Assembly: GCA_965613025.1 (NCBI GenBank)
Contig: CBFDUE010000004.1
Location: forward strand, 11,411 to 75,410
Length of the DNA: 64,000 nt
Reading direction: 5' to 3'
Source of the DNA: an uncultured bacterium
GTDB taxonomy: Bacteria; Desulfobacterota; DSM-4660; Desulfatiglandales; JALVMZ01
Numbering within the stretch: position 1 is the stretch's first letter; each line of letters starts with the position of its first letter. This document shows positions 1 through 64,000 of the stretch, piece after piece. Below the pieces are notes generated by a model, which was given only the letters and a program-made list of their open reading frames with translations, was not told the origin of the DNA and did not search any database. A program made the position numbers and the translations under genes.

Positions 1-319
1 CTCGTCTATCCACAAACCTCTTTATCCTGCTAAACATCTCTTCATTTAATCTAAGGGGTCTATTAAGCACTTCTGCCACTATCTCATTGGTTATATCATC
101 TTCAGTGGATCCCAGCCCACCTGTGATTATCACAAATTCAGACTTTCTTATAGCCTCTTTCAAGGCAACCTTTGCCTTTTCCATATCATCACCAACTGTA
201 GTAATCTTCTGAACCTTGAGTCCCGATGCAGTTAGCCTGCCAGCAGCATACCATGCATTAATATCCAGTGTCCTTCCCGACAGTAGCTCATTTCCAATGG
301 TTATGATTTCACCAAACAT
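1..319 (-). CDS. cinA: CinA-like protein, N-terminal MoCF-binding domain (partial; 3' end lies beyond the window start)
   Basis: Own translation of the minus strand from the ATG at 319-317 gives MFGEIITIGNELLSGRTLDINAWYAAGRLTASGLKVQKITTVGDD...FVIITGGLGSTEDDITNE, a typical CinA N-terminus. It is absent from the ORF track because no stop falls inside the window. It lies directly downstream of pgpA. Confidence 0.8.
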   Translation of the reverse strand, partial: MFGEIITIGNELLSGRTLDINAWYAAGRLTASGLKVQKITTVGDDMEKAKVALKEAIRKSEFVIITGGLGSTEDDITNEIVAEVLNRPLRLNEEMFSRIKRFVDRR

Positions 320-343
320 AGTCTAAGTTAATATTTTAGTTCA

Positions 344-814
344 TTAAAGAAAAAATAACCTAAGTGCCATATTGGAATAGATTCCAGCTGCCACATCATC
401 TATTACAATGGATATACCACCACTCAGGTTTCTTTCAAGCCATCTTATGGGATATGGCTTTATTATATCAAATATCCTAAATAAGATAAATCCCCAAAAG
501 AGTGTCACAAAGCTTAGCTTTATAAAAAAGAAGGTTACAAAGATTCCTGCCACTTCATCAAGGATTATCTCAGAAGGATCAGGTATTCTCAGAGCTTCTA
601 CCATCTTATGGGATGACCATATGGCTAAAGGGATTATTAAAAGAAGCACAAGCTCCTTGATGTGAAAGTACTCAGATATGATAACAAATGGTATGGCCAG
701 CAATGATCCATAGGTTCCTGTAGGCCCAGGCATATATCCCAGATGGGCACAGGTAGAGAGCATCTCTGGAATAATCTTTTTTCTGTAAGATCTATTAGAT
801 TCTCTATTTTGCAT
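344..814 (-). CDS. pgpA: phosphatidylglycerophosphatase A
   Basis: 156 aa membrane protein with PgpA-like motifs (GTYGSLLAIP, DEVAGI, FRIFDIIKPYPI, VIDDVAAGIY). Overlaps the larC stop by 11 nt. Confidence 0.85.
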   Translation of the reverse strand: MQNRESNRSYRKKIIPEMLSTCAHLGYMPGPTGTYGSLLAIPFVIISEYFHIKELVLLLIIPLAIWSSHKMVEALRIPDPSEIILDEVAGIFVTFFFIKLSFVTLFWGFILFRIFDIIKPYPIRWLERNLSGGISIVIDDVAAGIYSNMALRLFFL

Positions 815-1976
815 TTAAGGAGGTAACCCACATATATATCTCTTTTAAAGAGATACGCTGTTCTTGAGCAATCCTCTTACACTCTTCAAATTCTGGAAAT
901 ATATTAATCTTTCCATTTACATCCTTTACCTCTTTTACCTTTATCTTTCCCCATGGAGATTCCACCTCTCTTTGCATTCTTTCAAGCACTCTCCTTTTCA
1001 TAAAACCATACCTTACTCCCAATGTGGAAGATTCTGAAAATATGATCTTTATCAATGAATCAATGCTCTCCATGGTGCCTATTACCTGAAGGATACACCC
1101 AGGTCTGTTCTTTTTCATGTATGCAGGAATAAGTGTCACATCAAGCGCTCCTTCATTTAAAAGCCTTTCCATGAGATATCCAAGCCATTCAGGATTAGAG
1201 TCATCAATATTTGCCTCAAGTACTGTAACATTGTCTGAAATAGTTCTTATAGTGGGTCTGCCATAGATTATTCTAAGCAGGTTTGGCCTTTGAGGGAAAT
1301 CCCTGCTTCCCAGTCCATAACCTATGGCATCGATTTCCATATCTGGAAGATTTCCAAAATCATCGCATAAAGCCTTGATCAATAGGGCTCCTGTTGGGGT
1401 TACAAGCTCTTCTCTGATGCCACTTCCATATACAGGGGCATCTTTTAGAAGCTCCAATGTGGCAGGGGAGGGTATGGGTATGATTCCATGATTTCCTTTG
1501 ATATTGCCATATCCTAAGGGAAGTGGTGAACATATGATCCTTTCTATCTTTAAATAATCTATGGAAAATAGCGCTCCTACCACATCCACTATGGTATCAT
1601 AGCTTCCGAGTTCATGGAAATGGACATTATCCAAAGAGATATTGTGGATCTTTGCCTCTGCTTTTGCAAGGGTCTTAAAGATCTCTCTCACCCTATTTTT
1701 AAAATCAGAGGGAAGCCTTGACTCTAAGACCATACTATCCATCTCTTTCCAGCTTTTGACCTTTCCGCTATCTTCACCCTTTACCTCTAATCTGATTCCC
1801 GAAATTCCATGCCTATCTTCTCTTATGGGCTTAAGCTCTATGGAGGATTGTGTAATTATTAATTTCAGGAATCTCTTAATTTCTTCAATGGGAACTCCCA
1901 GGTCAATACATGCTCCCAAGAACATGTCACCACTTATTCCAGAGATGCAATCCAGATATGCTATCTTATCTGCCAT
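804..1976 (-). CDS. larC: LarC-family nickel insertion protein (DUF111)
   Basis: 390 aa. The N-terminus IAYLDCISGISGDMFLGACIDLGVP is the LarC/DUF111 signature, and the length is typical. Confidence 0.8.
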   Translation of the reverse strand: MADKIAYLDCISGISGDMFLGACIDLGVPIEEIKRFLKLIITQSSIELKPIREDRHGISGIRLEVKGEDSGKVKSWKEMDSMVLESRLPSDFKNRVREIFKTLAKAEAKIHNISLDNVHFHELGSYDTIVDVVGALFSIDYLKIERIICSPLPLGYGNIKGNHGIIPIPSPATLELLKDAPVYGSGIREELVTPTGALLIKALCDDFGNLPDMEIDAIGYGLGSRDFPQRPNLLRIIYGRPTIRTISDNVTVLEANIDDSNPEWLGYLMERLLNEGALDVTLIPAYMKKNRPGCILQVIGTMESIDSLIKIIFSESSTLGVRYGFMKRRVLERMQREVESPWGKIKVKEVKDVNGKINIFPEFEECKRIAQEQRISLKEIYMWVTSLNAK

Positions 1977-2022
1977 ATCTTAGAGTTGACATATATTCTG
2001 TGCCTTAATTATCAATTTATCA

Positions 2023-2379
2023 ATGAAAAAGAGATCATCCAGCGAGAGCTTTGAATTTTTCAAAGCTCTCATAAAAAATGGTTTTCAAAATAAGAGGTTC
2101 AGGGATCTAAATCATAGGACATATCTTGCTGGTATGAAGCAGGTAAAGGTATTTGCCATGTTTATGCCATTGATGGAACTGATCTCCTCCTTAGCCATAG
2201 CACTTATAATCTGGTATGGGGGAGGAGAGGCACTCAGAAAGGATATATCTGAAAAATACAATATCATGCAGGCAGCCATGGCATCTTGGGAGAGAAATTT
2301 AGACTATATGGAATATGAAAAGAAAGGGAAAGATCTACCCTTTCCTTATGAGAATTTTAAAACAAAATGGTTGACCTAA
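2023..2379 (+). pseudogene. remnant of an MsbA-like ABC exporter (part of the transmembrane domain only; no nucleotide-binding domain)
   Basis: FQNKRFRDLNHRTYLAGMKQVKVFAMFMPLMELISSLAIALIIWYGGGEAL aligns by eye with the TM4-TM5 region of ABC exporters. AAMASWERNLDYMEYEKKGKD..PYENF resembles the TMD-NBD linker. The N-terminal TMs, an internal stretch and the whole NBD are missing. The first codons run through a palindromic repeat element. Confidence 0.6.
2041..2078. repeat. 38-nt palindromic element, copy 1 (12-bp stem GAGAGCTTTGAA / 3-nt loop / TTCAAAGCTCTC, followed by an A-run)
   Basis: 2041-2078 (agcgagagctttgaatttttcaaagctctcataaaaaa) equals the reverse complement of 32753-32790 at 37 of 38 positions. 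Confidence 0.85.
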
Positions 2380-2407
2380 GATGAGTCGTTGATATCATCG
2401 TCATTGA

Positions 2408-3652
2408 ATGGCAGAAGTAAGAGAAAAGAGAAGATTTCCAAGGAGAGTAGTGGATTATTTTGTAAGATTTTCCTGCAACAGAGAGAGAGAGGCAAAGGTA
2501 AAAGACTTCAGTCAAGGGGGGCTTAGACTTGTATCTTCCTATGGGTTTCCAAAGGGCTCTCAGATTGATCTTTGGATCCCCAAGGGGGAAGAGAGGCTTT
2601 CAGTTGAAGGGAAGATAGTCCATATAAGGCAGGTAGAGGAATTTCATATAGCAGGACTTGAATTTTTATCAGACGATCCCTCTATTATTAATAAGGTTAT
2701 TAGTGTCCTTAAAGCTTCAACTCTTAAAAACCTAAGAAAGGATCCAAGAACACCTCTTAATTCATCCATATCCTTTTATTCTTCTTCCAGCATGGGCGGA
2801 GGCAGAATCCTTGATCTAAGTGCAGGTGGTGCAAAGCTATTATGCCCTAAGCCTATTACAGTGGGAGATCAATTGGAGCTATTTTTTATTGTGTATGAAA
2901 GACCTATTGTTACATCTGGAAGGGTGGTCAGGGTAAATAAGACAGATAGGGCCTATGAATTGGGAATATCTTTTAGCGGCTCCTATAAGGCAGAGATTGA
3001 ATATATACTTAAGAATTTAATAGGAAAGAGATCTAAGGAGAGGAGGAGATATGAGAGATACCTCTGTGATTATCCTGCCATCTACCATCAGATAGAGGAG
3101 GCCTGGGCACATGTACTGGATGTCAGCTATGGGGGGATGAGAATAGAGACAGGGCATGAACTGGAAGAGGGCAAAGAGATGGAGCTTTCTATACCATTGG
3201 AAGGTAGATATATTATTACATCTGCACTCATCAAAAGGGTGGTGAAAAAGGGGGGATGTTTTGAAGCAGGTCTTAGCTTAGAGGCCATATCATCCAAGGA
3301 TATGAGGGAGCTACTCCTATTTTTTGAACAGAGACAGAAAAGGGAAAAGAGAAGGTATGAAAGGATTCCTGGTAAGCTACCCGTCTCTTTCTGCCATTTG
3401 AGACCTGCGGTGGGAACTGTAATGGATATAAATGCAGGAGGAATCAGACTCAGGACAGTTGAAGATCTGGATATGCAATCTGAGATAGAGATCCTCTTTC
3501 CTTTAGAGGGCAATTCAGTCTTTGTTAAAGGAACCGTTAAGAATAAGCGAAGAATGAGGAGCTTCTATGAGCTTGGCATATCATTTACACGTATAGATGA
3601 TGCAGACAGAGTGAGATTGCTGGAATTTTTCAAAAAGAGATCCATATTTTAA
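2408..3652 (+). CDS. four-PilZ-domain protein (putative c-di-GMP receptor)
   Basis: Four tandem units each carry RxxxR plus (D/N)xSxxG. These are RRFPR...DFSQGG, RKDPR...DLSAGG, RRYER...DVSYGG and RRYER...DINAGG (the last has S->N). Confidence 0.8.
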   Translation: MAEVREKRRFPRRVVDYFVRFSCNREREAKVKDFSQGGLRLVSSYGFPKGSQIDLWIPKGEERLSVEGKIVHIRQVEEFHIAGLEFLSDDPSIINKVISVLKASTLKNLRKDPRTPLNSSISFYSSSSMGGGRILDLSAGGAKLLCPKPITVGDQLELFFIVYERPIVTSGRVVRVNKTDRAYELGISFSGSYKAEIEYILKNLIGKRSKERRRYERYLCDYPAIYHQIEEAWAHVLDVSYGGMRIETGHELEEGKEMELSIPLEGRYIITSALIKRVVKKGGCFEAGLSLEAISSKDMRELLLFFEQRQKREKRRYERIPGKLPVSFCHLRPAVGTVMDINAGGIRLRTVEDLDMQSEIEILFPLEGNSVFVKGTVKNKRRMRSFYELGISFTRIDDADRVRLLEFFKKRSIF

Positions 3653-3767
3653 TCCCGGATTTCGCAAGTATCCGTGATTTACTTTGGGGCTTACGCCCCA
3701 AACCCCAGATTAAAAATCACCAAAATGATAAGTGCTTAAAGACAAAAAAGAAACATTTACTTTTATA

Positions 3768-3797
3768 AACCCGAATTACTTGCATAATTCGGGTTTA
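3768..3797. terminator. hairpin between the convergent PilZ gene and mnmG (12-bp perfect stem aaacccgaatta / taattcgggttt, 6-nt loop)
   Basis: Perfect inverted repeat 5 nt beyond the mnmG stop. U-runs are weak on both sides, so terminator function is inferred from position only. Confidence 0.5.
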
Positions 3798-3802
3798 TAT
3801 AC

Positions 3803-5677
3803 TTAGGCCATCTTATTTTTCTTTAAAAAGATATGTATTGCCATTATGGCGGCAGGAGTTATTCCAGATATTCTGGATGCCTGCCCCAGTGATATGGGTC
3901 TTATCTTTGAAAGCTTTTCCCTCACCTCCCTTGAAAGCCCATGAATCCTGTTATAGTCAAGATCTTGTGGTATCTTTATCTCTTCCATCTTCTTAAGCCT
4001 TTCAACCTCCCTCTTCTGCCTTTCAATATAGCCTTCATATTTGATCCTTATCTCCACCTCTTCTAATACCTCTTCTGATACCTCTCTTAGCCTTTCATCA
4101 AAGGTAGCGATATCCTGGATGCTGAGTTCATTTCTCTTTAAGAGCTGTGCCAGAGAGGTGGTATTCTTTATTGGTGCACTTCCAAGCGCCTTAAGCCTAT
4201 CCTGAACCGAGTTTTGAGGTCGTAATTTTACCTCATTTAATAAGGTCATAAGCCTTTCTACATCTTTCCTCTTTTTAGTAAATTTTCTGTATATCTCGTC
4301 AGATACAAGTCCAAGCCTTCTACCCAGATCCATTAGCCTAAAGTCAGCATTGTTCTCTCTTAAAAGTAGCCTGTACTCTGCCCTTGATGTAAACATCCTA
4401 TAGGGTTCCTTTGTGCCTTTGGTGATCAGGTCATCTATAAGGACTCCGATGTATGCCTGTGATCTGGGCAGGATCAGGGGATCCTCTTCCCTGATCTTTA
4501 AGACCGCATTTATCCCAGCTATGATACCCTGAGCTCCTGCCTCTTCATAGCCAGAAGTGCCATTTATCTGTCCTGCATGGAAAAGCCCTTCAATCCTTTT
4601 GGTTTCCAAAGTGGGCTTAAGCTGAATAGGATCTACATAGTCATATTCAATGGCATATCCAGGCCTGAGTATCTCTGCCTTTTCAAGCCCTTCAATGGAT
4701 CTTACCATCTTTATCTGCACATCTATAGGGAGGCTTGTGGGTATTCCATTTGGGTATATCTCAATGGTATTAAGACCTTCTGGCTCTAAGAATATCTGAT
4801 GCCTTTCTTTTTCAGGGAACTTTACCACCTTATCTTCAATGGAAGGGCAGTATCTTGCCCCAATTCCCTTTATTACACCTGTAAAGAGCGGGGATCTATC
4901 CAGCCCGCTTCTTATTATCTCATGGGTCTTCTGATTGGTATAGGTGATATAGCAGGGAAGTTGAGGAAGCGATATCTTTTCGGTAGATGCAGAAAAGAAT
5001 CTGGGCCTTTCATCCCCCTTTTGTATCTCTAAGTTAGAAAAATCGATTGTCCTTCCATTTAGTCTTGGTGTGGTCCCTGTCTTTAGCCTTCCCACTTCAA
5101 ATCCCAGCTCCTCAAGCTGTCTTGATAGATTTACAGAGGGAGGATCTCCCATCCTGCCTGCGGGAAAGTGCTCAAGCCCAATATGTATGAGTCCTCTTAA
5201 AAATGTCCCTGTTGTAAGTATCACACACTTTGCAAGAAATATCTCATGAAGATGGGTCTCTACCCCCTCTATCCTTCCATCCTTGACTAAAAGCCTCTCT
5301 ACCATCGCCTGTCTGAGATCCAGATTGCTCTGGCGTTCAAGTACGGATTTCATCCTTCTCCTATACATGTCTCTGTCATTCTGGGTTCGTGTCCCCTGAA
5401 CAGCCACCCCCTTTCTGGTATTAAGGGTTCTGAACTGGATTGCAGTTGCATCTGCATTTCTTGCCATCTCGCCGCCAAGTGCATCGATCTCTTTTACTAA
5501 ATGCCCTTTTGCAAGCCCCCCTACTGCAGGGTTGCAACTCATTGCACCAATGTGATCCAGATCAATAGTGAGCAAGAGCGTGGGATGCCCCATTCGGGCA
5601 CAGGCCAAAGCTGCCTCACACCCTGCATGCCCCCCTCCAACCACAATTACATCATATGGCTTTTCATATATACTCAT
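3803..5677 (-). CDS. mnmG: tRNA uridine 5-carboxymethylaminomethyl modification enzyme MnmG (GidA)
   Basis: [19 protein letters not shown]-binding N-terminus and full-length GidA-like sequence. The ORF is open to 5698, but the [10 protein letters not shown] start at 5677 fits the family N-terminus and avoids overlap with purA. Confidence 0.9.
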
Positions 5678-5681
5678 ATCT

Positions 5682-7001
<1,320 letters not shown>

Positions 7002-7039
7002 TTATATGACAAAAACCACATAATACAATTTAAAATTTT

Positions 7040-7073
7040 TTCCACTTCGTAAGTGGCCACTTACGAAGTGGAA
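7040..7073. promoter_or_regulatory. 34-bp perfect palindrome in the purA / phosphorylase divergent intergenic region (candidate operator)
   Basis: TTCCACTTCGTAAGTGG|CCACTTACGAAGTGGAA. Each half is itself a 6-3-6 palindrome (CCACTT-NNN-AAGTGG). It lies 56 nt upstream of the 7129 start and 69 nt upstream of the purA ATG. Confidence 0.45.
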
Positions 7074-7128
7074 GAACAGGCATTAACTCCTTTACCTTTA
7101 AGCAAATATCTATTATTTATCCCTCAAG

Positions 7129-7872
7129 GTGTATATGAATAGAGAGGAAGGAATAATATATCCAAGAAGGGGGAAGGGTGAGCCTTGTATTGAAGGTGAT
7201 GTATTGATGGTGCTCGTATCAGGTGAGCTCAATAGATTTAAAGAGCGTTTTAATGCCTTTCCCATATACAGGTTTGATTCAGAGATCTTTCATCTCTTTA
7301 AGGTGGATAAAGGGCCCTATATGGTAGGCCCCTTTTTAGGGGCACCTCAGGCAGTACTTGGCCTTGAAAAGATGATTGCACTTGGGGCAGAAAGGATCTG
7401 GGTATATGGATTCTGTGGTTCTATCCAGGAAGATATAGAGATTGGAGATATTATAGTTCCCCAAAGCTCAATTCCAGAAGAGGGGACTTCAGAACACTAT
7501 CCGGTGGATCTGGAAACCTGTAGAACTGATATGGAGATGAACAGCAGGATCCTTGAAATCTTAGATAAAAGGGGCCTAAGGTATCATAAAGGGAATATGT
7601 GGAGCATAGATGCGCCCTATAGGGAGACGCCTTCAAAGATACGGAGATATTGTGAGATGGGTATATTGGGTGTGGATATGGAGCTCTCTGCTCTGATTAC
7701 AGTTGCAACCTTTAGATCAGTGAAGATTGCGGGGTTGCTTCTGGTCTCTGATCTGCTTTTACCTTACAGATGGAAGCCGGGGTTCAGGGATAAGGAATTT
7801 AAGAGGGTATGTGGATTGATTCCAGATATCTTTAAAGATCTCCTTTTAAGGTCATGGAGAAGAGATGGATAG
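7129..7872 (+). CDS. PNP/UDP-family nucleoside phosphorylase-like protein
   Basis: 247 aa with a family-like core (GAPQAVLGLEKMIALGAERIWVYGFCGS, GDIIVP, SIDAPYRE, GVDMELSAL). The start may be the ATG at 7135 rather than the GTG at 7129. Confidence 0.7.
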   Translation: MYMNREEGIIYPRRGKGEPCIEGDVLMVLVSGELNRFKERFNAFPIYRFDSEIFHLFKVDKGPYMVGPFLGAPQAVLGLEKMIALGAERIWVYGFCGSIQEDIEIGDIIVPQSSIPEEGTSEHYPVDLETCRTDMEMNSRILEILDKRGLRYHKGNMWSIDAPYRETPSKIRRYCEMGILGVDMELSALITVATFRSVKIAGLLLVSDLLLPYRWKPGFRDKEFKRVCGLIPDIFKDLLLRSWRRDG

Positions 7873-9001
7873 AGAAATGAGTCAAGAGATAGAAAATCTG
7901 GAAAACAGGATAATGTATCATAGGTTTAGATATCATATCCTAAAGGATCCTGAAATAAACGATGAGGACTATGATAGATTATTGAATAGACTCATTGAGC
8001 TTAAAAGTAGATACGGCCTTGAAGATGCTCCTACATATAGATGGAAGAGGGACCTTAAAAGATATGTCATAAGAGATATGGAAAGGCTTATAGAGCTTTT
8101 AAATATTCAAAGGGATAGATATGACTCATTCATTGTTGAGCCTCTTTTAAAAGGTGTAGAGGTGGATCTACTCTATAGAGAGGGAAGGCTTATATCTGCA
8201 ATATCTGAAGATGATGAGCTCTTTCTACATATGTCCACCATCCTGGATGTTCCTTTACATATTTTTCCCCTATATGATAATCTCACCATTCCTCCATGGC
8301 TTACAGTTGGTATAAAGGTATATATGGAAAGGCAGGATCTAAATACATTAAATTCAGCACTTCAAAGCAGAGGCATTAGGGGTTTTAAAGACACATTTCA
8401 TGCGACCTCACATTCATTGAAAACTGATCCAAGGATTACTGCAAGAAGACCCCTTAAGATCTTTTGCTATTGGGCAAAGGCAGATTTTGGATGCGAATTT
8501 AAAAACCAGATTGAACTTATATCCTATCTTCAGAATCTGGGTTTTAGAATAAACCGAACGATGATTAGCACCTTTTCTAACCCATATGATATTGAGGAGA
8601 TCCATAAAGAGATAAGGGATGAAACAGATGAGCTTCCATACGATGTGGAAGGCATGGTAATAAGGGAAAACAGACCCCTTAAAGAGGATGGAACAGAACT
8701 CTTTATCCGATTCCTCTGGTCTCAAGAGGAGTCATCACTGAGATTTCTCTCCCTTCCCACACCTTCAAAGAATATATTTAAAGGTAAAAAGGTGTGTCTA
8801 AGTGGTTCCCTAAATTCCCTTTCATGGAATGAGATAAGGGAATATCTGGAATCCTTAGGTGCTAAGCTGGTCCATGAGCTATCATCTGACACTGATCTTC
8901 TCATCTTAGGTGATGCTCCTGGGCTAAAGCTAAGAGAAGCAAAAGAGATGGGTATTGAGATCATAGATGAAGCCACATTCTTTAAGATATTGGAGGGATA
9001 A
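7865..9001 (+). CDS. truncated, catalytically degenerate NAD+-dependent DNA ligase (LigA) paralogue: domain Ia + NTase-like fold + BRCT
   Basis: Collinear by eye with E. coli LigA at three points. Domain Ia is RYHILKDPEINDEDYDRL. The NTase region contains DPRITARRPLKIFCY. The BRCT region is KGKKVCLSGSL...LGAKL...TDLLILGDAPGLKLREAKEMGIEIIDEA. KxDG is replaced by LLKG. The OB, Zn-finger and HhH regions are absent (378 aa versus about 670). Confidence 0.75.
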   Translation: MDREMSQEIENLENRIMYHRFRYHILKDPEINDEDYDRLLNRLIELKSRYGLEDAPTYRWKRDLKRYVIRDMERLIELLNIQRDRYDSFIVEPLLKGVEVDLLYREGRLISAISEDDELFLHMSTILDVPLHIFPLYDNLTIPPWLTVGIKVYMERQDLNTLNSALQSRGIRGFKDTFHATSHSLKTDPRITARRPLKIFCYWAKADFGCEFKNQIELISYLQNLGFRINRTMISTFSNPYDIEEIHKEIRDETDELPYDVEGMVIRENRPLKEDGTELFIRFLWSQEESSLRFLSLPTPSKNIFKGKKVCLSGSLNSLSWNEIREYLESLGAKLVHELSSDTDLLILGDAPGLKLREAKEMGIEIIDEATFFKILEG

Positions 9002-9002
9002 G

Positions 9003-9281
9003 ATGGATAATGTCAGAATGCACCTGATTATAAAAGGAAGGGTTCAGGGGGTATTTTTTAGAGATTCCACAAGACAGGTGGCAAGGAGCTTAGGAGTTAC
9101 AGGATGGGTAAAAAACAGATGGGATGGCACTGTGGAAGTCGTTGTAGAGGGTTCAGAAGATAAGGTAAGAGAGCTGATTAAATGGTGTCATAAAGGGCCT
9201 CCTGCTGCCCGTGTTGACGGAGTGGATGTTAAGGAAGAGGAGTTCTTAGGCGAATTTGATAGCTTTGATATAGTCTATTGA
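9003..9281 (+). CDS. acyP: acylphosphatase
   Basis: VRMHLIIKGRVQGVFFRDSTRQVARSLGVTGWVKNRWDGTVEVVVEG is the acylphosphatase signature. Start chosen at MDNVRMH (9003). The ORF is open from 8967. Confidence 0.85.
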   Translation: MDNVRMHLIIKGRVQGVFFRDSTRQVARSLGVTGWVKNRWDGTVEVVVEGSEDKVRELIKWCHKGPPAARVDGVDVKEEEFLGEFDSFDIVY

Positions 9282-9282
9282 G

Positions 9283-10179
9283 ATGAATAGAAGATCTTTT
9301 ATATTATGTATCTTGGTCTTTATCTGCATAATTGGGTGTAACCGGATAAGAAAGATCCCTGAACCCGTGCTCAGTCACTTTAGGGCAAAGAAGACCATCT
9401 TAAAAAAAGAGATCCTATATTTTCCCATTATAAATAGTGCAAAGCTCAGTGAAGACCTTATCCGGGAATTAGATACGCTCTTTATGGATAGGCTTTTAAA
9501 GGATAGAAGACTTATAGTTCGAAAGGAGATGCGTTATAGACCAACACTTGCAAAGACCCTTCTTCCCTACTATGGGATCAGCATAGATCAGGATCTACTA
9601 AAGAAGGGTAAGGCTCAAGGTGCACAGATAATACTTACTGCTATTATTCCCCCCTTTCAAAAGGAGATTAAAAAGAGAGGGATATGGCCTTTTAGAAAGG
9701 AAAGGCAGGAGCTAAAGATATTTATGGTCTTAAATATGATTGATGTATTTACAGGGACCTATATCGCATCCAGTGTGGAAGAGGAGACACTATATCTTGA
9801 AAATGATGAGGAATCTCAGATGGCACTCAGTGATGAAAGGATCTTAAAGACCTTTAAGAGATTAACAAAAAGGCACATCAATACCCTTCTTAAGACCCTA
9901 TCTGAGATTCCCTGGCAAGGCAGAATAATAAAGGTAGATGATGGAAACATATTCATTAATGGTGGCTCATTGGTGGGGCATAAAAGGGGGATGATATTTG
10001 AGGTATATCCCATTAGTGACTATATACTTTCCTCAGAAGGAAGGCCCATACCGGTCTTGGGAGATAAATTGGGTGAGATAGAGATAAAGGAGACAAGAAA
10101 GATAAGTTCTATCTGCATATCCCTAAATAATAAAACAAAATATAGTGTGGGTCAGATTGTCCGCCTCAAAAGAGAATAA
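9283..10179 (+). CDS. hypothetical lipoprotein
   Basis: Signal peptide with lipobox (LVFICIIGC). No recognisable catalytic motif. The start is 1 nt after the acyP stop. Confidence 0.6.
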   Translation: MNRRSFILCILVFICIIGCNRIRKIPEPVLSHFRAKKTILKKEILYFPIINSAKLSEDLIRELDTLFMDRLLKDRRLIVRKEMRYRPTLAKTLLPYYGISIDQDLLKKGKAQGAQIILTAIIPPFQKEIKKRGIWPFRKERQELKIFMVLNMIDVFTGTYIASSVEEETLYLENDEESQMALSDERILKTFKRLTKRHINTLLKTLSEIPWQGRIIKVDDGNIFINGGSLVGHKRGMIFEVYPISDYILSSEGRPIPVLGDKLGEIEIKETRKISSICISLNNKTKYSVGQIVRLKRE

Positions 10180-10193
10180 TTAAAAGTAATTTA

Positions 10194-11864
10194 TTAAAAT
10201 TTTCGTAACATCTCCCTTGCATGTTCTATAGCCTTTTTTGTTATCTTTTTACCTCCAAGCATTCTGGCTATCTCTCTTATACGCTCCTCTTTATTGAGTT
10301 TGAGGATCTGTGTCTCTGTCCTCTTACCCTTTATCCCCTTTCTTACAAGGAGATGGATATCCCCTTTACTTGCTATCTGTGGAAGGTGGGTTATACATAT
10401 CACCTGATAGGATGAAGATAGTGCTCTGAGCTTTTCACCCACAACCTCTGCAGTTGCTCCCCCGATGCCAGAGTCCACCTCATCAAATATAAGCGTCTCA
10501 CTGCTCTCCTTCTCAGATAGGATACTTCTTATAGCAAGCATAATGCGAGAGAGTTCTCCACCTGAGGCGATCTTTGAAAGGGGTTTGAGATCCTCTCCTA
10601 TGTTGGTTGAGATAAAAAATTCCACCCTATCATATCCAGAATCGGTTAATTTAGGTTCTCCTTCATTCTCGTTAAAGAAACGAACTTCAAAGCTCGTTCC
10701 CTTCATATCCAGTTGGTTCAGCTCCTTTTCAATAGCACACTTCAAAGATTCTGCCACCTTATGTCTCTTACTGGAGAGGAGGTGTGCCATATCCCATAGC
10801 CTTTCCTCCATATCTGAATATCTCTTCTTTAAATCTTCTAATCTAAGAACCTTTTCCTCAATCCCTGAAAGCCTCTCTTCAAGTCTCCTTTTGGTCTTTA
10901 GGATCTCTTCAATGGTAGATCCATATTTTCTCTTAAGTCTATTGATCACAGACCTTCTCTCCTCTAAACCCATAAGCCTTTCAGGGTCTAAGGAGAGGTT
11001 CATCTTTCTTCTTCCCACCTCCAATGCCACATCCTCTGCATTTACTTTTGCGATTTCAAGCTGATCCACCATCTCCTTAAAGACGCTATCAAACTCCTTT
11101 AAGTCTTCCATCTCACCAATAACACTATGTAACTTAGAGATAACCGAATCCTTTCCTTCATAAAGTTCCTCATAGGCATTGTTTAGAACCTCTGCAATCC
11201 TTTTGGCATTCTGAAAGATCTTAAATTCCCTCTCAAGCTCTTCATCTTCTCCTTCTTTAAGCCCGGCAGAGTCTATCTCTCTGAGTTGAAATCGGATAAG
11301 CTCTTCCATCTTTTGATCCTCTTCAAGCTCCATCTTTAATGTGTGGATCTCCTGCTCCAATCTTTTAAAATCTTCAAATACCTTTCTATATCTTTCTCTT
11401 TCTTCCAGGAGCCCTCCAAACTGATCCAGAAGTTTTAGATGGTTTTCTGCTTTCAATAGCTCCTGATGTTCATTTTGCCCGCTTACACTTATAAGCATGC
11501 GAGCGAGATTTGAAAGTATCTGAACTGTGGCAAGCATCCCGTTTATTAAGACCCTATTTTTACCACCCCTCTGAATCCTTCTTATTATAAGGAGCTCCTC
11601 CTCTACAGGATATCCCAGCTCTTTGAGATACTCTGCCACCTTAGAACTCTTGGGAATGGAAAACAGGGCCTCTACCCTCGCCTCCTGTGAACCTGAGCGT
11701 ATCATCTCTGAAGATGATCTGATTCCCCTAATCAGATTTACCGCATCTATGAGTATGGATTTACCTGCACCTGTCTGGCCGCTTATGATATTTAGACCAG
11801 GAGCGAATCTTACCTCCAGCCTGTTTATGATTGCAAGCTCAGATATGTTAAGTTGAAGAAGCAT
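10194..11864 (-). CDS. recN: DNA repair protein RecN
   Basis: 556 aa SMC-like protein with N-terminal Walker A (GQTGAGKSILIDA), long coiled coil and C-terminal signature and Walker B (ASGGELSRIMLA, LIFDEVDSGIGG). Confidence 0.9.
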   Translation of the reverse strand: MLLQLNISELAIINRLEVRFAPGLNIISGQTGAGKSILIDAVNLIRGIRSSSEMIRSGSQEARVEALFSIPKSSKVAEYLKELGYPVEEELLIIRRIQRGGKNRVLINGMLATVQILSNLARMLISVSGQNEHQELLKAENHLKLLDQFGGLLEERERYRKVFEDFKRLEQEIHTLKMELEEDQKMEELIRFQLREIDSAGLKEGEDEELEREFKIFQNAKRIAEVLNNAYEELYEGKDSVISKLHSVIGEMEDLKEFDSVFKEMVDQLEIAKVNAEDVALEVGRRKMNLSLDPERLMGLEERRSVINRLKRKYGSTIEEILKTKRRLEERLSGIEEKVLRLEDLKKRYSDMEERLWDMAHLLSSKRHKVAESLKCAIEKELNQLDMKGTSFEVRFFNENEGEPKLTDSGYDRVEFFISTNIGEDLKPLSKIASGGELSRIMLAIRSILSEKESSETLIFDEVDSGIGGATAEVVGEKLRALSSSYQVICITHLPQIASKGDIHLLVRKGIKGKRTETQILKLNKEERIREIARMLGGKKITKKAIEHAREMLRKF

Positions 11865-13693
11865 CAGCTCTCCACTTCATGAATCTCTTCCCATGTTACC
11901 CTTAACACCTCTTCGTATGTGGTGATTCCCTCAATTAGTTTTCTTACCGCATTGTCCCTCAGGGTTACCATTCCCTCCTCTATTGCCACCTTTCTTGCAG
12001 AGTCTGTATCAAATTGATCCCTTATCAGTGACCTTATCCTGTCTGTTACGGTCAGGATCTCAAATACTCCACTCCTTCCAAGATAGCCTGTTCCTCTACA
12101 TCTTATACAGCCCTTACCTCTATAAAGGGTTATCTTACCATCCCTTCTTATATCTATTCCAAGCTCCCTTAATTCCTCTGAATCCATAGTGAATCTCTCT
12201 TTACAAAATCTGCAGATCTTTCTTACCAACCGTTGAGCCACCACACCTATAAGTGTTGCCTTGATTAAGAAGGCAGGAAGACCCAGATCCAGAAGCCTTG
12301 TTATGGCAGACACCGCATCATTGGTATGCAGTGTGGAAAAGACCAGATGTCCAGTTAATGCTGCCTGAATAGCGTTTTCAGCGGTTTCCAGATCCCTCAT
12401 CTCTCCTATCATTATAATATCCGGGTCCTGCCTTAGGATATTCCTAAGTATTGAGCCGAAGGTAATTCCCACCGATGGCTGAACCCCGATCTGATTGAAA
12501 TCTTCGTGTACCATCTCAATGGGATCTTCAACAGTGACGATATTAATCTCAGGGGATGAGAGATAGGTAAGGGTGGAATACAGGGTGGTAGACTTTCCAC
12601 TTCCAGTGGGGCCACATACAAGCACTATACCGTGTCTCATGTGAATTATCTGCCTGTATCTAAGGAGATCCATATGCGTAAATCCAAGACTATCCAGATC
12701 CTGAAAAAGTATCTGAGGGTCCAATATCCTCATTACAATCTTTTCTCCAAATGCAACTGGCACAGAAGATACCCTTATCTCCACACTGTCACTGTCTCTT
12801 TGTAGCTTTATTCTACCATCCTGTGGCCTTCTCTTCTCCGTCATATCCATTCTGCTCAGATTTTTTATTCTACTTACAATGGCAGAATGTATGCTCTTTG
12901 GAAGCTCAAATACCTTGTGCAAGACCCCGTCAATACGGAATCTTACAACACTTATATCCCTTTTGGGTTCAATATGTATATCGCTTGCCCTTTGATCCAA
13001 TGCATAGGAAAACAAATGATTAACCGCATTTACAATATGGTGATCATCAGAGCTAATCTCTCCTTTGCTTAGCTGTTCCAGATTTCCAAGATCCACAGAA
13101 GGAATAGAGAATTGCTGTTCAGCCTTTAAGATGGAGCGTCTAAAACCATAGAATTCATTTATAACCTTCAATATATCCTCTTTACTGCTAAGGACCGGTC
13201 TAACCCTCTGTTGAGTGACCTTAGATATATCTTGAAGGATTTCTATATCGAGGGGATAGGGAGTTGCAACAATCAGGGTGCCGTCTTTTTCTTCAATGGG
13301 AAGGACAAGATTTTTTAATGCAAAGCCTTCTGGGATCTTTCCTGTGACAAGCTCAAGATCCAGTTTAAGTGGATCGATCTTTTTATATCCCACATTCCAG
13401 GCCTTAGAGAGTGCCTGAAGTATGGTCTCTTCATCTAAGATCTTTCCAGGTTCATCAGCCCTTTCAAGCTCCATTGCAGATATAATATCTATTATATCCA
13501 CAGGAGGGCGTATCCTCTTAGACCCTCCTGCTACATATCTTATTCGCTGATACTCCTCAAGCCGCTTCTTCAATCTATCCTTCTTTTTGAATATCTCATC
13601 CCTCTGCCTTACATCAATAAGACCTTCTTTCAATAGAATCCCACAGACCTTCTCTGCGGAAAGATAGTCCCGTTTTATCCTCTTATTATCCAT
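11864..13693 (-). CDS. PilB/GspE-family secretion ATPase (T2SSE_N-like domain + ATPase core with tetracysteine motif)
   Basis: Walker A GPTGSGKSTT, Asp/His boxes (MIGEMRDLETA, TGHLVFSTLHTND), and CRFC...CIRCRGTGYLGR. Start chosen at MDNKR (13693), where TAATG overlaps the upstream stop. The ORF is open to 13726. Its stop overlaps the recN ATG (TGATG). Confidence 0.85.
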   Translation of the reverse strand: MDNKRIKRDYLSAEKVCGILLKEGLIDVRQRDEIFKKKDRLKKRLEEYQRIRYVAGGSKRIRPPVDIIDIISAMELERADEPGKILDEETILQALSKAWNVGYKKIDPLKLDLELVTGKIPEGFALKNLVLPIEEKDGTLIVATPYPLDIEILQDISKVTQQRVRPVLSSKEDILKVINEFYGFRRSILKAEQQFSIPSVDLGNLEQLSKGEISSDDHHIVNAVNHLFSYALDQRASDIHIEPKRDISVVRFRIDGVLHKVFELPKSIHSAIVSRIKNLSRMDMTEKRRPQDGRIKLQRDSDSVEIRVSSVPVAFGEKIVMRILDPQILFQDLDSLGFTHMDLLRYRQIIHMRHGIVLVCGPTGSGKSTTLYSTLTYLSSPEINIVTVEDPIEMVHEDFNQIGVQPSVGITFGSILRNILRQDPDIIMIGEMRDLETAENAIQAALTGHLVFSTLHTNDAVSAITRLLDLGLPAFLIKATLIGVVAQRLVRKICRFCKERFTMDSEELRELGIDIRRDGKITLYRGKGCIRCRGTGYLGRSGVFEILTVTDRIRSLIRDQFDTDSARKVAIEEGMVTLRDNAVRKLIEGITTYEEVLRVTWEEIHEVES

Positions 13694-14475
13694 TAACCCT
13701 TTTTCTCCTTTAATATAAACACCCATCCATTGGTTTCATAATCAAAGATAAGAGATATGGCAGAAATTGTCAGCGTTTTTCCATTAAATACCATCTCCAT
13801 AATCTGTTCATCACCTTGGTGTGTAGTTCTATCTCTTATAAGATCCCTTAATCGATTTATATCAGATCCCTCTGATAATTCCCATATCCTGCGACCTAAA
13901 AGATCTTCAGTGCTTAGATCCAGGATATCAGTGGCCTTAATGTTACAACCTGTTATAATACCATCGCTATCCACAAATATAATACCCATTGGAAGGGAAT
14001 TTATAATGGATTTCATGTATCTTATATGATCCAGAAGCCTTGCAGTTTCCTGCCTGGGCCAGATTTTCCTTGGTTCTATTATCTTGGTCTTTCTCTGCCT
14101 TCCCCCCTGTTCCACCTCCTCTAAGACCTTTTCAATCTCTCTTTTCATATTATTTATGGGGCCTTTTATAATTAGATAATCAACCCCCATATCTTTGGCA
14201 CTTTCCATCTGCTCAAGTAAACATCCACTATATACCACAACCACTATCCCTTTTTCTTTTGCCCATCCCTTCAAAAACTCAATGATCTGCTCCCCATCTG
14301 CATAGGAGATCATATAGTCCATAAAGATAAGATCAAAGTCTTGCCTTCTAACCATCTCAAGTCCCTTTCCCGCCCTGTAAGATCTCCAGACCCTATAGCC
14401 CCTCCCCGTAAGTATCCTCTCTAAGAATTCCACAAAGAGAAAGTCATTATCAATTATGAGTGCCTTTCCTTTCAT
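13693..14475 (-). CDS. response regulator: CheY-like receiver + PAS domain
   Basis: The receiver has an intact acidic pocket and phospho-Asp (IIDND, LIFMDY, VVYSG, IIKGP). The C-terminal part is PAS-like (GIIFVDSDGIITGCN...). Start chosen at MKGKALIID (14475) after GGAGAGAGGGGG. The ORF is open to 14499. Confidence 0.8.
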   Translation of the reverse strand: MKGKALIIDNDFLFVEFLERILTGRGYRVWRSYRAGKGLEMVRRQDFDLIFMDYMISYADGEQIIEFLKGWAKEKGIVVVVYSGCLLEQMESAKDMGVDYLIIKGPINNMKREIEKVLEEVEQGGRQRKTKIIEPRKIWPRQETARLLDHIRYMKSIINSLPMGIIFVDSDGIITGCNIKATDILDLSTEDLLGRRIWELSEGSDINRLRDLIRDRTTHQGDEQIMEMVFNGKTLTISAISLIFDYETNGWVFILKEKKG

Positions 14476-14486
14476 CCCCCTCTCTC

Positions 14487-16847
14487 CTATGTTACACATA
14501 CCCTTCTTACCTCACCCATATCCGTCTCACCACTGAGCACCTTTAAGATACCATCCTGTTTTAGTGTGGTCATTCCCTCCTTAAGTGCAGCATCTCTTAT
14601 AGTCTCTGTCTCTGCCTCTTTTTTAATAAGTTTTTTGATTGTAGCGGTTCCTTCCATGAGTTCATGAATGCCCATTCTGCCTCTATACCCTGTATTCATA
14701 CACTTATCGCATCCCTTAGGCCTATAGAGCACCAGCTCTTTGGAATATGTGATACCGGTATTTTTAAAGAACTCTTTTCCATACTCCATTACTAAGGATT
14801 CAAATTCCTCTTCATCAGGATGGTATGGCTCTCTGCAGTCTTTACAAAGCCGTCGGACCAGTCTCTGTGCCAGCACCCCGAGTAATGAGTCTGCAAAATT
14901 AAGCGGATTTATTCCCATATCCAAGAGCCTTGTGATGGTCTCTGGGGCGCTGTTGGTATGCAATGTGGAAAAGACCAGATGCCCTGTTAAAGATGCCTCC
15001 ACTGCAATGGAAGCAGTCTCTTTATCCCTCATCTCACCTATCATTATAACATCAGGATCTGCCCTGAGAAACGCCCTCATAACTCTTGCAAAATCAAGTC
15101 CAATCTTTGGCTTTACCTCTACCTGCCTCATTCCCTTCTGTGTGATCTCCACAGGATCCTCAGCAGTCCATATCTTTATCTTTGGGGTATTTATATAATC
15201 TAAGCATGCATGAAGTGTGGTGGTCTTCCCTGACCCAGTTGGACCAACCACTAAGACTATTCCATAGGGTTGGGTTATCAGCCTCTTCAGAGTTGAAAGA
15301 TTTCGCTCTGTCATCCCCATATCCTCAAGCTTCATTGCCCCTGCCTTAGCCAATATCCTGAGCACCGCATCTTCATAACCTCCCACTGTAGGGATAGTGG
15401 CCAATCTGAGCTCAAAGGGTGTTATACCCTTTCTTCTGAATTTAATCTTACCATCCTGAGGAAGGCGTCTTTCTGAGATATCAAGCCCTGCCATTATCTT
15501 TAATCTGGAAAGCACAGGTCTTGCCATACTCAATGGAAGGCTGATATATTCCTGACAGACCCCATCTAACCTAAACCTTATAATAGTCCTCTTTTCCTGA
15601 GGAGAGGGTTCAATATGAATGTCTGAGGCCCCCTGTCTAAATGCACTTAACAATATATGATCCACCGCTCTTACCACCTCTCCAGATTCCTCATCCCACT
15701 CCTCCTCTATCTCTTCTTCCTCCTCCTCAACAAGGCTTATCTTAGGAAGATTTGATAGATCTTCAAAGAGCTCCCTTTCTCTTTCCTCTTCCTCTTTCCT
15801 TTCATAGATCAGCTCTATATACCTTTCAATGTCCTCCTTAAGCCCTACATAGAATTTGATCCTATCGGTCTTAAGAAGTGCCCTTATATGATCTATCTTC
15901 ATAGGATCATTGGGATTATCCACCAAGACCTCCACACCATCTTTACTCCATCTCAATGGAACCCAGTGCTCATGAAGCAGAAAGGACTTTTTTATACTTA
16001 CCACAAGCTCTGATGGGAGCAATATATTGGGTTCAAAACCTTTAAATGGGCATCTGTAATAGTGTGAAAGGGATCTGCCTATGTCTTCCTTTTTAATGTG
16101 AAAATGCTCCATAAGGACAGTATCAATACTCTTTCCGCTTCGCTTTGATATATAAAAGGCCTCTTTTAGCTGCTCAGGGCTTATGATATGGTTCTGAATC
16201 AGATAATCATAGCGTGAGCCGGATACTATGCTTATCTTCAATATCTCCATCCTTTTCTTTATATCTGGATCCTGAGGGAATTCTTTGAGCAGCTCTTCGT
16301 AAAGGTTCCTTGCCAAATCTTTACTTCCTCTGCTATCTAAGTATTCGGCAAGCACTAAGAATGCCTCCTTGTATCTGGAGCCCTTTGAATTGATATTCTT
16401 TCTGATTATATCTTTTACCTTTTCAGTTGCCTCTGAAACACTATATCTATGTATCAGGATCTGCATCAGATTGGGAATTATCCAGGATATGGAATATCCC
16501 AAAGAAAGCAACTTTTCATACTCAGAGATAGCCCTATCCAGGAGGCCAAGTTCTTTAAATGCCTCGGCACTTTCTAAGATCTCCGATGGTGTCTGACTGA
16601 GATCAAGAGCTTCATTTATCCTGCGCAGATCTTCTGGTCCAATATCCTTTACATATCTCTTTTTTCCATCTTTAATCTTCTCTTTAAGCTCATCCATCCT
16701 TTTTTGTATCTGCCTTTTCTTTGCCTCTTCAATTGAAAAGGCATCAATTATCTCCTTATAGACACTTAGGGCCTCATCCAAAAGACCCATAGACTCGTAG
16801 GTCTCAGCCTCCCTAAGCCTCTTTTCCATATCACCGCTGCTATTCAT
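14487..16847 (-). CDS. PilB/GspE-family secretion ATPase with N-terminal TPR-repeat region
   Basis: 786 aa. About 200 aa of TPR-like repeats (AETYESMGLLDEALSVYKEI, AEAFKELGLLDRAISEYEKLL, LAEYLDSRGSKDLARNLYEELL). Then a T2SSE_N-like domain, an acidic linker, Walker A GPTGSGKTTT, IMIGEMRDKETA, TGHLVFSTLHTNS and CKDC...CDKCMNTGYRGR. Confidence 0.85.
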   Translation of the reverse strand: MNSSGDMEKRLREAETYESMGLLDEALSVYKEIIDAFSIEEAKKRQIQKRMDELKEKIKDGKKRYVKDIGPEDLRRINEALDLSQTPSEILESAEAFKELGLLDRAISEYEKLLSLGYSISWIIPNLMQILIHRYSVSEATEKVKDIIRKNINSKGSRYKEAFLVLAEYLDSRGSKDLARNLYEELLKEFPQDPDIKKRMEILKISIVSGSRYDYLIQNHIISPEQLKEAFYISKRSGKSIDTVLMEHFHIKKEDIGRSLSHYYRCPFKGFEPNILLPSELVVSIKKSFLLHEHWVPLRWSKDGVEVLVDNPNDPMKIDHIRALLKTDRIKFYVGLKEDIERYIELIYERKEEEERERELFEDLSNLPKISLVEEEEEEIEEEWDEESGEVVRAVDHILLSAFRQGASDIHIEPSPQEKRTIIRFRLDGVCQEYISLPLSMARPVLSRLKIMAGLDISERRLPQDGKIKFRRKGITPFELRLATIPTVGGYEDAVLRILAKAGAMKLEDMGMTERNLSTLKRLITQPYGIVLVVGPTGSGKTTTLHACLDYINTPKIKIWTAEDPVEITQKGMRQVEVKPKIGLDFARVMRAFLRADPDVIMIGEMRDKETASIAVEASLTGHLVFSTLHTNSAPETITRLLDMGINPLNFADSLLGVLAQRLVRRLCKDCREPYHPDEEEFESLVMEYGKEFFKNTGITYSKELVLYRPKGCDKCMNTGYRGRMGIHELMEGTATIKKLIKKEAETETIRDAALKEGMTTLKQDGILKVLSGETDMGEVRRVCVT

Positions 16848-16852
16848 CTTCT

Positions 16853-17461
16853 TTAGATAATACCTCCCTTTCTGAGGGATCTTACCACAAGCTCAATTAT
16901 CTCTTTCATGGTGGGTATGACATTCCTTCCATAAAGAGCACTTGCCTCAAAATAGGGGGCTCTTAACTCATGGTTTAGATCTGCTTCCAGAGAGGCTATA
17001 TCTAAGAGTGGGATTCCCTTCTTTTCCAGATCCCTCTTATTGTATTGAAATACTATTGGTATTCGAAATATGTCCCTCTGTAAGATGGAAAGATTTTCTC
17101 TAAGATCCAAAAGGGATATTATGTTTTTCTCCCTTCTTACCAATATGGAATCTGCAACAAAGACTATACCATCCACTCCCTTCAGTATCAGTCTTCGGGT
17201 CCTCTGGTATGCAGATTGCCCTGGCACACTGAAGAACTTGACCTCTAAGCGATATTTCTTTATAGTTCCCAGATTAAAGAGAAAGTAGTCAAAGAAAAAG
17301 GTCTTCTTCTCTTCCCAATTCACTATTGAAAGCCTGGATCTTATCCTGTCCCTATAGGTATTGTATATATATTCAAGGTTTGTGCTCTTTCCTCCTCTTC
17401 CAGGCCCATAGTATACGATCTTAACTCCAATCTTTCTGTTTTTTTTATCTATCCATGCCAT
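16853..17461 (-). CDS. MglA-family Ras-like small GTPase
   Basis: Gap-free collinearity over the first ~110 residues with my recollection of Myxococcus MglA. Matching segments are KIVYYGPGRGGKSTNLEYIYN, TFFFDY, SVPGQ, LILKGVDGIVFVADS and QYNKRDL. Confidence 0.8.
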   Translation of the reverse strand: MAWIDKKNRKIGVKIVYYGPGRGGKSTNLEYIYNTYRDRIRSRLSIVNWEEKKTFFFDYFLFNLGTIKKYRLEVKFFSVPGQSAYQRTRRLILKGVDGIVFVADSILVRREKNIISLLDLRENLSILQRDIFRIPIVFQYNKRDLEKKGIPLLDIASLEADLNHELRAPYFEASALYGRNVIPTMKEIIELVVRSLRKGGII

Positions 17462-17515
17462 AATTTGGTAAAATCTATTTTATTTGCTTATATTTTGTAT
17501 GTAAAATGATTTATT

Positions 17516-18901
17516 ATGAAAAGAGACAGGAACTTTGAGACAGAGATAGAGAAGATAACACCCGAGGGAAAGGGGTTGTGTAGGATTGATGGGCTGGTGG
17601 TGTTTGTAAAGAGGGCTATCCCTGGGGAGAAGGTAGTTCTAAGATTATCTAAAAAGAAGAGGAGTTATGCAGAGGCAGAGATAGTAGAGATATTAAACCC
17701 ATCTCCATATAGAAGATCCCCCTTCTGCCCATATTTTCCCCTCTGTGGGGGATGTCAATGGCAGCACATAAGCTATGATGCACAGCTCCAATATAAGCAT
17801 GAGCTCCTCTACGAGGCATTAAACAGGGCGGTTGGGATAAACAGAGATATTATTCTACCCATAGTGGATTCACCTGAAGAATTTCACTACAGAAATAAGA
17901 TGGAGTTTTCTTTCTCAAACAGGGTATGGAATATGCAAAGGAAAGATAGAGATGATACTGAATTTGCATTAGGGCTTCATGTATCTGGCACATATTATAA
18001 GGTGCTGGATATGGAAGGGTGTATGCTTCAGTCCCAGATAGGTGATCTGATCTTAAGGAAGGTAAAGGAATGGGTAAGAGAAAATCGCCTCTCTATTTAT
18101 GATATTAAGAGGCATGAAGGTTCTCTGAGATATCTTACACTTAGATATGCAAAAGGAAGTGGAAAATGGATGGTGGTGATTGTTACAAAGAGGGAGGAAT
18201 CTCATAGCCTAAGGAAGTTGGTAGGGCCTCTAAGAGATGAGATACCATCCATACATACAGTCATTAATAGTATCAATACAAGGAAAGCAAATATAGCGGT
18301 TGGAGAAAGAGAGATACTGCTTTTGGGCGATGGTTATATTCAAGAGAGGATAGGAAGATATATGTTTAGGATATCTTCCAATTCCTTTTTTCAGACCAAT
18401 TTTCTTAATCTAAAAAGGCTCTATGATCTGATCCTGGAGCTATCAGGACTAAAGGGAGGAGAATATGTCCTGGATCTTTACAGTGGCACTGGCACCATAT
18501 CCATATATGTTTCAGAGATTGCAAGCCATGTTTTGGGAATTGAGCTGGAAGAAAGCGCTGTTAAGGATGCATGGGAAAATTGTAAGATAAATGGTGTGGA
18601 AAACTGTAGTTTTTTTAAGGGGGATATACTCAAGATTCTACCCCATGTAAGGATATCTCCAGATCTTGTGATAATGGACCCTCCAAGGGCAGGTATGCAT
18701 AAAAGAGTTATATCCATGCTAAGGGATATGGCTCCCCCGGTGATGTTATATGTGTCGTGCAATCCCACCACCCTTTCAAGGGATCTTTCCTTACTGAAAG
18801 AAGATTATGCAATAGAGCTGATTCAACCCATTGATATGTTTCCCCAGACTCATCATGTGGAAAGCATCGTGCGTATGGTAAGAAAAAGGAAGGTGAGATG
18901 A
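17516..18901 (+). CDS. rlmD: 23S rRNA (uracil-C5)-methyltransferase RlmD/RumA family
   Basis: TRAM-like N-terminus, Fe-S cysteines (CPYFPLCGGCQWQH), and SAM-MTase motifs (DLYSGTGT, MDPPRAG, VSCNPTT). Confidence 0.85.
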   Translation: MKRDRNFETEIEKITPEGKGLCRIDGLVVFVKRAIPGEKVVLRLSKKKRSYAEAEIVEILNPSPYRRSPFCPYFPLCGGCQWQHISYDAQLQYKHELLYEALNRAVGINRDIILPIVDSPEEFHYRNKMEFSFSNRVWNMQRKDRDDTEFALGLHVSGTYYKVLDMEGCMLQSQIGDLILRKVKEWVRENRLSIYDIKRHEGSLRYLTLRYAKGSGKWMVVIVTKREESHSLRKLVGPLRDEIPSIHTVINSINTRKANIAVGEREILLLGDGYIQERIGRYMFRISSNSFFQTNFLNLKRLYDLILELSGLKGGEYVLDLYSGTGTISIYVSEIASHVLGIELEESAVKDAWENCKINGVENCSFFKGDILKILPHVRISPDLVIMDPPRAGMHKRVISMLRDMAPPVMLYVSCNPTTLSRDLSLLKEDYAIELIQPIDMFPQTHHVESIVRMVRKRKVR

Positions 18902-19884
18902 GGAGTCTTAAGATTGGAGATATCATTTTGGAAAACTGTCTTTTAATGGCACCTATGGCAGGAATAACTGATCCTGCATTTAGAGCTCTTATAAGAAGGA
19001 TGGGCGCCTCATTGGTTTTTACTGAGATGATAAGTTCTGTGGGGTTAGTAAAGGGAGATAAAAAGACACGGAGATATCTTTTTACTGAATCCTCCCAGAG
19101 GCCTGTTGCATTCCAGATATCTGGTTCAGATCCTAAGACCATGGCAGAGGCAGCGATCATCTGCCAAGAATCGGGTGCAGATCTGGTAGATATCAATATG
19201 GGATGCCCTGCAAAGAAGGTAGTAAAGAAGGGCGCAGGAGCTGCACTACTCAGTGATCCTATAAGGGTTTATAAGATAGTATCTGAGGTAAAAAATGCCA
19301 TATCCATACCTCTTACCTGTAAGATAAGGGCAGGGTGGAATAGCTCAGAGTGCGGGATAAGGGATGTAGCAAAGGCAATTGAAGATGGGGGGGCAGATGG
19401 AATAATCATACATGCAAGATATGCCGATTGGGATTTTTCAAGATCAGCAGACTGGAGCCATATCTCTTCTGTAAAAGCCACTGTAGATATTCCTGTGATA
19501 GGAAATGGGGATATATTCAGCGTGGAAGATATATTTAAGATGAAAGAGAAGACTAAATGCGATGGAGTAATGATTGCAAGAGGGGCCTTAAGGGATCCAT
19601 GGATATTTAAGAAGGCCATAGACCTTAAAGTCAGTGGAAGATATATGGAACCCCACATAGAAGAAAAAGGAAGACTCTTTTTTGAATATGTAAAGACCCT
19701 CAGAAGATTCTATGATGAAAGAGGACTATTATTGAGGTCAAAAAGGATCCTGTTTATGATCACAAAGGGAAGTGCAGGAGCAAGGAGATTTAGAGAGAGG
19801 ATCTCCCATATAGAGGATATGGAACAGCTCTTGGAGATCTTTAATAATTATCTGTCTGAATTTAAAAGAGATAATAAGGAGTGA
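18898..19884 (+). CDS. dusB: tRNA-dihydrouridine synthase
   Basis: LMAPMAGITDPAFR, DINMGCPAKKV and a TIM-barrel Dus pattern. 4-nt overlap with rlmD. Confidence 0.88.
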   Translation: MRSLKIGDIILENCLLMAPMAGITDPAFRALIRRMGASLVFTEMISSVGLVKGDKKTRRYLFTESSQRPVAFQISGSDPKTMAEAAIICQESGADLVDINMGCPAKKVVKKGAGAALLSDPIRVYKIVSEVKNAISIPLTCKIRAGWNSSECGIRDVAKAIEDGGADGIIIHARYADWDFSRSADWSHISSVKATVDIPVIGNGDIFSVEDIFKMKEKTKCDGVMIARGALRDPWIFKKAIDLKVSGRYMEPHIEEKGRLFFEYVKTLRRFYDERGLLLRSKRILFMITKGSAGARRFRERISHIEDMEQLLEIFNNYLSEFKRDNKE

Positions 19885-19888
19885 TGTA

Positions 19889-21628
19889 TTGAAAGTCAAG
19901 CTGGCAAGGACAGCCGGGTTCTGCATGGGGGTTAAGAGGGCAATGGACATGGTATTAAGTGAGGCCTTAAGAGGTAATGGCCCTATCTATACCTATGGCC
20001 CCCTAATCCATAACAGACAGGTCCTTCAACTCTTGGAGCAGAAGGGGATATACTTAATAGATGATGTATCAGAGTTAAAAGAGGGGGTGCTTCTTATAAG
20101 GGCTCATGGAATACCACCACAGATAAGAGAAAAGCTAAGATCCTTGCCTTTAAAGGTGATTGATGCCACCTGTCCCAGGGTTGCGAAGGTTCAGGCAATT
20201 ATTAGATATTACAGCAGAAAGGGATATAAGACCGTTATCTTTGGTGAAAGGGAACATCCAGAGGTAATAGGTCTTTTGGGGTATGCAGAAAACGGTGCCC
20301 ATGTTATAAATTCTCTTTCAGATATTATGTCTCTTCCATCAAAAGGACCATATCTTCTGGTTGCCCAGACAACACAGGAACTCGGCCTCTTTGATGAGAT
20401 AAGTAAGGCCTTTAAGGAGAGATTTCCCGACTCTCTTATTATTAACACCATATGTGATACAACAGTTGAAAGGCAGGAAGAGGTGAAGAGGATATGTTCT
20501 GAAGTAGATGCCATGGTAGTGGTTGGAGGATATCATAGCGGAAATACAAAGAGACTTGCAGAAGTTGCAAGATCCACTGGCATTCCCACATTTCATATTG
20601 AAAGGGCAGATGAACTCCCCATTGATAAGCTATCTCACATGAAGATAGTGGGCCTTACTGGAGGAGCCTCTACCCCTAACTGGATAATAAAGGAGGTGCT
20701 TCAGAGGCTGGAGCGTATATCTTCCTATAGGGAATTGGGGATATGGAAAGGGATGAAGAGGGTTATGAGCTTTTTTTCTAAGACAAATATGATGATATTT
20801 TTGGGTGCACTGTCCCTTTCCTATGCCATTAAGAGGTTCTGGAATATGCCCATAGATGGAAGGATGTGTCTTTTAGTATCTCTATATCTTTACGGATTGC
20901 ATCTGATTAATAGGTTTTTAGATAAGGGCTCAGGCACATATAATGAGCCAGATACAGCAAGATTTTATAACAGATACAGAAAGGCCTTTGTGCTGATCTC
21001 CTCACTCTGTATTCTATTTTCACTTATACTGGCCTATAATATTGAAAAGATGGCATTTTTAATATTAATCTGCCTTACAATGATTGGTCTAGCATATAGC
21101 CTCTTTATCATACCTTCCTTTCTTCCCATACTTGGAAGATACCGTAGCATAAAGGATATACCAGGTTCCAAGACGCTATCCATACCAATTGCCTGGACCA
21201 CTATGATAGGGATTCTACCTTTTTTAGAATATGGAAAGATTACCCTGTCCCCTATACTTTTGACATGTTCCATTGTATTCTCTCTGATATTTATAAGAAC
21301 CTCTCTCTTTGATATCTTCCATATACAGGGGGATCTTATCGTAGGAACAGAGACTATCCCTGTAATTATTGGAGAAAAGAATAGCCTTAAGATTATTGAA
21401 TATCTTTCAGCCCTTATGATTTTGCCACTGTTTTATGTATATATCAGCGGAGTGGTTAGATCGCCTGAAATTCTCTTTTTTATCCTATGCTTTCCATATG
21501 CTCTGCTCTTAGTAAATATATACAGAAAGGGGTGGATATATCCTGGATTGAGGCTTGAGACTATGGTAGATGGAATCCTTATTCTGCCTGGAATACTTTC
21601 AATGATCTGGAATATTCTATTAAAATAA
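19889..21628 (+). CDS. ispH: IspH (HMBPP reductase) fused to a C-terminal UbiA-like polytopic membrane domain
   Basis: Residues 1 to about 280 form a complete IspH with the three cluster cysteines (GFCMGV, DATCPRV, NTICDTT). Residues from about 290 to 579 carry about 9 predicted TM helices. UbiA-like loop motifs are LINRFLDKGSGTYNEP (after TM2) and FDIFHIQGDLIVGTETIPVIIG. TTG start 7 nt after AAGGAG. Confidence 0.8.
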   Translation: MKVKLARTAGFCMGVKRAMDMVLSEALRGNGPIYTYGPLIHNRQVLQLLEQKGIYLIDDVSELKEGVLLIRAHGIPPQIREKLRSLPLKVIDATCPRVAKVQAIIRYYSRKGYKTVIFGEREHPEVIGLLGYAENGAHVINSLSDIMSLPSKGPYLLVAQTTQELGLFDEISKAFKERFPDSLIINTICDTTVERQEEVKRICSEVDAMVVVGGYHSGNTKRLAEVARSTGIPTFHIERADELPIDKLSHMKIVGLTGGASTPNWIIKEVLQRLERISSYRELGIWKGMKRVMSFFSKTNMMIFLGALSLSYAIKRFWNMPIDGRMCLLVSLYLYGLHLINRFLDKGSGTYNEPDTARFYNRYRKAFVLISSLCILFSLILAYNIEKMAFLILICLTMIGLAYSLFIIPSFLPILGRYRSIKDIPGSKTLSIPIAWTTMIGILPFLEYGKITLSPILLTCSIVFSLIFIRTSLFDIFHIQGDLIVGTETIPVIIGEKNSLKIIEYLSALMILPLFYVYISGVVRSPEILFFILCFPYALLLVNIYRKGWIYPGLRLETMVDGILILPGILSMIWNILLK

Positions 21629-21635
21629 GGGATCC

Positions 21636-22580
21636 ATGCCTCTGGTCTCTGTAATAATTCCCACATTTAACAGGGCAAGATTGGTAAAAAGGGCAATCAG
21701 CTCTGTGTTGTATCAGGATTTTAAAGACTATGAGATAATTGTGGTAGATGATGGATCTCAAGATGAGACATCCTCTGTCTTAGATCGCTTTAGCAGGTAT
21801 ATAAAGATAATCAGACACAAGAAAAATATGGGTGTATCTTCTTCCAGAAATAGCGGTATCAGGGCATCTTCATCCCCCTTTTTGTCATTCTTGGATTCTG
21901 ATGACTACTGGTTTTCAAAAAAGTTAAAGATTCAGACTGAATATATGTTGGAGCATCCGGATTGCAAGATCTGCCAGTGTGAAGAGATCTGGATAAGAGG
22001 GGGCAGGAGGGTAAATCCTAAAAATATTCATAAAAAGGAAGGGGGTTATATATTTGAAAGATCTCTAAGGCTATGTCTTATAAGTCCCTCTGCGGTGATA
22101 ATTAGAAGGGAGCTATTTGATGAAGTGGGCCTATTTGATGAGGAGCTTCCAGCCTGTGAAGACTATGACATGTGGCTTAGGATCTCTTCAAAGTATCCTG
22201 TGCATCTTATAAAGAGATATCTTTTAGTCAGGGAAGGGGGGAGGCAAGATCAGCTATCTTACAGAATAAAGGGTCTTGATAGGTTCAGGATAAGATCCAT
22301 GGTAAAGCTCTTAAAGGAGGGGAATCTGGATAAAAGGCAGATAACTGCTCTTTTAAGAGAGCTAAGGAGAAAATGTGATATCTATGGAACAGGGTGTATA
22401 AAGAGGGGAAAGATAGAGGAGGGGAATTTCTATCTTTCCCTTCCTCAAGTTTTAGAGTGGCATCTGATTAGTTCAGGACTTATCCAGGATCACCACATCC
22501 AGCCTACCTCCAAGGGCTTCTTGGATCAGGAAGATATGAAAGATCCAGCCAGAATTAATTTCTATCCAATACTCTCCTGA
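21636..22580 (+). CDS. family 2 glycosyltransferase
   Basis: VSVIIPTFNRARLVKRAISSVLYQDFKDYEIIVVDDGSQDET and a DSDD motif. The last ~35 codons read through an antisense remnant of the MBL gene 3' end (see the repeat feature). Confidence 0.85.
   Translation: MPLVSVIIPTFNRARLVKRAISSVLYQDFKDYEIIVVDDGSQDETSSVLDRFSRYIKIIRHKKNMGVSSSRNSGIRASSSPFLSFLDSDDYWFSKKLKIQTEYMLEHPDCKICQCEEIWIRGGRRVNPKNIHKKEGGYIFERSLRLCLISPSAVIIRRELFDEVGLFDEELPACEDYDMWLRISSKYPVHLIKRYLLVREGGRQDQLSYRIKGLDRFRIRSMVKLLKEGNLDKRQITALLRELRRKCDIYGTGCIKRGKIEEGNFYLSLPQVLEWHLISSGLIQDHHIQPTSKGFLDQEDMKDPARINFYPILS
22243..22525. repeat. long direct repeat, copy A (intact GT2 3' end + remnant of the MBL-hydrolase 3' end)
   Basis: Aligns by eye with 30693-30983 at roughly 90% identity with one ~10-nt indel. 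The minus-strand reading of 22470-22525 gives IQEALGGRLDVVILDKS*. The genuine MBL C-terminus is FRDALQGKLDVVILDKS*. Confidence 0.85.
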
Positions 22581-25443
22581 CCTCTTTTAACATCTCTTTT
22601 AGATTAAAGGGCTTTCTGATTATCCCCTTTATATAGATACCCTCTTTTCCCAGATCCATCTCACCTATGGAGTATCCTGTGCTCAAAATCACCTTTATAT
22701 CTGGATCTATCTCAGAAAGCCTTTTAAGACATTCCTTTCCATCCATCTCAGGCATGATAAGATCTAAGATAACGAGATCCACCTTCTCCCTCTGATATAT
22801 CTCCAATGCCTTCTTTCCATTTTCTGCAGTAATCACCTTATATCCATATCTGCAAAGCACCTCTTTGCCCAGCTTAAGAAGTGACTCTTCATCATCCACA
22901 AATAAGATTGTTTCCTTTCCATAAGGCACAGAGGCATTCTCTTCAATATCCTTCTGGCTGATTTCCCCATTTTCACCTTTTATTACAGGAAAGTATATCT
23001 TAAATGTAGTTCCTACCCCAGGCATACTATCCACTGTTATATGACCACCATGAGCCTTAACTATCCCATATACAGTAGAAAGTCCGAGTCCAGTGCCTTT
23101 TCCTTCCGGTTTAGTGGAAAAGAATGGTTCAAAGATCCTGCTCATGGTCTCCCTGTCCATTCCACAGCCTGTATCAGATACCTTAAGCATCACATAGTCT
23201 CCCTTTTCAATACCAGGAATTTTCGTTGATATCTCCTCATCTAAGGAGACATATTTGGTCTCTATGGTGATCTTTCCGCCCTCTGGCATGGCATCCCTTG
23301 AATTTATTGCTAAATTTAAGAGTATCTGCTCGATCTGTATTGAATCACCTCTAATAAGGGGAAGAGACTCCGAGAGTTTAAGTTCAACACCTATTATCTT
23401 TGGAATGGTTCTCTCTATCAATTTCACTGCCCCTCTTATTTCCATATTTAGATCTATGGGACTCAGTTTTAACTCTGCCTTTCTGCTAAAAGTGAGGATC
23501 TGTTTTGTAAGTTCAGAAGCCTTTAAGGCCGCATTTTTTATCTGTTTGATTGCATTTATATCCTGCTCTGATCTTCCTTTATCCATTAAGAGAAGCTCTG
23601 CATAGCCTAAGATTGCATTCAGGATATTATTGAAGTCATGGGCAATGCCTCCTGCAAGGGTTCCGATGGCTTCCATCTTCTGTGCCTGAAAGAGCTGTAA
23701 CTGAAGTCTCTTCCTTTCGGTTAAATCTATTATAATGCCTCTATGACCTATTATATTCCCTTTTTCATCTCTAAATTCAGTTGCTGTTATAAGAGCCTCA
23801 ATGATCCTTTCTCCATTGCCTTTTAAAGCCGCTTCAAAGTCCTTTACAAAGCCCTTTCTTTTAATCCCTTCTTCAAATTTTATACACTCCTTTGGATCTA
23901 AAAACAGTTTCTGAAATTTTATTTTTCTAAATTTATTCCTGCTGTAGCCAAAGAGTTCCTCTCCTGCTGGATTCATTTCAAGAAATCCCTCTCCATCTTT
24001 ATAGACATAGATCACATCTTTTGAGGATTCAAATAGCTCCCTAAATCTTCGCTCTGATTCCCTAAGGGCCTCTTGAATCTTCTTAATTGGAGTAATATCT
24101 AAGAGAGAGGCTATATTCTTTTTGGTCCCTGGAATCATTCCGACAGAGATAAAAACGTTTTTTAAATTCTTTTCCTTATCTAAAAATCTGAATTCATATT
24201 CATGTGGAGCCATACTTGGATCAATCCTTCTTAGCCTTGCATATTCAAGCATCCTCTCTCTGTCATCTGGATGAACAAATTCTGTTAAGCTCATCTTTCC
24301 CTCAATCTCTTCTCTACGATATCCAGAGAGCTTTTCAAAGACCTTATTACATAATAAAATTGTGGTATCTTTATCCACAATAGTTAATCCGGTTCCTGAT
24401 GCCTCAAAAATTGCCTTATAAAAACTTTCAGATTCCTCTAAGGCCTTCCTCAAGCTGTTCAGCATCCTGTTAAAAGCCTGAGTCATTACCTTCAGCTCTA
24501 AATATGGCATCTCATCTGGAGGTGGAAGATCAAGATTATACTCTCCTTCTGATATCTTTTGAGCTCTCTCAGAGGCCAATTTAAGAGGATTTGAGAGTCT
24601 CTTGGCCAAGATCAGCGCAATTCCTATGCCCAAAGATAGGGCAGCTATTGAAAGAGAGAGAAGAATTAAAAGGACCTCCTTTTTGGTTTTTTCAAGCGGA
24701 CTCAGATCCGAAAACAATAGCAATCCTGAAAATATATCAAGCTTACTGATTAGGCCCTTCTTCTCTCCCACCTCCACTTCCACTGCATCTTCAATTAAAT
24801 GGGAATTATCTGGTAGGATAATCCTCTTCCCTGAAATAAGACCTATAGCATCTCTTTTTCCACTTCGGTAGTAGATCTCTCCTCTGGCTGTAAGTCTGAT
24901 ATCTTTTAGAAGCCCTCTGTCCTGGTCTAAAAAATAGAGACAGACCGCCCTTCCCACCTTTTCATATCTCCGCTCTATGGTTTTAGAAAGCAAAAGCAAA
25001 GGCCTTCCTTTAAAAGATTCAAAGAGTTCCATCTCCTTATCAGTGCTAAGAATTCTCTTAATTAGCTCTTTATGCAATTCGGAAGGGGAAGGAATAATGA
25101 GCTTATCCCTCTCAATAGTTCCTTCCACATAAAAGTATGCACCGTTCTCTGGAAAATATAGCATCTCCATTCTCTCTCTTAGCTGGGGAATTACCCCAAG
25201 CAACAGGGTAACCTTTATAGTATTGTCATTGATAAGGTTCCTAAGCCTTCCTTTTAATTGAGAGATCCTTAAAGAGAGAAGGGATTTAGCCTGATGTCTC
25301 TGGACCTTGAATTTTTCCCTAAATTCCCTCTCAATATGTCTTTTTAAAAGAAGATAGGTGATTCCAGAGGTAAAAGATATAGAGATTAGGACAACAATCA
25401 TAATTGCAGAGATCAAGATTCCTGAAAGGGATCTCTCTTTCAC
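22555..25443 (-). CDS. hybrid sensor histidine kinase (periplasmic sensor region, TM, HAMP, PAS x2, HisKA, HATPase, C-terminal receiver)
   Basis: H-box GGIAHDFNNILNAILGYAELL, G-boxes (VSDTGCGM, GTGLGLS), and receiver LVILDLIMPEMDG...RKPF. ATGA overlap with the upstream binding-protein gene. Confidence 0.88.
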   Translation of the reverse strand: MKERSLSGILISAIMIVVLISISFTSGITYLLLKRHIEREFREKFKVQRHQAKSLLSLRISQLKGRLRNLINDNTIKVTLLLGVIPQLRERMEMLYFPENGAYFYVEGTIERDKLIIPSPSELHKELIKRILSTDKEMELFESFKGRPLLLLSKTIERRYEKVGRAVCLYFLDQDRGLLKDIRLTARGEIYYRSGKRDAIGLISGKRIILPDNSHLIEDAVEVEVGEKKGLISKLDIFSGLLLFSDLSPLEKTKKEVLLILLSLSIAALSLGIGIALILAKRLSNPLKLASERAQKISEGEYNLDLPPPDEMPYLELKVMTQAFNRMLNSLRKALEESESFYKAIFEASGTGLTIVDKDTTILLCNKVFEKLSGYRREEIEGKMSLTEFVHPDDRERMLEYARLRRIDPSMAPHEYEFRFLDKEKNLKNVFISVGMIPGTKKNIASLLDITPIKKIQEALRESERRFRELFESSKDVIYVYKDGEGFLEMNPAGEELFGYSRNKFRKIKFQKLFLDPKECIKFEEGIKRKGFVKDFEAALKGNGERIIEALITATEFRDEKGNIIGHRGIIIDLTERKRLQLQLFQAQKMEAIGTLAGGIAHDFNNILNAILGYAELLLMDKGRSEQDINAIKQIKNAALKASELTKQILTFSRKAELKLSPIDLNMEIRGAVKLIERTIPKIIGVELKLSESLPLIRGDSIQIEQILLNLAINSRDAMPEGGKITIETKYVSLDEEISTKIPGIEKGDYVMLKVSDTGCGMDRETMSRIFEPFFSTKPEGKGTGLGLSTVYGIVKAHGGHITVDSMPGVGTTFKIYFPVIKGENGEISQKDIEENASVPYGKETILFVDDEESLLKLGKEVLCRYGYKVITAENGKKALEIYQREKVDLVILDLIMPEMDGKECLKRLSEIDPDIKVILSTGYSIGEMDLGKEGIYIKGIIRKPFNLKEMLKEVRRVLDRN

Positions 25444-26519
25444 TTTGCAATAACCTCATCCGCTGCCATCAGAATATCTTCTGGAATGTCAATTCCAAGC
25501 TCCCTTGCCCTTGAAAGATTAAATACAAGGGCATATCTTTTAGCATCTTCAATAGGAATTTCACCTGCCCTCTTTCCATTTAATATCTTAACCACCATCT
25601 GGCCAGCCTGATATCCCATTGCCCTGAAATCCACCCCTGCACCTCCAAATAGCCCTAATTTAACAAATGCATAGTTTATGGCCATTGAAGGGATAGAAAG
25701 ATGTCCTGTTATCCAGTTAAATATCTCAGGAGCTGTATAGGAATTTCCATATCTATCCTTAAGAAGTAAGGCTGCAGGATAGAGTGAACTTACATGAGGA
25801 TCTTTCCTGATCCTTCTTATCTCTTCCTTAAAATGCTCCCAGCTCTTCACCACCCTGATTTCAATCTTGCATGGTGGCTTTTCATCTTTTATCTCTTGCT
25901 CTATCTGCCTTATAAGGGCTCTACCTGTGGGAGAATACCTCTCTACGAGCACTACCACCTTATCTAAGGTGCCCAGGATTTTACTTTGCACCTTCAGGGC
26001 ATCAATAAAATGTAGCTTTTCATAGACCCCTGTGATGTTATGCCCCGGCCTCTCTCTTGATTCAATGCACGGTATTATCTTGTGATAGTATTCCGGTTGA
26101 AAATTCATTCCTGAAAATACAATGGAAATAGATGTATCCACCAAGCTCAACCCCACATATCTAAAGGCATTGTCATCGAAGGTAACCAAAATATCCGGAC
26201 TGAATTCTTCAATAAGCCTGAGTGCGATATTGGCACGTTCTCTTATCTTCTCAGGAGTATTAAACCTCCTCTTTGTGTCCATATAAAATACCATAAAGTT
26301 CTTACCTTCTTTCAAGAGATATCCCGAATCTTCTATTGCCCTTACACATCCCTCATACTGCGGCTGACCGCATACATGACCCTTCTCATAGCTATGCACA
26401 AAGAAGATCTTTTTTTGATACAGTTGCTGACTGTGGCCATATGGACAGATAAGCGAAAAAAGAGATATTAATATAAGAGAGAAGGTTAATAAGACTTTCA
26501 CGGCAGATCCAAATTTCAA
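25440..26519 (-). CDS. periplasmic ABC-type substrate-binding-like protein (ABC_sub_bind/PF04392-like)
   Basis: Signal peptide, then a family-like pattern (IVFSGMN...RPGHNITGVYE, AGQMVVKILNGKRAGEIPIE). No ABC permease or ATPase is adjacent. It is co-transcribed with the hybrid kinase. Confidence 0.65.
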   Translation of the reverse strand: MKFGSAVKVLLTFSLILISLFSLICPYGHSQQLYQKKIFFVHSYEKGHVCGQPQYEGCVRAIEDSGYLLKEGKNFMVFYMDTKRRFNTPEKIRERANIALRLIEEFSPDILVTFDDNAFRYVGLSLVDTSISIVFSGMNFQPEYYHKIIPCIESRERPGHNITGVYEKLHFIDALKVQSKILGTLDKVVVLVERYSPTGRALIRQIEQEIKDEKPPCKIEIRVVKSWEHFKEEIRRIRKDPHVSSLYPAALLLKDRYGNSYTAPEIFNWITGHLSIPSMAINYAFVKLGLFGGAGVDFRAMGYQAGQMVVKILNGKRAGEIPIEDAKRYALVFNLSRARELGIDIPEDILMAADEVIAK

Positions 26520-26681
26520 AAGTTTAATTATTTATTTAAATCATTGAATTCCTTTTTTCAACCACTCTTTTTTTGCCTTGGTCTTGATTGTAGGAGCCTT
26601 CTTTTAACTTCCAAGATCTAAAATTTTCTCTACCAAAGGCCGATTAATTAAGAAAAGTCTATATATTTGGATCAGGAGATT

Positions 26682-28391
26682 ATGAACATGAACTTAATCA
26701 CTCAGATATATAAAATTTTAAGGCTATCGATCTTAGATATTCCTCACAATAGGCTTTTAAAATCTATTCTGGATATTCTTTCCACTGATCCAAACTCCTC
26801 TGTAAAGAGAGGAGGTTGCCTCTATATCTTTCAGAATAATAGGCTTAAATTATCTGTCCATAATGGATTAGGAAATGAGGTGACTTGCGAATGCCCTGAG
26901 ATTGAAGTGGGTCAGTGTCTTTGTGGAAAGGCAGCCCAGATATGCAGAGTTCAAATTTTGGAACACCGTGAGAGAAATCATCTTCATCTATATGTTCCAA
27001 TAATCTTTAAAAGCCGACTGTATGGACTCATCAATCTATATCTACCAAATGGTTATAGATATTCAGCCAAGGAAGAGCAGTTTTTAAAATTAGCATCGGT
27101 CTGGATCGGGGAGTTATTGAATAGGAAATTAGATGAAGAGAAATTAAAAGAGGCGCATATAGAGACACGCCTTATTTTAGATTCTGTAGGAAGTATAATT
27201 ATAGGATTAAATAGGGAAAATCGAGTGAGAATCTGGAATAGAGGTGCGGAAAAGATCTTGGGAATAAGTCAGAGTGAGATAATTGGTAGAAAGATAGATG
27301 AATGTGATATCTTATGGGATCTTGAAAAGATCAGAGCGGGTATTTCAGAATGCAGAATAAAAAGGACTCCTATAAGACTTGATGAATTAGATTTTAAAAG
27401 ACCTGATGGAAGCAGAGGATTTCTGGGAATAACCATTAATCCAATATTTGATTACAATAAGATGAATGTGATTATATATGGAGCTGATATCACAGAGAGA
27501 AAAAATTTAGAATTACAACTCGCACATACCCAAAAGTTAGAGTCTATTGGACAATTGGCAGCCGGTATCGCACATGAGCTAAACACTCCAACCCAATACA
27601 TCGGGGATAATATAAGATTTCTCAATGACTCATTCCGGGATCTGACCAGCCTAATTGATTATATAATGAAATTTTTAAATAGAGGTGAAACAGAAACAGA
27701 CCCCCTTCCCATTGATGAGATTAAAAAGAGGATGGAACAATTAGATATGAGTTTTCTATTGAAAGAGATACCTAAGGCTATTGAGCAATCCTTGGAGGGG
27801 ATTGATCGTATCTCCCAGATTATCCAGTCAATTAAAGAATTCTCTCATCCAGGCTCAAAGGAAAGGGCGTCAGTTGATATTAACAGATGCATTCAAAATG
27901 CTATTACAATATCAAAAAACGAATGGAAATATGTAGCTGAGCTGACAACTGATCTAAAACCAGACCTCCCACATATATATGGATATCCTCAAGAACTAAA
28001 TCATGTCTTTCTAAATATCATAATTAATGCAGCTCATGCTATAAAAGAGAGACTAAAAAGGAATAAAGAGGAAATTAAGGGAAGAATCCATATAAAAACA
28101 GATACATCTGAGGGATTTGTGGAAATAAGAATAAGCGATAATGGGATAGGAATCCCCAGAAGTATTCAAAAGAGAATATTTGATCCTTTCTTTACCACTA
28201 AGGAGGTGGGTAAAGGCAGTGGACAAGGTTTAGCGATAACCCACAGGATAGTGGTAAAAAAGCATAATGGCTCTATCTTCTTTGAAACAGAAGAAGGGAA
28301 AGGCACCACCTTTATCATAAGGCTTCCTATTAATAATCTCTCAAGTGGTGAGGGAGGATATGAAAAAGGCCAGGATATTATTTGTGGATGA
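26682..28391 (+). CDS. cytoplasmic sensor histidine kinase (Cys-rich GAF-like domain, PAS, HisKA, HATPase)
   Basis: No TM segment. H-box LAAGIAHELNTPTQYIGDN, then NIIINAAHA, ISDNGIGIP and GSGQGLA. Start chosen at the ATG at 26682 after AGGAG. The ORF is open from the TTG at 26667. Confidence 0.85.
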   Translation: MNMNLITQIYKILRLSILDIPHNRLLKSILDILSTDPNSSVKRGGCLYIFQNNRLKLSVHNGLGNEVTCECPEIEVGQCLCGKAAQICRVQILEHRERNHLHLYVPIIFKSRLYGLINLYLPNGYRYSAKEEQFLKLASVWIGELLNRKLDEEKLKEAHIETRLILDSVGSIIIGLNRENRVRIWNRGAEKILGISQSEIIGRKIDECDILWDLEKIRAGISECRIKRTPIRLDELDFKRPDGSRGFLGITINPIFDYNKMNVIIYGADITERKNLELQLAHTQKLESIGQLAAGIAHELNTPTQYIGDNIRFLNDSFRDLTSLIDYIMKFLNRGETETDPLPIDEIKKRMEQLDMSFLLKEIPKAIEQSLEGIDRISQIIQSIKEFSHPGSKERASVDINRCIQNAITISKNEWKYVAELTTDLKPDLPHIYGYPQELNHVFLNIIINAAHAIKERLKRNKEEIKGRIHIKTDTSEGFVEIRISDNGIGIPRSIQKRIFDPFFTTKEVGKGSGQGLAITHRIVVKKHNGSIFFETEEGKGTTFIIRLPINNLSSGEGGYEKGQDIICG

Positions 28392-29538
28392 TGAGCCAAA
28401 CATCTTAGATGGGATCAAAAGAGAGTTGAGAAAGATGAAGGGTAGATGGGAGCTTTTCTTTACCAATACCCCTGAAAATGCTTTACAGTTAATAGAACAG
28501 CACTCCTTTGATATAGTGGTATCTAATATAAAGATGCCTTCAATGGACGGGCTGACCCTATTAAAAAAGATTAAAGAATCTCATCCCACAATTATCAGAG
28601 TCACATTAAGTGGAGAGGTAGACAAAGAGAAGATTCTAAAAACATCTCTCATTGCCCATCAGCACCTATCCAAACCATGTTCTAAGGCCTCTTTAGTAGG
28701 CACAATCCAATCTCTGTTAAAGATAAGGGGGATATTAACTAATCCTAAGATAAAGGCTATAGTATCAAAACTATCCAGGGTTCCTACACTTCCTTCTCTC
28801 TATATTAAGATTACTGAGTACATGCAAAAGGGTGACGCCTCCCTAAAAAAGATAGGTGATATAATCTCTCAAGATCCCTTTATGACAGCCAAGATATTAC
28901 AGATAGTAAACTCTTCCTATTTTGGATATGGTGGAAAAATTAAATCCCCTCAACAGGCTGCGGTTATCTTAGGTTTGGAGACTTTAAAGAGCATAATATT
29001 AGGACTGGGAATCTTTTATGGCCTTCAGGGAGAGAGGGAAAAAAGAGAGATGGATTCCTTATGGAATCACAGTATAAGATGTGCAAGGATAGCAGAGAAG
29101 ATTGCACTTAGAGAATCTAATGACATCGGCTTTTCTGAAAAGGCCTTCTTAGTAGGACTATTACATGATCTGGGAAAGGTTGTAATTATAACAAATTTCT
29201 TTGATCTATATAAAAAGATTAAAGATTCCTCTTCTCCCTTAGACACAGAGAGGCAGGAATTGGGATGCACACACTCAGAGATTGGAGCATATCTTCTGGG
29301 TCTCTGGGGTTTTGAAGAGGAGGTAATAAGAGCGGTAAACTCCCATCATAAAGATTGCCTTATAAAAGACCAGGGCTTATCCGATATTCTCTGTTTTGCA
29401 AATCTATTTTCCAAAAGAGCCCTGCAATCAGAAGCAGATCTTGAAGATGATCATTATCTGAACTCTAAGGGGGAGATTCTAAAAAGATGGATCTCATATA
29501 TTCATGAAGATGAGACTTTGGAGAAGATGAATGAATAG
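28360..29538 (+). CDS. receiver (phospho-acceptor Asp replaced by Asn) + HDOD domain protein
   Basis: The receiver is ILFVDDEPN...DIVVSNIKMPSMDG...LSKPC. The HDOD-like region is LPTLPSLYIKITEYMQ...ISQDPFMTAKILQIVNSSYFG...LLHDLGK. Start at MKKARILF (28360) after GAGGGAGGA. Confidence 0.8.
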   Translation: MKKARILFVDDEPNILDGIKRELRKMKGRWELFFTNTPENALQLIEQHSFDIVVSNIKMPSMDGLTLLKKIKESHPTIIRVTLSGEVDKEKILKTSLIAHQHLSKPCSKASLVGTIQSLLKIRGILTNPKIKAIVSKLSRVPTLPSLYIKITEYMQKGDASLKKIGDIISQDPFMTAKILQIVNSSYFGYGGKIKSPQQAAVILGLETLKSIILGLGIFYGLQGEREKREMDSLWNHSIRCARIAEKIALRESNDIGFSEKAFLVGLLHDLGKVVIITNFFDLYKKIKDSSSPLDTERQELGCTHSEIGAYLLGLWGFEEEVIRAVNSHHKDCLIKDQGLSDILCFANLFSKRALQSEADLEDDHYLNSKGEILKRWISYIHEDETLEKMNE

Positions 29539-30676
29539 CAAAATTCTCATTGTTGATGATGAACAGAGGGTCTTAGATGGAATAAAGAGGTATTTAGGAC
29601 GAGAATATAGGATGGATACAGCCCTTGGCCCAGAGGAGGCCTTAAGCAAGATATCCAAAGATGGTCCATATTCAGTGATAATCTCTGATCTAAGAATGCC
29701 TAAAATGGATGGCATTCAACTTTTAATCAGGGTCAAGGAGATATCTCCTGATACGACAAGAATCATCCTTACGGGCTATGCAGAACTTGAAAGCGCCATT
29801 GAGGCTGTAAATAAAGGGCATATCTTTAGATTTCTTACAAAGCCATGCTCCCCTGAGATACTTAGAAAGACCATAGAGCAAGGGATAAGACAATATGAAT
29901 TAATTGTATCTGAAAGGACCTTATTAGAGAAGACACTAAAAGGGATTGTTAATGTATTAATGGAGGTCCTATCTCTACTGAATCCTGAGGCATGGGATAG
30001 GGCAATGAGGATTAAAGAATATACAAAGATGATCTTAGGAGGCCTGGGTATAGAAGATGACTGGGAAATAGAAACTGCCTCTATGCTTTCTCAGATCGGT
30101 TGCATTATGTTATCTGAAGAGACCATAAAAAAGATCTGCTCAGGCAAACCTCTTACACCTGAAGAGACTCAACTCTATGAGATGTCTCCCATGATAGGCT
30201 ATGATCTTTTGTGTCATATACCCAGGATGGAAAAAGTGGCTGAAATAATCAGATATATGGATAAGAACTTTGATGGGACAGGTATTCCAAAAGATGATAT
30301 TAAAGGGGATAAAATTCCTCTCGGATCAAGAATCCTAAAGGTTGCTGTGGATTTTGATACCATAAATAATGAGCTACACGATCCCCTCAAATCAATTCAA
30401 CACCTTAAAGAAAGAAGTCAATATTATGATCCTAAAATCTTAGAAGCCTTTAATAATGCTCTATATGGAAAAAAGGAATCAAAAGTTAGATATCTAAAAT
30501 TAGATGAGTTGAAGCCAGGGATGAAATTAGAGCAAGATATAAAGACACTAAAAGGAAGGCTTCTGATTAGCTCTGGCCATAGATTAAATGAGGTAACCAT
30601 CAGAAAGCTTTTGGCATATAGAGAAATTGAAAAGATACCAGAGCCTATTAAAGTCCTCGTCCAAGATTATTTTTAG
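29531..30676 (+). CDS. response regulator with a degenerate HD-GYP-like output domain
   Basis: The receiver is canonical (ILIVDDE, VIISDLRMPKMDG, LTKPC). The output domain is collinear with HD-GYP, but HD is replaced (MLSQIG), HHE is replaced (RYMDKNFDG) and GYP becomes GIP. Confidence 0.75.
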   Translation: MNSKILIVDDEQRVLDGIKRYLGREYRMDTALGPEEALSKISKDGPYSVIISDLRMPKMDGIQLLIRVKEISPDTTRIILTGYAELESAIEAVNKGHIFRFLTKPCSPEILRKTIEQGIRQYELIVSERTLLEKTLKGIVNVLMEVLSLLNPEAWDRAMRIKEYTKMILGGLGIEDDWEIETASMLSQIGCIMLSEETIKKICSGKPLTPEETQLYEMSPMIGYDLLCHIPRMEKVAEIIRYMDKNFDGTGIPKDDIKGDKIPLGSRILKVAVDFDTINNELHDPLKSIQHLKERSQYYDPKILEAFNNALYGKKESKVRYLKLDELKPGMKLEQDIKTLKGRLLISSGHRLNEVTIRKLLAYREIEKIPEPIKVLVQDYF

Positions 30677-30692
30677 GTAACTGATTAAGGAA

Positions 30693-30930
30693 GGCAAGAT
30701 CAGCTATCTAACAGCATAGAGTATCTTGATAGGTTCAGGATAAGATCCATGGTAAAGCTCTTAAAGGAGGAAGATCTGGATAAAATGATAAAATGCAGAT
30801 AACTGCTCTTTTAAGAGAGCTAAGGAGAAAAAGCAATACCTATGGAAAAGGGTGTATAAAGAGGGGAAAGATAGAAGAGAGAAATTTCTATCTTTCCCTT
30901 CCTCAGCTTTTAGAGTGGCATCTGATAGGT
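30693..30930 (+). pseudogene. GT2 glycosyltransferase 3'-end fragment (part of direct repeat copy B)
   Basis: In the GT2 frame it reads QDQLSNSIEYLDRFRIRSMVKLLKEEDLDKMIKCR*. A ~10-nt insertion (a duplicated gataaaat) shifts the frame, and no 5' part of the gene is present. Confidence 0.8.
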
Positions 30931-30983
30931 TCAGGACTTATCCAAGATTACCACATCCAGCTTACCTTGTAGGGCATCTCTGA
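30693..30983. repeat. long direct repeat, copy B (GT2 3' fragment + 3' end of the intact MBL-hydrolase gene)
   Basis: See copy A. Both copies share an 11-bp-stem hairpin (gggaaagatag...ctatctttccc at 22406-22440 and 30864-30898). The substitutions between the two copies fall only in its loop. Confidence 0.85.
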
Positions 30984-31560
30984 ATCTCTCTGCATCGCTT
31001 CTATCTCCCACAATTGCTCCATAGTGCATGGGAATAGCAATTTTAGGATTAATATCCAGTGCTGCTTCCACCGCCTGATCTGCTGTCATTACATAGGTGC
31101 CAGATACTGGAAGAAGTGCAATATCCACATTAAAGTTCTTCATTTCAGGAATATGGTCAGTATCGCCAGCGTGGTATATCCTTATCCCTTCCACCTCTAA
31201 GATAAACCCTAACCACTGATTTTTCTTTGGATGAAAGTCCTTATCTGTGTTATAAGCAGGCACTGCCTCTATCTTGATATCTCCTATTTCAACCCTATCG
31301 CCAGGTTTTACCACTCTTATGTCTCCTTTAAGCTTCTTAGAGGAGTCCTTTTCAGTTACAATCACGGTATCCTGTTTCTGAATCTTTTCCACATCTTCAG
31401 GAGAGCAGTGGTCAAAATGCTCATGGCTTATGAGTATTATGTCAGCAGCAGGGCCTCCTGAGATCTGATAGGGATCAATATAGATGATCTTAGCGGTTTC
31501 AATCCTGAATCCATCATGTCCTAACCAATAAATCTTTTTAACCATTTCCTTTACATCCAT
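30931..31560 (-). CDS. MBL-fold metallo-hydrolase
   Basis: ILISHEHFDHC (HxHxDH) and a downstream His/Asp pattern. 209 aa. Confidence 0.8.
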   Translation of the reverse strand: MDVKEMVKKIYWLGHDGFRIETAKIIYIDPYQISGGPAADIILISHEHFDHCSPEDVEKIQKQDTVIVTEKDSSKKLKGDIRVVKPGDRVEIGDIKIEAVPAYNTDKDFHPKKNQWLGFILEVEGIRIYHAGDTDHIPEMKNFNVDIALLPVSGTYVMTADQAVEAALDINPKIAIPMHYGAIVGDRSDAERFRDALQGKLDVVILDKS

Positions 31561-31577
31561 CCTTTTTAACCTCCCTT

Positions 31578-31766
31578 CTAAGATGGTATTATAAAGATCT
31601 TATGATCTAAGAGATTCATTCTTGTAACCTTCCCCTTTATCTTCTCCTCTCTTCCGAATATATCATATAAGACTATCTCATCATCCTGGCACTTTATCTT
31701 TTCCACACTTTCCATAAATAGCTTCTCTTTTCCTTCCTCTAAAAGATAGACGGCCTGTTCACACAT
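31578..31766 (-). CDS. CooT-family small nickel-binding protein
   Basis: 62 aa starting MCE. Overall pattern (MCEQAVYL...LDHKIFI) resembles CooT/PF10133 as I recall it. Confidence 0.6.
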   Translation of the reverse strand: MCEQAVYLLEEGKEKLFMESVEKIKCQDDEIVLYDIFGREEKIKGKVTRMNLLDHKIFIIPS

Positions 31767-32184
31767 CTTTATGCTTCACCTCCCCTATTTTTATTCTCTC
31801 TATCATCTCATCAATGAGATGGGGTAGAGGCTGATCAGATACGCCGATTACCTCCACATTTTCCTGGGTAAGCGGAATAAGCAGTTTTTTAGCAGTGCTT
31901 ATAGATACGGCCTCTGCCATCTTAGGCGTCAGCTCTCCTAACATGGAATGGGCTACAAGTATTGATATGGAACCCATTATTACATCCACCTTCGAAGATG
32001 TATGTATTATAGCACCTTCACCTGTAGCCCCCCTGTTTGCACCTGCCTTCATCATGCGTGATGTAGCAATGGAGTTGGTTCCTAAGGCATAGATCTCTAT
32101 CCCTTCTCCAAAGGCCTTCCTGAGCTTCTTTATTATGGCAGATCCAATCCCGCCCCCCTGTCCGTCCACCACCGCAATCTTCAT
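31759..32184 (-). CDS. DUF3842-like protein
   Basis: MKIAVVDGQGGGIGSAIIKKLRK... matches my recollection of DUF3842. 8-nt overlap with the CooT-like gene. Confidence 0.55.
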   Translation of the reverse strand: MKIAVVDGQGGGIGSAIIKKLRKAFGEGIEIYALGTNSIATSRMMKAGANRGATGEGAIIHTSSKVDVIMGSISILVAHSMLGELTPKMAEAVSISTAKKLLIPLTQENVEVIGVSDQPLPHLIDEMIERIKIGEVKHKDV

Positions 32185-32198
32185 AGGATATTTGCTCC

Positions 32199-32585
32199 TT
32201 ATCTATCACTTTGAGAGGAACCTGAAAATTTCTCCACAAGCTTCTTATAATATATCTGTTTTTCTTCCAGAAGAGGAGATCTCTTACCCATCATATTTAG
32301 TTTCATGATCATATAATTGATCTTCTTCATAAGCCTATATTTTTCTCTTTCATCTGGAAGAGATTCAAGCAGATCCTCCATCTGCCTTATCTCTTTTTTC
32401 AGCTGAAGCTCTGGCGGAAGACAGTCAGCATTTTTAAGTATCTTATATGCAAGCCGGAGATCTTCGGGGATGTGACTGTCATCCTCAATCTGTAAAGGTC
32501 TGCCCTTCCCAGGCAGATTGTCAAACTCACCCCGTTCAAGTGCCTCTTGTATCTGTCTTTCCACAAACTTAAGATATGAAAACAT
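32199..32585 (-). CDS. DUF1992 (DnaJ-C28-like) protein
   Basis: QIQEALERGEFDNLPGKGRPL...LAYKILKNADCLPPELQLKKEI is the DUF1992 signature. Confidence 0.75.
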   Translation of the reverse strand: MFSYLKFVERQIQEALERGEFDNLPGKGRPLQIEDDSHIPEDLRLAYKILKNADCLPPELQLKKEIRQMEDLLESLPDEREKYRLMKKINYMIMKLNMMGKRSPLLEEKQIYYKKLVEKFSGSSQSDR

Positions 32586-32661
32586 ATCCCTTACAGAGCT
32601 TTACATAACCCCTTTTTACACTGGGGGTTACACCCCCCTCCGGGTCAGAGACCCAACCCCG

Positions 32662-32736
32662 GTCATTGCGAGCGAAGCGAAGCAATCTCATACATTTTAT
32701 AGATTGCTTCGGGTCTTTTAAGACCCTCGCAATGAC
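32662..32736. repeat. compound inverted repeat predicted to fold as a three-way junction (REP-like element or small structured RNA)
   Basis: Outer arms are gtcattgcgag (32662-32672) and ctcgcaatgac (32726-32736). The first inner hairpin is gaagcaatct (32679-32688) with agattgcttc (32701-32710). The second inner hairpin is gggtct-ttta-agaccc (32711-32726). Confidence 0.5.
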
Positions 32737-32752
32737 AGATTCCATCTACAGC

Positions 32753-32790
32753 TTTTTTCTGAGAGCTTTGAAAAATTCAAAGCTCTCGCT
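32753..32790. repeat. 38-nt palindromic element, copy 2 (inverted relative to copy 1)
   Basis: ttttttctGAGAGCTTTGAAaaaTTCAAAGCTCTCgct. The reverse complement matches 2041-2078 at 37 of 38 positions. Confidence 0.85.
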
Positions 32791-32863
32791 CTTAATTTAA
32801 AGTATTTTCCTTTTTATCAAACCTCTCAGTTCAAATTCAAGGGTAAACTTTTTTCTGGATAAC

Positions 32864-32891
32864 TTGACAATTTAAAAGGCGTGTTTATCTT
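32864..32891 (+). promoter_or_regulatory. candidate sigma70-type promoter of groES-groEL
   Basis: TTGACA (32864-32869), 16-nt spacer, TATCTT (32886-32891). It lies about 60 nt upstream of the AAAGGAGG RBS and ATG at 32954. Motif match only. Confidence 0.35.
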
Positions 32892-32953
32892 TTTAATTCC
32901 AAATAGAGGAATCTTTTTAAATTCAAAAACTTATCCAAAAGGAGGTTGGGGTT

Positions 32954-33247
32954 ATGAAGATTAAGCCATTAGATGACAGGGTATTGGTTCTGAGGATAGA
33001 GGAGGAGGAAAAGACAAGCGGTGGAATAATTATTCCTGATACAGCTAAGGAGAAACCGCAAGAGGGTAAGGTTGTGGCTGTAGGGCCTGGAAAGGTGAAT
33101 AATAAGGGTGAAAGGGTTCCTCTCAGTGTTAAAGAAGGAGACAGGGTTCTGTTCAGCAAGTATGCGGGAACGGAGATAAAGATCGATGGGGTGGAGCATC
33201 TCATTATGCGTGAGGATGATATATTAGCTATTGTTGAAGGGAAGTAA
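32954..33247 (+). CDS. groES: co-chaperonin GroES
   Basis: [12 protein letters not shown]...[24 protein letters not shown]. 97 aa. Confidence 0.97.
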
Positions 33248-33277
33248 AAAATAATGTTTTTTGGGGAGGTGTAGGAT

Positions 33278-34903
33278 ATGGCAGCAAAGGAGATAAGATA
33301 TAGCGTAAATGCAAGGGAAAAGATAATGAACGGGGTGGATACCCTGGCCAATGCAGTAAAGGTTACCTTAGGTCCAAAGGGAAGGAATGTCTTGTTGGAA
33401 AAGAGCTGGGGATCTCCAAAGACCACAAAAGATGGTGTCACAGTTGCAAAGGAGATTGAACTTGAGGATAAGTTTGAGAACATGGGTGCCCAGATGGTAA
33501 AAGAGGTGGCATCCAAGACATCTGATGTGGCGGGAGATGGAACCACTACTGCAACCATATTGGCTCAGGCGATATACAAAGAGGGAAGCAAGCTTGTAGC
33601 TGCTGGAGCCAACCCAATGGCGTTGAAGAGGGGTATAGAGAAGGCAGTAGGTGCGGTCGTGGACGAACTAAAGTCATTGAGTAAGCCTGTTAAGGACAAA
33701 AAAGAGATAGCTCAGGTTGGAACAGTATCAGCTAATAATGATAGCTCCATTGGGGATATAATCGCTGAAGCAATGGAAAAGGTAGGGAAAGAGGGCGTTA
33801 TAACTGTTGAGGAAGCAAAGGGTATGGAGACCACCTTAGAGATTGTAGAAGGTATGCAGTTTGATAGAGGTTATCTGAGTCCCTATTTTGTAACAGATCC
33901 AGAAAAGATGGAGGTTCATCTTGAAGAGCCCTATATCCTGCTCCATGAAAAGAAGATAAGCAACATGAAGGATCTTATTCCCATATTGGAACAGATAGCT
34001 AAGATGGGAAAGCCGTTGCTCATCATCGCTGAAGATGTGGAAGGTGAGGCTCTTGCAACCCTGGTGGTAAATAAATTGAGAGGAACACTTAAGTGTGCCG
34101 CTGTAAAGGCACCTGGATTTGGTGATAGACGTAAGGCCATGCTTGAAGATATAGCAATTCTTACAGGTGGTCAGGTCATAAGTGAAGATCTGGGTCTTAA
34201 GCTGGAAAATGTCACATTGAATGATCTTGGAACCGCAAAGAGGATAACCATTGACAAGGATAATACCACTATTGTGGACGGTGGTGGTAGCAGAAAGGCG
34301 CTGGAAGGCAGAGTGAAACAGCTTAGGGTGCAGATTGAGGAGACCACTTCAGACTATGACAGGGAGAAACTCCAGGAGAGGTTGGCAAAGCTGATCGGTG
34401 GTGTGGCAGTTATCAATGTGGGCGCTGCAACTGAGGCAGAGATGAAAGAGAAGAAGGATAGGGTTGAGGATGCCCTAAATGCTACCAGGGCTGCTGTGGA
34501 AGAAGGGATCGTTCCTGGCGGCGGAGTTGCTTATATAAGGGCCATGAAGGCATTGGATAAGGTGGAATTGGAAGGTGATGAGAAGATGGGAGCAGACATA
34601 GTTAAGAGGGCATTGGAAGAACCCCTCAGACAGATAGCCAATAATGCAGGTTTTGAAGGTTCTGTGGTAGTTCAGAAGGTAAAGGAAGGTAAGGGTGCCT
34701 ATGGATTTAATGCTGAAACCGGTGAGTATGGTGATCTCATCAAGGCAGGAATCATTGATCCTACCAAGGTTACCCGTTTTGCACTCCAAAATGCCGCATC
34801 TGTTGCTGGGCTTCTTCTTACAACTGATGCCATGGTGGCGGAGAAGCCTAAGAAAGAAGAAAAGACCCCATCTCCCCAGATGCCTTCTGAAGATATGTAT
34901 TAA
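33278..34903 (+). CDS. groEL: chaperonin GroEL
   Basis: AAKEIRY...[10 protein letters not shown]...[12 protein letters not shown]. 541 aa with a C-terminal tail. Confidence 0.98.
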
Positions 34904-34911
34904 TGTCTTAA

Positions 34912-34962
34912 GAGGGGGTATATCCTTCCTGAAGGAGGGGCTATACCCCCCTCATGTTTTTT
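34912..34962 (+). terminator. Rho-independent terminator of groESL
   Basis: Stem gagggggtata (34912-34922) pairs with tatacccccctc (34942-34953, one bulged C). It is followed by atgtttttt. Confidence 0.7.
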
Positions 34963-35304
34963 ATGGATGTTAAGGAAGAGATAAAGAGAGAGATAGAGAG
35001 AGGGAATTTTATTAGGGCCGCATTTCTTTCCCTTTCCTTAGGGAATATATCTGAGAATATCAAAAAGGAGGCACTCTGGCAGGCCTCTGCCATATATCGT
35101 AATCCCTTTACAACAAAGTCACTTTCCAATGAACTGGGCATGAAAAGAGATGAAGTGGTAGATCTTTTAAGACGGTTATCAGAAGAAAAGGAAAGACAGG
35201 GCAAAGGAAAGGAGCTTTCATCCTGCTATGATCTATATAAGATGAGATATCTATCCTTCCATGAATGGCTTGAAAATCTAAAAAGAGACTGGGATAAATT
35301 TTAA
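34963..35304 (+). CDS. hypothetical small protein (possible HTH segment)
   Basis: The ORF is open from 34954, but that ATG lies inside the terminator T-run, so MDVKEE (34963) is chosen. TKSLSNELGMKRDEVVDLLRRL resembles a helix-turn-helix. Confidence 0.45.
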   Translation: MDVKEEIKREIERGNFIRAAFLSLSLGNISENIKKEALWQASAIYRNPFTTKSLSNELGMKRDEVVDLLRRLSEEKERQGKGKELSSCYDLYKMRYLSFHEWLENLKRDWDKF

Positions 35305-35370
35305 ATTAATTGGGCACTTTCTGTATCTTTTATTTGTATTCTCATTCTGCCTCCATTATTATAAAAAAAT

Positions 35371-37020
35371 ATGAGTAAGAAAAAGGAGACCATAACCATC
35401 TCTCAAGGTAAAAAGGAGCTTTTACTTTCCATATTCTCCCTTCCTCCCTCAAGGCTCTTAAATAGGATATTGAATATGTCCGATCCTAAGAGCTTTGTAA
35501 GGAGGCTTTCTAATCAAGATTTTTTCCTTCTTATAAAGAAGATAGGAATGGATGACTGTATCCCCCTGCTTGAACTTGCAGATGTGGAAAAATGGCAGTT
35601 TGTGATGGATATGGAGGTATGGAAGAGGGATGTTCCAGATATGAATATATTACATAGATGGATATCCCTGTTTTTTAAGGCAGAGCCTGTAAGGCTTTCC
35701 AGGTTCTTACTAAGTGAAGGCGAACTCCTTGCATGCTATATGTTTTTTAAATCCTTAGATATAAAGATCATCCAGGATAAAGACGAGATATATGACATAC
35801 CAGAGGGATTCTTTACCTTAGATGGAGTATACTATTTTAGGGCTAAGGAAGGTTTTGATCATGATCTGATGGAGCGACTTTTAAGATATATGGCAGGTGA
35901 AGATCTCCTAAGATTTCAGGCATTGTTTCTTTCCATTCAGGCCATAATCCCATCTGAAATTGAAGAGGAGCTCTATAGACTTAGATGTATAAGACTTCAA
36001 GAGGTGGGGCTTCTTCCCCATCATGAGGCAATCTCCATCTACTCTCCCTTAAACCCCAATACAATAGAGATTAAAAGGATACCAGAAAAGGCTATAAGAC
36101 TGGATCGTGAACTTTCTGAACTTGTCCCTGTAATACCCCTATCTCTTATAGAATCACAGAATATGCTCTCTCTTGCAGGCTCATATATAAGGGATCCCTT
36201 TCTTTTTGATAGAATTCAGATGGAATTTGCCGGCCTCTGTAACAGAATCATCTCTGCAGATGAAATAAGAATTGAAGAGCTGGAAGATCTTAAAAAGGTA
36301 TGTCTGAAGGCAGCCTCATATCTTAACCTTTCCCTTGAAAGGCTTAGTGCTAAGGATCCTGTTAAAGCTGCCTCCATTTTGGAAAGACATCCATTGGAAG
36401 ATATCTTCAGAGTGGGATTTGGTATGACACTTAAGATCAGGTGGGAGACAGAAAAGTGGATAGCAGGGAGTTGGTTTAAGAGAATGGATCTGAGGCATGA
36501 CTTTTGGGATGAATACTGGGGACAGATGCTTGAAGGTGCACTGATGAAGCATCCCAGATTTTATGACAGAGAAAAGGGGTTTAGATACTTTATGGGAATT
36601 GAAGATCTGAAAGAGTGTCTTAAGGTATTAAGATCATTAATGGTATTGGACAGTCTCTTCGAACATATGGAAAAGAGCTGGAAGATGGAAAGAGAGTTTT
36701 TTAAACTTCAAGATGCCATATTTTATCCTCTCCTTTTCAATACCATGGCTCTAATTCTGATTAAAGACAGCCCCTCCTTTAAACCCATATCCATAGAAGA
36801 GACAAAGACCTTTTTCAGGATAATAAGGCAAGACAAGATAGATGAAAAGGATTTTATAAGAGTTCTTTTAAAAGAGTTTAAGGAAATAGATAGAGAATCC
36901 CTTTCCATATTAGAAGAGACATTGGGCTGGATCTGGAAGGACTTTATTGAAGAATACGAAGATGTATCCATAGAGGCAATGGATGCGCGATTTATTAAAC
37001 ACCTTTGGATTGAAGGATAA
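35371..37020 (+). CDS. conserved-looking hypothetical protein, 549 aa
   Basis: Long uninterrupted ORF with helical-repeat-like composition. I recognise no catalytic motif. Confidence 0.55.
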   Translation: MSKKKETITISQGKKELLLSIFSLPPSRLLNRILNMSDPKSFVRRLSNQDFFLLIKKIGMDDCIPLLELADVEKWQFVMDMEVWKRDVPDMNILHRWISLFFKAEPVRLSRFLLSEGELLACYMFFKSLDIKIIQDKDEIYDIPEGFFTLDGVYYFRAKEGFDHDLMERLLRYMAGEDLLRFQALFLSIQAIIPSEIEEELYRLRCIRLQEVGLLPHHEAISIYSPLNPNTIEIKRIPEKAIRLDRELSELVPVIPLSLIESQNMLSLAGSYIRDPFLFDRIQMEFAGLCNRIISADEIRIEELEDLKKVCLKAASYLNLSLERLSAKDPVKAASILERHPLEDIFRVGFGMTLKIRWETEKWIAGSWFKRMDLRHDFWDEYWGQMLEGALMKHPRFYDREKGFRYFMGIEDLKECLKVLRSLMVLDSLFEHMEKSWKMEREFFKLQDAIFYPLLFNTMALILIKDSPSFKPISIEETKTFFRIIRQDKIDEKDFIRVLLKEFKEIDRESLSILEETLGWIWKDFIEEYEDVSIEAMDARFIKHLWIEG

Positions 37021-37114
37021 GTTATCATATTCCTTAATAATTTTATCTTGACTAATAGATATAATTTAAATATGAGCTCATATCTTAAATTTTAAGGAGC
37101 GGAATGTAGTCATT

Positions 37115-38599
37115 ATGGAAAAGATCAATCCAGTTATAGAGGAGAGGAGAAAGAAATTAAATATCATAAGGCAGAGGGGTATAGATCCCTATCCCTCTGA
37201 ATTTATATGCACAATTACAGCAAGGGATGCAAAGCAGAGATTTGGCCATCTTAAAGATGATCAGCTTGAGAGATTGAATGAGACCTTTTCTATGGCAGGA
37301 AGAATAATGGCCATAAGGAATTTTGGAAAGGCATCATTTATACATATTAAAGATAGAACTGATAAGATTCAGGCCTATATCAAAAGGGATATGGTGGGTG
37401 AAGAGCAATATTCCCTGTTTAGACTTATGGATATCGGTGATTTCATAGGTATTGAAGGGAGTTTTTTTCGCACTCGAACAGGGGAGTTTACCATTCTGGC
37501 CCATTCCATCTGCCTGCTTACCAAATCACTTAGGCCCCTTCCTGAAAAATGGCATGGACTTACTGATATTGAGCTAAGATATAGGATGCGATATCTGGAT
37601 CTCATTGTAAATGAGAAGAGCAGGGAGGTATTTATTAAGAGATCCAGAATTATAGAGGCAATAAGAGAGTTTTTTAAAGAGAGGGGCTTCTTAGAGGTAG
37701 AGACTCCCATGATGCAGCCAATTCCTGGGGGGGCAACAGCACGGCCATTTAAGACATATCATAATGCCTTGGGAATGCATCTCTACCTTAGAATTGCACC
37801 AGAGCTGTATCTAAAGAGGCTGGTTATTGGTGGATTTGAGAGGGTGTTTGAGATTAATAGAAACTTTAGAAATGAGGGTGTCTCTGGAGAGCACAATCCA
37901 GAATTTACCATGCTGGAATTCTATATGAGTTATGCCACATATGAGGATTTGATGAAGCTGACTGAAGATCTCTTCCAGTACATACTTGAAAGGGTGATTG
38001 GATCTAAAAGACTTTCTTACCAGGGGAAAGAGATAGACTTTAGCCCACCCTGGAGGAGGATCCCTTTCTTTGAGGCATTGAAGGAGATAGGAAATGTTCC
38101 CTCTGAGATCATGGAAGACAGAGAAAGACTTTTTAAATTTGCAAAAGAAAAAGGCATTTCAGCTGTTGAACGAGAAAATAGGGGTAAATTGCTTACTAAG
38201 ATTTTTGATCATCTTGTGGAGCCAAGACTTGTTCAACCCACATTTATATATGGGTATCCTATAGAGGTATCTCCTCTTGCAAAAAGAAATAGAGACAATC
38301 CTGAAATAGTAGATCGCTTTGAGCTTTTCATTGCTGGAAAAGAGATAGCCAATGCATTTAATGAGCTGAATGATCCGGACGATCAGAGGCAGAGATTTCT
38401 TCAGCAAGTGGCAGAGCGAGAGGCAGGTGATGAAGAAGCCCAGTTTATGGATGAAGACTATCTAATGGCTTTGGAATATGGTCTTCCACCTACTGCAGGA
38501 GAAGGGATAGGGATAGATAGGTTGGTGATGATCCTGACCGATTCCCCATCTATCCGTGATGTGATCCTGTTTCCTCATATGAGGGCCAGAGATTTATAG
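37115..38599 (+). CDS. lysS: lysine--tRNA ligase (class II)
   Basis: OB anticodon-binding N-terminus and class II motifs (FLEVETPMM, FRNEG, GLPPTAGEGIGIDRLVM). Confidence 0.95.
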   Translation: MEKINPVIEERRKKLNIIRQRGIDPYPSEFICTITARDAKQRFGHLKDDQLERLNETFSMAGRIMAIRNFGKASFIHIKDRTDKIQAYIKRDMVGEEQYSLFRLMDIGDFIGIEGSFFRTRTGEFTILAHSICLLTKSLRPLPEKWHGLTDIELRYRMRYLDLIVNEKSREVFIKRSRIIEAIREFFKERGFLEVETPMMQPIPGGATARPFKTYHNALGMHLYLRIAPELYLKRLVIGGFERVFEINRNFRNEGVSGEHNPEFTMLEFYMSYATYEDLMKLTEDLFQYILERVIGSKRLSYQGKEIDFSPPWRRIPFFEALKEIGNVPSEIMEDRERLFKFAKEKGISAVERENRGKLLTKIFDHLVEPRLVQPTFIYGYPIEVSPLAKRNRDNPEIVDRFELFIAGKEIANAFNELNDPDDQRQRFLQQVAEREAGDEEAQFMDEDYLMALEYGLPPTAGEGIGIDRLVMILTDSPSIRDVILFPHMRARDL

Positions 38600-38608
38600 A
38601 GACATTAC

Positions 38609-39835
38609 ATGTCTTTTGAACTATTTTTGGCATATAGGTATCTAAAATCTAAGAAGAGGCATTCCTTTATCTCCTTCATCACCATAATATCCATTCTGGG
38701 TGTAACTGTAGGTGTTATGGCGCTCATTGTGGTGTTATCTGTCATGAATGGCTTTAGGGCGGATCTGATGAAGAAGATATTAGGAGTAAATAGCCATATA
38801 TTGGTGATGAGCTATTCAGGGAACATATCTAAGTATCAGGATATAATAAAAAGCATTAGATCTGTTGAGGGTGTTATGTCTGCCACTCCCTTTATATATA
38901 CCCAGGTGATGATAAGAAGCGGAAGTAGTGTTTCAGGTGCGGTTTTAAGGGGTATTGATGTGGATAGTGTAACAAAGGTGGTGGAGATAAGGGATATGAT
39001 AAAAGGAGGGAATTTAGAGGATCTTAAAAAGGGGAGTGAAAAGGCACCACCCATTATTGTGGGAAAGGAGCTATGTAAGATTATAGGTGTAAGTATGGGA
39101 AGTATGGTAAATGTGATCTCTCCATATGGTAGGATTACTCCGGTTGGAAGGGTGCCACTTAGCAAGAATTTTAGAATATGCGGTTACTTAGATTCTGGCC
39201 TATATGATTTTGATACATCCATGCTATTTGTGGATCTCGGTGTGGCCCAAGAGCTTGTAGGCATTGGGAATAGAGTTAGTGGTATTGAGGTGAGGGTAAA
39301 AGATCCTGATAAGAGTGATATAATAGGAAAAGAGATTATTAAGAAACTTGGCTATCCATTCTGGTTTAAGGACTGGAAACAGATGAACAGAAGTCTTATG
39401 GGAGCGCTTAAGCTTGAAAAACTTACAATGTTTGTAATCCTTACCATGATAATATTGGTAGGTGCCCTAAATATAATAAGTGCCCTTATAATGGTAGTTA
39501 TGGAAAAGACAAAAGATATCGCGATACTTAGGAGTATGGGTGCAAGGACAAAAAGCATTATGAAAATATTCATATATCAGGGGCTTATAATAGGCACATG
39601 TGGAACAATAATGGGTATATCTCTTGGGCTCTTGCTATGTGCCATCTTAGACAGATACCCATTTATTAAGCTCCCTTCAGACATATATTATATATCAACT
39701 CTACCCGTTAAGGTTCAGGGATGGGATATAGTGTTGATTGCTATCTGTGCCATACTCATATCCCTTCTTGCAACCATCTATCCATCTTTATATGCATCAA
39801 GGCTTGATCCTGTGGAGGCTATAAGATATGAATGA
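38609..39835 (+). CDS. lipoprotein-releasing system permease (LolC/E family, FtsX-like)
   Basis: MSFELFLAYRYLKSKK start, MacB-like periplasmic domain and C-terminal FtsX TMs. Overlaps lolD by 8 nt. Confidence 0.85.
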   Translation: MSFELFLAYRYLKSKKRHSFISFITIISILGVTVGVMALIVVLSVMNGFRADLMKKILGVNSHILVMSYSGNISKYQDIIKSIRSVEGVMSATPFIYTQVMIRSGSSVSGAVLRGIDVDSVTKVVEIRDMIKGGNLEDLKKGSEKAPPIIVGKELCKIIGVSMGSMVNVISPYGRITPVGRVPLSKNFRICGYLDSGLYDFDTSMLFVDLGVAQELVGIGNRVSGIEVRVKDPDKSDIIGKEIIKKLGYPFWFKDWKQMNRSLMGALKLEKLTMFVILTMIILVGALNIISALIMVVMEKTKDIAILRSMGARTKSIMKIFIYQGLIIGTCGTIMGISLGLLLCAILDRYPFIKLPSDIYYISTLPVKVQGWDIVLIAICAILISLLATIYPSLYASRLDPVEAIRYE

Positions 39836-40526
39836 TGATAAGAAGATCATACTGGAGCTAAGAGATGTGCATAAGACCTTCCCCTTTGATGGAGATTCCA
39901 TAGAGGTGCTCAAAGGTGTGGATCTTATGGTAGAAAGTGCTCAGACCATAGCCATTACCGGGGTGTCTGGATCTGGAAAATCCACCTTACTTCATATAAT
40001 AGGCACACTGGAAAGGCCTACTAAAGGGAGGGTCATAATTGATTCTAAGGATATAGCTGATATGAAAGAAGAAGAGCTTTCTGTGCTGAGGAACAGATAT
40101 ATCGGGTTTGTATTTCAATTTTATCATCTTCTCCCTGAGTTAGATGCCCTTGAAAATACCATGCTTCCGTGCATGATAGGAGGAAGGGATACCAAGAAGA
40201 TAAGAAAGGAGGCAGAGCAGATATTGGAGAGGGTTGGGCTATCCCATAGACTCTTTCACAAGGTGGGAGAACTTTCGGGTGGAGAACAGCAGAGGGTTGC
40301 CATTGCAAGGGCATTGGTTAATGATCCCAAGATACTGCTTGCAGATGAACCCACTGGATGCTTAGATACAATGACAGGTGAGGAGATTATGGAGCTATTG
40401 CTGTCCCTAAATAGAGAAAGAGGTGTAACCATTGTGCTTGCAACCCATAATATAAGGCTATCAAAGAAGATGGAAAGACAGATGGAGCTTATTGATGGTG
40501 TGCTTAAAGAGATCCAGGGTAATTAG
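39828..40526 (+). CDS. lolD: lipoprotein-releasing system ATP-binding protein
   Basis: GVSGSGKSTLLH, LSGGEQQRVAIARAL and LLADEPTG. Confidence 0.85.
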   Translation: MNDDKKIILELRDVHKTFPFDGDSIEVLKGVDLMVESAQTIAITGVSGSGKSTLLHIIGTLERPTKGRVIIDSKDIADMKEEELSVLRNRYIGFVFQFYHLLPELDALENTMLPCMIGGRDTKKIRKEAEQILERVGLSHRLFHKVGELSGGEQQRVAIARALVNDPKILLADEPTGCLDTMTGEEIMELLLSLNRERGVTIVLATHNIRLSKKMERQMELIDGVLKEIQGN

Positions 40527-43179
40527 CATCTCTCTATTTTGTATTTTTTTTATATCCTATCCATTGATCTGTATGGGATATGATAACAGGATTTTGGTGC
40601 TTCCTTTTGTAATTCATGGGCCCAAGGATATTCAGAATCTGGGATTTCGTATCCAAAAAGATCTAAGTTCAGATCTAAGATCAAGAGGGGGATATGTAAT
40701 TCCTCCTGAAATGATAAATGCACATGAGATAGTGCTTAAGAGGCCCCTTACACGTAAAGATATAGATCAGATATCCACCATATTTGATGCCAATTGGGTC
40801 ATATCGGGTAGTCTTACAAAGATAGGTAAGAGGATAAGCCTTGATTTTCAGCTCTACCGCTGCCCTGTAACCAAACCACCATTTTCTCTCTTTTTTATGG
40901 AAGATAGTCTCGATTCCCTTCCAGATGCCATAACACGGGCCTCTGAGAGGATCTTTCAACACATAGGGGGAGTGTTACGGATATTGGATATAAAGATAGA
41001 GGGCAACAGGAGGATAGAGACAGATGCCATAATGGCAGTTATTAAAAGCAAAAAAGGGGATATGGTAGATCCAAAAAGACTAAATGAGGACCTGCGAAAC
41101 GTGTATAAGATGGGATATTTTAGGGATGTGATCATTGAAAAGGAAGAGAGGCCCAAAGGAGCAGTAATTGTATTCAGAGTAAAAGAAAAGCCCACTATCT
41201 CCAAGATCCGCTTTAAAGGGAACAGACACGTATCAGATGACGATCTATTAAAGGAGTGTGGCATCAGGGAATTTACCATCTTAGATTATGGGGAGGTAAA
41301 GCAGAGCATCAAGAGGCTTGTGGATTTTTACAGGCTTAAGGGATACTACAATGTCTCTATAGAAGAGAAGATCCAAGAGCTTCCAAATAACGAAGTCTCC
41401 CTTACCTATGAGATTAAAGAGGGAGAAAAGGTCTATATTAAAAAGATCACCTTCATTGGCAATAGAAGCTTTAGTGAAAAGAGATTAAAAGATGTTATGG
41501 AGACAAGTGAGAAGGGATTCTTTTCCTGGATAACGAAGTCAGGGCTCTTAGATAGAAAGAAATTGGATGTGGATATACAAAAACTTATCTCCTTTTATCA
41601 GAACAATGGCTTCATCAAGGTCAAGATAGGGGAGCCTAAGATCACCTATGAAAAAAGAGGCAAAGGTCTTAAGATAACCATTGAGATTATGGAAGGCCCC
41701 AGATACAGGGTGAAGGATATAAAGATCAGGGGAAAGAAAAAAGAGGATCTTATCGCTTCCCCAAGGGAGATTCTTTCAACCTTCAAGACAAGACCAGGAC
41801 AATATTTCAATAGAAAGATCCTGAGGGAAGACATACTTACATTGAGGCAATTCTATGTGGACAAGGGTTATGCATATGCAGAGGTAATCCCCTCCACAGA
41901 GATGGATGATAAGAGACATCTTGTTAGTATCCTCTTTACCATTTCAAAAGGCAAAAAGGTAAGGTTTGAAAGGATAAATATTACAGGGAATGTATATACA
42001 AGGGATAAGGTGATAAGAAGGCAGTTGAGGATAAGTGAGCAGGAATATTTCAGTGGAGAGAAGCTCAGAAAGAGCATTGAGAATCTCCATCGTCTGGGGT
42101 ATTTTGAAGATGTGGAAGTAAAGATGGAAAAGGGATCTCAAGATGACCTTATGATCTTAAATATCCATGTAAAAGAGAGACCTACGGGGTCTTTTACAAT
42201 CGGTGCCGGATACAGTTCCTTTGATAAGGCAATGTTAATGTTTCAGATTGCCCAAAATAATTTCTTGGGTTATGGGCAGAAGCTTTCGGCTTCAGGAAGC
42301 TTTGGAAGCAAGACCACCCAGTTTGATATCCGTTTTACCGAACCCTATTTTATGGACAGACCCATCAGTGCCGGAGTGGATCTATATAACTGGAAGAGGG
42401 AATATGATGAATACACCAAAAAGAGCACAGGAGGAGGGCTTAGAAGCTCGTTTCCCATAGGATTTGATAAGGAATTTACCAGGGGGCTGGTCTCCTATTA
42501 CTATGATGACTCAGAGATATCTGAGATAGAAGATACCGCATCCATCTATATTAAGGATATGGCAGGAAGGAATGTGACAAGCAGTGTGACCATTGGTATA
42601 AAGAGGGACTCTAAGGACAGGCCCTGGAACACCACCAAAGGTTCATATAACAGATTTAGCATTGAATATGCAGGAGGATTTCTGGGTGGGGATGTCTATT
42701 TTACAAAGTATCTCTTGCGCTCTGGATGGTATGTGCCCCTATTTTGGGATACGGTCTTCTTTATGCAGGGTAGATGGGGATATGTGGAGGCAAGATCTGG
42801 GGGGAAACTGCCCATATATCAGAAATTTCGGATTGGGGGGATAAATACAGTAAGAGGCTATGACTATGCCTCAATATCTCCCAAAGACCCAATAACCGGA
42901 GACCGTATAGGCGGAGAGAAGATGATGGTCTATAATTTTGAGTATAGATTCCCCCTAATAAAGGAGCAGGGACTTGTGGGATTGGTATTTTTTGATGCAG
43001 GAAATGTGCTTACAGATGATCAGAGCTGGACTCTTACCGGTATCAGAAAGTCCATTGGATTTGGGGTGAGGTGGTATTCTGCTATTGGCCCTATACGGAT
43101 AGAATATGGTAAGATAATAGATCGCAGGGCAGATGAGCCTTCTGGCAATTGGGAATTTACTATCGGTGGACTATTTTAA
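40492..43179 (+). CDS. bamA: outer membrane protein assembly factor BamA with an extra N-terminal domain of about 150 aa
   Basis: Signal peptide, an extra domain, five POTRA-like units (IKIEGNRRI, IRFKGNRHV, ITFIGNRSF, IKIRGKKKE, INITGNVYT) and an Omp85 barrel ending in ...WEFTIGGLF. Confidence 0.88.
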   Translation: MMVCLKRSRVISISLFCIFFISYPLICMGYDNRILVLPFVIHGPKDIQNLGFRIQKDLSSDLRSRGGYVIPPEMINAHEIVLKRPLTRKDIDQISTIFDANWVISGSLTKIGKRISLDFQLYRCPVTKPPFSLFFMEDSLDSLPDAITRASERIFQHIGGVLRILDIKIEGNRRIETDAIMAVIKSKKGDMVDPKRLNEDLRNVYKMGYFRDVIIEKEERPKGAVIVFRVKEKPTISKIRFKGNRHVSDDDLLKECGIREFTILDYGEVKQSIKRLVDFYRLKGYYNVSIEEKIQELPNNEVSLTYEIKEGEKVYIKKITFIGNRSFSEKRLKDVMETSEKGFFSWITKSGLLDRKKLDVDIQKLISFYQNNGFIKVKIGEPKITYEKRGKGLKITIEIMEGPRYRVKDIKIRGKKKEDLIASPREILSTFKTRPGQYFNRKILREDILTLRQFYVDKGYAYAEVIPSTEMDDKRHLVSILFTISKGKKVRFERINITGNVYTRDKVIRRQLRISEQEYFSGEKLRKSIENLHRLGYFEDVEVKMEKGSQDDLMILNIHVKERPTGSFTIGAGYSSFDKAMLMFQIAQNNFLGYGQKLSASGSFGSKTTQFDIRFTEPYFMDRPISAGVDLYNWKREYDEYTKKSTGGGLRSSFPIGFDKEFTRGLVSYYYDDSEISEIEDTASIYIKDMAGRNVTSSVTIGIKRDSKDRPWNTTKGSYNRFSIEYAGGFLGGDVYFTKYLLRSGWYVPLFWDTVFFMQGRWGYVEARSGGKLPIYQKFRIGGINTVRGYDYASISPKDPITGDRIGGEKMMVYNFEYRFPLIKEQGLVGLVFFDAGNVLTDDQSWTLTGIRKSIGFGVRWYSAIGPIRIEYGKIIDRRADEPSGNWEFTIGGLF

Positions 43180-43203
43180 GATCTAATTGAAAGGAGAGTG
43201 ATT

Positions 43204-43737
43204 ATGAAGAGATTTAGTGTGATAATGACAATAGCTATTTCACTTCTCATATTTACCCCCCTGTGCTATTCGCAAAATATAAAGATAGGTGTGGTGGATA
43301 TTCAGGAATTTCAGAGAAGATCTAAGGCATTTCAAAAGATCCGTCTAAAGCTGAGGAAGAAATATGAGGCCTTGCAGGCAAAGCTTGACAAGGAAAAACA
43401 GGCACTTCTGAAGATGGAAGAGGAATTTAGAAAACAGAGGCTCATGCTCAGCTTAGATGCTCAAGAGGATAAGAAAAGGCAGCTTGAAAAGAAGAGAAGA
43501 TACTATAAATATCTGTATGAAGAGCTTACAGAAGAGATGAAAAATGCAGAGATGGAGGAGACCAAACGGGTAAGTAAGGAGCTTGAAAAGGTGGTGGATA
43601 AGATCGCAAAGAAAGAAGGCTACACCCTCATATTGGAAAAGAGGACTGTGGGTCTGGTCTACTATGATGATTCCATAGACATAACTCAGAAGGTCATTGA
43701 GGCATACGATAAGATGAAAGGTGGAAGTCAGCAATAG
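43204..43737 (+). CDS. skp: OmpH/Skp periplasmic chaperone
   Basis: Signal peptide, then IGVVDIQ and a long charged coiled region. Start chosen at the ATG at 43204 after AAGGAGAG. The ORF is open from the GTG at 43198. Confidence 0.8.
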   Translation: MKRFSVIMTIAISLLIFTPLCYSQNIKIGVVDIQEFQRRSKAFQKIRLKLRKKYEALQAKLDKEKQALLKMEEEFRKQRLMLSLDAQEDKKRQLEKKRRYYKYLYEELTEEMKNAEMEETKRVSKELEKVVDKIAKKEGYTLILEKRTVGLVYYDDSIDITQKVIEAYDKMKGGSQQ

Positions 43738-43739
43738 AT

Positions 43740-44786
43740 ATGGAAATGAAAAAGAGTCTGAAAGAGATTGCAGATGCACTTGAAGGAAGGCTCATAGGAG
43801 ATGGCAGTATCCAGATAAAGGGGATAAATTCTCTTTCTGAAGCTAAGAGTGGTGATATATCCTTCTATTATGATCCCAGATTCAGGGATGCACTTAAAGA
43901 TACCAAGGCATCGGCACTTATTGTTAAAGAGCAGATTCAGGAATTCAGTGGGCCTCAGCTTATTGTAAGAGATCCCATTAAGGCATATATCAAACTCTGC
44001 TCCCTCTTTTTTAAAGAGTTTGCAAGACCCATTGGGATAAGTCCAGAGGCATATATAGAGGAAGATTGTAAAATAGGAGATGGGGTATCTATCTATCCAT
44101 TTGTATATATTGGTAAGGGATCAGAGATTGGAAATAGGGTCAGAATATATCCAGGCACATTTATAGGCGATAGGGTCCGTATAGGTGATGATACGCTTAT
44201 ATATTCCAATGTATCTATAATGGATGGATGCATAGTGGGTAAGAGGGTTATTATACATGCAGGTTGCACAATAGGAAGTGATGGCTTTGGTTATATAAGG
44301 GAAGGGGGGAAAAATATCAAGATACCTCAGAGAGGAATAGTTCTTATAGAAGACGATGTGGAGATTGGGGCAAACTGTTCCATTGATCGTGCAACCTTTG
44401 GAAGGACCTGGATTAAGAGAGGCGTTAAGATGGACAATCTTGTTCAGATAGGCCACAATGTGATTATTGGAGAAGATAGCCTCATAGTGGCTCAGACAGG
44501 AATCTCTGGAAGCGTAAGTATAGGAAGAGATGTAATTATTGGGGGGCAGGTGGGAATTGCAGATCATATAAGGATTGGAGATAGGGTAAAGATTGCCTCT
44601 AAGTCAGGAATAGCTAAGTCCATTGAAAGCGATAGAGTTGTCTCTGGGATACCTGCCATAGCTCATCAGAGATGGTTAAGGTGTAGCACCCTATTTGAGA
44701 GACTCCCAGATATCCAGCGGAGAGTCAGGAATCTGGAAAGAGAGATAGATGAATTGAAAGAGATGGTCCATAAAAGGAGCAATTAA
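43740..44786 (+). CDS. lpxD: UDP-3-O-acylglucosamine N-acyltransferase
   Basis: LKEIADALEGRLIGDG N-terminus and hexapeptide repeats. Position is skp-lpxD-fabZ-lpxA. Confidence 0.9.
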   Translation: MEMKKSLKEIADALEGRLIGDGSIQIKGINSLSEAKSGDISFYYDPRFRDALKDTKASALIVKEQIQEFSGPQLIVRDPIKAYIKLCSLFFKEFARPIGISPEAYIEEDCKIGDGVSIYPFVYIGKGSEIGNRVRIYPGTFIGDRVRIGDDTLIYSNVSIMDGCIVGKRVIIHAGCTIGSDGFGYIREGGKNIKIPQRGIVLIEDDVEIGANCSIDRATFGRTWIKRGVKMDNLVQIGHNVIIGEDSLIVAQTGISGSVSIGRDVIIGGQVGIADHIRIGDRVKIASKSGIAKSIESDRVVSGIPAIAHQRWLRCSTLFERLPDIQRRVRNLEREIDELKEMVHKRSN

Positions 44787-45236
44787 ATGAGACTCCCATT
44801 GGTATACGAAGATATAGTTGAGATTCTACCACACCGATATCCCTTTCTGTTTGTGGATAGAATCATAGAGCTTGAGCTATGGAAGAGGGCAGTGGGCATA
44901 AAAAATGTCACAAATAATGAGTATTTCTTTAAGGGGCATTTTCCTAAAAGGCCCATTATGCCCGGTGTCCTGATTGTGGAGGCATTGGCTCAAGTTGGGG
45001 GAGTACTTGCCATATTGAGTATCAGAGAAAATAGCGAGAAGAAAGAGATTTCAGAGCTATATTTTATGTCGATAGATAAGGTAAAGTTTAGGAGACCTGT
45101 TGTCCCTGGTGATATATTGACTCTTGAAGTTGAGGCCCTTAGGACAGGTTCAAAGGTCTGGAGGCTTCAAGGCAGGGCAACAGTAGGGGATGAATTGGCC
45201 GCAGAGGCACTAATCACTGCAAGTCTTGGCTCATAA
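44787..45236 (+). CDS. fabZ: 3-hydroxyacyl-ACP dehydratase FabZ
   Basis: ILPHRYPFLFVDRI...FFKGHFPKRPIMPGVLIVEALAQ. Confidence 0.95.
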   Translation: MRLPLVYEDIVEILPHRYPFLFVDRIIELELWKRAVGIKNVTNNEYFFKGHFPKRPIMPGVLIVEALAQVGGVLAILSIRENSEKKEISELYFMSIDKVKFRRPVVPGDILTLEVEALRTGSKVWRLQGRATVGDELAAEALITASLGS

Positions 45237-45240
45237 GGAG

Positions 45241-46038
45241 ATGGCTGTAAAGATACATCCCACAGCAATTGTAAGTTCAGATGCGAAATTGGGAGAAGAT
45301 GTATTCATAGGGCCTTACTGTATTGTAGAAGATAATGTGGTAATTGGAGATCGGACAGAGCTTCTATCCCATGTGGTAGTGAAAGGTCCTACCAGGATCG
45401 GGCAGGATAACAAGATATTTCCCTTTGCCTCTCTGGGATCTCCTCCTCAGGATATCGGCTATATGGGAGAGGATACAACCCTTATAATCGGAGATAATAA
45501 TATTATCAGGGAATATGTCACCATAAATCGGGCAACCACAAAAGAGGAGTGGAAGACAACTGTAGGAAGTAATAACTATATTATGGCCTATGCCCATATC
45601 GCTCATGACTGCAGAATCGGAAATAATGTCATTTTAAGCAATCTCGTTACCTTGGCAGGCCATATCCATATAGATGACTATGCCATATTGGGTGGTGTTG
45701 TGGCGGTGCATCAATTTGTAAGAATAGGCCGATATGCATTTATTGGTGGGAAGTCCGGGATAGACAAAGATGTTCCACCCTTTATGCTTGTGGCAGGAGA
45801 GAGGGCCAAGATATATGGTATAAATCAGAAGGGACTGATCAGAGCAGGTTTTTCTCAAGAGACCATCGAAAGGTTAAAGAAGGCCTTTAGGATTCTCTGG
45901 AAAGAGGCAAAGACTCTAAGCGAAGGAATGGAAAGGGTAAGACAACGACTGGGAGAGACAGAGGAGATATTGATCTTATTAAATTTTTTAAAAGATTCCA
46001 AAAGAGGAATTCTTTCTGATCATAGAAGATGCAAATAA
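45241..46038 (+). CDS. lpxA: acyl-ACP--UDP-GlcNAc O-acyltransferase
   Basis: MAVKIHPTAIVSSDAKLGEDVFIGPYCIV, hexapeptide repeats and a helical C-terminus. An alternative TTG start is at 45226. Confidence 0.9.
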   Translation: MAVKIHPTAIVSSDAKLGEDVFIGPYCIVEDNVVIGDRTELLSHVVVKGPTRIGQDNKIFPFASLGSPPQDIGYMGEDTTLIIGDNNIIREYVTINRATTKEEWKTTVGSNNYIMAYAHIAHDCRIGNNVILSNLVTLAGHIHIDDYAILGGVVAVHQFVRIGRYAFIGGKSGIDKDVPPFMLVAGERAKIYGINQKGLIRAGFSQETIERLKKAFRILWKEAKTLSEGMERVRQRLGETEEILILLNFLKDSKRGILSDHRRCK

Positions 46039-46838
46039 TAGGTATAATTGCAGGAGGAGGAAAGTCTCCAATCCTTGCTGCCAGATCAGCCAAAGACAGA
46101 GGATACAGTGTGGCTGCAGTGGCATATCAGGATGAGACAGATCCTCAGATAGAAGAGGTGGTGGATCAGATCCAATGGCTAAGATTGGGCCAGTTTGGGA
46201 AGCTTATAAAGACACTTAAGGGATTTAATGTTCAGAAGGCCTTAATGATAGGCACAATAAAGAAAAGAAGGATGTTTAAAGATATAAGACCTGATTTAAG
46301 AGGTCTCAGGCTTATATCCAGATTATCCATATTACATGATGATAATATATTAAGGGCAGTTGCAGATGAGATTGAATCAGAGGGAATTGAGATAGTAGGA
46401 ATCAGGGAGATACTTCCAGAACTCATTGCTCCTGAAGGAGTTCTTACAGAGAGAAGACCAGACAAGAGAGAGATGGAAGATATAAGATTGGGATGGAAAG
46501 TGGCAAAAGAACTTGGCAGACTGGATATAGGACAATGTGTGGTGGTAAATCAAAAGGTGGTGGTGGCAGTAGAGGCTATTGAAGGGACAGATGAAACCAT
46601 TAAGAGAGGTGGAAGATTATCAGGAAGAGGGGCGGTGGTGGTAAAGGTATGTAAGCCTTTGCAGGATCATAGATTTGATTTACCCACTGTGGGAAAAGAT
46701 ACCATTGAGATTATGAAAGATGCAGGAGCAAGTGCCCTTTCAGTTGAAGCAGGAAGGACCCTTATATTTGATATGGATGAGATGATAGCCTTTGCAAATG
46801 ACTCAGGTATCTCTATAATCTCCATGAAAGAGGAGTAG
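46029..46838 (+). CDS. lpxI: UDP-2,3-diacylglucosamine pyrophosphatase LpxI (DUF1009)
   Basis: IGIIAGGGKSPILAARSAK... N-terminus. Located between lpxA and lpxB, as LpxI genes are. Confidence 0.75.
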   Translation: MQIIGIIAGGGKSPILAARSAKDRGYSVAAVAYQDETDPQIEEVVDQIQWLRLGQFGKLIKTLKGFNVQKALMIGTIKKRRMFKDIRPDLRGLRLISRLSILHDDNILRAVADEIESEGIEIVGIREILPELIAPEGVLTERRPDKREMEDIRLGWKVAKELGRLDIGQCVVVNQKVVVAVEAIEGTDETIKRGGRLSGRGAVVVKVCKPLQDHRFDLPTVGKDTIEIMKDAGASALSVEAGRTLIFDMDEMIAFANDSGISIISMKEE

Positions 46839-46842
46839 GATA

Positions 46843-47814
46843 TTGGAAAGGATCAGAGTTGCGGTTATAGGAGTTGGTCATCTGGGGGAATACCATGTCC
46901 AGAAATATAAGAGCATCTCTGGTGTAGACCTGGTGGGGGTGGTGGATATAGACAGGGAAAGAGCTTGGGAGATAGCTCATAGATATGGGACAAAGCCATA
47001 TTTTAATCATAGGGATGTGCTCGACAAAGTGGATGCGGTAAGTTGTGTGGTTCCCACTGAGTCCCACTTTGAGGTGGCAAAGGATATACTATCCTGTGGT
47101 ATCCATATGCTTATTGAAAAGCCCATCACCTATCACATTGAACCTGCGGATACCCTAATTAAGATTGCCAAAGACAGGGGGTTGATATTACAGGTTGGGC
47201 TTGTGGAAAGATTTAATCCTGCTATTGTTAGTCTTAGAAGGTTTCTGCATGCTCCTATATTTATGGAGGCCCACAGGATGAACAGATTCACCAAACGGGG
47301 GATAGATGTGGATGTGGTCTTGGATCTTATGATACATGATCTGGATATCTTTTTACACCTGATACCCTATGAGGTTAAGGAGCTTCATTCAACGGGGCTG
47401 TCTGTGATAACAGATAAGACAGATATTGCAAATGTACGTATGATATTTGAAAATGGAACTGTGGCAAATCTCACTGCAAGCAGGGTCTCTACAAAGATCC
47501 TCAGAAAGATAAGGGTATTCCAAAAGGATATGTATCTATCGGCAAATTGCTATAAGAGAGAGCTGGACATAATAACTCTTGACTCCCAAAGAAGAGATGC
47601 AGACGGATATCCCACTTTGAGTGCTCAGAAATTGAGTTTTCCTGATAGCGACCCCCTGATGGAAGAGATCAGATCCTTTGTGGATGCAGTGAGAACAGGA
47701 AATAAGCCCCAGGTGAGCGGAGAGGATGGAAGAAGGGCATTGAAGTATGCCCTTATCATAATGGATCAGATAAGAGAGGGGTGTAAGGAATTTAAAGATA
47801 TCAGATCCTGCTGA
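46843..47814 (+). CDS. Gfo/Idh/MocA-family NAD(P)-dependent oxidoreductase (GnnA-like position in the lpx cluster)
   Basis: IRVAVIGVGHLGEYH Rossmann N-terminus and an EKP motif (MLIEKPIT). TTG start after AGGAG. Confidence 0.75.
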   Translation: MERIRVAVIGVGHLGEYHVQKYKSISGVDLVGVVDIDRERAWEIAHRYGTKPYFNHRDVLDKVDAVSCVVPTESHFEVAKDILSCGIHMLIEKPITYHIEPADTLIKIAKDRGLILQVGLVERFNPAIVSLRRFLHAPIFMEAHRMNRFTKRGIDVDVVLDLMIHDLDIFLHLIPYEVKELHSTGLSVITDKTDIANVRMIFENGTVANLTASRVSTKILRKIRVFQKDMYLSANCYKRELDIITLDSQRRDADGYPTLSAQKLSFPDSDPLMEEIRSFVDAVRTGNKPQVSGEDGRRALKYALIIMDQIREGCKEFKDIRSC

Positions 47815-47815
47815 T

Positions 47816-48955
47816 GTGAAAAGGGATGTATCTAAGCATATTCTAATTATCACGGGAGAGCCATCTGGAGATCTACACGGCGCCAATCTGATAAGGGAAA
47901 TAAAGAGGTTGAGACCTGATATAGGAATCCATGCAATCGGTGGAGATCGGATAAGGGCACAGGGTGTGGAGCTTTTAAAGAGCTGTGACAATATGGCTGT
48001 AGTGGGATTTTGGGAGATATTTAAGAGTATAAAGGAGATATATGATGCATATAGAAAGGTCATAGATTTTATTAAAGAGAGGAGGCCTGAACTCATAATA
48101 CTGATAGATTATCCAGGGTTTAATCTGAGGATAGCTAAGATTGCAAAGAGATATGGCATAAAGGTGTTATATTATATACTTCCTCAGATGTGGGCATGGA
48201 GAGAGGGGAGGATTAGAAAGGTTAAAAGATGGGTTGACAAGGCAGCAGTTATTCTTCCCTTTGAAGAGGAGTTTTACAAGGAAAAAGGGATAGATGTGGA
48301 ATATGTGGGTCATCCAATTATGGATAACATATATGAAGATGATGAAATTGATGCTATAATTGAAAGAGAGGATGCATATCCAATTATCGGAATTGTGCCA
48401 GGGAGCAGAGAAGATGAGATCAAAAGACATCTTAAACCCATGCTATTGGCGTTGGAGGGGTTAAAGGAAGTATATCCTAAAATCATGGGTTTGGTTTCAG
48501 TTGCACCTGATGTGGACTATGAACTGATTGAAGAAGGCACTAAGGGTATGGATGTGCCATTAAAACTATCAAAGATGCCACTTCTTTCCTTGCTCAAGAT
48601 ATGCGATTTTGCATTTGTAAGTTCAGGAACTGCCACTTTGGAGGCTGCTATATCAGAGATCCCTTTTGTTTTGGTCTACAAGATATTCCCTCTTACATAT
48701 CTTATGGCTAAATTGGCAGTGAGGATTTCCAATATAGGCCTTGTAAATCTCATATCAGGAAGAAGGATTGTCCCCGAGCTGATTCAACATAAATTTACCC
48801 CATCAAATCTTATATACTGGACACAGAGAATTCTTGAAGATATAGAGCTTCGAAATGATATGATAATGGGACTCAGGATGGTGAAGAGCCACTTGGGCAA
48901 AAAAGGGGCATCCTTTCGCACAGCAAATATTGCAATCAATCTCTTGGAGGGATAG
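47816..48955 (+). CDS. lpxB: lipid-A-disaccharide synthase
   Basis: ILIITGEPSGDLHGANLI N-terminus. GTG start 1 nt after the upstream stop. Confidence 0.9.
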   Translation: MKRDVSKHILIITGEPSGDLHGANLIREIKRLRPDIGIHAIGGDRIRAQGVELLKSCDNMAVVGFWEIFKSIKEIYDAYRKVIDFIKERRPELIILIDYPGFNLRIAKIAKRYGIKVLYYILPQMWAWREGRIRKVKRWVDKAAVILPFEEEFYKEKGIDVEYVGHPIMDNIYEDDEIDAIIEREDAYPIIGIVPGSREDEIKRHLKPMLLALEGLKEVYPKIMGLVSVAPDVDYELIEEGTKGMDVPLKLSKMPLLSLLKICDFAFVSSGTATLEAAISEIPFVLVYKIFPLTYLMAKLAVRISNIGLVNLISGRRIVPELIQHKFTPSNLIYWTQRILEDIELRNDMIMGLRMVKSHLGKKGASFRTANIAINLLEG

Positions 48956-48960
48956 TCTTA

Positions 48961-50322
48961 ATGGCTGTCACGGTGCTTATAGTGGATGACGAAGAGAGTA
49001 TCTTACAGTCACTTTCAGGTGTCTTAGAGGATGAGGGCTTTGAGGTGATAGTTTCAAAGGACGGCCCAGATGCCCTTCGCAAGGTAGAAGAGCAGATGCC
49101 CGATGTGGTCTTACTGGATATATGGATGCCAGGAATGGATGGAATTGAGACCCTTAGTCATATAATGAAACTAAATCCCCATCCTCAGGTAATAATGATG
49201 TCAGGCCATGGCACCATTGAAAGCGCTGTAAAGGCAACAAAATTGGGTGCCTATGACTTTATAGAAAAGCCTCTGTCCTTAGAGAAGGTGATACTTACAA
49301 TAAACAATGCCCTTAATCAATCAAGATTAGAGCAGGAAATTAGCCTTTTAAAGCAGAAGACAAGGGATAGATATCAGATAACGGGAGATAGCCCCGCAAT
49401 AAGACTCTTAAAGGAACAGATAAGAATAGTTGCCCCAACCGATGCATGGGTGCTTATTAAGGGTGAAAATGGGACAGGTAAGGAATTGGTAGCCCATACT
49501 ATTCACAGGCTTAGCAAAAGGAGCCATAAGCCAATGGTTGAGGTAAACTGTGCGGCCATTCCAGAGGAGCTCATTGAAAGTGAACTCTTTGGACATGAAA
49601 AGGGAGCATTTACTGGGGCTACTGTCATGAAAAAGGGAAAATTTGATCAGGCCCACTTAGGAACCCTCTTTTTAGACGAGATAGGTGATATGAGTCTAAA
49701 GGCCCAGTCCAAGACACTCAGGATACTGCAGGAGCAGAAGTTTGAAAGGGTGGGTGGCACAAAGACCATACATGTGGATGTAAGGGTTATAGCTGCAACA
49801 AACAAAGACCTGGAAGAAGAGATAAAGAAAGGAAATTTTAGAGAAGATCTCTATTTCAGACTGAATGTTATTCCCATCAGGGTTCCCCCTCTAAGAGAGA
49901 GGGTGGAAGATATTCCAGCCCTTATTGATGATTTTATGAAAGAATTTCAACAGAACACCAATTTGGAGCCAAAAGAATTTTCAGATGACTCCATTGAACT
50001 ACTTCAAAGATATCACTGGCCTGGAAATGTAAGGGAATTAAAAAACTTAGTTGAAAGATTGCTCATTATGTGCCCAAAAAGTGTAATAAAGGCTGAGGAT
50101 ATTCCTCCACCCTATAATATGAAAGGGAAGGCCGACGATGTCTTAGAGAATCTTTTTCAGATAGAATCCTATAGAGAGGCAAAGATGCGCTTTGAGATCT
50201 CTTTTCTGCGTAGCAAACTCAGACAGTTTAAAGGCAATATCTCACACACTGCAAGGGCAATTGGTATGGAAAGAAGTCATCTCCATAAAAAGATCAAGGA
50301 GTATGGGCTGGATAGGTCTTAA
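48961..50322 (+). CDS. sigma-54-dependent response regulator (NtrC family: receiver + AAA+ + Fis-type HTH)
   Basis: VLLDIWMPGMDG, GENGTGKELVA, GAFTGA, an ESELFGHEKGAFTG loop and C-terminal GNISHTARAIGMERSHLHKKIKEYGL. Confidence 0.9.
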   Translation: MAVTVLIVDDEESILQSLSGVLEDEGFEVIVSKDGPDALRKVEEQMPDVVLLDIWMPGMDGIETLSHIMKLNPHPQVIMMSGHGTIESAVKATKLGAYDFIEKPLSLEKVILTINNALNQSRLEQEISLLKQKTRDRYQITGDSPAIRLLKEQIRIVAPTDAWVLIKGENGTGKELVAHTIHRLSKRSHKPMVEVNCAAIPEELIESELFGHEKGAFTGATVMKKGKFDQAHLGTLFLDEIGDMSLKAQSKTLRILQEQKFERVGGTKTIHVDVRVIAATNKDLEEEIKKGNFREDLYFRLNVIPIRVPPLRERVEDIPALIDDFMKEFQQNTNLEPKEFSDDSIELLQRYHWPGNVRELKNLVERLLIMCPKSVIKAEDIPPPYNMKGKADDVLENLFQIESYREAKMRFEISFLRSKLRQFKGNISHTARAIGMERSHLHKKIKEYGLDRS

Positions 50323-50888
50323 TCTTTTTTAATAAATTCCCTTAATCTTTTCCAGAGCTCTCTCTTTCCTTCACCTGTCTTTGCAGAGAAAAATACAGAG
50401 ATATCCTTAAATTCCTCTTTAAGCCTCTGCCTTTTAAGGGAAAGCTCTGATCTGGATATCTTATCTATCTTGGTAAATACAATCAGATACCTCTTTTTTA
50501 AAAAGTTTAAGAAGTCTATCAGTTGCTCCTCTTCCTTTTCTATTCCCCTTCTGATATCCACAATCACTATAACTGCCTTTAGATTTTTTCTTTCCCGTAG
50601 ATACGATTCAACCATCCCTTTCCAGCCCATCTTCATCTTTAAAGGAACTTCTGCATAGCCATACCCTGGAAGATCCACAAAGCATATCTTTCCATCTACA
50701 AGATAAAAATTGAGTGAGCGCGTCTTTCCAGGCCTTGAACTTACCTTTGCAATCACTCTTCTGTTTAAAAGACGGTTAATTAGTGAGGACTTTCCCACAT
50801 TGGATCTTCCTGCAAATGCAAACTCTGGATATAGGGGAGGCGGATACTGCTTGGGAGTATAGGCACTTTTAAGAAATCGGCAATCCAT
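50319..50888 (-). CDS. engB: ribosome biogenesis GTP-binding protein YihA/EngB
   Basis: EFAFAGRSNVGKSSLIN, DLPGYGYA and TKIDK. Confidence 0.9.
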   Translation of the reverse strand: MDCRFLKSAYTPKQYPPPLYPEFAFAGRSNVGKSSLINRLLNRRVIAKVSSRPGKTRSLNFYLVDGKICFVDLPGYGYAEVPLKMKMGWKGMVESYLRERKNLKAVIVIVDIRRGIEKEEEQLIDFLNFLKKRYLIVFTKIDKISRSELSLKRQRLKEEFKDISVFFSAKTGEGKRELWKRLREFIKKD

Positions 50889-52043
50889 CTACTGTTTAAG
50901 GGAGTTAATATATCCCTTTAATCTTCTTAGGCCTTCCCGGATATTTTCTAAGGAATTGGCATAGGAAAATCTTAAAAATCCCTCTGCATTTTTGCCAAAT
51001 TGAATTCCTGGGCTTACTCCCACATGGGCCTTCTCTAATATATCAAATGCAAGGGAAAGGGAATCTTCTGATAGCTCTCTTGCATTTACAAACACATAAA
51101 ATGCTCCAACAGGCTCAACAGGGATCCTAAAACCCATCTCCTTTAAACCTCTTATCATGTATCTTCTTCTTTCATCAAATACATTGCGCATATGTTCCAT
51201 ATCTTCAATTGCCTCATCAAATGCCCTTATGGCACCCCACTGTGATATGCTGGGTGCAGAGATAATGAGGTTTTGCTGTATCTTCTGAATCGGACGAACC
51301 AGTTCTTTTGGGCATATGATATATCCCAATCTCCATCCTGTCATGGCAAAGGCCTTTGAAAACCCATTCAATACAATGGCCCTGTCAGTAAATTCAAGTA
51401 TAGAACGTTCCTTACCTTCATAGACTAATCCGTGATATATCTCATCAGATATAATTAAGGGGCCAAGATTGGCAATCTCAGCCATTCTCTCATCTGAGAG
51501 CAGGGTGCCAGTGGGATTAGATGGGGAATTTATTAATATCCCTTTTACCTTTGGGTTGATCTTAGATCTTATGGTGTCAGGATCCATCTGAAAGCCATCA
51601 TCTTCATGGACATTTATAAATACAGGCTCGGCCCCAAGAAATCTTACAAAATTGGGATAGCATGGATAGTGGGGATCGGTCATTATGAGTTGATCTCCAG
51701 GATCTAATAGGGCTGAAAAGACCATAAATAGGCCAGGAGATGTACCCGGAGTTACTATTATCTGATCTGGTGATATATCCACTCCATATCTCTTATTATA
51801 ATATCTACATATACATTCCCTGAGTTCCCATATCCCCTGACTATGGGTATAGTGGGTAAGGCCCCTTCCCATAGCATCCATTGCCCCCCTGCATATACAT
51901 TGAGGGGTAGGAAAATCAGGCTCTCCTATCTCCAGATGCACTATCCTATGCCCCTCCCTTTCCAATTCATTTGCCCTCTCCAATATATCCATAACCAGAA
52001 AGGGGGGGATCTCTTCTGCTCTCTTAGATAGTGTAAACATCAA
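50889..52043 (-). CDS. class I/II PLP-dependent aminotransferase (aspartate/aromatic type)
   Basis: LNGFSKAFAMTGWRLGY places the PLP lysine in its expected context. 384 aa. Confidence 0.8.
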   Translation of the reverse strand: MMFTLSKRAEEIPPFLVMDILERANELEREGHRIVHLEIGEPDFPTPQCICRGAMDAMGRGLTHYTHSQGIWELRECICRYYNKRYGVDISPDQIIVTPGTSPGLFMVFSALLDPGDQLIMTDPHYPCYPNFVRFLGAEPVFINVHEDDGFQMDPDTIRSKINPKVKGILINSPSNPTGTLLSDERMAEIANLGPLIISDEIYHGLVYEGKERSILEFTDRAIVLNGFSKAFAMTGWRLGYIICPKELVRPIQKIQQNLIISAPSISQWGAIRAFDEAIEDMEHMRNVFDERRRYMIRGLKEMGFRIPVEPVGAFYVFVNARELSEDSLSLAFDILEKAHVGVSPGIQFGKNAEGFLRFSYANSLENIREGLRRLKGYINSLKQ

Positions 52044-52050
52044 TATGATC

Positions 52051-52926
52051 CTAAATCACCTTATTTAAAGAATATTCAATTATTCCTTCTGCTCCTGCCT
52101 TTATAAGCCCGGGAATAAGATCCCTTACTATTCTGGATTCCACAACTGTCTCCACTGCATACCACTCTTGATTGTAAAGGGGGGATATGGTGGGTGCATT
52201 AAGGCTGGGCAGCAGTTCAATCACTTCATTTAATCTCTCTTTTGGAACATTCATCTTCAGCCCCACCATGTTTTGTGCCCTTAAGGCACCCTTTAAAAGA
52301 AGCACTATCTGTTCCATCTTTTCCCTTTTCCAAGGGTCCTCATAGGCCTTTTTATTGGCGATAAATTGGGGATTGGATTGCATGAATTCATATATGATCT
52401 TTAGTCCATGTGCCTTAAGGGTGCTACCAGTTTCTGTTACCTCCACAATGGCATCTGCAAGGCCAGAGACCACCTTTGCCTCAGTTGCACCCCATGAGAA
52501 TTCCACATCCACATCAATGTCTCTCTCCTTGAAATATCTACGGGTAAAATTTACAAGCTCTGTGGCTATCTTTTTCCCCTGAAGATCTTTTAATTCCTTT
52601 ATTTCAGAGTCCGCTGGAACTGCCAGCACCCACCTTGCAGGAGCCTGACTCACCTTGGAATATACCAGATCATCCAGCACCACCACATCAGAGTCGTTTT
52701 CCTCAATCCAGTCTCTTCCCGTTATTCCGGCATCAAGGGTGCCATTTTCCACATATCTTGACATCTCCTGTGCCCGGCATATGGTGCACTGAATCTCTGG
52801 ATCATTAATTTCCGGAAAATAGCTCCTGCTGTTTTGAAGACTTATCTTCCAGCCAGATTTTTCAAATAGCTTAATGGTTGCATCCTGAAGACTACCTTTT
52901 GGTATCCCTAACTTAAGAACTCTCAT
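52051..52926 (-). CDS. hisG: ATP phosphoribosyltransferase (long form)
   Basis: [10 protein letters not shown] start, 291 aa with a C-terminal regulatory domain. Overlaps hisI by 4 nt. Confidence 0.88.
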
Positions 52927-53297
52927 AGCTCCACCTCATCCTGAAGTTTTTTATCTACAATCTCAAAACTTCCGTCTCTATTTATCCTTCTATAAAAACA
53001 GCTTTCATGTCCTGTATGACATGCAATGCCCCCCACCTGTTCAACTAAGAAGAGCACGGTGTCATTATCGCAGTCCACATATATCTCCTTTATCTTTTGG
53101 ACATGGCCAGAGGTCTCTCCTTTATGCCAAAGACAATTTCTGCTTCTACTCCAATAGTGTGCCTCTCCAGTTTGGAGGGTCATTTTAAAGGACTCCTGAT
53201 TTATATAGGCAAGCATAAGGACCCTCTTTGTCTTATAGTCCTGAACTATGGCTGGAATAAGCCCATTTCCTTTTTTAAAATCAAGCCCTTCCATCAT
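52923..53297 (-). CDS. hisI: phosphoribosyl-AMP cyclohydrolase
   Basis: LIPAIVQD...[19 protein letters not shown]...DCDNDT..CHTG. 124 aa, so there is no fused HisE. Confidence 0.9.
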
Positions 53298-53332
53298 AAC
53301 CCTTCCTCTTTTAAGGATCTCTGTTATTCTCT

Positions 53333-53830
53333 TTAAAATCTGTTAAGTATGGCTTTATCTATGGGGTTGCGATGACCACTTTGTCTTTTCTCTGCGGGAT
53401 GACCCAATGCCACCACTGCCATGAGTTCGCAAGAGGGGGGAACCTTTAATATCTCCTCCACCTTTTGCCTGTTTTTAAGTATCTCACCAAGCCATACGGC
53501 CCCCAATCCCATGGAGTGTATTGCAAGCAGCATATTCTGAATACATGCACCAATTGCCTGAATATCTTTTACCCTGTCATAGCTGATGGAGTTGTCTAAA
53601 AATACCGCAATACAGACAGGTGCATTTTCAATGATCCTGGAAAATTTGGTACATCTTGCCACATCTGATTTAATTTCAGGATCTCTTATGATCACAAATT
53701 TCCAGGGCTGATTATTTTGCCCGGATGGTGCCCATGTGCCCATCTCTATTATGGTATTTAAGATTTCATCGCTAACAGGTTCTTCGGTAAATTTTCGTAT
53801 ACTTCTTCTACTCTTAATCAGCTCTAACAT
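53333..53830 (-). CDS. nitroreductase-family protein
   Basis: [11 protein letters not shown]...[12 protein letters not shown]. Start chosen at MLELIK (53830). The upstream extension to 53959 overlaps the xseA start and looks non-coding. Confidence 0.8.
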
Positions 53831-53940
53831 CTCTCTTCCCTCATAATGGATATTATCTATAGTTCTTAAAAAGAGTATATAGATGTCAATGGAATTTTTT
53901 AAGTGGAAAATTATGAAGTTGTTATATATCTTGGTTTTAA

Positions 53941-55311
53941 ATGGAAGGCGTCTTATCACATCCCAACTCTAGAATACATATTTACACTGTAAGTGAGCTT
54001 ACGGAAGATATAAGATCCCTTTTGGAAGAGCAGATTGGCATAGTCTGGGTTGAAGGGGAGATCTCCAATTTTAGGGCACCCTCCTCAGGACATTACTACA
54101 TGAGCATAAAGGATGAAGGAGCTCAGATTCGGGCGGTGATGTTTAGGCCACAGGTAAGATATCTGAGATTTATGCCAGAAGATGGGATGAAGGTGGTGGT
54201 GCATGGCAGACTGAGTGTCTATGAACCCAGAGGAGAGTATCAGCTCATCTTAGATTACATGGAACCCATTGGTATAGGAGCACTTGCCCTTGCACTGGAG
54301 CAACTTAAAAAGAGGCTCAGTGATCTGGGGCTATTTGATCCGGACAAAAAGAGGCCTCTTCCCCGGCTTCCCCAAAAGGTTGCGGTAATAACATCTCCAA
54401 CAGGAGCTGCTATAAGAGATTTCTTAAAGGTTATCCACAGGAGATTTGCCAATATCAGGGTGATTGTGGTTCCGGTAAGGGTGCAGGGTGAGGAGGCAAC
54501 AGGGGAGATTGTGGATGCCTTGAGATTTGTTAATAGAAATCTGAATGTGGATGTGATTGTGATTACCAGAGGAGGAGGGTCTATTGAGGATCTCTGGCCC
54601 TTTAATCAGGAAGAGATTGCATATGCCATAAGGGAGTCCAATATACCTGTGGTATCTGCGGTCGGCCATGAGATAGATCTTACCATTTCAGATCTTGCAG
54701 CAGATCTAAGGGCACCCACACCCTCAGCGGCAGCAGAGATGTTAGTTATGGAAAAGGAGGCATTGAAAGGAAAGATAGATGATTTAAAAGGAAGGCTTCT
54801 GTTGGCAATTGAAAGGGGGTTGGAAACACAGAGAGACTCCCTTAACAACCTAAATAGGGCCCTTAAAGATCCAAGAGGAATTATTGAAGATTGGTATCTT
54901 AAAGTAGATGATCTGAGGGCAAAGGCAGAAAGATATCTAAGGGATATATTAAAGGGAAAGAGAAACCAATTGGATCTCAGATATCAAAAGCTTTTAAATA
55001 GACAGCCCATTAATCTTATAGAGATAAAAAGACATAGTATTGAGACGATAAAAAAGGTTATTATTCAATCTATTTCCTATAATCTCAGGGACAGAAAAGA
55101 GAAGATAGCTCGTCTGGAAATAAGACTTAAGGATCTTGATCCCTTTTCAGTGCTACGCAGAGGCTACAGTATCACATTCAGGATTCCAGATATGAAGATA
55201 TTTAAGGATGCAGAAAAGTTCAGATTAGATGACAGGGTAAGGATTAGGCTATGGAAGGGTGAGCTTGAATGCCGCATAGAAGAGATTAGATCTGAGGAGC
55301 CCATGAAATGA
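53941..55311 (+). CDS. xseA: exodeoxyribonuclease VII large subunit
   Basis: YTVSELTEDIRSLLEE..VWVEGEISNF OB-fold N-terminus, ITSPTGAAIRD and GHEID. Confidence 0.9.
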   Translation: MEGVLSHPNSRIHIYTVSELTEDIRSLLEEQIGIVWVEGEISNFRAPSSGHYYMSIKDEGAQIRAVMFRPQVRYLRFMPEDGMKVVVHGRLSVYEPRGEYQLILDYMEPIGIGALALALEQLKKRLSDLGLFDPDKKRPLPRLPQKVAVITSPTGAAIRDFLKVIHRRFANIRVIVVPVRVQGEEATGEIVDALRFVNRNLNVDVIVITRGGGSIEDLWPFNQEEIAYAIRESNIPVVSAVGHEIDLTISDLAADLRAPTPSAAAEMLVMEKEALKGKIDDLKGRLLLAIERGLETQRDSLNNLNRALKDPRGIIEDWYLKVDDLRAKAERYLRDILKGKRNQLDLRYQKLLNRQPINLIEIKRHSIETIKKVIIQSISYNLRDRKEKIARLEIRLKDLDPFSVLRRGYSITFRIPDMKIFKDAEKFRLDDRVRIRLWKGELECRIEEIRSEEPMK

Positions 55312-56177
55312 TATATAAAAGGGCATTAATAGGATTCATAATCATCTTATCACTCCATATAAGCCGACCGTGTGGTGCGGCCCTCATTAGACCAGATATC
55401 ATGTATCAGGGTGACATCTCTGAGATACTAATAAAAGATGGGATAAAGGGGGTTCCTGAGCTCTATTGGTTAGGGCATAAGGTGTATCTTAAAAGATATG
55501 AGAGATATTGGCTTGGATTTATAGGTGTGGATATCTCCCATCCAGAAGGCTATGAGATACTCTCTCTCAGCTATCCCCATTCTGATAAGGTGCATAAATA
55601 TAGGATAAGAATCGCTCATAAAGACTATGGTAAGAGGGTCTTAAGGCTTCCCAGGCAGATGGTGGAGTTAAAGGGTAAGATATTAAAGAGAGTCTTAAAG
55701 GAAAAGAAGATCCTAAAGGAGCTTTGGAATACGGTCTCTTTTGAGCCATTATGGGATATACCATTTATATATCCTGTAGAGGGAGAGGTGGTATGTGGAT
55801 TTGGAAAAAGAAGCATAATAAATGGTAAACAGAGATCGCCTCATAGTGGGGTGGATTTTAGGGCAAGAAAGGGTGAGCCTGTAAGGGCAATTAACCGAGG
55901 GGTAGTGATATTTTGTGGTGAGCTTTTCCTTGAAGGGAAAAGCATTGTTCTTGATCATGGTGGAGGGCTTAAGAGCATATATATCCATCTGGATAGGATA
56001 TTAAAGAAGAAAGGGCAATCTGTGAGAAAGGGAGAGATAATTGGGCTTGCAGGAGCAAGTGGTAGAGTGACCGGAGCGCATCTTCATTTAGGTATTAAAT
56101 GGTATGACCTTAGAGTAGATCCTATGGCATTGATTAAGGAGAGTACAAGAATTGAAAAGGAGATAGATATTAAATAG
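55308..56177 (+). CDS. M23-family metallopeptidase
   Basis: Signal peptide, then PHSGVDFRA..GEPVRA and GAHLHLGI. 4-nt overlap with xseA. Confidence 0.85.
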   Translation: MIYKRALIGFIIILSLHISRPCGAALIRPDIMYQGDISEILIKDGIKGVPELYWLGHKVYLKRYERYWLGFIGVDISHPEGYEILSLSYPHSDKVHKYRIRIAHKDYGKRVLRLPRQMVELKGKILKRVLKEKKILKELWNTVSFEPLWDIPFIYPVEGEVVCGFGKRSIINGKQRSPHSGVDFRARKGEPVRAINRGVVIFCGELFLEGKSIVLDHGGGLKSIYIHLDRILKKKGQSVRKGEIIGLAGASGRVTGAHLHLGIKWYDLRVDPMALIKESTRIEKEIDIK

Positions 56178-56195
56178 AAGATATGGGGGATATCT

Positions 56196-56435
56196 ATGGA
56201 AAAACAGAGCTTTGAAGAGGCAATGAAACGCCTTGAAGAGATAGTTCAGGAGCTTGAAAAGGGAGAGCTTCCCTTAGAGGATTCCATTAAGAGGTTTGAA
56301 GAGGGTATGAATCTTATAAGATTTTGCTCCAAAAAGCTGGATGAGGCAGAGCAAAAGGTGACAATGTTAATTAGAGAAGGTGATGATCAATACAGGGAGG
56401 TCCCCTTTCTTGAAGATAAAGATGGAGATGGTTGA
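56196..56435 (+). CDS. xseB: exodeoxyribonuclease VII small subunit
   Basis: SFEEAMKRLEEIVQELEKGELPLEDSIKRFEEGMNL. Confidence 0.9.
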   Translation: MEKQSFEEAMKRLEEIVQELEKGELPLEDSIKRFEEGMNLIRFCSKKLDEAEQKVTMLIREGDDQYREVPFLEDKDGDG

Positions 56436-57328
56436 TTATGGATATAAAGGCCTATATCAGGGAAAAGAGGGAAAAGGTGGATGATGCACTTAGAAGAGTA
56501 TTTCCACAGAGTGATGGATTTGAAAAAGAGCTTATAAGTTCCATGAGGTATAGTCTATTTGCGGGAGGAAAGAGGCTTAGGCCCATTCTATGCATAGCTT
56601 CCTGTGAGGCAGTGGGAGGAGATGAAAGCATCTGTATGCCCGTTGCCTGTGCCTTAGAGCTTATCCATACCTATTCCCTTATACACGATGACCTTCCCAG
56701 TATGGATGACGATGAGCTCAGAAGGGGTAAACCTACTAATCACATGGTATTTGGAGAGGCAATGGCCCTGCTTGCAGGTGATGGATTGCTGACAGAGGCC
56801 TTCTATCTGTTATCATCCTCTTCCTTTGCAAAAAAGGTCGGTTCAGATCGCTCCCTTGAGATTATAAGGATCATATCAGAGGCCGCTGGTTTTAGGGGCA
56901 TGGTGGGAGGACAGGCAGTGGATATCAGATCAGAAGGAGAAAAGAAGGATGAGTCAGTGGTAGAATATATCCATAGGCATAAGACAGGCGCATTGATAAG
57001 GGCCTCAGTTATAAGTGGTGGTATTGCTGGTAGGGGAACAGAAGATCAGATAGAAGCCCTATCTAAGTATGGAGAGAGGATAGGGTTGGCATTTCAGATA
57101 ATGGATGATATCTTAGATGTGGAAGGAGAGATAGATAAATTGGGTAAACATGTGGGTATGGATGAAAAGAGGGGTAAACTCACATTCCCTTCGGTCTTTG
57201 GCATGGAAAGAGCAAAGGAGATTAATCTAAATCTTATAGATGAGGCAGTCTCCTACCTTAACTGTTTTGACAGCCGGGCAGAACCATTAAGGGAGATTGC
57301 TCTATATATAATAAATAGAACGGGATAG
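56432..57328 (+). CDS. ispA: (2E,6E)-farnesyl diphosphate synthase / polyprenyl synthetase
   Basis: IHDDLPSMDDDELRRGKPT and QIMDDILD Asp-rich motifs. Conserved xseB-ispA-dxs order. Confidence 0.88.
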   Translation: MIMDIKAYIREKREKVDDALRRVFPQSDGFEKELISSMRYSLFAGGKRLRPILCIASCEAVGGDESICMPVACALELIHTYSLIHDDLPSMDDDELRRGKPTNHMVFGEAMALLAGDGLLTEAFYLLSSSSFAKKVGSDRSLEIIRIISEAAGFRGMVGGQAVDIRSEGEKKDESVVEYIHRHKTGALIRASVISGGIAGRGTEDQIEALSKYGERIGLAFQIMDDILDVEGEIDKLGKHVGMDEKRGKLTFPSVFGMERAKEINLNLIDEAVSYLNCFDSRAEPLREIALYIINRTG

Positions 57329-57331
57329 GCA

Positions 57332-59221
57332 ATGGAGCAGGATGACTACAGGATCTTAAATAGTATAGAGGATCCAAAGGATATAAAGAGACTTTCCATT
57401 GAAGAGCTTGAAATACTTGCAAAAGAGATCAGGGATAAGATTGTAAAGACAGTTTCAAAAAATGGCGGGCATCTGGCTCCGAACTTAGGTGCAGTGGAAT
57501 TGACATTGGCCCTTCACTATGTATTTGATGCCCCAAGGGATAAGATCATCTGGGATGTGGGACATCAGTCCTATGCCCATAAACTGATAACTGGAAGAAG
57601 GACACGATTCCATACGCTTAGGACATATAAGGGAATAAGCGGATTTCCAAAACGGAGTGAAAGCCCCTATGACACATTTGACACTGGCCATAGCAGCACC
57701 TCCATATCAGTAGGTCTGGGAATAAGCTCTGCCAAGTCCCTTAAAGGCGAAAAGGCACATGTGGTGGCTGTTATTGGTGATGGAGCTATGACTGCAGGCA
57801 TGGCATTTGAGGCATTGAACCAGACAGGACATATGGAAAAAGACCTTATTGTGGTACTAAACGATAATGCCATGAGCATTGCTCCCAATGTAGGATCTTT
57901 TTCATCGTTTATAAGCCGAAAGATGACAGGGAAGAGATTTGTGTATCTTAGAAAAGAGCTCAGAAATTTCTTAAAATCCATACCTGGAGTTGGAGAAAAC
58001 ATAATCAATCTGATAAGAAAGAGCGAAGATTCCTTGATAACATTTTTTACTCCTGGTATGCTCTTTGAGGCATTCAAATTTAAATATGTAGGCCCTATTA
58101 ATGGACATAGGCTTGAGCTTTTAATTGAGACCTTTAATAACGTTAAATACTTAGAAGGGCCTGTTCTAGTCCATGTAACCACACAGAAAGGCAAGGGCTA
58201 TGGACCAGCAGAGGAGAATCCCACCCTGTTTCATGGAATCGGCCCCTTTGATATAAAGACTGGTAGGCCCATAAAAAAGAGGGATTCCCCACCTTCCTAT
58301 ACGGAGATATTCGGAAAGACACTGGTAGAACTTGCTGAGCAAGACAAAAGGATTGTGGCTATCACCGCTGCTATGCCAGAAGGGACAGGGCTTCATCTGT
58401 TCAGGGATAGATTCCCTGAAAGATTCTTTGATGTGGGAATTGCAGAGCAGCACGCAGTTACCTTTGCAGCTGGACTTGCAACGGAAGGACTTAGGCCTGT
58501 TGTTGCCATATATTCCACATTTCTTCAAAGAGCCTATGACCAGATAATACACGATGTCTGCCTCAGTAACCTCCCTGTGGTATTTTGTTTGGACAGAAGT
58601 GGCCTTGTGGGAGAGGATGGTCCCACTCACCACGGTCAATTGGATCTTACCTATCTAAGGAATCTTCCCAGAATGGTGGTTATGGCACCAAAGGATGAGG
58701 ACGAACTGAGGCATATGCTCTATACAGCCCTTAGATATGAAGGAGGGCCCATTGCAATAAGATACCCAAGGGGTGAGGCAGTAGGTGTTGATTTGTCTTC
58801 TGAATTTAGAGAGCTTCCCATAGGAAGAGGTGAGATCCTGACTCATGGGAAAGACCTTCTGATCCTGGCTGTAGGCTCTATGGTCCAGCCCTCCATAAGA
58901 GCCCATGAGTTGCTAAATAGGGATGGTATTGAGGTGACTTTGCTAAATTGCAGATTTATAAAACCTCTGGATCCTCAGATTGGAGAGCTGTGCCAGAAGA
59001 TAGGTAAGGTGCTGGTGGTAGAGGAAAATATAAGACATGGTGGGCTTGGGGGAGCAGTGCTTGAATATCTATCAGATAGGGGGATATACGGTATTAAGAT
59101 TAAGCGGCTCGGTCTTCCAGATGACTTTGTGGAACATGGGCCTCTTTCAGTGTTGAGAGAGAGCTGTGGCCTAAGTGAGGAAGGGATATATAAAGCGGCA
59201 AAGGAACTCTATGAGATATGA
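57332..59221 (+). CDS. dxs: 1-deoxy-D-xylulose-5-phosphate synthase
   Basis: [37 protein letters not shown] and the transketolase-like C-terminal domains. Confidence 0.95.
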
Positions 59222-59949
59222 AAAAGGAGCGAATTGATATCCTGTTACTTAAAAGGGGACTAACTGAGAGCAGACATAGGGCACAGGCAATTATAATGGA
59301 GGGTGTGGTTGAGGTAGATGGAAGAAGGGTGGATAAACCTGGAAGACTTATCCCAATGGATTCAGAGATTGTAATAAGAAGAGATCCCAATCCCTATGTG
59401 AGCAGGGGAGGGCTTAAGCTGGAAGCCGCTCTCCGCCATTTTAAGATAGATATAAGAGATAGAATAATGTTGGATATAGGCGCATCAACAGGTGGATTCA
59501 CAGACTGTCTGATAAGACATGGAGCTTCTAAGGTAATGGCAGTGGATGTGGGTAAGGGATTGATACACTGGAGACTCAGAAATGACCCAAAGGTAATACT
59601 CTTTGAAGGTAAGAATGCAAGGTCCTTAAGAAAAGAGGATCTTCCATATGCGCCAGATGGTGTAGTAATTGATGTATCCTTTATATCTTTAAAATTGATT
59701 ATCCCTGCCCTATATCCCATAGTGAAAGATTCTGGTTTTCTGCTTCCCCTTGTAAAACCCCAGTTTGAGGTAGGGAAAAAGGGACTTTTAAAGGGGGGAG
59801 TGGTGAAAGATCCAAAGGTCCATAGAGAGATATTAGCGGATATTATTGATTTTTGTAAGGAGGAGGGATGGAATTTTATAGACTCTATGGAATCACCACT
59901 CCTCGGTCCAAAAGGAAACAGGGAATTCTTTATCTATCTTATTAAATGA
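59218..59949 (+). CDS. tlyA: TlyA-family rRNA 2'-O-methyltransferase (S4 + FtsJ domains)
   Basis: [31 protein letters not shown] and [11 protein letters not shown]. Confidence 0.88.
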
Positions 59950-59950
59950 T

Positions 59951-60241
59951 CTATCCCCTTGCGCCTCTCTTTGATGCCTTTAGGGGATTGAGCCTCTTTT
60001 CCCTTCCTCCATTTGAGGATGAGACATGGGTTGCCATATTACAGACACCATATCTCCATTTGACGGAAGGATCTGGAAAGTGGATACAAAAACGCCCAGA
60101 TGGGAACTCCTTAATCCTTCCACATCCCTCACATTGCTCAACCACTGGATAACACCTTCCACCATTATACTGACATCCCGTCTGGGTCATAAAAAAACAC
60201 TCAAACCCGGGCTTTAAAGTTTTACAGACCATAGCTATCAC
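59951..60241 (-). CDS. small cysteine-rich protein with a PxxKW motif
   Basis: 96 aa with 11 Cys. FPDPSVKWRYGVCNMATH matches what I recall as the PxxKW cysteine-rich family. Confidence 0.55.
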   Translation of the reverse strand: MIAMVCKTLKPGFECFFMTQTGCQYNGGRCYPVVEQCEGCGRIKEFPSGRFCIHFPDPSVKWRYGVCNMATHVSSSNGGREKRLNPLKASKRGARG

Positions 60242-60338
60242 ATCCTTTCTATAAGATTTTTAAAGGCTGGATTTATGAAAAAATAGTAAAAGATTGTCAA
60301 GAAAAATTTTTTAATTAGATAAAGAAAGGAGTTAGAGC

Positions 60339-60353
60339 TTGAAATTATTTCAA
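60339..60353. promoter_or_regulatory. 7-1-7 perfect palindrome TTGAAAT-T-ATTTCAA upstream of the molybdopterin oxidoreductase gene
   Basis: Seen directly, 44 nt upstream of the GTG at 60397. It is reminiscent of CRP/FNR-type half-sites (TTGA...TCAA), but the spacing is not canonical. Confidence 0.3.
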
Positions 60354-60396
60354 TTTTATAGAATAGCTATGCAAAAATCTGATAGGGGTATTTAAA

Positions 60397-62544
60397 GTGC
60401 AAAGATTTAGATATGCCAATATAGAAAAGGAACTTTCCTTTTATGGCTATGATAAGGCTATAAAGAGCCACTGCAGAATGTGTCACGGTGGATGTGGGGT
60501 TATTATCTATCTTAAAGATGGCGTGATTAAAAAGATTTCTGGAGATCCAGACTGCCCTATAAACAGGGGCACACTTTGCCCAAAAGGCCTTGCAGCACAT
60601 CACCTTGCCTATCATCCAGAACGTATTGTTCATCCAATGAAGAGAATTGGGCCTAAGGGAAGCGGAAAGTGGCAGAGGATCACATGGGATGAGGCATTGG
60701 ATATTGTATCTGAAAAGATCCTTCAATTTAAGAAGGAATACGGAGCAGAGTCCATTGTGCTTGGATATGGGACAGGAAGAGAGAATGAAGGTGTTATATA
60801 TAGGTTTGCCAATACCCTTGGAACTCCCAATGTGCTTACCGCAGGGCATTTTTGCTATGGCCCCAGGATTGCAGCCGGTATTATCACCTGTGGAGGGCTT
60901 CCTGTTGCTGATTATGAAAATGACCCCAAGTGTATCCTGGTATGGGGAAACAATATTGTGATTAGCAATCCGGACGAATATAAGGCAGAAGGATTCTGTA
61001 GGGCTCTTCGTAAAGGAGCAAAGCTCATAGTGGTGGACCCCCGTATGACCCGCATAGCATCAAGGGCAGATGTGTGGTTACAATTAAGACCCGGCACAGA
61101 CACCGCACTTGCATATGGTATCATCCATGTGATTGTGGATGAAGGGCTCTATGACAGGGATTTTGTCAATAACTATGTGCATGGATGGGAAGAATTCTTA
61201 GAGAGGGTAAAAGAATTTCCACCCAAGAAGGTAGCGGAAATTACCTGGGTTCCAGAGGAAAAGATAAGGGAAGCAGCAAGGTTATTTGCTACCACTAAGC
61301 CTTCAGCCATTCAGTGGGGAGTTGCCATTGAACAGCAGATAAATTGCTTGGATAATAACCGAATCCTAATGATCCTATCTGCAATCACTGGGAACTTTGA
61401 TGTTCCTGGAGGCCAGGTCCTCTTTAGACCCCCAAAGATAAGAACAGTATCTGAATTTAGTGCCCATAAGATGCTTCCAAAAGAGCAGGCCCAAAAGAGA
61501 CTTGGAGGAGAGAGCTTCAAAGTAGCATCCCATTTTGCAATTATAAATCCCAAATGTGTATGGGATGCTATCTTGAGTGAAAAGCCATATCCGGTTAAGA
61601 TGCTATTCTTTATAAGCTCCAATCCCCTGCTTACCAGGGCCAATTCTGGATATGTATATGAGGCATTAAAGAAGGTGGAATTTATGGCAGTTGCTGACTT
61701 CTTCCTAACCCCTACTGCACAGATGGCCGATATATTTTTACCTTCTGCCACATGGCTTGAGATGGACTATATAGGGGACTTCTGGAAAAGGCATGGATAT
61801 ATTCTTCCAAGAAGAAAGGTGATAGAGGTGGGAGAGTGTAGATCTGACCATGAAATCCTAAATGAGCTTTCCAAACGGGTTGGGCTAAAAGAGCTTTGGT
61901 GGGATAGATTTGAAGATGCCCTAAATTATATCTTAGAGCCTATGGAAATTAATTGGCCCCAATTTAAGGAGATGGACTATATTAAGTCACAGAGGAAGTA
62001 CAGAAAATATAAAGAAAAGGGCTTTTCAACCCCCACTAAGAAATTTGAGATCTACTCCACACTGCTTGAGCAATGGGGTTATGATCCACTTCCCCAATAT
62101 ATAGAGCCTCCTGAAGATCCACAAAAGAATCCAGAGCTATTAAAAGAATATCCCTATATCCTGATTACAGGAAGGAGACTGCCAGGCTTTTTCCATACTG
62201 AAAATAGGCAGATAAAGGTGCTCAGAGAGCTTCATAAGGACCCTGTAGTTGAGATCCATCCCCAGACCGCTAAGGAAGAAGGGATTACAGATGGGGATTG
62301 GATTGTGGTGGAGACCCCTAGGGGAAGAGCCAAATTTAAAGCAAGACTCTTTAAAGGGATCAATCCAAAGGTGTTAAGTGCAGAACATGCCTGGTGGTTT
62401 CCTGAAAGGGAAGATCCCATGTCTTCATGGAATGAATCCAACATTAATATGGTGACAGATAATTCATTTGAAAATTGTGATCCTAAGATGGGTGCAACTC
62501 ATGTAAGAAGTCTCCTCTGTAAAATATATCCAGAAAGGGGCTAA
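60397..62544 (+). CDS. molybdopterin/tungstopterin oxidoreductase catalytic subunit (DMSO-reductase superfamily), no Tat signal
   Basis: N-terminal 4Fe-4S motif CRMCHGGCG...CPKG, MopB-like core and C-terminal beta-barrel (ILITGR..FFHTE). GTG start. No RRxFLK leader. Confidence 0.85.
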   Translation: MQRFRYANIEKELSFYGYDKAIKSHCRMCHGGCGVIIYLKDGVIKKISGDPDCPINRGTLCPKGLAAHHLAYHPERIVHPMKRIGPKGSGKWQRITWDEALDIVSEKILQFKKEYGAESIVLGYGTGRENEGVIYRFANTLGTPNVLTAGHFCYGPRIAAGIITCGGLPVADYENDPKCILVWGNNIVISNPDEYKAEGFCRALRKGAKLIVVDPRMTRIASRADVWLQLRPGTDTALAYGIIHVIVDEGLYDRDFVNNYVHGWEEFLERVKEFPPKKVAEITWVPEEKIREAARLFATTKPSAIQWGVAIEQQINCLDNNRILMILSAITGNFDVPGGQVLFRPPKIRTVSEFSAHKMLPKEQAQKRLGGESFKVASHFAIINPKCVWDAILSEKPYPVKMLFFISSNPLLTRANSGYVYEALKKVEFMAVADFFLTPTAQMADIFLPSATWLEMDYIGDFWKRHGYILPRRKVIEVGECRSDHEILNELSKRVGLKELWWDRFEDALNYILEPMEINWPQFKEMDYIKSQRKYRKYKEKGFSTPTKKFEIYSTLLEQWGYDPLPQYIEPPEDPQKNPELLKEYPYILITGRRLPGFFHTENRQIKVLRELHKDPVVEIHPQTAKEEGITDGDWIVVETPRGRAKFKARLFKGINPKVLSAEHAWWFPEREDPMSSWNESNINMVTDNSFENCDPKMGATHVRSLLCKIYPERG

Positions 62545-62546
62545 AG

Positions 62547-62990
62547 ATGGAAAGGTATAGGCTTTTAATTGAAGATAAGGAATGTTGGGGATGCAGGGCA
62601 TGTGAGGTGGCATGCAAATTAGATAAGCCTTTTCAGATTTCTCTTATCCGCATTCAGGAGGAATGGAAAGAGGATGAAGATGGTAATATGGAATTTATCT
62701 ATAGATTAAGGGTGTGCAGACACTGTGAGGAACCAGAATGTGCTGAGGCCTGCCCTGAAGAGGCCATATATAAGAGAGAAGATGGTATAGTGCTGATAGA
62801 TAGGGAGAGATGCACTGGTTGTGGACTCTGTATTGAAGCCTGCCCCTATGATGCCATATGGATTGATGAAGAGAAGGCAATTAAATGCGATATGTGTTTT
62901 AGGAGGATAGAATATGGGCTTTTGCCGGTGTGTGCAGATGGACTATGCATTGGAGAGGCCATCCGATTTGAGCCTGTTTTAGAAGATTAA
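62547..62990 (+). CDS. 4Fe-4S ferredoxin-type electron-transfer subunit
   Basis: CWGCRACEVAC, CRHCEEPECAEACP, CTGCGLCIEACP and CDMC. The start is 2 nt after the catalytic subunit stop. Confidence 0.85.
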   Translation: MERYRLLIEDKECWGCRACEVACKLDKPFQISLIRIQEEWKEDEDGNMEFIYRLRVCRHCEEPECAEACPEEAIYKREDGIVLIDRERCTGCGLCIEACPYDAIWIDEEKAIKCDMCFRRIEYGLLPVCADGLCIGEAIRFEPVLED

Positions 62991-63005
62991 GGGAGAGGTA
63001 AACTG

Positions 63006-64000
63006 ATGGAAGGAGGAATAATAGGATTTAAAGACGGTAACTTATTGGTGCCTGATTCTGTAATTATTCCCTATATTGAAGGGGATGGAACTGGGCCTGA
63101 TATATGGAAGGCCACCTCAATGGTAATAGATAGGGCAGTAGAACTGAGCTATAAAGGGAAGAGAAAGATAATCTGGAAAGAGATTCTGGCAGGAGAAAAG
63201 GCCCATAAGGAGACAGGGGAGTGGCTTCCCAAAGAGACCATAGATACCATAAAGCAGTATAGAATTGCTATTAAAGGCCCACTTACCACACCTGTAGGAG
63301 GTGGGATCAGGAGTATTAATGTGGCACTCAGGCAGATTATGGATCTCTATGCATGTGTCAGGCCCATAAGATATTTCCCAGGAGTCCCTTCTCCTGTAAA
63401 AGAGCCCCAAAGGGTTAATATGGTTGTATTTAGAGAAAATACAGAGGATGTCTATGCTGGATATGAGCTTATGGAGGGGAGAGAAGAGACACAAAAGTTA
63501 AGGCTATTTTTAGAAAAGACCTATGGATGGAAGATTCCTGAAGATTCTTCCATTGGGATTAAACCCATTAGCAGACGAAGATCAGAAAGGCTTATAAGGG
63601 CTGCCATAAGATACTGTATTTTGCATAATAGAAAGAGTGTTACCCTGGTTCATAAGGGTAATATTCAGAAATTTACTGAGGGAGGATTTAGGAATTGGGG
63701 CTTTGAGCTTGCAAAGAGAGAGTTCAGTGATCATGTGGTGCTTCAGGATGAGATAGATGGGGAGCCCCCTTCAGACAAGATCGTCATTAAAGATGCCATT
63801 GCAGACGCATTCTTTCAGTTTTCTCTAATAAGACCTTATGAATTTGATATTATTGCAACCACCAACCTAAATGGTGACTATATATCCGATGCATTGGCTG
63901 CCCAGGTGGGTGGAATTGGGATCGCACCCGGTGCAAACATAAATTATGAGAAGGGATATGCCATATTTGAGGCAACACACGGAACTGCACCTAAGTATGC
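63006..64000 (+). CDS. icd: isocitrate dehydrogenase (NADP), partial; 3' end beyond the window
   Basis: Own translation from the ATG at 63006 gives [34 protein letters not shown]...[23 protein letters not shown]...[17 protein letters not shown]. Absent from the ORF track because no stop falls in the window. Confidence 0.9.

What the first reader, a model, noticed from the sequence alone, without database searches (positions are those of the whole stretch)
7865..9001. LigA paralogue that keeps NAD+ (NMN) recognition and BRCT but has lost every ligase catalytic residue and the DNA-clamping domains
Homology to NAD+-dependent ligase is clear by eye. DPRITARRPLKIFCY matches DPRITAKRPLTFFCY in E. 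coli LigA, and the BRCT matches almost motif for motif. The domain Ia residues I recall as essential for reacting with NAD+ (Y22, H23, D32, Y35, D36 in E. coli) all appear to be present (RYH...NDEDYD). The NTase residues are substituted. The adenylylated Lys of KxDG is Leu (EPLLKG, codon 8144-8146) and the Asp is Lys. RGDG becomes SEDD. EVRGEV becomes TVGIKV. DGVVIK becomes EGMVIR. AFKF becomes IRFL. The protein then runs straight into BRCT, lacking the OB fold, Zn finger and HhH (378 versus about 670 aa). The ORF is intact and translationally coupled to its neighbours. That argues for a repurposed pseudo-enzyme, for example an NAD+/NMN sensor or a nick/phospho-binding adaptor, rather than a decaying gene. 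I do not know of a described family with this architecture.
Basis: partly seen in the sequence, partly recalled or inferred. Interest (0 to 1): 0.75.

Follow-up and report, generated by a model that had tools for sequence, protein, structure and literature searches.

The report
Dead, shortened remnant of resident ligA
This gene is the bacterium's original DNA ligase gene (ligA), still in its ancestral position, which has lost its catalytic residues and DNA-clamping domains yet is still kept by selection as a non-enzymatic protein, so the ligase that actually seals DNA must be encoded elsewhere.

Summary
ORF 7865-9001 (378 aa) is LigA-derived: domain Ia, nucleotidyltransferase (NTase) domain and BRCT. 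It has no OB fold, Zn finger or HhH, and every catalytic residue checked is replaced (K115->L, D117->K, RGDG->SEDD, E173->T, K290->R, K314->R).

It is not a paralogue. In eight other Desulfobacterota MAGs/contigs a full-length canonical ligA sits between the same PNP_UDP_1 and acylphosphatase genes (a ninth contig is cut before PNP), so this is the resident ligA, reduced in place.

It is not a neutral pseudogene. Five haplotypes from different samples show 22 synonymous and 12 nonsynonymous polymorphisms (pN/pS 0.15, like the neighbouring genes), and all seven known protein variants are 378 aa.

The architecture is confined to this lineage. The 94%-identical sister lineage has deleted Ia, motif I and BRCT. 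Many more distant relatives carry 240-365 aa, mostly NTase-only, remnants at the same locus, with graded loss of catalytic motifs.

Best reading: an exapted, catalytically dead LigA derivative, one of a so far unnamed series. Its function is unknown, and an NAD+/NMN-sensor role is not supported. I could not find the genome's working ligase; that is the main open point.

The parts
7865..9001 (+). 378-aa LigA-derived ORF (Ia + degenerate NTase + BRCT). It is the positional orthologue of ligA.
   Evidence: synteny
7865..8017 (+). Domain Ia remnant (res 1-51). Y23, H24, D33, Y36 and D37 are retained.
   Evidence: alignment; Pfam Nlig-Ia E=0.0047. Polymorphism 7 synonymous: 3 nonsynonymous. Deleted in the sister lineage.
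8018..8125 (+). Linker between Ia and NTase (res 52-87). It is shortened and strongly diverged (22% identity against 50% among canonical LigAs).
8126..8674 (+). NTase (adenylation) domain, res 88-270. The fold is kept and the catalytic motifs are lost.
   Evidence: PF01653 E=1e-20. pLDDT >90 and Foldseek hits to LigA NTase. Polymorphism 10 synonymous: 3 nonsynonymous.
8138..8155 (+). Motif I remnant EPLLKG (canonical EPKxDG). The adenylylated Lys is Leu (codon 8144-8146) and the Asp is Lys.
8675..8773 (+). Junction (res 271-303), holding the motif V remnant (SLRFL, K314->R293). This is the scar of the in-frame loss of OB, Zn finger and HhH (about 270-290 aa).
   Evidence: alignment; low pLDDT
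8774..8992 (+). BRCT domain (res 304-376).
   Evidence: PF00533 E=1e-13. 48 bits to the E. coli LigA BRCT. Absent in the sister lineage and in the other truncated relatives examined or listed.
7129..7872 (+). Upstream PNP_UDP_1-family phosphorylase, the conserved 5' neighbour of ligA in this group. Its stop overlaps the start of the ORF.
9003..9281 (+). Downstream acylphosphatase, the conserved 3' neighbour of ligA. Its ATG lies 1 nt after the ORF's TAA.
9283..10179 (+). 298-aa protein with no family match. It is part of the conserved block AcyP - this gene - RecN(-) - MshE(-), which defines the group that includes the truncated LigA forms.
10194..13726 (-). RecN (10194-11864) and MshE/T2SSE ATPase (11864-13726). 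These are synteny markers shared with loci L027, L028, L030 and L031.

Best explanation
The ORF is the lineage's own ancestral ligA, still in its original place between a PNP_UDP_1 phosphorylase gene and an acylphosphatase gene. It lost the OB, Zn-finger and HhH domains in frame, and every residue needed for adenylylation and nick sealing has been replaced. It therefore cannot be a ligase (inferred from the residues and the missing domains).

It is nevertheless maintained by purifying selection as a folded, translated protein (shown by polymorphism data). It is the most elaborate member of an unnamed series of truncated LigA derivatives that Desulfobacterota carry at this locus. The shared element of that series is the NTase fold, not the active site.

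The most likely mode of action is non-enzymatic (inferred, not shown). The NTase fold would act as a binding or scaffold module, and in this lineage Ia and BRCT would add contacts to DNA nicks or to LigA partner proteins. The essential ligation is done by another ligase encoded outside the window (inferred; not found).
For: Catalytic death and missing domains.

Positional orthology:
- The order PNP_UDP_1 - full-length ligA (with acylphosphatase downstream wherever the contig extends that far) is seen in L006, L009, L010, L011, L014, L019, L020 and L029.
- In L030 and L031 the full-length ligA is followed by the wider AcyP - lipo - RecN (- MshE) block. PNP is visible upstream in L031, while L030's contig ends just upstream of ligA.

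Selection:
- Five haplotypes show 22 synonymous and 12 nonsynonymous polymorphisms, pN/pS 0.15. The neighbours give PNP 0.15, RecN 0.12, AcyP 0.27 and the 298-aa gene 0.32. The excess of synonymous changes has p=5e-8 overall, 0.001 for Ia alone and 2.5e-5 for NTase.
- All 7 protein variants are 378 aa.
- 4.9% of point mutations in the ORF would create a stop. Even 0.2 extra neutral substitutions per site would leave it open with P about 1e-5.

Family:
- P0005 (364 aa, Ia+NTase), P0155 (273 aa) and P0189 (239 aa) lie in the same synteny.
- There are dozens of 90%-identity clusters of 240-285 aa proteins with only PF01653, on contigs up to 335 kb.
- P0001 groups with them at 86% bootstrap.
- Erosion of motifs I, III and IV is graded across the series.

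Fold: retained.
Against: - The sister lineage (about 94% nucleotide identity) has deleted Ia, the motif I strand and BRCT, and reads through into acyP. The protein, or at least those parts, is therefore dispensable there.
- All three domains have diverged faster than in canonical LigAs, as expected for relaxed constraint.
- Between-lineage dN/dS on the shared part is 0.38, higher than in the neighbours. Polarisation places most of these changes on the sister branch.
- No function, partner or ligand is shown.
- Purifying selection on an expressed but useless protein, to avoid misfolding or polar effects on acyP, cannot be excluded.
- The second ligase was not found.
Confidence: 0.6

Rival explanations
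1. Relic in slow decay. After another ligase took over, the resident ligA became useless and is being whittled away. The open frame persists only because of its short age, operon or translational-coupling constraints on acyP, or selection against misfolded product.
For: - The sister orthologue has three large deletions, one of them changing frame.
- Truncation and motif erosion are graded across relatives.
- All domains are accelerated to a similar degree.
- The ORF is tightly coupled to its neighbours.
- dN/dS is 0.38 against the sister.
Against: - pN/pS is 0.15, equal to housekeeping neighbours, and includes domain Ia. Coupling constraints alone would not suppress missense changes.
- Seven intact 378-aa variants are known.
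- P(no stop) is about 1e-5 or less under neutral divergence.
- NTase-only forms persist as intact ORFs across lineages only 50-60% identical to each other. The gaps to their neighbours are 16-215 nt, so coupling is not general.
Confidence: 0.25
2. NAD+/NMN sensor or nick/phosphate-binding adaptor that depends on the retained Ia and BRCT domains.
For: - The five Ia residues needed for the reaction with NAD+ are kept.
- Ia shows 7 synonymous: 3 nonsynonymous polymorphisms (p=0.001).
- BRCT is recognisable.
- An engineered sensor built on a bacterial DNA ligase is in the PDB (8jyd, 'A genetically encoded sensor based on a bacterial DNA ligase'). From my own knowledge, unchecked here, ligase-based NAD+ sensors use Ia plus an inactivated NTase.
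Against: - The NTase residues that hold the AMP moiety (K115, R136, E173, K290, K314) are all replaced.
- BRCT has lost 16 of 29 invariant positions, including the Lys of the SVSKKTD motif.
- The sister lineage deleted exactly Ia and BRCT.
- None of the remnants examined or listed at this locus has BRCT, and most lack Ia.
Confidence: 0.1
3. It is still a working ligase, either alone with non-canonical chemistry (for example K96 as nucleophile) or as one half of a split enzyme with partners encoded elsewhere.
For: - A Lys lies two positions after the canonical one (EPLLKG).
- Heterodimeric phage ligases exist in the PDB (9i5i, 9hu3).
- No other ligA is present in the 64-kb window.
Against: - All of motifs I, III, IV and V are altered, along with R136, R200, R277 and D285.
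- There is no OB or HhH domain. [quoted passage not shown]
- The sister lineage lacks motif I altogether.
Confidence: 0.03

Closest known systems
Bacterial NAD+-dependent DNA ligase LigA (TIGR00575 / NF005932; structures 2owo, 5tt5)
   Same: Clear homology of Ia, NTase and BRCT. Same chromosomal position as ligA in related Desulfobacterota. The five Ia residues are kept.
   Different: No OB, Zn finger or HhH. The motif I Lys and all other catalytic residues checked are replaced. It scores 162 bits against the cut-off of 369. Evolution is accelerated in every domain.
Unnamed truncated LigA derivatives of Desulfobacterota at the PNP-acylphosphatase locus (e.g. P0155, P0229 'hypothetical protein B1H12_04360', P0160 'MUO52_13640', P0189, P0005)
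   Same: The four whose loci I examined (P0005, P0155, P0189 and the window) share the locus and synteny. The same NTase fold is retained without OB/Zn/HhH, and catalytic motifs are progressively lost. P0001 clusters with them at 86% bootstrap.
   Different: They are 240-365 aa and lack BRCT, and most lack Ia. The window protein alone keeps Ia and BRCT, and it is the most eroded at the active site.
[quoted passage not shown]
   Same: A LigA-derived protein with a disrupted catalytic site, exapted for a non-enzymatic role.
   Different: It is viral and has diverged beyond sequence recognition, and its role in the replisome is known. Here the protein is cellular, still recognisable by sequence, lies at the original locus, and its role is unknown. 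This is an analogy, not membership.
E. coli-type LigB (NF005987)
   Same: An NAD+-ligase relative with reduced domain content.
   Different: By my recollection, LigB is a true paralogue that keeps its catalytic residues and the OB/HhH domains and lacks BRCT. The match here is only 28.9 bits against a cut-off of 498.

Membership tests
Functional NAD+-dependent DNA ligase LigA | Motif I KxDG with the adenylylated lysine | tested here: not met
   EPLLKG aligns with E(L/P)KxDG: K->L and D->K
Functional NAD+-dependent DNA ligase LigA | Other NTase catalytic residues (R136, E173, K290, K314 and the DNA/phosphate contacts R200, R277, D285) | tested here: not met
   The replacements are E, T, R, R, K, T and E respectively
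Functional NAD+-dependent DNA ligase LigA | OB fold, Zn finger and HhH domains | tested here: not met
   No Pfam hit. The alignment shows a single gap of about 290 columns.
Functional NAD+-dependent DNA ligase LigA | Domain Ia with the NMN-contacting residues | tested here: met
   Y23, H24, D33, Y36 and D37 are present; Nlig-Ia E=0.0047
Functional NAD+-dependent DNA ligase LigA | C-terminal BRCT | tested here: met
   PF00533 E=1.1e-13, but only 13 of 29 invariant positions are kept
Functional NAD+-dependent DNA ligase LigA | Score above the curated equivalog cut-off | tested here: not met
   NF005932 162.4 against 369; TIGR00575 146.1 against 444
Orthologue (by position) of ligA | Same flanking genes as full-length ligA in relatives | tested here: met
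   PNP_UDP_1 - ligA - AcyP in L006, L009, L010, L014 and L020. In L011, L019 and L029 the contig ends before AcyP. L030 and L031 show ligA - AcyP - lipo - RecN, with PNP seen upstream in L031 only.
Truncated LigA derivatives at the PNP-AcyP locus (unnamed) | Same locus; NTase fold kept; OB/Zn/HhH absent | tested here: met
Truncated LigA derivatives at the PNP-AcyP locus (unnamed) | Phylogenetic grouping of the NTase domain | tested here: met
   86% NJ bootstrap for the clade including P0001. This is a distance method only, and long-branch effects are possible.
Truncated LigA derivatives at the PNP-AcyP locus (unnamed) | Stand-alone NTase (no Ia, no BRCT) | tested here: not met
   The window protein keeps both
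Pseudogene | Frameshifts or stops; dN/dS near 1 | tested here: not met
   The ORF is intact in 7 variants and pN/pS is 0.15. The sister orthologue does carry large deletions.
E. coli-type LigB | Curated model match and intact catalytic core | tested here: not met
   28.9 bits against 498
Anti-phage defence proteins with BRCT (PADLOC) | Full-length match to a system component in a defence context | tested here: not met
   Only the BRCT matches PDC-S48 (E=1.5e-6). The context is housekeeping.
Poxvirus A20-like exapted ligase | Role as a replisome processivity subunit | not testable with these tools
   Analogy from bioRxiv 10.1101/2022.11.22.517515

The most novel reading that the evidence does not exclude
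The lineages whose resident ligA has been reduced to a dead remnant have no functional NAD+-dependent ligase at all and replicate with a different (ATP-dependent) ligase. This would be an exception to the rule that all bacteria studied use NAD+-dependent ligases for replication (PMC7470946). The retained NTase-fold remnant would then be an exapted accessory of that new arrangement.
Probability: 0.08. Interest if true: 0.9.

Novelty: new variant of a known kind. Interest (0 to 1): 0.58.

Why it matters
LigA is regarded as universal, essential and highly uniform in bacteria. [quoted passage not shown]

Here the gene at the conserved ligA position is catalytically dead yet still under purifying selection. 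At least three more distant lineages carry truncated derivatives at the same locus, and dozens of similar truncated forms exist in Desulfobacterota. This has two consequences:

1. The essential ligase of these organisms has been displaced to another gene, of unknown kind. That can be tested directly in their genomes.
2. The LigA NTase fold appears to have a selectable non-catalytic use in cells. The only precedent I found is the poxvirus A20 processivity factor.

There is also a practical point for annotation. Sources label such proteins 'DNA ligase (NAD+)' (JGI) or 'hypothetical protein' (NCBI). The first label is wrong for function, so metabolic or essential-gene inference from MAGs would be misled.

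Tried and rejected
1. A second ligA or any other ligase in the window. tblastn with canonical LigAs found only this ORF; a weak hit at 59428-59790 is the FtsJ/TlyA methyltransferase. Pfam on about 45 ORFs of the window found no ligase.

2. The genome's working ligase.
- A metagenome scan with a clade LigA (P0302) gave 80 LigA loci. None has the window's tetranucleotide signature: the highest r is 0.79, against 0.95-0.99 for window chunks and 0.96-0.99 for known window-type and sister contigs.
- L034 comes from a sample whose identifier is adjacent to that of a window-type sample, but its GC is 34%, against 41% for the window, and r is 0.74. I rejected it.

3. An exact look-up of P0001 to learn the assembly found no record.

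4. 'Intermediate' forms of 330-510 aa. The four I read (P0241, P0267, P0317, P0278) are not reliable biological truncations. Three end in out-of-frame tails, consistent with frameshifts in otherwise full-length genes, possibly assembly errors. P0278 is cut at both ends, and I did not check its tail or contig. L006 ligA is likewise split at a G-run.

5. Single or multiple origin of the NTase-only forms is unresolved. Identities favour at least two origins: the P0155 group is 68-73% identical to full-length LigAs but 56-61% to the P0157 group. However, the two groups share a derived AAAGS->AAADS change.

6. Defence-system membership was rejected.

7. The MK-type contrast (fixed against polymorphic changes) on the shared region is only suggestive (Fisher p=0.09).

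8. Literature searches for a described bacterial dead-LigA family found none. One search failed because a term was too short.
Full report
WHAT IS THERE

ORF 7865..9001 (+) encodes 378 aa. Pfam finds the NAD-ligase adenylation domain (E=1.1e-20, res 87-267), a BRCT (E=1.1e-13, res 302-372) and a weak Nlig-Ia match (res 7-51). It finds no OB, Zn-finger or HhH domain. The curated LigA equivalogs match far below their cut-offs (162 bits against 369).

phmmer against solved LigA structures puts VEPLLKGVEV in register with E. coli CELKLDGLAV. The adenylylated K115 is therefore Leu (codon 8144-8146) and D117 is Lys. RGDG is SEDD, LEVRGEV is LTVGIKV, and DGVVIK is EGMVIR.

A MAFFT alignment with six canonical LigAs agrees and adds R200->K, R277->T, D285->E and K314->R293. 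That these positions are essential is established knowledge of LigA mutational studies, recalled rather than tested here.

One gap of about 290 alignment columns removes OB, Zn finger and HhH.

An AlphaFold2 model has pLDDT above 90 across the NTase domain. The BRCT is modelled poorly because few BRCT-bearing rows were in the alignment. Foldseek returns only LigA adenylation domains at the top (3bac: rmsd 2.0 A over 213 columns).

The start codon overlaps the stop of the upstream gene, and the downstream ATG follows the stop by one base.

IT IS THE RESIDENT ligA, NOT A PARALOGUE

The flanking genes are a PNP_UDP_1-family phosphorylase (7129-7872) and an acylphosphatase (9003-9281).

In related Desulfobacterota MAGs and contigs, a full-length canonical ligA of about 670 aa lies directly after the same PNP gene:
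- with the acylphosphatase directly after it in L006, L009, L010, L014 and L020;
- with the contig ending before that point in L011, L019 and L029.

L030 and L031 carry a full-length ligA followed by the wider block that the window has (acylphosphatase, a lineage-specific protein of about 300 aa, RecN on the minus strand, plus MshE in L030). PNP is visible upstream in L031, but L030's contig ends 48 nt before its ligA.

The ORF is thus the positional orthologue of ligA, reduced in place. The window (41% GC, ordinary housekeeping genes) holds no other ligase.

IT IS UNDER PURIFYING SELECTION IN THIS LINEAGE

The 90%-identity cluster of the protein has seven variants from NCBI, ENA, JGI and Logan assemblies, all exactly 378 aa. 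DNA for five haplotypes (the window and L022-L025) shows 22 synonymous and 12 nonsynonymous polymorphisms, giving pN/pS 0.15. On the same contigs:

| Gene | pN/pS |
|---|---|
| this ORF | 0.15 |
| PNP | 0.15 |
| RecN | 0.12 |
| AcyP | 0.27 |
| 298-aa gene | 0.32 |

Under neutrality about 79% of changes should be nonsynonymous. The excess of synonymous changes has:
- p=5e-8 for the whole gene;
- p=0.001 for Ia alone;
- p=2.5e-5 for NTase;
- p=0.04 for BRCT.

The haplotypes were picked because their proteins differ, which biases against this result. In addition, 4.9% of point mutations in the ORF create stops. The long extra branch of this protein could therefore not have accumulated neutrally without closing the frame.

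BUT THE ARCHITECTURE IS NOT CONSERVED

An exhaustive HMMER scan of 1.84 billion representatives finds nothing between the query's own cluster (849 bits) and P0005 (152 bits, 42% identity).

The only close relative is the syntenic gene of a sister lineage (GCA_964440775.1, 'uncultured Desulfobacteraceae bacterium'; about 94% nucleotide identity in the flanks). There:
- codons 17-50 (the Ia helices) are deleted;
- codons 65-112 (linker and motif I strand) are deleted;
- codons 267 to the end (BRCT) are deleted;
- the last deletion shifts the frame so that the 287-aa product runs into the acylphosphatase.

dN/dS between the two lineages over the shared 153 codons is 0.38, against 0.08-0.27 for the neighbours. 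Of the 18 amino-acid differences, the window state matches the wider family at 12 and the sister state at 3. The sister has lost three strongly conserved residues (V129, P143, R231). The relaxation is therefore mainly on the sister branch: in that lineage the remnant looks to be in decay.

All three domains of the window protein are also accelerated to a similar degree. Identities to canonical LigAs are 37% (Ia), 31% (NTase) and 34% (BRCT), against 53%, 50% and 52% among canonical LigAs.

A WIDER SERIES OF TRUNCATED LigA DERIVATIVES

P0005 (364 aa, Ia+NTase; KxDG kept, K290R, K314R), P0155 (273 aa, NTase only, all motifs intact) and P0189 (239 aa, NTase only, motifs lost) all lie between PNP and AcyP. 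For P0155 and P0189 (L027, L028) the same 300-aa gene, RecN and MshE follow (RecN 47-51% and MshE 64-65% identical to the window's; GC 46-59%). The P0005 contig (L026) ends inside AcyP.

A profile of these proteins retrieves dozens of further 90%-identity clusters of 240-285 aa proteins with only PF01653, on contigs up to 335 kb. They come from MAGs labelled Desulfobacteraceae, Desulfatiglandaceae, Thermodesulfobacteriota or Deltaproteobacteria, and are named 'hypothetical protein' or 'DNA ligase (NAD+)'. They are interleaved with full-length LigAs 60-73% identical to them.

Across the series the catalytic motifs erode stepwise:
- intact in P0155 and P0156;
- K->E in P0157-P0159;
- R->W in motif III in P0160-P0162;
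- multiple losses in P0163 and P0167;
- complete loss in P0175, P0189, P0108 and the window protein.

In an NJ tree of the NTase domain, the window protein falls inside this clade (86% bootstrap) and not with the other Desulfobacterales LigAs. This is a distance method with long branches, so the placement is provisional. Whether the NTase-only state arose once or several times is unresolved. No NCBIfam model covers these forms above its cut-off, they match no defence system, and I found no paper describing them.

HOW IT MOST LIKELY WORKS

Shown:
- the protein cannot carry out LigA chemistry, as judged from residues and domains;
- it is the resident ligA;
- it is kept by purifying selection in the window lineage;
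- what relatives share is the NTase fold, not the nucleotide pocket, Ia or BRCT.

Inferred:
- a different ligase, encoded elsewhere, does the essential sealing;
- the remnant has a non-catalytic role as a binding or scaffold module;
- in this lineage, Ia and BRCT may add contacts to nicked DNA or to LigA's partners. The LigA BRCT is reported to contribute to DNA binding (PMC10504179), and M. tuberculosis LigA to engage XthA (PMC7530888; abstract only).

I put this at 0.6. The main rival (0.25) is a slowly decaying relic whose frame and sequence are held by operon or folding constraints. The sister lineage's deletions and the graded erosion favour it. The low pN/pS and the deep persistence of intact NTase-only ORFs speak against it. 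The NAD+/NMN-sensor idea (0.1) is weakened by the loss of all residues that hold the AMP moiety and by the loss of Ia in relatives. A still-active or split ligase is very unlikely (0.03).

COMPARISON WITH THE KNOWN, AND NOVELTY

The protein is a homologue and positional orthologue of LigA but fails the defining catalytic and domain features, so it should not be filed as a LigA enzyme or as LigB.

I rate it a new variant of a known kind: a bacterial, in-place, catalytically dead LigA derivative belonging to an undescribed series.

The open point with the largest consequence is which enzyme replaced LigA. The review PMC7470946 states that all bacteria studied use NAD+-dependent ligases for replication. 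I could not locate a second ligase for this genome.

Noticed in passing
L027 6001-6822, L028 6001-6720, L026 4647-5741, and many proteins: A widespread, unnamed set of stand-alone LigA NTase-domain proteins (240-285 aa) and Ia+NTase proteins (about 320-365 aa) in Desulfobacterota. The three whose loci I examined lie at the PNP-acylphosphatase locus. Loss of catalytic motifs is graded across the set. Sources annotate them as 'hypothetical protein' or 'DNA ligase (NAD+)'.
   Followed up: partly
Alignment, P0155 position 160 (window residue H183): The invariant Gly of the LigA loop NPRNAAAGSLRQ is Asp (AAADS) in most truncated forms of both main groups. This is either a shared derived state or a convergent change. 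Its meaning is unknown.
   Followed up: no
L001 7474-8337 (sister lineage, GCA_964440775.1): The sister orthologue is called as a 287-aa fusion of a partial NTase domain with the acylphosphatase, because the BRCT deletion shifts the frame past the old stop. Seven protein variants of this form exist (six of 287 aa, one called at 283 aa from an internal start). The acylphosphatase keeps its own ATG.
   Followed up: partly
L001 after about 9240, compared with window 10187 onward: Synteny between the window and its sister lineage breaks directly after the 298-aa gene. The sister has an oligopeptide ABC-transporter cluster where the window has RecN and MshE.
   Followed up: no
L022 (ena:ERZ27227314:k141_316960), whole contig: The contig is an inverted duplication of the same PNP - lig - AcyP - RecN region (genes mirrored around about 5200). 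This is probably an assembly artefact.
   Followed up: no
L006 about 5975-6005: The canonical ligA of this relative is split into two called genes (101 and 554 aa) by a one-base frameshift near a GGGG run just before motif I. This is probably an assembly error. Three of the four 330-510 aa 'LigA' calls that I read (P0241, P0267, P0317) end in similar out-of-frame tails.
   Followed up: partly
window 19889-21628 (+): A 579-aa ORF combines a complete LytB/IspH domain (res 3-275) with a C-terminal UbiA-like prenyltransferase region (res 332-542). The UbiA match is below Pfam's cut-off. This may be an unusual fusion.
   Followed up: no
window 11864-16847 (-): Two MshEN+T2SSE secretion/pilus ATPases (620 and 786 aa; the second also has a TPR) flank a response-regulator/PAS protein (13693-14499).
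   Followed up: no
window 35371-37020 (+) and 9283-10179 (+): A DUF6178 protein (549 aa), and a 298-aa protein with no match in Pfam, NCBIfam or PADLOC. The 298-aa protein is conserved (28-29% identity) next to the acylphosphatase in the relatives checked (L027, L028, L031).
   Followed up: partly

Follow-up and report, generated by a model that had tools for sequence, protein, structure and literature searches.

Five contiguous minus-strand genes (positions 10194-17461) in a 64-kb window, the whole stretch of DNA analysed, from an uncultured sulfate-reducer-type bacterium encode an MglA-like GTPase, a TPR-MshEN-PilB-class ATPase (TPR-ATPase), a REC-PAS protein, a second PilB-class ATPase (PilB2) and RecN, the GTPase gene lying directly in front of the TPR-ATPase gene. 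Comparison with about 70 related loci indicates that the first three genes are a compact, reduced form of a signalling cluster of about 11 genes, a still unstudied control cluster that is widespread in uncultured Desulfobacterota. The run joins two units, Unit A (17461-13693) and Unit B (13693-10194), each with its own history. The first-pass annotation had called it an orphan operon that may form a self-contained module. However, PilB2-recN is separately conserved and joins the trio only in the window and in two sister assemblies, L014 and L072, and in evolution the trio is not an orphan, having been reduced from a larger cluster with an MglB-type Roadblock gene.

Open reading frames and junctions were taken straight from the sequence, and domains were called with Pfam and NCBIfam, all window ORFs of at least 150 aa being passed through Pfam. 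The features are:

10194..11864, minus strand: recN (NCBIfam TIGR00634 RecN, 539 bits, cut-off 408)
11864..13693, minus strand: PilB2, 609-aa MshEN-T2SSE assembly ATPase, TfpB-like (Pfam MshEN and T2SSE)
13693..14475, minus strand: REC-PAS response regulator, 260 aa (Pfam Response_reg and PAS)
14487..16847, minus strand: TPR-ATPase, whole gene, 786 aa (Pfam TPR_14, MshEN and T2SSE)
14487..15683, minus strand: its N2 and C-terminal ATPase core, aa 389-786 (Walker A/B, Asp and His boxes, tetracysteine)
15789..16208, minus strand: its MshEN/T2SSE_N domain, aa 214-353 (Pfam MshEN)
16227..16847, minus strand: its N-terminal all-helical TPR-like region, aa 1-207, about four helical hairpins (Pfam TPR_14, AF2)
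16853..17461, minus strand: MglA-family small GTPase, 202 aa (Pfam/NCBIfam Ras/small_GTP; MglA structure matches)
17477..17505, minus strand: weak candidate promoter, TTTACA-17-TAAAAT, in the 54 nt that separate the GTPase gene from its divergent upstream neighbour
26667..30676, plus strand: histidine kinase, REC-HDOD and REC-HD-GYP genes, homologues of which recur by the GTPase/TPR-ATPase pair elsewhere (clusters c29, c36 and c58)

All five genes very probably share one transcript. Between the GTPase stop codon (TAA) and the ATG of the TPR-ATPase lie 5 nt (AGAAG), and after the TPR-ATPase stop (TAG) come GAGAGAGGGGG (11 nt, with a good RBS) and the REC-PAS ATG at 14475. REC-PAS and PilB2 share 1 nt (TAATG), as do PilB2 and recN (TGATG). 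The sequence thus bears out the two gaps and two 1-nt overlaps first proposed, with a small correction: L014 and L072 have A4 in place of an A5 run, which puts the end of REC-PAS 8 nt inside PilB2 instead of 1 nt. An overlap between these two genes is present in both versions, and the stop/start overlaps from REC-PAS through PilB2 to recN are retained in three assemblies. Comparison of the window with L014 shows purifying selection on all five genes, dN/dS being 0.21 (GTPase), 0.08 (TPR-ATPase), 0.045 (PilB2) and 0.12 (recN). The promoter-like site matches 10 of 12 consensus positions, and such sites are no more numerous upstream of the GTPase gene than in shuffled sequence. The longest REC-PAS ORF starts eight codons earlier, at 14499; this start was rejected, since it falls inside the ATPase gene and lacks an RBS.

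The gene identities of the first-pass annotation agree with Pfam and NCBIfam. Its assignment of the GTPase to the MglA type holds, the protein matching Myxococcus xanthus MglA from end to end (E 5.5e-44, 44% identity). Its motifs are a GPGRGGKS P-loop, KKT in G2 (R53K), SVPGQ in G3 (T78S, with Q82 kept) and NKRD in G4; switch I is divergent (NWEEKK), and the protein forms the longest branch in its own family tree. Group 1 MglA proteins require the arginine beside their G2 threonine for GTPase activity (PMC4316618). Because the GTPase has lost its intrinsic arginine finger (R53K, T78S) and, in this lineage, the GAP gene beside it, it is likely to be a slow or locked-on subunit. The switch first envisaged would therefore probably not be cycling, although the lysine at position 53 might partly replace the arginine.

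The TPR-ATPase is distinguished by its N-terminus. Pfam TPR_14 covers aa 161-199 (E 1.4e-9), and AF2 predicts helices from H3-19 through H194-207 (pLDDT ~80). This region is specific to the family: 202 representatives were found in 1.84 billion proteins, N-terminal every time, and a full-library search with it returned only members of the family and generic TPR proteins. An MshEN domain follows, and then an acidic disordered linker (aa 358-388) ahead of the N2/ATPase core. The MshEN/N1 domain of GspE and PilB docks on the cytoplasmic platform of the machine. A c-di-GMP-binding motif, even in a relaxed 24-residue form, is absent from the MshEN domain of the TPR-ATPase and from those of 120 of 120 homologues. 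Both ATPases carry Walker A (GPTGSGKT/S), the Asp box (EDPVE / EDPIE), Walker B (DPDxIMIGEMRD), the His box (TGHLVFSTLHTN) and CxxC...CxxC. The catalytic motifs and tetracysteine are invariant across 46 family members, and with such complete motifs both enzymes look active, as first suggested. The cores of the two are 43.5% identical, and neither ATPase is closer to solved GspE than to solved PilB structures; the TPR-ATPase reaches no NCBIfam cut-off for PilB, GspE or TfpB. Its family, which is separate from PilB2, comprises at least 120 clusters (54-62% identity), all of them with the special N-terminus. In the REC-PAS regulator the phosphoacceptor set D9, D11, D52, S83 and K104 is intact; in an alignment of the window protein with 27 orthologues, each of these residues is conserved in at least 90% of the 28 sequences.

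In Desulfobacterota, PilB2 and recN form a conserved housekeeping pair: recN lies directly downstream of the PilB2 orthologue (64-69% identical) in five of five loci. PilB2, whose gene is at its usual chromosomal place, is the TfpB-like pilus assembly ATPase conserved in this phylum. It scores 634 bits against TfpB, 523 against PilB and 534 against GspE, all under the cut-offs; with a TfpB cut-off of 850, it is not a TfpB member by the NCBIfam test. The recN linkage, once offered as a clue, says nothing about the GTPase module, since the pair is independently conserved and joins the trio only here.

The ATPase of the large cluster found in relatives is a full-length orthologue of the TPR-ATPase (53% identity, residues 6-785). 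The order of that cluster, which includes Roadblock, HK-like and PATAN-REC genes, is Roadblock-GTPase-hyp250-DUF8082-ZnHAMP-(hyp327)-PAS-PATAN/REC-hyp118-ATPase-REC/PAS. The full form occurs in 14 of 56 species-level loci, and a GTPase directly beside the ATPase without Roadblock in seven; L083, L084, L085 and L086 are further compact copies. REC-PAS follows the TPR-ATPase in 35 of 52 evaluable loci, and MCP-CheW-CheA come next after the cluster in about ten loci of other lineages. GTPase and TPR-ATPase genes adjoin in about ten separate lineages, from a 4-nt overlap to a 79-nt gap, a tightness that fits the original idea that the GTPase may act on this ATPase. The exact five-gene order, by contrast, is confined to one species among 58 + 11 loci; in the other genomes the TPR-ATPase and PilB2 genes lie at unrelated sites. 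The pair adjoins REC-HD-GYP in L015, and a histidine kinase and REC-HDOD in the Desulfatiglans loci. Since such homologues recur beside the pair in other lineages, the genes at 26667..30676 may belong to the same signalling network.

Loss of Roadblock goes together with loss of catalytic residues in the GTPase. G21, R53 and Q82 are kept in 17 of 17 distinct Roadblock-linked sequences, whereas at least one is lost in 8 of 10-11 lineages with a Roadblock-less GTPase directly upstream of the ATPase (K53; N53 three times; E21 with K53 and K82; D21 with H82; S53; an AALS P-loop with H82). The association gives Fisher p = 2e-5 to 5e-5, uncorrected for phylogeny, and the losses are not all independent because the degenerate GTPases partly group in one clade. 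Three Desulfatiglans loci are Roadblock-less, yet retain all catalytic residues. Two of these cases had been predicted before look-up, and both predictions held: P0056 (N53) proved to be Roadblock-less and beside the ATPase, and P0243 to have an N53 GTPase upstream.

The reported lack of local pilus structural genes is confirmed. Pfam found housekeeping and signalling genes only among window ORFs of at least 150 aa; the 64-kb window contains no pilin, Roadblock/MglB or PATAN gene; a prepilin-leader scan gave 0 matches, against 3-4 per positive-control locus; and tblastn of the window with Roadblock, PATAN-REC and other cluster proteins returned nothing specific. MglB, PATAN proteins and a pilus machine could be encoded elsewhere in the genome, 64 kb of which were examined. 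A 4xPilZ protein is also encoded in the window. The separation from ordinary pil clusters holds only in part in relatives. Apart from the L083/L085 lineage, at least 55 loci showed no pilin, PilC, PilM-Q or PilT gene in the 10 kb around the TPR-ATPase, the commonest non-cluster neighbours being MCP (11), HtrA, Asd and others. Minor-pilin/PilY1 operons (PilW/PilX/PilY1/FimU-type), however, adjoin PilB2 orthologues in three of five loci, and in the L083/L085 lineage, a close one, PilY1 (Pfam T4P_PilY1) precedes the GTPase by 10 nt in L085, as its C-terminus does in L083. Since pilus structural genes are unseen near the TPR-ATPase outside L083/L085, we can only tentatively infer a pilus as its output.

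On balance we favour a fused-effector variant of the MglA→TPR→PilB pathway, in which the target of a GTPase with impaired hydrolysis would be a second extension motor, serving a type IV pilus whose genes lie elsewhere. By gene adjacency and analogy, the GTP-bound GTPase may bind the TPR region fused to the ATPase. The logic would be that of MglA-GTP, SgmX (TPR) and PilB in Myxococcus, or of MglA and Bd2492 (TPR) in Bdellovibrio, with effector and motor in one polypeptide. Binding would license or position the motor on a machine normally served by PilB2 too. Sensory input could be added by a kinase that phosphorylates REC-PAS, CheA in relatives and some kinase here, and with a slow or locked-on GTPase dynamic control would rest on this phosphorelay. 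It is rather unlikely, but worth weighing, that the TPR-ATPase is not a pilus motor but an output ATPase or scaffold of a GTPase/PATAN/chemosensory network for another process, its adjacency to PilB2 being functionally meaningless. The missing pilus neighbours and the unreached family cut-offs point that way, as does a protein of about 492 aa, TPR-MshEN without the ATPase domain, at the same cluster position in L005, L006 and L065, so that the N-terminal part may carry the core function. Against this stand PilY1 immediately upstream of the GTPase in L083/L085, the invariant PilB-class catalytic set and zinc motif, the retained MshEN/N1 domain and, in this species, translational coupling via REC-PAS to a bona fide pilus-type ATPase.

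We give little credence to ordinary parts in chance order, that is, standard PilB and GspE-type motors beside a decaying relic of MglA that has no particular connection with them. The restriction of the five-gene order to one species, the equal nearness of both ATPases to GspE and PilB structures, and the long GTPase branch with R53 and T78 lost would suit it. The recurrent adjacency in about ten lineages would not, nor would a GTPase gene intact in three assemblies at the dN/dS given above, a TPR-ATPase family separate from PilB2, or the fact that T2SS genes were not seen near either ATPase. Equally improbable in our view is that the two ATPases are paired on one machine, as mixed hexamers or as initiator and processive motor (as proposed for TfpB/PilB), their operon fusion being selected for stoichiometric balance. 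The overlaps kept in three assemblies, the similarity of the cores and the TfpB-like character of PilB2 speak for such pairing, and A. baylyi needs both PilB and TfpB, hetero-oligomers having been discussed (PMC8213720, PMC11656802). Nevertheless, a juxtaposition unique to one species of about 70 loci, with the genes at unrelated sites in all other genomes, offers no evident general selective link.

The fused-effector reading draws on several known systems. The full cluster starts HATPase_c-Roadblock-MglA-family GTPase, like the actinobacterial conservon (CvnA HK-like, CvnB Roadblock, CvnC, CvnD GTPase; PMC4316618). Conservon GTPases, however, are Group 2 (TT in G2, GTPGQ in G3), whereas those of the Desulfobacterota cluster and the window are Group 1-like (RT/KT in G2, T/SVPGQ in G3), and the window retains the GTPase only. 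PATAN genes near mglA and mglB have been noted before (PMC4316618), and PATAN-domain response regulators are reported to interact with the type IV pilus motor (bioRxiv 10.1101/2021.06.11.447907). The full cluster, with PATAN(DUF4388)-REC beside a PilB-class ATPase, resembles the cyanobacterial PATAN-REC proteins (PixG, PixE, PatA type) that bind PilB1; the window lacks a PATAN gene and has REC-PAS as its regulator.

Acinetobacter baylyi drives one pilus with two extension motors, PilB and TfpB (PMC8213720). There too one organism has two phylogenetically distinct PilB-class ATPases, and PilB2 scores best against the TfpB model; GTPase and TPR are not involved in A. baylyi, where the regulator is the inhibitor CpiA. 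Bdellovibrio bacteriovorus has lost mglB but kept an MglA with changes at catalytic positions, which forms a 1:1 complex with the TPR protein Bd2492 in a hub linked to pilus formation and c-di-GMP signalling proteins; MglB-less species often carry A/S21 (5 of 9) (PMC3983030). The window likewise carries REC-HD-GYP, REC-HDOD and 4xPilZ proteins. Bd2492, however, is a separate protein encoded with TamAB and not fused to an ATPase, and the substitutions here are at R53 and T78, not G21.

The 14-TPR protein SgmX, recruited by MglA-GTP in Myxococcus xanthus, brings PilB to the pole (PMC11580455). In our lineage, by contrast, MglB and RomR are absent nearby, the arginine finger is lost, the genes are adjacent, and the TPR module is far shorter (about four hairpins) and lies inside the ATPase polypeptide. 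Both systems nevertheless combine a GTPase, a TPR module and a PilB-class extension ATPase, which in M. xanthus serve a unipolar type IVa pilus (PMC11580455), and both have response-regulator-type input (FrzS/RomR there, REC-PAS here) and chemosensory input, from Frz in M. xanthus and from MCP-CheW-CheA in relatives of the locus.

Five genes follow one another closely on the minus strand of the window, and their junctions, read from the sequence, together with their Pfam and NCBIfam identities bear out the description of them in the first-pass annotation.

Genes of the five-gene string
17461..16853, minus strand: MglA-like GTPase (GTPase), 202 aa; 5-nt gap to the next gene
16847..14487, minus strand: first PilB-class ATPase, with TPR (TPR-ATPase), 786 aa; 11-nt gap to the next gene
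14475..13693, minus strand: receiver-PAS protein (REC-PAS), 260 aa; TAATG, 1-nt overlap with the next gene
13693..11864, minus strand: second PilB-class ATPase (PilB2), 609 aa; TGATG, 1-nt overlap with the next gene
11864..10194, minus strand: recN, 556 aa; last of the five

The 11 nt between TPR-ATPase and REC-PAS (GAGAGAGGGGG) hold a ribosome-binding site. Lying on one strand, with gaps of 5 and 11 nt and two overlaps of 1 nt, the five genes have the layout of a predicted single operon, in which a scan found no convincing internal terminator. A divergent TRAM-methyltransferase gene (tRNA methyltransferase) lies upstream of GTPase, and the 54-nt intergenic region carries one promoter-like site, a plausible promoter; beyond this site the promoter and terminator scans are uninformative, with counts not above those of shuffled sequence. 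The gene order is identical in two sister assemblies sharing 96.5% DNA identity with the window, an uncultured Desulfobacteraceae MAG contig (L014; CAYTXJ010000038.1) and a JGI metagenome contig (L072), and all genes are under purifying selection between these assemblies (dN/dS 0.045–0.21). A homopolymer at the end of REC-PAS (window 13693–13700; L014 13060–13080) is A5 in the window and A4 in both sister assemblies; the difference alters the last residues of the protein from KEKKG-stop to KEKRVNG-stop and makes the PilB2 overlap 8 nt long in the sister assemblies, against 1 nt in the window.

The idea of an orphan operon does not survive for the string as a unit. Conservation of the exact gene order was checked over the survey loci described below, and PilB2 and recN follow REC-PAS in the window's own species only. 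The five-gene order is a species-specific juxtaposition, and gene order indicates that it joins two units with different histories, PilB2–recN and GTPase/TPR-ATPase/REC-PAS.

Many orthologues of PilB2 occur in Desulfobacterota (about 607 aa, 64–69% identity). In all five loci examined (L007, L008, L009, L012, L013) recN comes directly after the orthologue, at a gap of 11–187 nt, and in the four reaching that far the block of recN, a hypothetical gene and acylphosphatase, with LigA or PNP beyond, corresponds to window positions 7129–11864. A minor-pilin operon (PilW, PilX_N, N_methyl pilins, GspH/FimU-like, PilY1) opens upstream of and divergently from PilB2 in three of these loci; the other two have the ffh operon upstream. 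The recN/acylphosphatase synteny, the minor-pilin operons and the spread of the orthologues together mark PilB2 as the predicted assembly ATPase of pilus type that is conserved across the phylum. The recN linkage, from which a natural transformation phenotype had been suggested for the whole string, says nothing for the GTPase module, as the pairing belongs to PilB2 alone. RecN of Bacillus subtilis is reported to co-localise with the polar DNA-uptake machinery (PMC2727465), and a competence-related reason for the PilB2–recN pairing is possible. The LigA-like protein at window 7865–9001 (+) has only 378 aa, with Nlig-Ia, adenylation and BRCT domains and without OB fold, zinc finger and HhH domains, whereas LigA in the same syntenic position in relatives has 669–670 aa; the protein is a relic with an internal deletion or else a short ligase of unusual type.

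The other unit belongs to a wider family. Homologues of GTPase number in the thousands, the best at 55–59% identity, and the full version of the cluster, of about 11 genes, runs as follows: sigma54-RR, HATPase_c protein, Roadblock/LC7 (an MglB-type GAP gene), GTPase, a hypothetical protein of about 245 aa, DUF8082 (wHTH-like), Zn-ribbon-HAMP, often a 327-aa PATAN-like protein, PAS protein, PATAN-REC, a 118-aa hypothetical protein, a 771–794-aa MshEN-T2SSE ATPase and REC-PAS. Complete genomes, too, carry this full version (CP070657.1, CP070673.1). The window TPR-ATPase is 53% identical to the full-cluster ATPase over residues 6–785, N-terminal region included. The N-terminal TPR-MshEN region was aligned and the alignment used to scan one genome per species (GTDB), yielding 58 loci; 57 are titled delta-proteobacterial/Desulfobacterota MAGs or carry broad Proteobacteria-level titles, and the exception, L068, titled Flavobacteriaceae, is probably mis-binned. 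The same alignment gave at least 11 loci in a metagenome scan. Among the 56 survey loci with a TPR-ATPase match, Roadblock and GTPase lie upstream of TPR-ATPase in 14, GTPase directly adjoins it without Roadblock in seven, no GTPase occurs within 8.5 kb in 11, and the contig is too short to judge the upstream context in 24; these comparative data are MAGs and metagenome contigs only, and mis-binning and fragmentation limit the counts. REC-PAS follows TPR-ATPase in 35 of the 52 evaluable loci, and in about 10 loci, one of them a compact locus without Roadblock (L024), MCP, CheW and a CheA-like kinase come after REC-PAS. The Desulfatiglans MAGs (L035, L040, L067) show another compact form, about 4–9 kb upstream of TPR-ATPase, in the order HK, REC-HDOD, REC-REC-PATAN, a 410-aa ParA/Mrp-like ATPase, GTPase and TPR-ATPase, and no REC-PAS was found downstream in these three. 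In a further variant, a TPR-MshEN protein of about 492 aa, without ATPase domains and with a different short C-terminus, occupies the same cluster position, preceded by a single-domain REC gene (L005 14777–16255; L006 6838–8322; L065 about 10001–11017).

An AlphaFold2 model of TPR-ATPase, built from 46 family sequences (mean pLDDT 76), and Pfam give the following domains.

Domains of TPR-ATPase
aa 1–207: all-helical array of about four hairpins in the model; Pfam TPR_14 at aa 161–199, E 1.4e-9
aa 214–353: MshEN/N1 domain
aa 358–388: acidic disordered linker
aa 389–786: N2 and ATPase domains

TPR repeats, a feature of the TPR-type MglA effectors SgmX and Bd2492, were thus found both by Pfam and as the hairpin array of the model. 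A search of 1.84 billion proteins with the N-terminal 210 residues matched 202 cluster representatives; matches beyond the own family were weak generic TPR proteins only, and full-length matches sit N-terminally. The family has generic annotation only in the databases. Both ATPases match PF00437 (T2SSE, E 3e-124 and 4e-126) and PF05157 (MshEN, E 3e-11 and 3e-19), and the suggestion that both look active is upheld by the presence in each of Walker A, Asp box, Walker B, His box and CxxC...CxxC; in TPR-ATPase the catalytic motifs and the four cysteines of the tetracysteine zinc motif are invariant in the 46 family members. All NCBIfam scores fall under the equivalog cut-offs (PilB 675.65, GspE 630.25, TfpB 850): TPR-ATPase scores 516.6 bits for PilB, 510.2 for GspE and 427.8 for TfpB, and PilB2 scores 522.8, 534.3 and 634.3, its best being with TfpB, which in Acinetobacter is the second extension motor (PMC8213720). 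Solved structures assigned neither ATPase to PilB or GspE, both being equidistant (E 1e-102 to 1e-115). Binding of c-di-GMP by the MshEN domains was considered and rejected: the MshE motif, two tandem 24-residue copies of RLGxx(L/V/I)(L/V/I)xxG(L/V/I)(L/V/I)xxxxLxxxLxxQ (PMC5013675), is missing from both ATPases in its strict and relaxed forms, the relaxed form occurs in 0 of 240 homologues tested, and the NCBIfam c-di-GMP_motif model scores 28.4, under its cut-off of 38. In REC-PAS the receiver set of acidic pocket, phosphoacceptor Asp, Ser/Thr and Lys is intact (D9, D11, D52, S83, K104); in an alignment of 28 sequences, from the window and 27 orthologues, each residue is kept in at least 90%.

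GTPase aligns with Myxococcus xanthus MglA (6h17; E 5.5e-44, residues 1–200 vs 1–195, 44% identity) and Thermus MglA (3t12; E 4.3e-39), and its P-loop, GPGRGGKS, and G4, NKRD, fit GxxxxGK[ST] and NKxD. Two features define Group 1 MglA, TVPGQ in G3 and an intrinsic arginine finger beside the G2 threonine, and the arginine is essential for its GTPase activity (PMC4316618). The window GTPase has KKT in G2, with K53 in place of the arginine finger (R53 in 116 of the 120 closest homologues), and SVPGQ in G3, in which Asp is absent, Gln82 is present and Thr78 is replaced by Ser (Thr in 119 of 120); switch I is rewritten. Where a Roadblock gene lies next to GTPase, all 17 distinct GTPase sequences show GPGRGGKTT / GD-R-T / TVPGQ, whereas most Roadblock-less GTPases directly upstream of the ATPase depart from this pattern.

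Roadblock-less GTPases with altered residues
Window: upstream of ATPase; K53 and S78
L083/L085: upstream of ATPase; N53
L084: upstream of ATPase; N53
L086: upstream of ATPase; N53
L024: upstream of ATPase; E21, K53 and K82
L015: upstream of ATPase; D21 and H82
L031: divergently oriented; S53
L080: one of two copies; AALS P-loop and H82

In the Roadblock-less set G21, R53 and Q82 are all kept only in the three Desulfatiglans loci. A contingency test of Roadblock absence against residue loss gave p = 2e-5 to 5e-5, a value that treats the cases as more independent than they are, several degenerate sequences falling in one clade; the variety of the substitutions argues for repeated events of loss. 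Two cases served as prospective tests: P0056, picked solely for N53, proved to be Roadblock-less and to adjoin the ATPase, and P0243, picked solely as a close ATPase homologue, proved to lie downstream of an N53 GTPase and upstream of REC-PAS. At L080, two MglA-like genes, 1315–1908 (+) and 2213–2803 (−), lie beside one TPR-ATPase, one canonical and the other with the AALS P-loop and Q82H. Since position 21, from the P-loop alignment, is the equivalent of Ras G12, and since the arginine is essential in Group 1 MglA, the degenerate Roadblock-less GTPases probably have slow GTP hydrolysis or none. A pseudogene was considered for the window GTPase and rejected, as reading frames are intact in three assemblies and dN/dS is 0.21. 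In Bdellovibrio mglB is lost, and A/S21 is common among species without MglB; its MglA is a precedent for a GTPase without GAP and with altered catalytic positions (PMC3983030).

The reported absence of pilus genes from the window was confirmed, Pfam on ORFs of at least 150 aa giving no pilus structural gene and a scan for prepilin leaders being empty (0 leaders, against 3–4 pilins per locus in three control loci). The absence of an MglB-type gene likewise stands: tblastn with the cluster Roadblock protein found no match in the 64 kb, and PATAN-REC and other related-cluster proteins gave nothing specific. Apart from the five-gene string, ORFs of this size are housekeeping genes (GidA, PurA, Dus, IspH, GroEL, LysRS, LolCDE, BamA, Lpx genes) or signalling genes (histidine kinases, REC-HDOD, REC-HD-GYP, a 4xPilZ protein) only; tRNA and Rfam scans gave no matches. 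A direct repeat of about 300 nt (22218–22521 and 30668–30979, 84–90% identity), the 3' end of a GT2 glycosyltransferase gene, brackets an 8.45-kb block of signalling genes only (hybrid HK, SBP-like gene, HK, REC-HDOD, REC-HD-GYP). Positions 22512–26617 are missing from L014, and the block has the look of a cassette that was inserted or is rearranging. The protein of four PilZ domains (2408–3652 (+); Pfam PilZ, four stretches, E 1e-51), with REC-HD-GYP and REC-HDOD, points to c-di-GMP signalling, though neither ATPase has the MshEN binding motif. A single 579-aa ORF at 19889–21628 (+) combines IspH/LytB (aa 3–275) with a UbiA-type prenyltransferase-like membrane domain (aa 332–542; 28.7 bits, under the Pfam cut-off of 34.2), and a full-length DUF6178 protein (35371–37020 (+), E 6e-123) lies between groEL and lysS.

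A link to pilus genes was found in the closest lineage to the window module outside its own species (L083/L085). In L085 a 1151-aa PilY1 (Pfam T4P_PilY1) stops 10 nt before the GTPase gene. L083, whose TPR-ATPase is 62% identical to that of the window, carries the C-terminus of the same PilY1, followed by GTPase, TPR-ATPase and REC; BLAST against PilY1 of L007 and L008 and Pfam were negative for this fragment, which was settled as PilY1 by the full-length L085 protein, 91.6% identical over the fragment. Outside these two loci, no pilin, PilT or second PilB-class gene was found within 10 kb of TPR-ATPase (at least 55 loci), and T2SSF, PilM/N/O, secretin and N_methyl are all missing from the 25 families that are commonest among the 150 nearest neighbours outside the cluster. 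Because pilus genes were not found near TPR-ATPase elsewhere, the support for a pilus as the putative output of the module comes from this one lineage, from the protein family and from analogy. Beside these neighbourhoods stands the alternative that TPR-ATPase works for some system that is not a pilus, or is mainly a scaffold; with PilY1 in L083/L085 and an active-looking motor ATPase, we consider it unlikely.

We lean slightly towards a mechanism in which GTPase, in its GTP form, would bind the TPR region of TPR-ATPase, by analogy with MglA-GTP, which binds the TPRs of SgmX (PMC11580455), and with Bdellovibrio MglA, which binds Bd2492 (PMC3983030). Binding would set where or when the TPR-ATPase motor acts on a type IV pilus machine whose genes lie elsewhere and for which PilB2 would be the housekeeping motor; that two extension motors can serve one pilus has a precedent in Acinetobacter PilB/TfpB (PMC8213720). 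REC-PAS would bring sensory input, CheA being encoded beside it in relatives; HK, REC-HDOD and REC-HD-GYP genes lie 9–13 kb from the module in the window and recur beside it in other lineages. The observations behind this mechanism are the co-oriented, overlapping genes, the active-looking ATPases, the intact receiver, a GTPase without arginine finger or neighbouring GAP, and the recurrent adjacency of GTPase to TPR-ATPase. A chance grouping of ordinary motors with a decaying GTPase could accommodate the species-specific position of PilB2 and the altered GTPase residues, but the conserved GTPase/TPR-ATPase adjacency and the dN/dS value speak against it, and we judge it very improbable. Equally improbable, though compatible with the pilus-motor mechanism, is an obligate pairing of the two ATPases in the window's species, the only one in which the two units adjoin. 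A more far-reaching version appears decidedly doubtful: that the fusion shows MglA-type GTPases to control pilus extension by touching the motor's own TPR directly, that the GAP-less GTPase is a GTP-locked permanent subunit, and that in the window's species the GTPase-bearing motor and the TfpB-like motor are an obligate pair, in mixed or sequential hexamers, under phosphorelay control. GTP-locking would here arise through the repeated loss of G21, R53 or Q82 in compact GAP-less versions.

MglA, TPR effectors, PilB, PATAN-REC regulators and the conservon-like order of HK, Roadblock and GTPase are already known. The searched literature contained no description of a TPR module fused to a PilB-class ATPase beside an MglA-like gene, no paper on the large Desulfobacterota cluster around TPR-ATPase, and no account tying loss of the Roadblock gene to loss of G21, R53 or Q82. 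The present analysis defines this large unannotated signalling cluster, which occurs both with and without Che genes (Roadblock, GTPase, PATAN-REC, wHTH, Zn-ribbon-HAMP, PAS, TPR-ATPase, REC-PAS). MglA-GTP and the TPR protein SgmX recruit PilB to the pilus machine of Myxococcus by a mechanism yet to be explained, and no direct contact between SgmX and PilB was detected (PMC11580455); a family with the TPR in the ATPase itself and an MglA-like gene a few bases upstream may provide a simpler two-protein system in which to test PilB recruitment. Loss of the GAP gene together with catalytic residues, recurring with different substitutions, would be a natural example of a GTPase switch becoming a constitutive subunit, and takes the Bdellovibrio case further, to other residues and into many uncultured lineages.

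Follow-up and report, generated by a model that had tools for sequence, protein, structure and literature searches.

Here we describe a block of five signalling genes that lies between the convergent genes for a GT2 glycosyltransferase (GT2) and an MBL-fold hydrolase (MBL), within a stretch of bacterial DNA of 64,000 nucleotides (the window), and that is bracketed by direct repeats duplicating the GT2/MBL junction. On balance we favour an account in which a lineage-specific insertion of 8.2 kb of signalling genes, carrying no recombinase, duplicated about 285 bp of the junction and was later rearranged through the resulting repeats. The locus illustrates genome evolution clearly, but it is ordinary in kind and does not represent a new type of mobile element.

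Structure of the repeats and the cassette

The host of the locus is an uncultured marine Desulfobacteraceae bacterium. The coordinates of the features are collected in Table 1.

Table 1. Features of the GT2/MBL locus, in window coordinates.
Feature	Position	Strand	Description or evidence
GT2 glycosyltransferase, 314 aa	21636..22580	+	Pfam PF00535, E=5e-32
Repeat copy A (R_A)	22239..22525		Functional GT2 3' end, hairpin, MBL 3' remnant
Hairpin in copy A	22403..22443		Stem 16-17 bp; -24.7 (+) / -22.6 (-) kcal/mol; z=-5.3 on minus strand
MBL 3' remnant, last 17 codons	22473..22525	-	..EALGGRLDVVILDKS*; sequence read directly and compared with the MBL C-terminus, FRDALQGKLDVVILDKS
HK1, hybrid sensor histidine kinase, 962 aa	22555..25443	-	TM-HAMP-PAS-PAS-HisKA-HATPase-REC; Pfam
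SBP, periplasmic solute-binding protein	25440..26519	-	ABC_sub_bind family (PF04392); 4-nt overlap with HK1
SBP/HK2 divergent intergenic region	26520..26666		Holds both sister-lineage breakpoints, 26618 and 26633
HK2, cytoplasmic GAF-PAS histidine kinase	26667..28391	+	Pfam
Response regulator, REC + HDOD	28345..29538	+	Pfam PF00072 and PF08668, E=6e-50
RR_HD5, response regulator, REC + HD_5 (HD-GYP-like)	29531..30676	+	Pfam PF13487, E=4e-31
Repeat copy B (R_B)	30689..30983		Decaying GT2 3' fragment, hairpin, functional MBL 3' end
GT2 3' pseudogene fragment	30692..30972	+	Frameshifted by tandem GATAAAAT duplication, 30779-30794
Hairpin in copy B	30861..30901		-25.3 (+) / -23.7 (-) kcal/mol
MBL-fold hydrolase (Lactamase_B_3), 209 aa	30931..31560	-	Pfam PF13483, E=6e-33

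The two repeat copies lie in direct orientation and are 87-90% identical, with a single indel of 8 nt, close to the roughly 90% identity and 10-nt indel of the original prediction. The repeat finder returned two blocks, 22329-22521 against 30787-30979 (193 nt, 90%) and 22218-22335 against 30668-30785 (118 nt, 84%), whose offsets of 8458 and 8450 imply one 8-nt indel between the copies. BLAST aligned 22239-22521 with 30689-30979 at 87.3% over 291 columns (E about 1e-90), and a MAFFT alignment of R_A and R_B agreed with both programs. In copy B, GATAAAAT is duplicated in tandem, which accounts for the indel. Both copies are full-length with the insert placed exactly between them, within about 10 nt; in the alignment of R_A and R_B the repeat edges are fuzzy by about 10 nt and clear microhomology is absent.

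Each copy holds the GT2 3' end, the final 17 MBL codons on the opposite strand and a hairpin. ORF calls and direct reading of the sequence reproduced the predicted division of the gene ends: copy A combines an intact GT2 end with an MBL remnant reading ..LDVVILDKS* (stop at 22473-22475, minus strand), and copy B an intact MBL end with the frameshifted GT2 fragment. The duplication of the junction thus kept a complete 3' end of GT2 in copy A and of MBL in copy B. The last ~95 GT2 codons lie within copy A and beyond it: the ancestral TAG stop was lost in the window lineage, so that the frame crosses the MBL remnant and stops 26 nt into the 3' end of HK1, while GT2 of the sister lineage has 292 aa (contigs L162, L165, L166 and L172). 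Without the GATAAAAT duplication, the GT2 fragment of copy B would read as far as the ancestral GT2 stop, TAG 30970-30972, for an overlap of 42 nt with MBL.

In each repeat, the half that lost its function has decayed. The ~10% divergence between the copies appears, from the sequences compared, to be the product of decay and gene conversion and gives no hint of a diverged donor. Within the GT2 frame the differences are distributed 9/5/7 over the three codon positions, with 14 nonsynonymous and 3 synonymous codon differences, and two residues conserved without exception in five outgroups, a Cys and an Ile, are gone from copy B. A strain with 98.7% identity does not have the copy B frameshift, and the duplication that causes it is absent in L164 and in a sister-lineage repeat piece. 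In copy B of L164 the 8-nt duplication is absent and A-type states occur, among them a strain-specific G common to copy A of L163; this mosaic of variants among copies in different strains points to gene conversion. With variants that form a mosaic and are in part homoplastic, such short copies yield weak genealogies.

The hairpins of both copies have a stem of 16-17 bp, folding energies of -22.6 to -25.3 kcal/mol and minus-strand z-scores of -4.6 to -5.3. A shared hairpin with differences confined to the loop had been predicted and was found, with a computed stem longer than the 11 bp first proposed. On the minus strand, the copy A hairpin lies downstream of the HK1 stop and the copy B hairpin 30 nt downstream of the MBL stop. 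The cassette-free relative L003 has a homologous hairpin followed by a U-tract; the minus-strand sequence after the hairpin is CCCCUCUUUAU in the window versus CCCCUUUUUAU in L003, the window U-tract being poor. A consensus terminator scan did not call the window hairpins, because their loop exceeds 8 nt. Judged by structure and position, the hairpin is the homologue of a predicted MBL intrinsic terminator. Copy A would then supply a putative terminator for HK1 and possibly also for GT2, and copy B one for MBL and possibly also for RR_HD5. Both new convergent pairs, GT2/HK1 and RR_HD5/MBL, inherit the predicted MBL-terminator hairpin of the empty-site relatives.

ORF calls and Pfam placed the same five genes as the original prediction, filling 22555-30676 from stop codon to stop codon (8.2 kb), with left and right spacers to the repeats of about 29 and 13 nt. 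The genes are of the two-component/c-di-GMP type and form two modules transcribed away from each other: SBP-HK1 (minus strand) and HK2, REC-HDOD and REC-HD_5 (plus strand). SBP is probably the sensor partner of HK1, and RR_HD5 is a putative c-di-GMP phosphodiesterase that scored 263 bits against the NCBIfam model for the NosR-family c-di-GMP phosphodiesterase response regulator (cut-off 400); the NCBIfam matches of HK1 were all under their cut-offs. All five ORFs encode signalling proteins and a non-signalling ORF is absent. Non-coding DNA between the repeats is limited to stretches of 29, 147 and 13 nt, under 200 nt in total, which leaves no room for remnants of mobility genes. The repeat finder, Pfam, NCBIfam and tRNA/Rfam scans detected no integrase, transposase, excisionase, tRNA, Rfam element or terminal inverted repeat in the cassette, in line with the predicted lack of a transposase, integrase and terminal inverted repeats, and the repeat finder found no inverted repeat pairing the two cassette ends. 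The proposed comparison of composition between cassette and flanks gave a modest deviation, which may stem from low expression or from the amino-acid make-up of signalling proteins and not from a foreign origin. HK2 is the most compositionally deviant gene of the window (GC 0.361, codon fit 0.088), and a protein database search returned no HK2 homologues above 55% identity outside its own cluster.

The empty site and the origin of the insertion

In five cassette-free relatives (L003, L100, L091, L092 and L096) GT2 is directly convergent on MBL, so the empty site is ancestral, as had been proposed. The two genes overlap by 53 bp in L003 and are separated by gaps of 43-504 bp in L100, L092, L096 and L091; the wider synteny, (Dus-)IspH/UbiA-GT2 facing MBL-DUF3842, is kept in L100 and L091. 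The unoccupied site with a single junction copy is present in distant relatives only (amino-acid identity 56-63% for GT2 and 67-71% for MBL), and no relatives in the range of 78-93% MBL identity were found in protein databases.

The most likely first step, which we infer tentatively, is homologous integration of the Campbell or ends-in type. DNA in which the cassette ends were already linked to a junction copy would have recombined with the resident junction, by Campbell-type integration if it was a circle and ends-in if it was a linear piece. The original prediction had read the locus in this way or as the result of a duplication-mediated event; its ancestral convergent gene pair stood up to the comparison, but its incoming DNA with a junction copy of its own was matched by no donor, circle or closer relative. 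Neither a circular form nor an empty-site recombinant or a donor locus turned up in contigs of four runs or in protein databases; the circle junction, a join back over ~8.45 kb, was absent from the Logan contigs of these four runs, and such contigs drop rare forms. The Campbell model also only shifts the origin back by one step, since it needs a molecule already linking the cassette ends and the junction.

The main alternative, which we hold to be rather unlikely, is a single non-homologous or replicative insertion that generated a very long target-site duplication de novo. Either a linear 8.2-kb fragment was ligated between breaks staggered by ~285 bp, followed by fill-in, or a replication fork jumped to the cassette source as template and came back 285 bp upstream. 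Such an event would explain the first origin without DNA already bearing the junction, and it leads one to expect the full-length copies and the insert exactly between them; a recombinase is absent. The strong hairpin inside the duplicated segment could be a fragile site, and the copies may have been identical at first, the A/B differences being explained by decay and gene conversion. The fuzzy, microhomology-poor repeat edges speak against a single event, as does the failure to find a source copy of the cassette either elsewhere in the 64-kb window or in databases; moreover, we know of no bacterial mechanism that makes cuts staggered by ~285 nt.

It is improbable that the structure arose in two steps, by a tandem duplication of the junction (GT2-R-R-MBL, R being a repeat copy) that uncoupled the overlapping gene ends and a later entry of the cassette into the dispensable middle. 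Short tandem duplications are common, and one across the overlap leaves both genes intact and makes about 285 bp of dispensable DNA, but an insert within about 10 nt of the boundary between the two copies would be a coincidence if its site were random within ~285 bp, and the junction duplication is absent in all five empty-site relatives.

Marginally less probable again is a decayed site-specific integrative element, whose integrase would have targeted the GT2/MBL junction and whose mobility genes would have been lost after it had brought replacement 3' ends. The layout of the locus resembles that of e14 in E. coli (PMC13626634), but integrase, excisionase, non-signalling ORF and tRNA are all absent, the repeat contains no conspicuous short att-like core, and a recombinase is missing in 13 of the 13 carrier contigs examined.

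The same structure was recovered in further assemblies. L001 (MEGAHIT k141, 99.6% identical) and L163 (JGI assembly, 99.5% identical) span both repeat copies and the whole cassette, and L164 and L167 show it with partial coverage. An assembly artefact, that is, a chimeric join at the repeat, can be put aside almost entirely: although the sequence is of metagenomic origin and sister-lineage contigs frequently end at the repeat, the same joins over one or both copies occur in three more assemblies, which differ in sample and assembler, identical stretches between R_A and R_B fall short of the MEGAHIT k of 141, and Logan contig depth is continuous along the locus.

Rearrangement in the sister lineage

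The insertion predates the split between two lineages with ~95-96% identity. Cassette (95.1-96.2%) and flanks (93.1-96.5%) are similarly diverged between them, and inheritance has been vertical since the insertion. In the sister lineage two arrangements, GT2-R-(eroded HK1/SBP)-HK2-RR-RR-R and R-HK1-SBP-R-MBL, were found on separate contigs. The cassette is not a fixed five-gene unit; the sister lineage splits and permutes it around a third repeat copy.

The GT2-linked arrangement occurs on five contigs (L002, L162, L165, L166 and L172). Between R and HK2, L162 and L002 contain a relic of collinear pieces matching window positions 22937-23001, 23222-23242 and 26291-26328, the first of which is 97% identical to HK1 of L168. 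The MBL-linked arrangement occurs on L168, from the same sample as L162, and on L169, from the same MAG as L166. Depth in run X4 was 6-10 for the flanks and ~9.6-9.8 for both sub-cassettes, and these similar depths fit one genome better than two strains. No single contig spans RR_HD5-R-HK1 in the sister lineage, and in L168 a different left context of 177 nt, a MITE-like repeat, adjoins the HK1-adjacent repeat copy. The terminal repeat copy of L162 has a B-type left junction, together with a palindrome and a 16-nt deletion common to the MBL-adjacent copy, and over 105 nt it matches the HK1-adjacent copy of L168, with its A-type right junction, at 99% identity; these mixed features are those of the hybrid expected from a crossover between B and A.

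The sister-lineage structure is best read as a repeat-mediated tandem duplication followed by reciprocal loss, its linkage being pieced together from separate contigs, with indirect support from their common sample or MAG and from the equal depth in X4. R_A and R_B would serve as substrates for host homologous recombination, with gene conversion between them as one outcome. In the sister lineage, unequal crossover would have duplicated the cassette in tandem, after which HK1-SBP would have eroded in the first unit and HK2-RR-RR been deleted from the second, giving GT2-R-(relic)-HK2-RR-RR-R-HK1-SBP-(MITEs)-R-MBL. The RR_HD5-R-HK1 join of this order is equivalent to a circle junction and is better explained as the joint of a tandem duplication.

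Comparison with known systems

Known target-site duplications of transposons and IS elements measure 2-15 bp, and those of casposons or at CRISPR repeats a few tens of bp. As with transposons and IS elements, the insert described here is bracketed by a direct duplication of its target, but the duplication is ~285 bp long and is accompanied by neither a transposase nor terminal inverted repeats.

The e14 element of E. coli has a site-specific integrase of its own and leaves the chromosome upon SOS induction, and phage 21 also integrates in E. coli icd. In e14, icd extends into the prophage and the displaced C-terminal pseudogene icdC lies at the other end; recombination between the icd and icdC copies results in chimeras or excision (PMC13626634). 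The present locus likewise has a target-gene 3' end duplicated at the insert ends, with one functional and one pseudogene copy. Unlike e14, it has no recombinase, its repeat covers two opposite-strand genes with a shared putative terminator, and its cargo consists of signalling genes only.

The sister lineage is comparable to duplication-degeneration-complementation in its three repeat copies with a hybrid middle copy, eroded HK1-SBP relic, deleted HK2-RR-RR and circularly permuted order, except that loss proceeded by operon or module and not by subfunctions of one gene.

A close parallel in architecture is Campbell-type insertion-duplication (suicide plasmid, ends-in), where the insert also lies between direct copies of the homology segment without a dedicated recombinase, and where recombination between these copies can lead to amplification or excision of the product; the signature of such amplification is seen in the sister lineage. 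The locus differs in being a natural event in an uncultured bacterium, with a circular donor not seen, and in that its homology segment spans a convergent two-gene junction, so that both genes stay intact.

Repeats, cassette and flanking genes

The two intervals bracketing the five-gene signalling cassette were aligned pairwise, as had been suggested, and proved to be direct repeats by repeat finder, MAFFT and BLAST. The repeat finder returned two blocks, 22329-22521 versus 30787-30979 (193 nt, 90% identity) and 22218-22335 versus 30668-30785 (118 nt, 84% identity), with offsets 8 nt apart; over their full homologous blocks, copy A (R_A) and copy B (R_B) are 87% identical including gaps (MAFFT, BLAST). 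At the indel, R_B has GATAAAAT twice in tandem (30779-30794). Each copy matched the other copy's counterpart in contigs L001, L002, L162 and L163-L167 with E values of ~1e-87 to 1e-109. A left repeat boundary reaching into the stop region of RR_HD5 was rejected, the similarity being too weak to tell from chance.

The locus structure is not an assembly artefact. Both repeats and the five genes are spanned by two contigs, L001 (ENA ERZ27227314, MEGAHIT k141; 99.6% identical) and L163 (JGI 3300028891; 99.5% identical), while L164 (98.7%) and L167 (98.0%) cover one repeat each, joins included. In sequencing run X1, Logan contigs tile across the locus with uniform depth. The samples in which these lineages occur (runs X1-X7) are of sediment, hydrothermal-vent and seawater origin.

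Features of the cassette locus (window positions)
Feature	Position	Strand	Basis
IspH-UbiA fusion	19889-21628	+	Pfam, ORFs
GT2, glycosyltransferase	21636-22580	+	Pfam, ORFs
R_A (copy A)	~22239-22525		MAFFT, BLAST
Hairpin in R_A	22403-22443		folding
HK1, hybrid histidine kinase	22555-25443	-	Pfam, ORFs
SBP, ABC_sub_bind solute-binding protein	25440-26519	-	Pfam, ORFs
HK2, GAF-PAS histidine kinase	26667-28391	+	Pfam, ORFs
RR_HDOD, REC-HDOD response regulator	28345-29538	+	Pfam, ORFs
RR_HD5, REC-HD_5 response regulator	29531-30676	+	Pfam, ORFs
R_B (copy B)	~30689-30983		MAFFT, BLAST
Hairpin in R_B	30861-30901		folding
MBL hydrolase	30931-31560	-	Pfam, ORFs
CooT, DUF3842, DJC28, GroES/EL (beyond MBL)			Pfam, ORFs
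MITE-like element, ~200 bp	32589-32788		

The contents of the repeats are as originally described from the reading frames. R_A holds the 3' end of GT2 in frame and, on the opposite strand, the last 17 codons of MBL (..LDVVILDKS*, stop at 22473-22475); in R_B the MBL 3' end is the genuine one and the GT2 3' fragment is frameshifted. Noncoding DNA between the repeats amounts to only ~29 nt, 147 nt and ~13 nt. Recombinase and transposase genes, tRNAs and Rfam elements were absent from the Pfam annotation and the tRNA and Rfam scans, and the repeat finder gave no inverted repeat pairing the cassette ends, in agreement with the lack of transposase, integrase and terminal inverted repeats noted originally. 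Promoter-like or terminator-like sites were not enriched in consensus scans.

Two observations concern the neighbouring genes. The 579-aa product upstream of GT2 joins IspH (LytB) to a UbiA-type prenyltransferase membrane domain, and this fusion is conserved ahead of GT2 in many Desulfobacterales/Syntrophobacterales relatives (L004, L023, L025, L039, L055, L091 and L100 among them). Further left, stretches of ~112 nt at 12321-12432 and 14953-15063 cross-match at ~79%; they lie in neighbouring large minus-strand ORFs (11864-13726 and 14487-16847), which are probably paralogous genes and whose counterparts in contig L172 bear MshEN/T2SSE ATPase domains.

Ancestral junction and decay of the duplicated copy

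Relatives with an empty site were sought by scanning GT2 against one genome per species and MBL against JGI metagenomes. GT2 is directly convergent on MBL at five loci, with an overlap of 53 bp in L003 and gaps of 43 bp (L100), 133 bp (L092), 266 bp (L096) and 504 bp (L091), and the wider synteny (Dus-)IspH/UbiA-GT2><MBL-DUF3842 is preserved in L100 and L091. These loci bear out the proposed ancestral convergence of GT2 and MBL, and the empty site is the ancestral state. All five are distant (amino-acid identity 56-63% for GT2, 67-71% for MBL). Among 5.8 billion proteins, MBL homologues fall at 94-100% identity and then at 77% or below, a void that leaves no close empty site to compare; the best identity in the JGI metagenome scan was 73% or less. 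Locus L170 (76% MBL match) was considered as a closer empty site and set aside, its gene context being different and uninformative for this locus.

Read without the 8-nt duplication, the GT2 fragment of R_B continues to a TAG at 30970-30972, the stop that also ends the 292-aa GT2 of the sister lineage (the ~95-96% identical relatives whose cassette is split around a third repeat copy). The ancestral GT2/MBL overlap was therefore 42 nt. The sister lineage retains the 292-aa GT2. Within 22508-22580 the window lineage has lost the ancestral TAG of R_A (TAG to AAG, with a neighbouring change), and its GT2 has gained a 22-codon tail. The extended frame crosses the MBL remnant and stops at 22580, having entered the sequence antisense to the HK1 3' end by 26 nt.

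Each repeat copy folds into a hairpin with a stem of 16-17 bp (-22.6 to -25.3 kcal/mol; minus-strand z-scores -4.6 to -5.3), and the differences between copies are confined to the loop, as had been noticed by eye. L003 has a hairpin at the equivalent spot within the GT2 3' coding region, followed on the MBL strand by CCCCUUUUUAU, a canonical intrinsic terminator. By inference from this comparison, the hairpin would be the terminator of MBL, lying antisense within GT2, and its duplication would provide a terminator for HK1 (copy A) as well as for MBL (copy B). The U-tract of the window hairpin is weak (CCCCUCUUUAU), and the terminator consensus scan did not call it.

Differences between R_A and R_B in the GT2 frame are spread 9/5/7 over the codon positions, and the differing codons comprise 14 nonsynonymous and 3 synonymous ones. 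R_B has lost the Cys and Ile of a KCxIYGxGC motif, both residues being invariant in five outgroups. The ~10% divergence is thus pseudogene decay, not divergence of two functional homologues. Variants are mosaic among the copies: R_B of strain L164 is without the 8-nt duplication and has A-type states, including a strain-specific G common to R_A of L163, and several variant sites are shared crosswise among repeat copies of both lineages, from which it follows that gene conversion occurs between copies. An argument from this divergence is consequently invalid, and the attempt to date the event or to spot a diverged donor from A/B divergence was abandoned.

The split cassette of the sister lineage

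In L002, L162, L165, L166 and L172 (~96% identical, from different samples) the order is IspH-GT2(292 aa)-R-relic-HK2-RR-RR, R being any repeat copy. The relic consists of fragments matching window positions 22937-23001, 23222-23242 and 26291-26328, and since these are collinear with HK1-SBP, that pair was eroded in place. After RR_HD5 come a 15-nt stub, a 40-nt palindrome (a MITE end) and the right ~130 nt of R, and the contigs bearing HK2-RR-RR stop in this degraded repeat. The remaining genes lie on L168, which shares its sample with L162, and on L169, which shares its MAG with L166 (accession series HDI...). Both contigs read R(right part)-HK1-SBP-(MITE)-R piece-MITE-R(right part)-MBL-CooT...; in L168 no GT2 is attached to the repeat beside HK1. 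A 16-nt deletion, bounded by GAGGGGAA direct repeats, has removed the 5' arm of the hairpin from both degraded non-GT2 repeat copies (L162 11213-11260; reverse-complemented L168 ~178-200 and ~4883-4900; L169).

The terminal repeat of L162 matches the HK1-adjacent copy in L168 at 99% identity over 105 nt and the MBL-adjacent one at only ~90%; its left context (palindrome, 26 nt, 16-nt deletion) is the same as that of the MBL-adjacent copy. Depth in run X4 is similar for flanks (6-10) and both sub-cassettes (9.6-9.8). The most economical reading of these separate contigs would be one locus, GT2-R-relic-[HK2-RR-RR]-R(hybrid B/A)-[HK1-SBP]-junk-R-MBL. An unequal crossover of R_B with R_A would have produced R-C-R-C-R, followed by reciprocal decay of the two units. 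The inner breakpoints, 26618 and 26633, both fall in the 147-bp divergent promoter region, so that each retained module keeps its own upstream sequence. L172 ends in RR_HDOD and Logan contigs (k=31) are interrupted within the repeat; the link RR_HD5-R-HK1 was on no contig examined, these included. In L165, HK2 (2202-3888) is called as two ORFs of 260 and 278 aa, a split that may reflect a frameshift or the onset of pseudogenisation in this strain, or else an error of assembly.

MITE-like elements occur around the locus. The one right of MBL has inverted repeats GTCATTGCGAG...CTCGCAATGAC inside it and a terminal palindrome, GAGAGCTTTGAAAAATTCAAAGCTCTC, which recurs at 2041-2078 and, with 2 mismatches, at 8094-8112. 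The element is present in the window and L163 and absent from that site in L001, L164 and L168; further copies lie within the MBL-adjacent repeat of L168 and L169. Its Logan depth of 590-3400x, versus 10-45x in the flanks, marks it as a high-copy dispersed repeat. Logan contigs of X1 and X4 join its left end (32595) to 28379, 30838 and 31311, which suggests further polymorphic insertions in some populations; the 30838 join agrees with the L168-type repeat, and the short side of the other two has only 22-44 matching letters. In two of three sequenced versions (L162/L165 after RR_HD5, the MBL-adjacent copy of L168/L169) the palindrome lies 26 nt from the 16-nt deletion and might substitute structurally for the lost hairpin arm. 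A second such element, ~173 nt long and bounded by AAGTTTGACAATTGG... and ...ACTAACTTTCAAACT, is found in reverse-complemented L168 (1-177 and 4395-4567), not in the window; one copy is flanked by the region upstream of SBP and a fragment of the repeat, and a partial copy (85% over 83 nt) adjoins the HK1-adjacent repeat.

Origin of the islet and comparison with known systems

Between lineages the cassette is 95-96% identical and the flanks 93-96.5%; being as diverged as its flanks, the cassette was already in their common ancestor. Tetranucleotide and codon usage were compared with the flanks as proposed, and the cassette deviates on both. It deviates more than any other 8-kb stretch of the window (tetranucleotide distance 0.0158 versus 0.006-0.009 away from it), its genes are lower in GC (0.382 versus 0.411, p=0.004) and GC3 (0.363 versus 0.401, p=0.025), and they score worse for codon fit (p=0.002), above all HK2-RR-RR. 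This composition fits acquisition from elsewhere and could equally be that of weakly expressed signalling genes. HK2 had no match above 55% outside its own cluster among 5.8 billion proteins, no cassette homologue above 38% turned up in the rest of the window or among 161 related loci, and no donor was found in any of these.

The structure is the product expected if junction-bearing DNA integrated by a single homologous crossover (Campbell or ends-in), and the repeat copies are demonstrably recombinogenic. The Campbell-type mechanism of the original prediction is plausible but unproven; we hold it tentatively, at a little under an even chance. For such DNA to exist, cassette and junction must already have been linked. 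A single de novo event, by staggered break and fill-in or by template switch with return 285 bp upstream, would account for that first origin, but we know of no bacterial precedent of this length, and the repeat boundaries, which are fuzzy, show no clear microhomology; we regard it as unlikely, if worth keeping in mind.

Integration could also recur. The repeat-flanked block would then be a recombinase-free 'homology-hitchhiking' cassette, looped out by host RecA as an R+cassette circle, passing by transformation between conspecifics and re-inserting Campbell-fashion at GT2/MBL; because it carries its own junction copy, both target genes and the shared terminator would be restored. Logan contig joints of runs X1-X4 gave no excised circle or empty-site recombinant. 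We consider the hitchhiking reading improbable. If true, it would make the cassette a self-sufficient mobile islet with no element-encoded enzyme, and the three-repeat sister locus a second integration, not an unequal crossover. An earlier R-R tandem duplication followed by cassette insertion needs a coincident insertion point and is very improbable. So, to a slightly greater degree, is an island of the e14/icd type (PMC13626634) whose integrase has been lost by decay, because no space is left for remnants. A larger duplication with deletions was rejected as unparsimonious, requiring three events and a second downstream cassette copy, of which there is none within 33 kb.

Whichever route was taken, the locus is a natural, well-documented example of a multi-gene signalling block gained at a tail-to-tail junction with neither neighbour damaged, the gene overlap and terminator having been duplicated together with the insertion. 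The long duplication then served as a recombination substrate for gene conversion, tandem duplication, complementary loss and permuted gene order. As the organisms are uncultured, experimental follow-up would be indirect. The locus has value as a case study of integrase-free islets and of how long direct repeats in MAGs are to be read. It represents no new class of system and settles no long-standing question. The islet is free of any integrase, and its target duplication, which spans the junction of two convergent genes, is unusually long; this is a variation on processes already known, and what followed in the sister lineage is informative.
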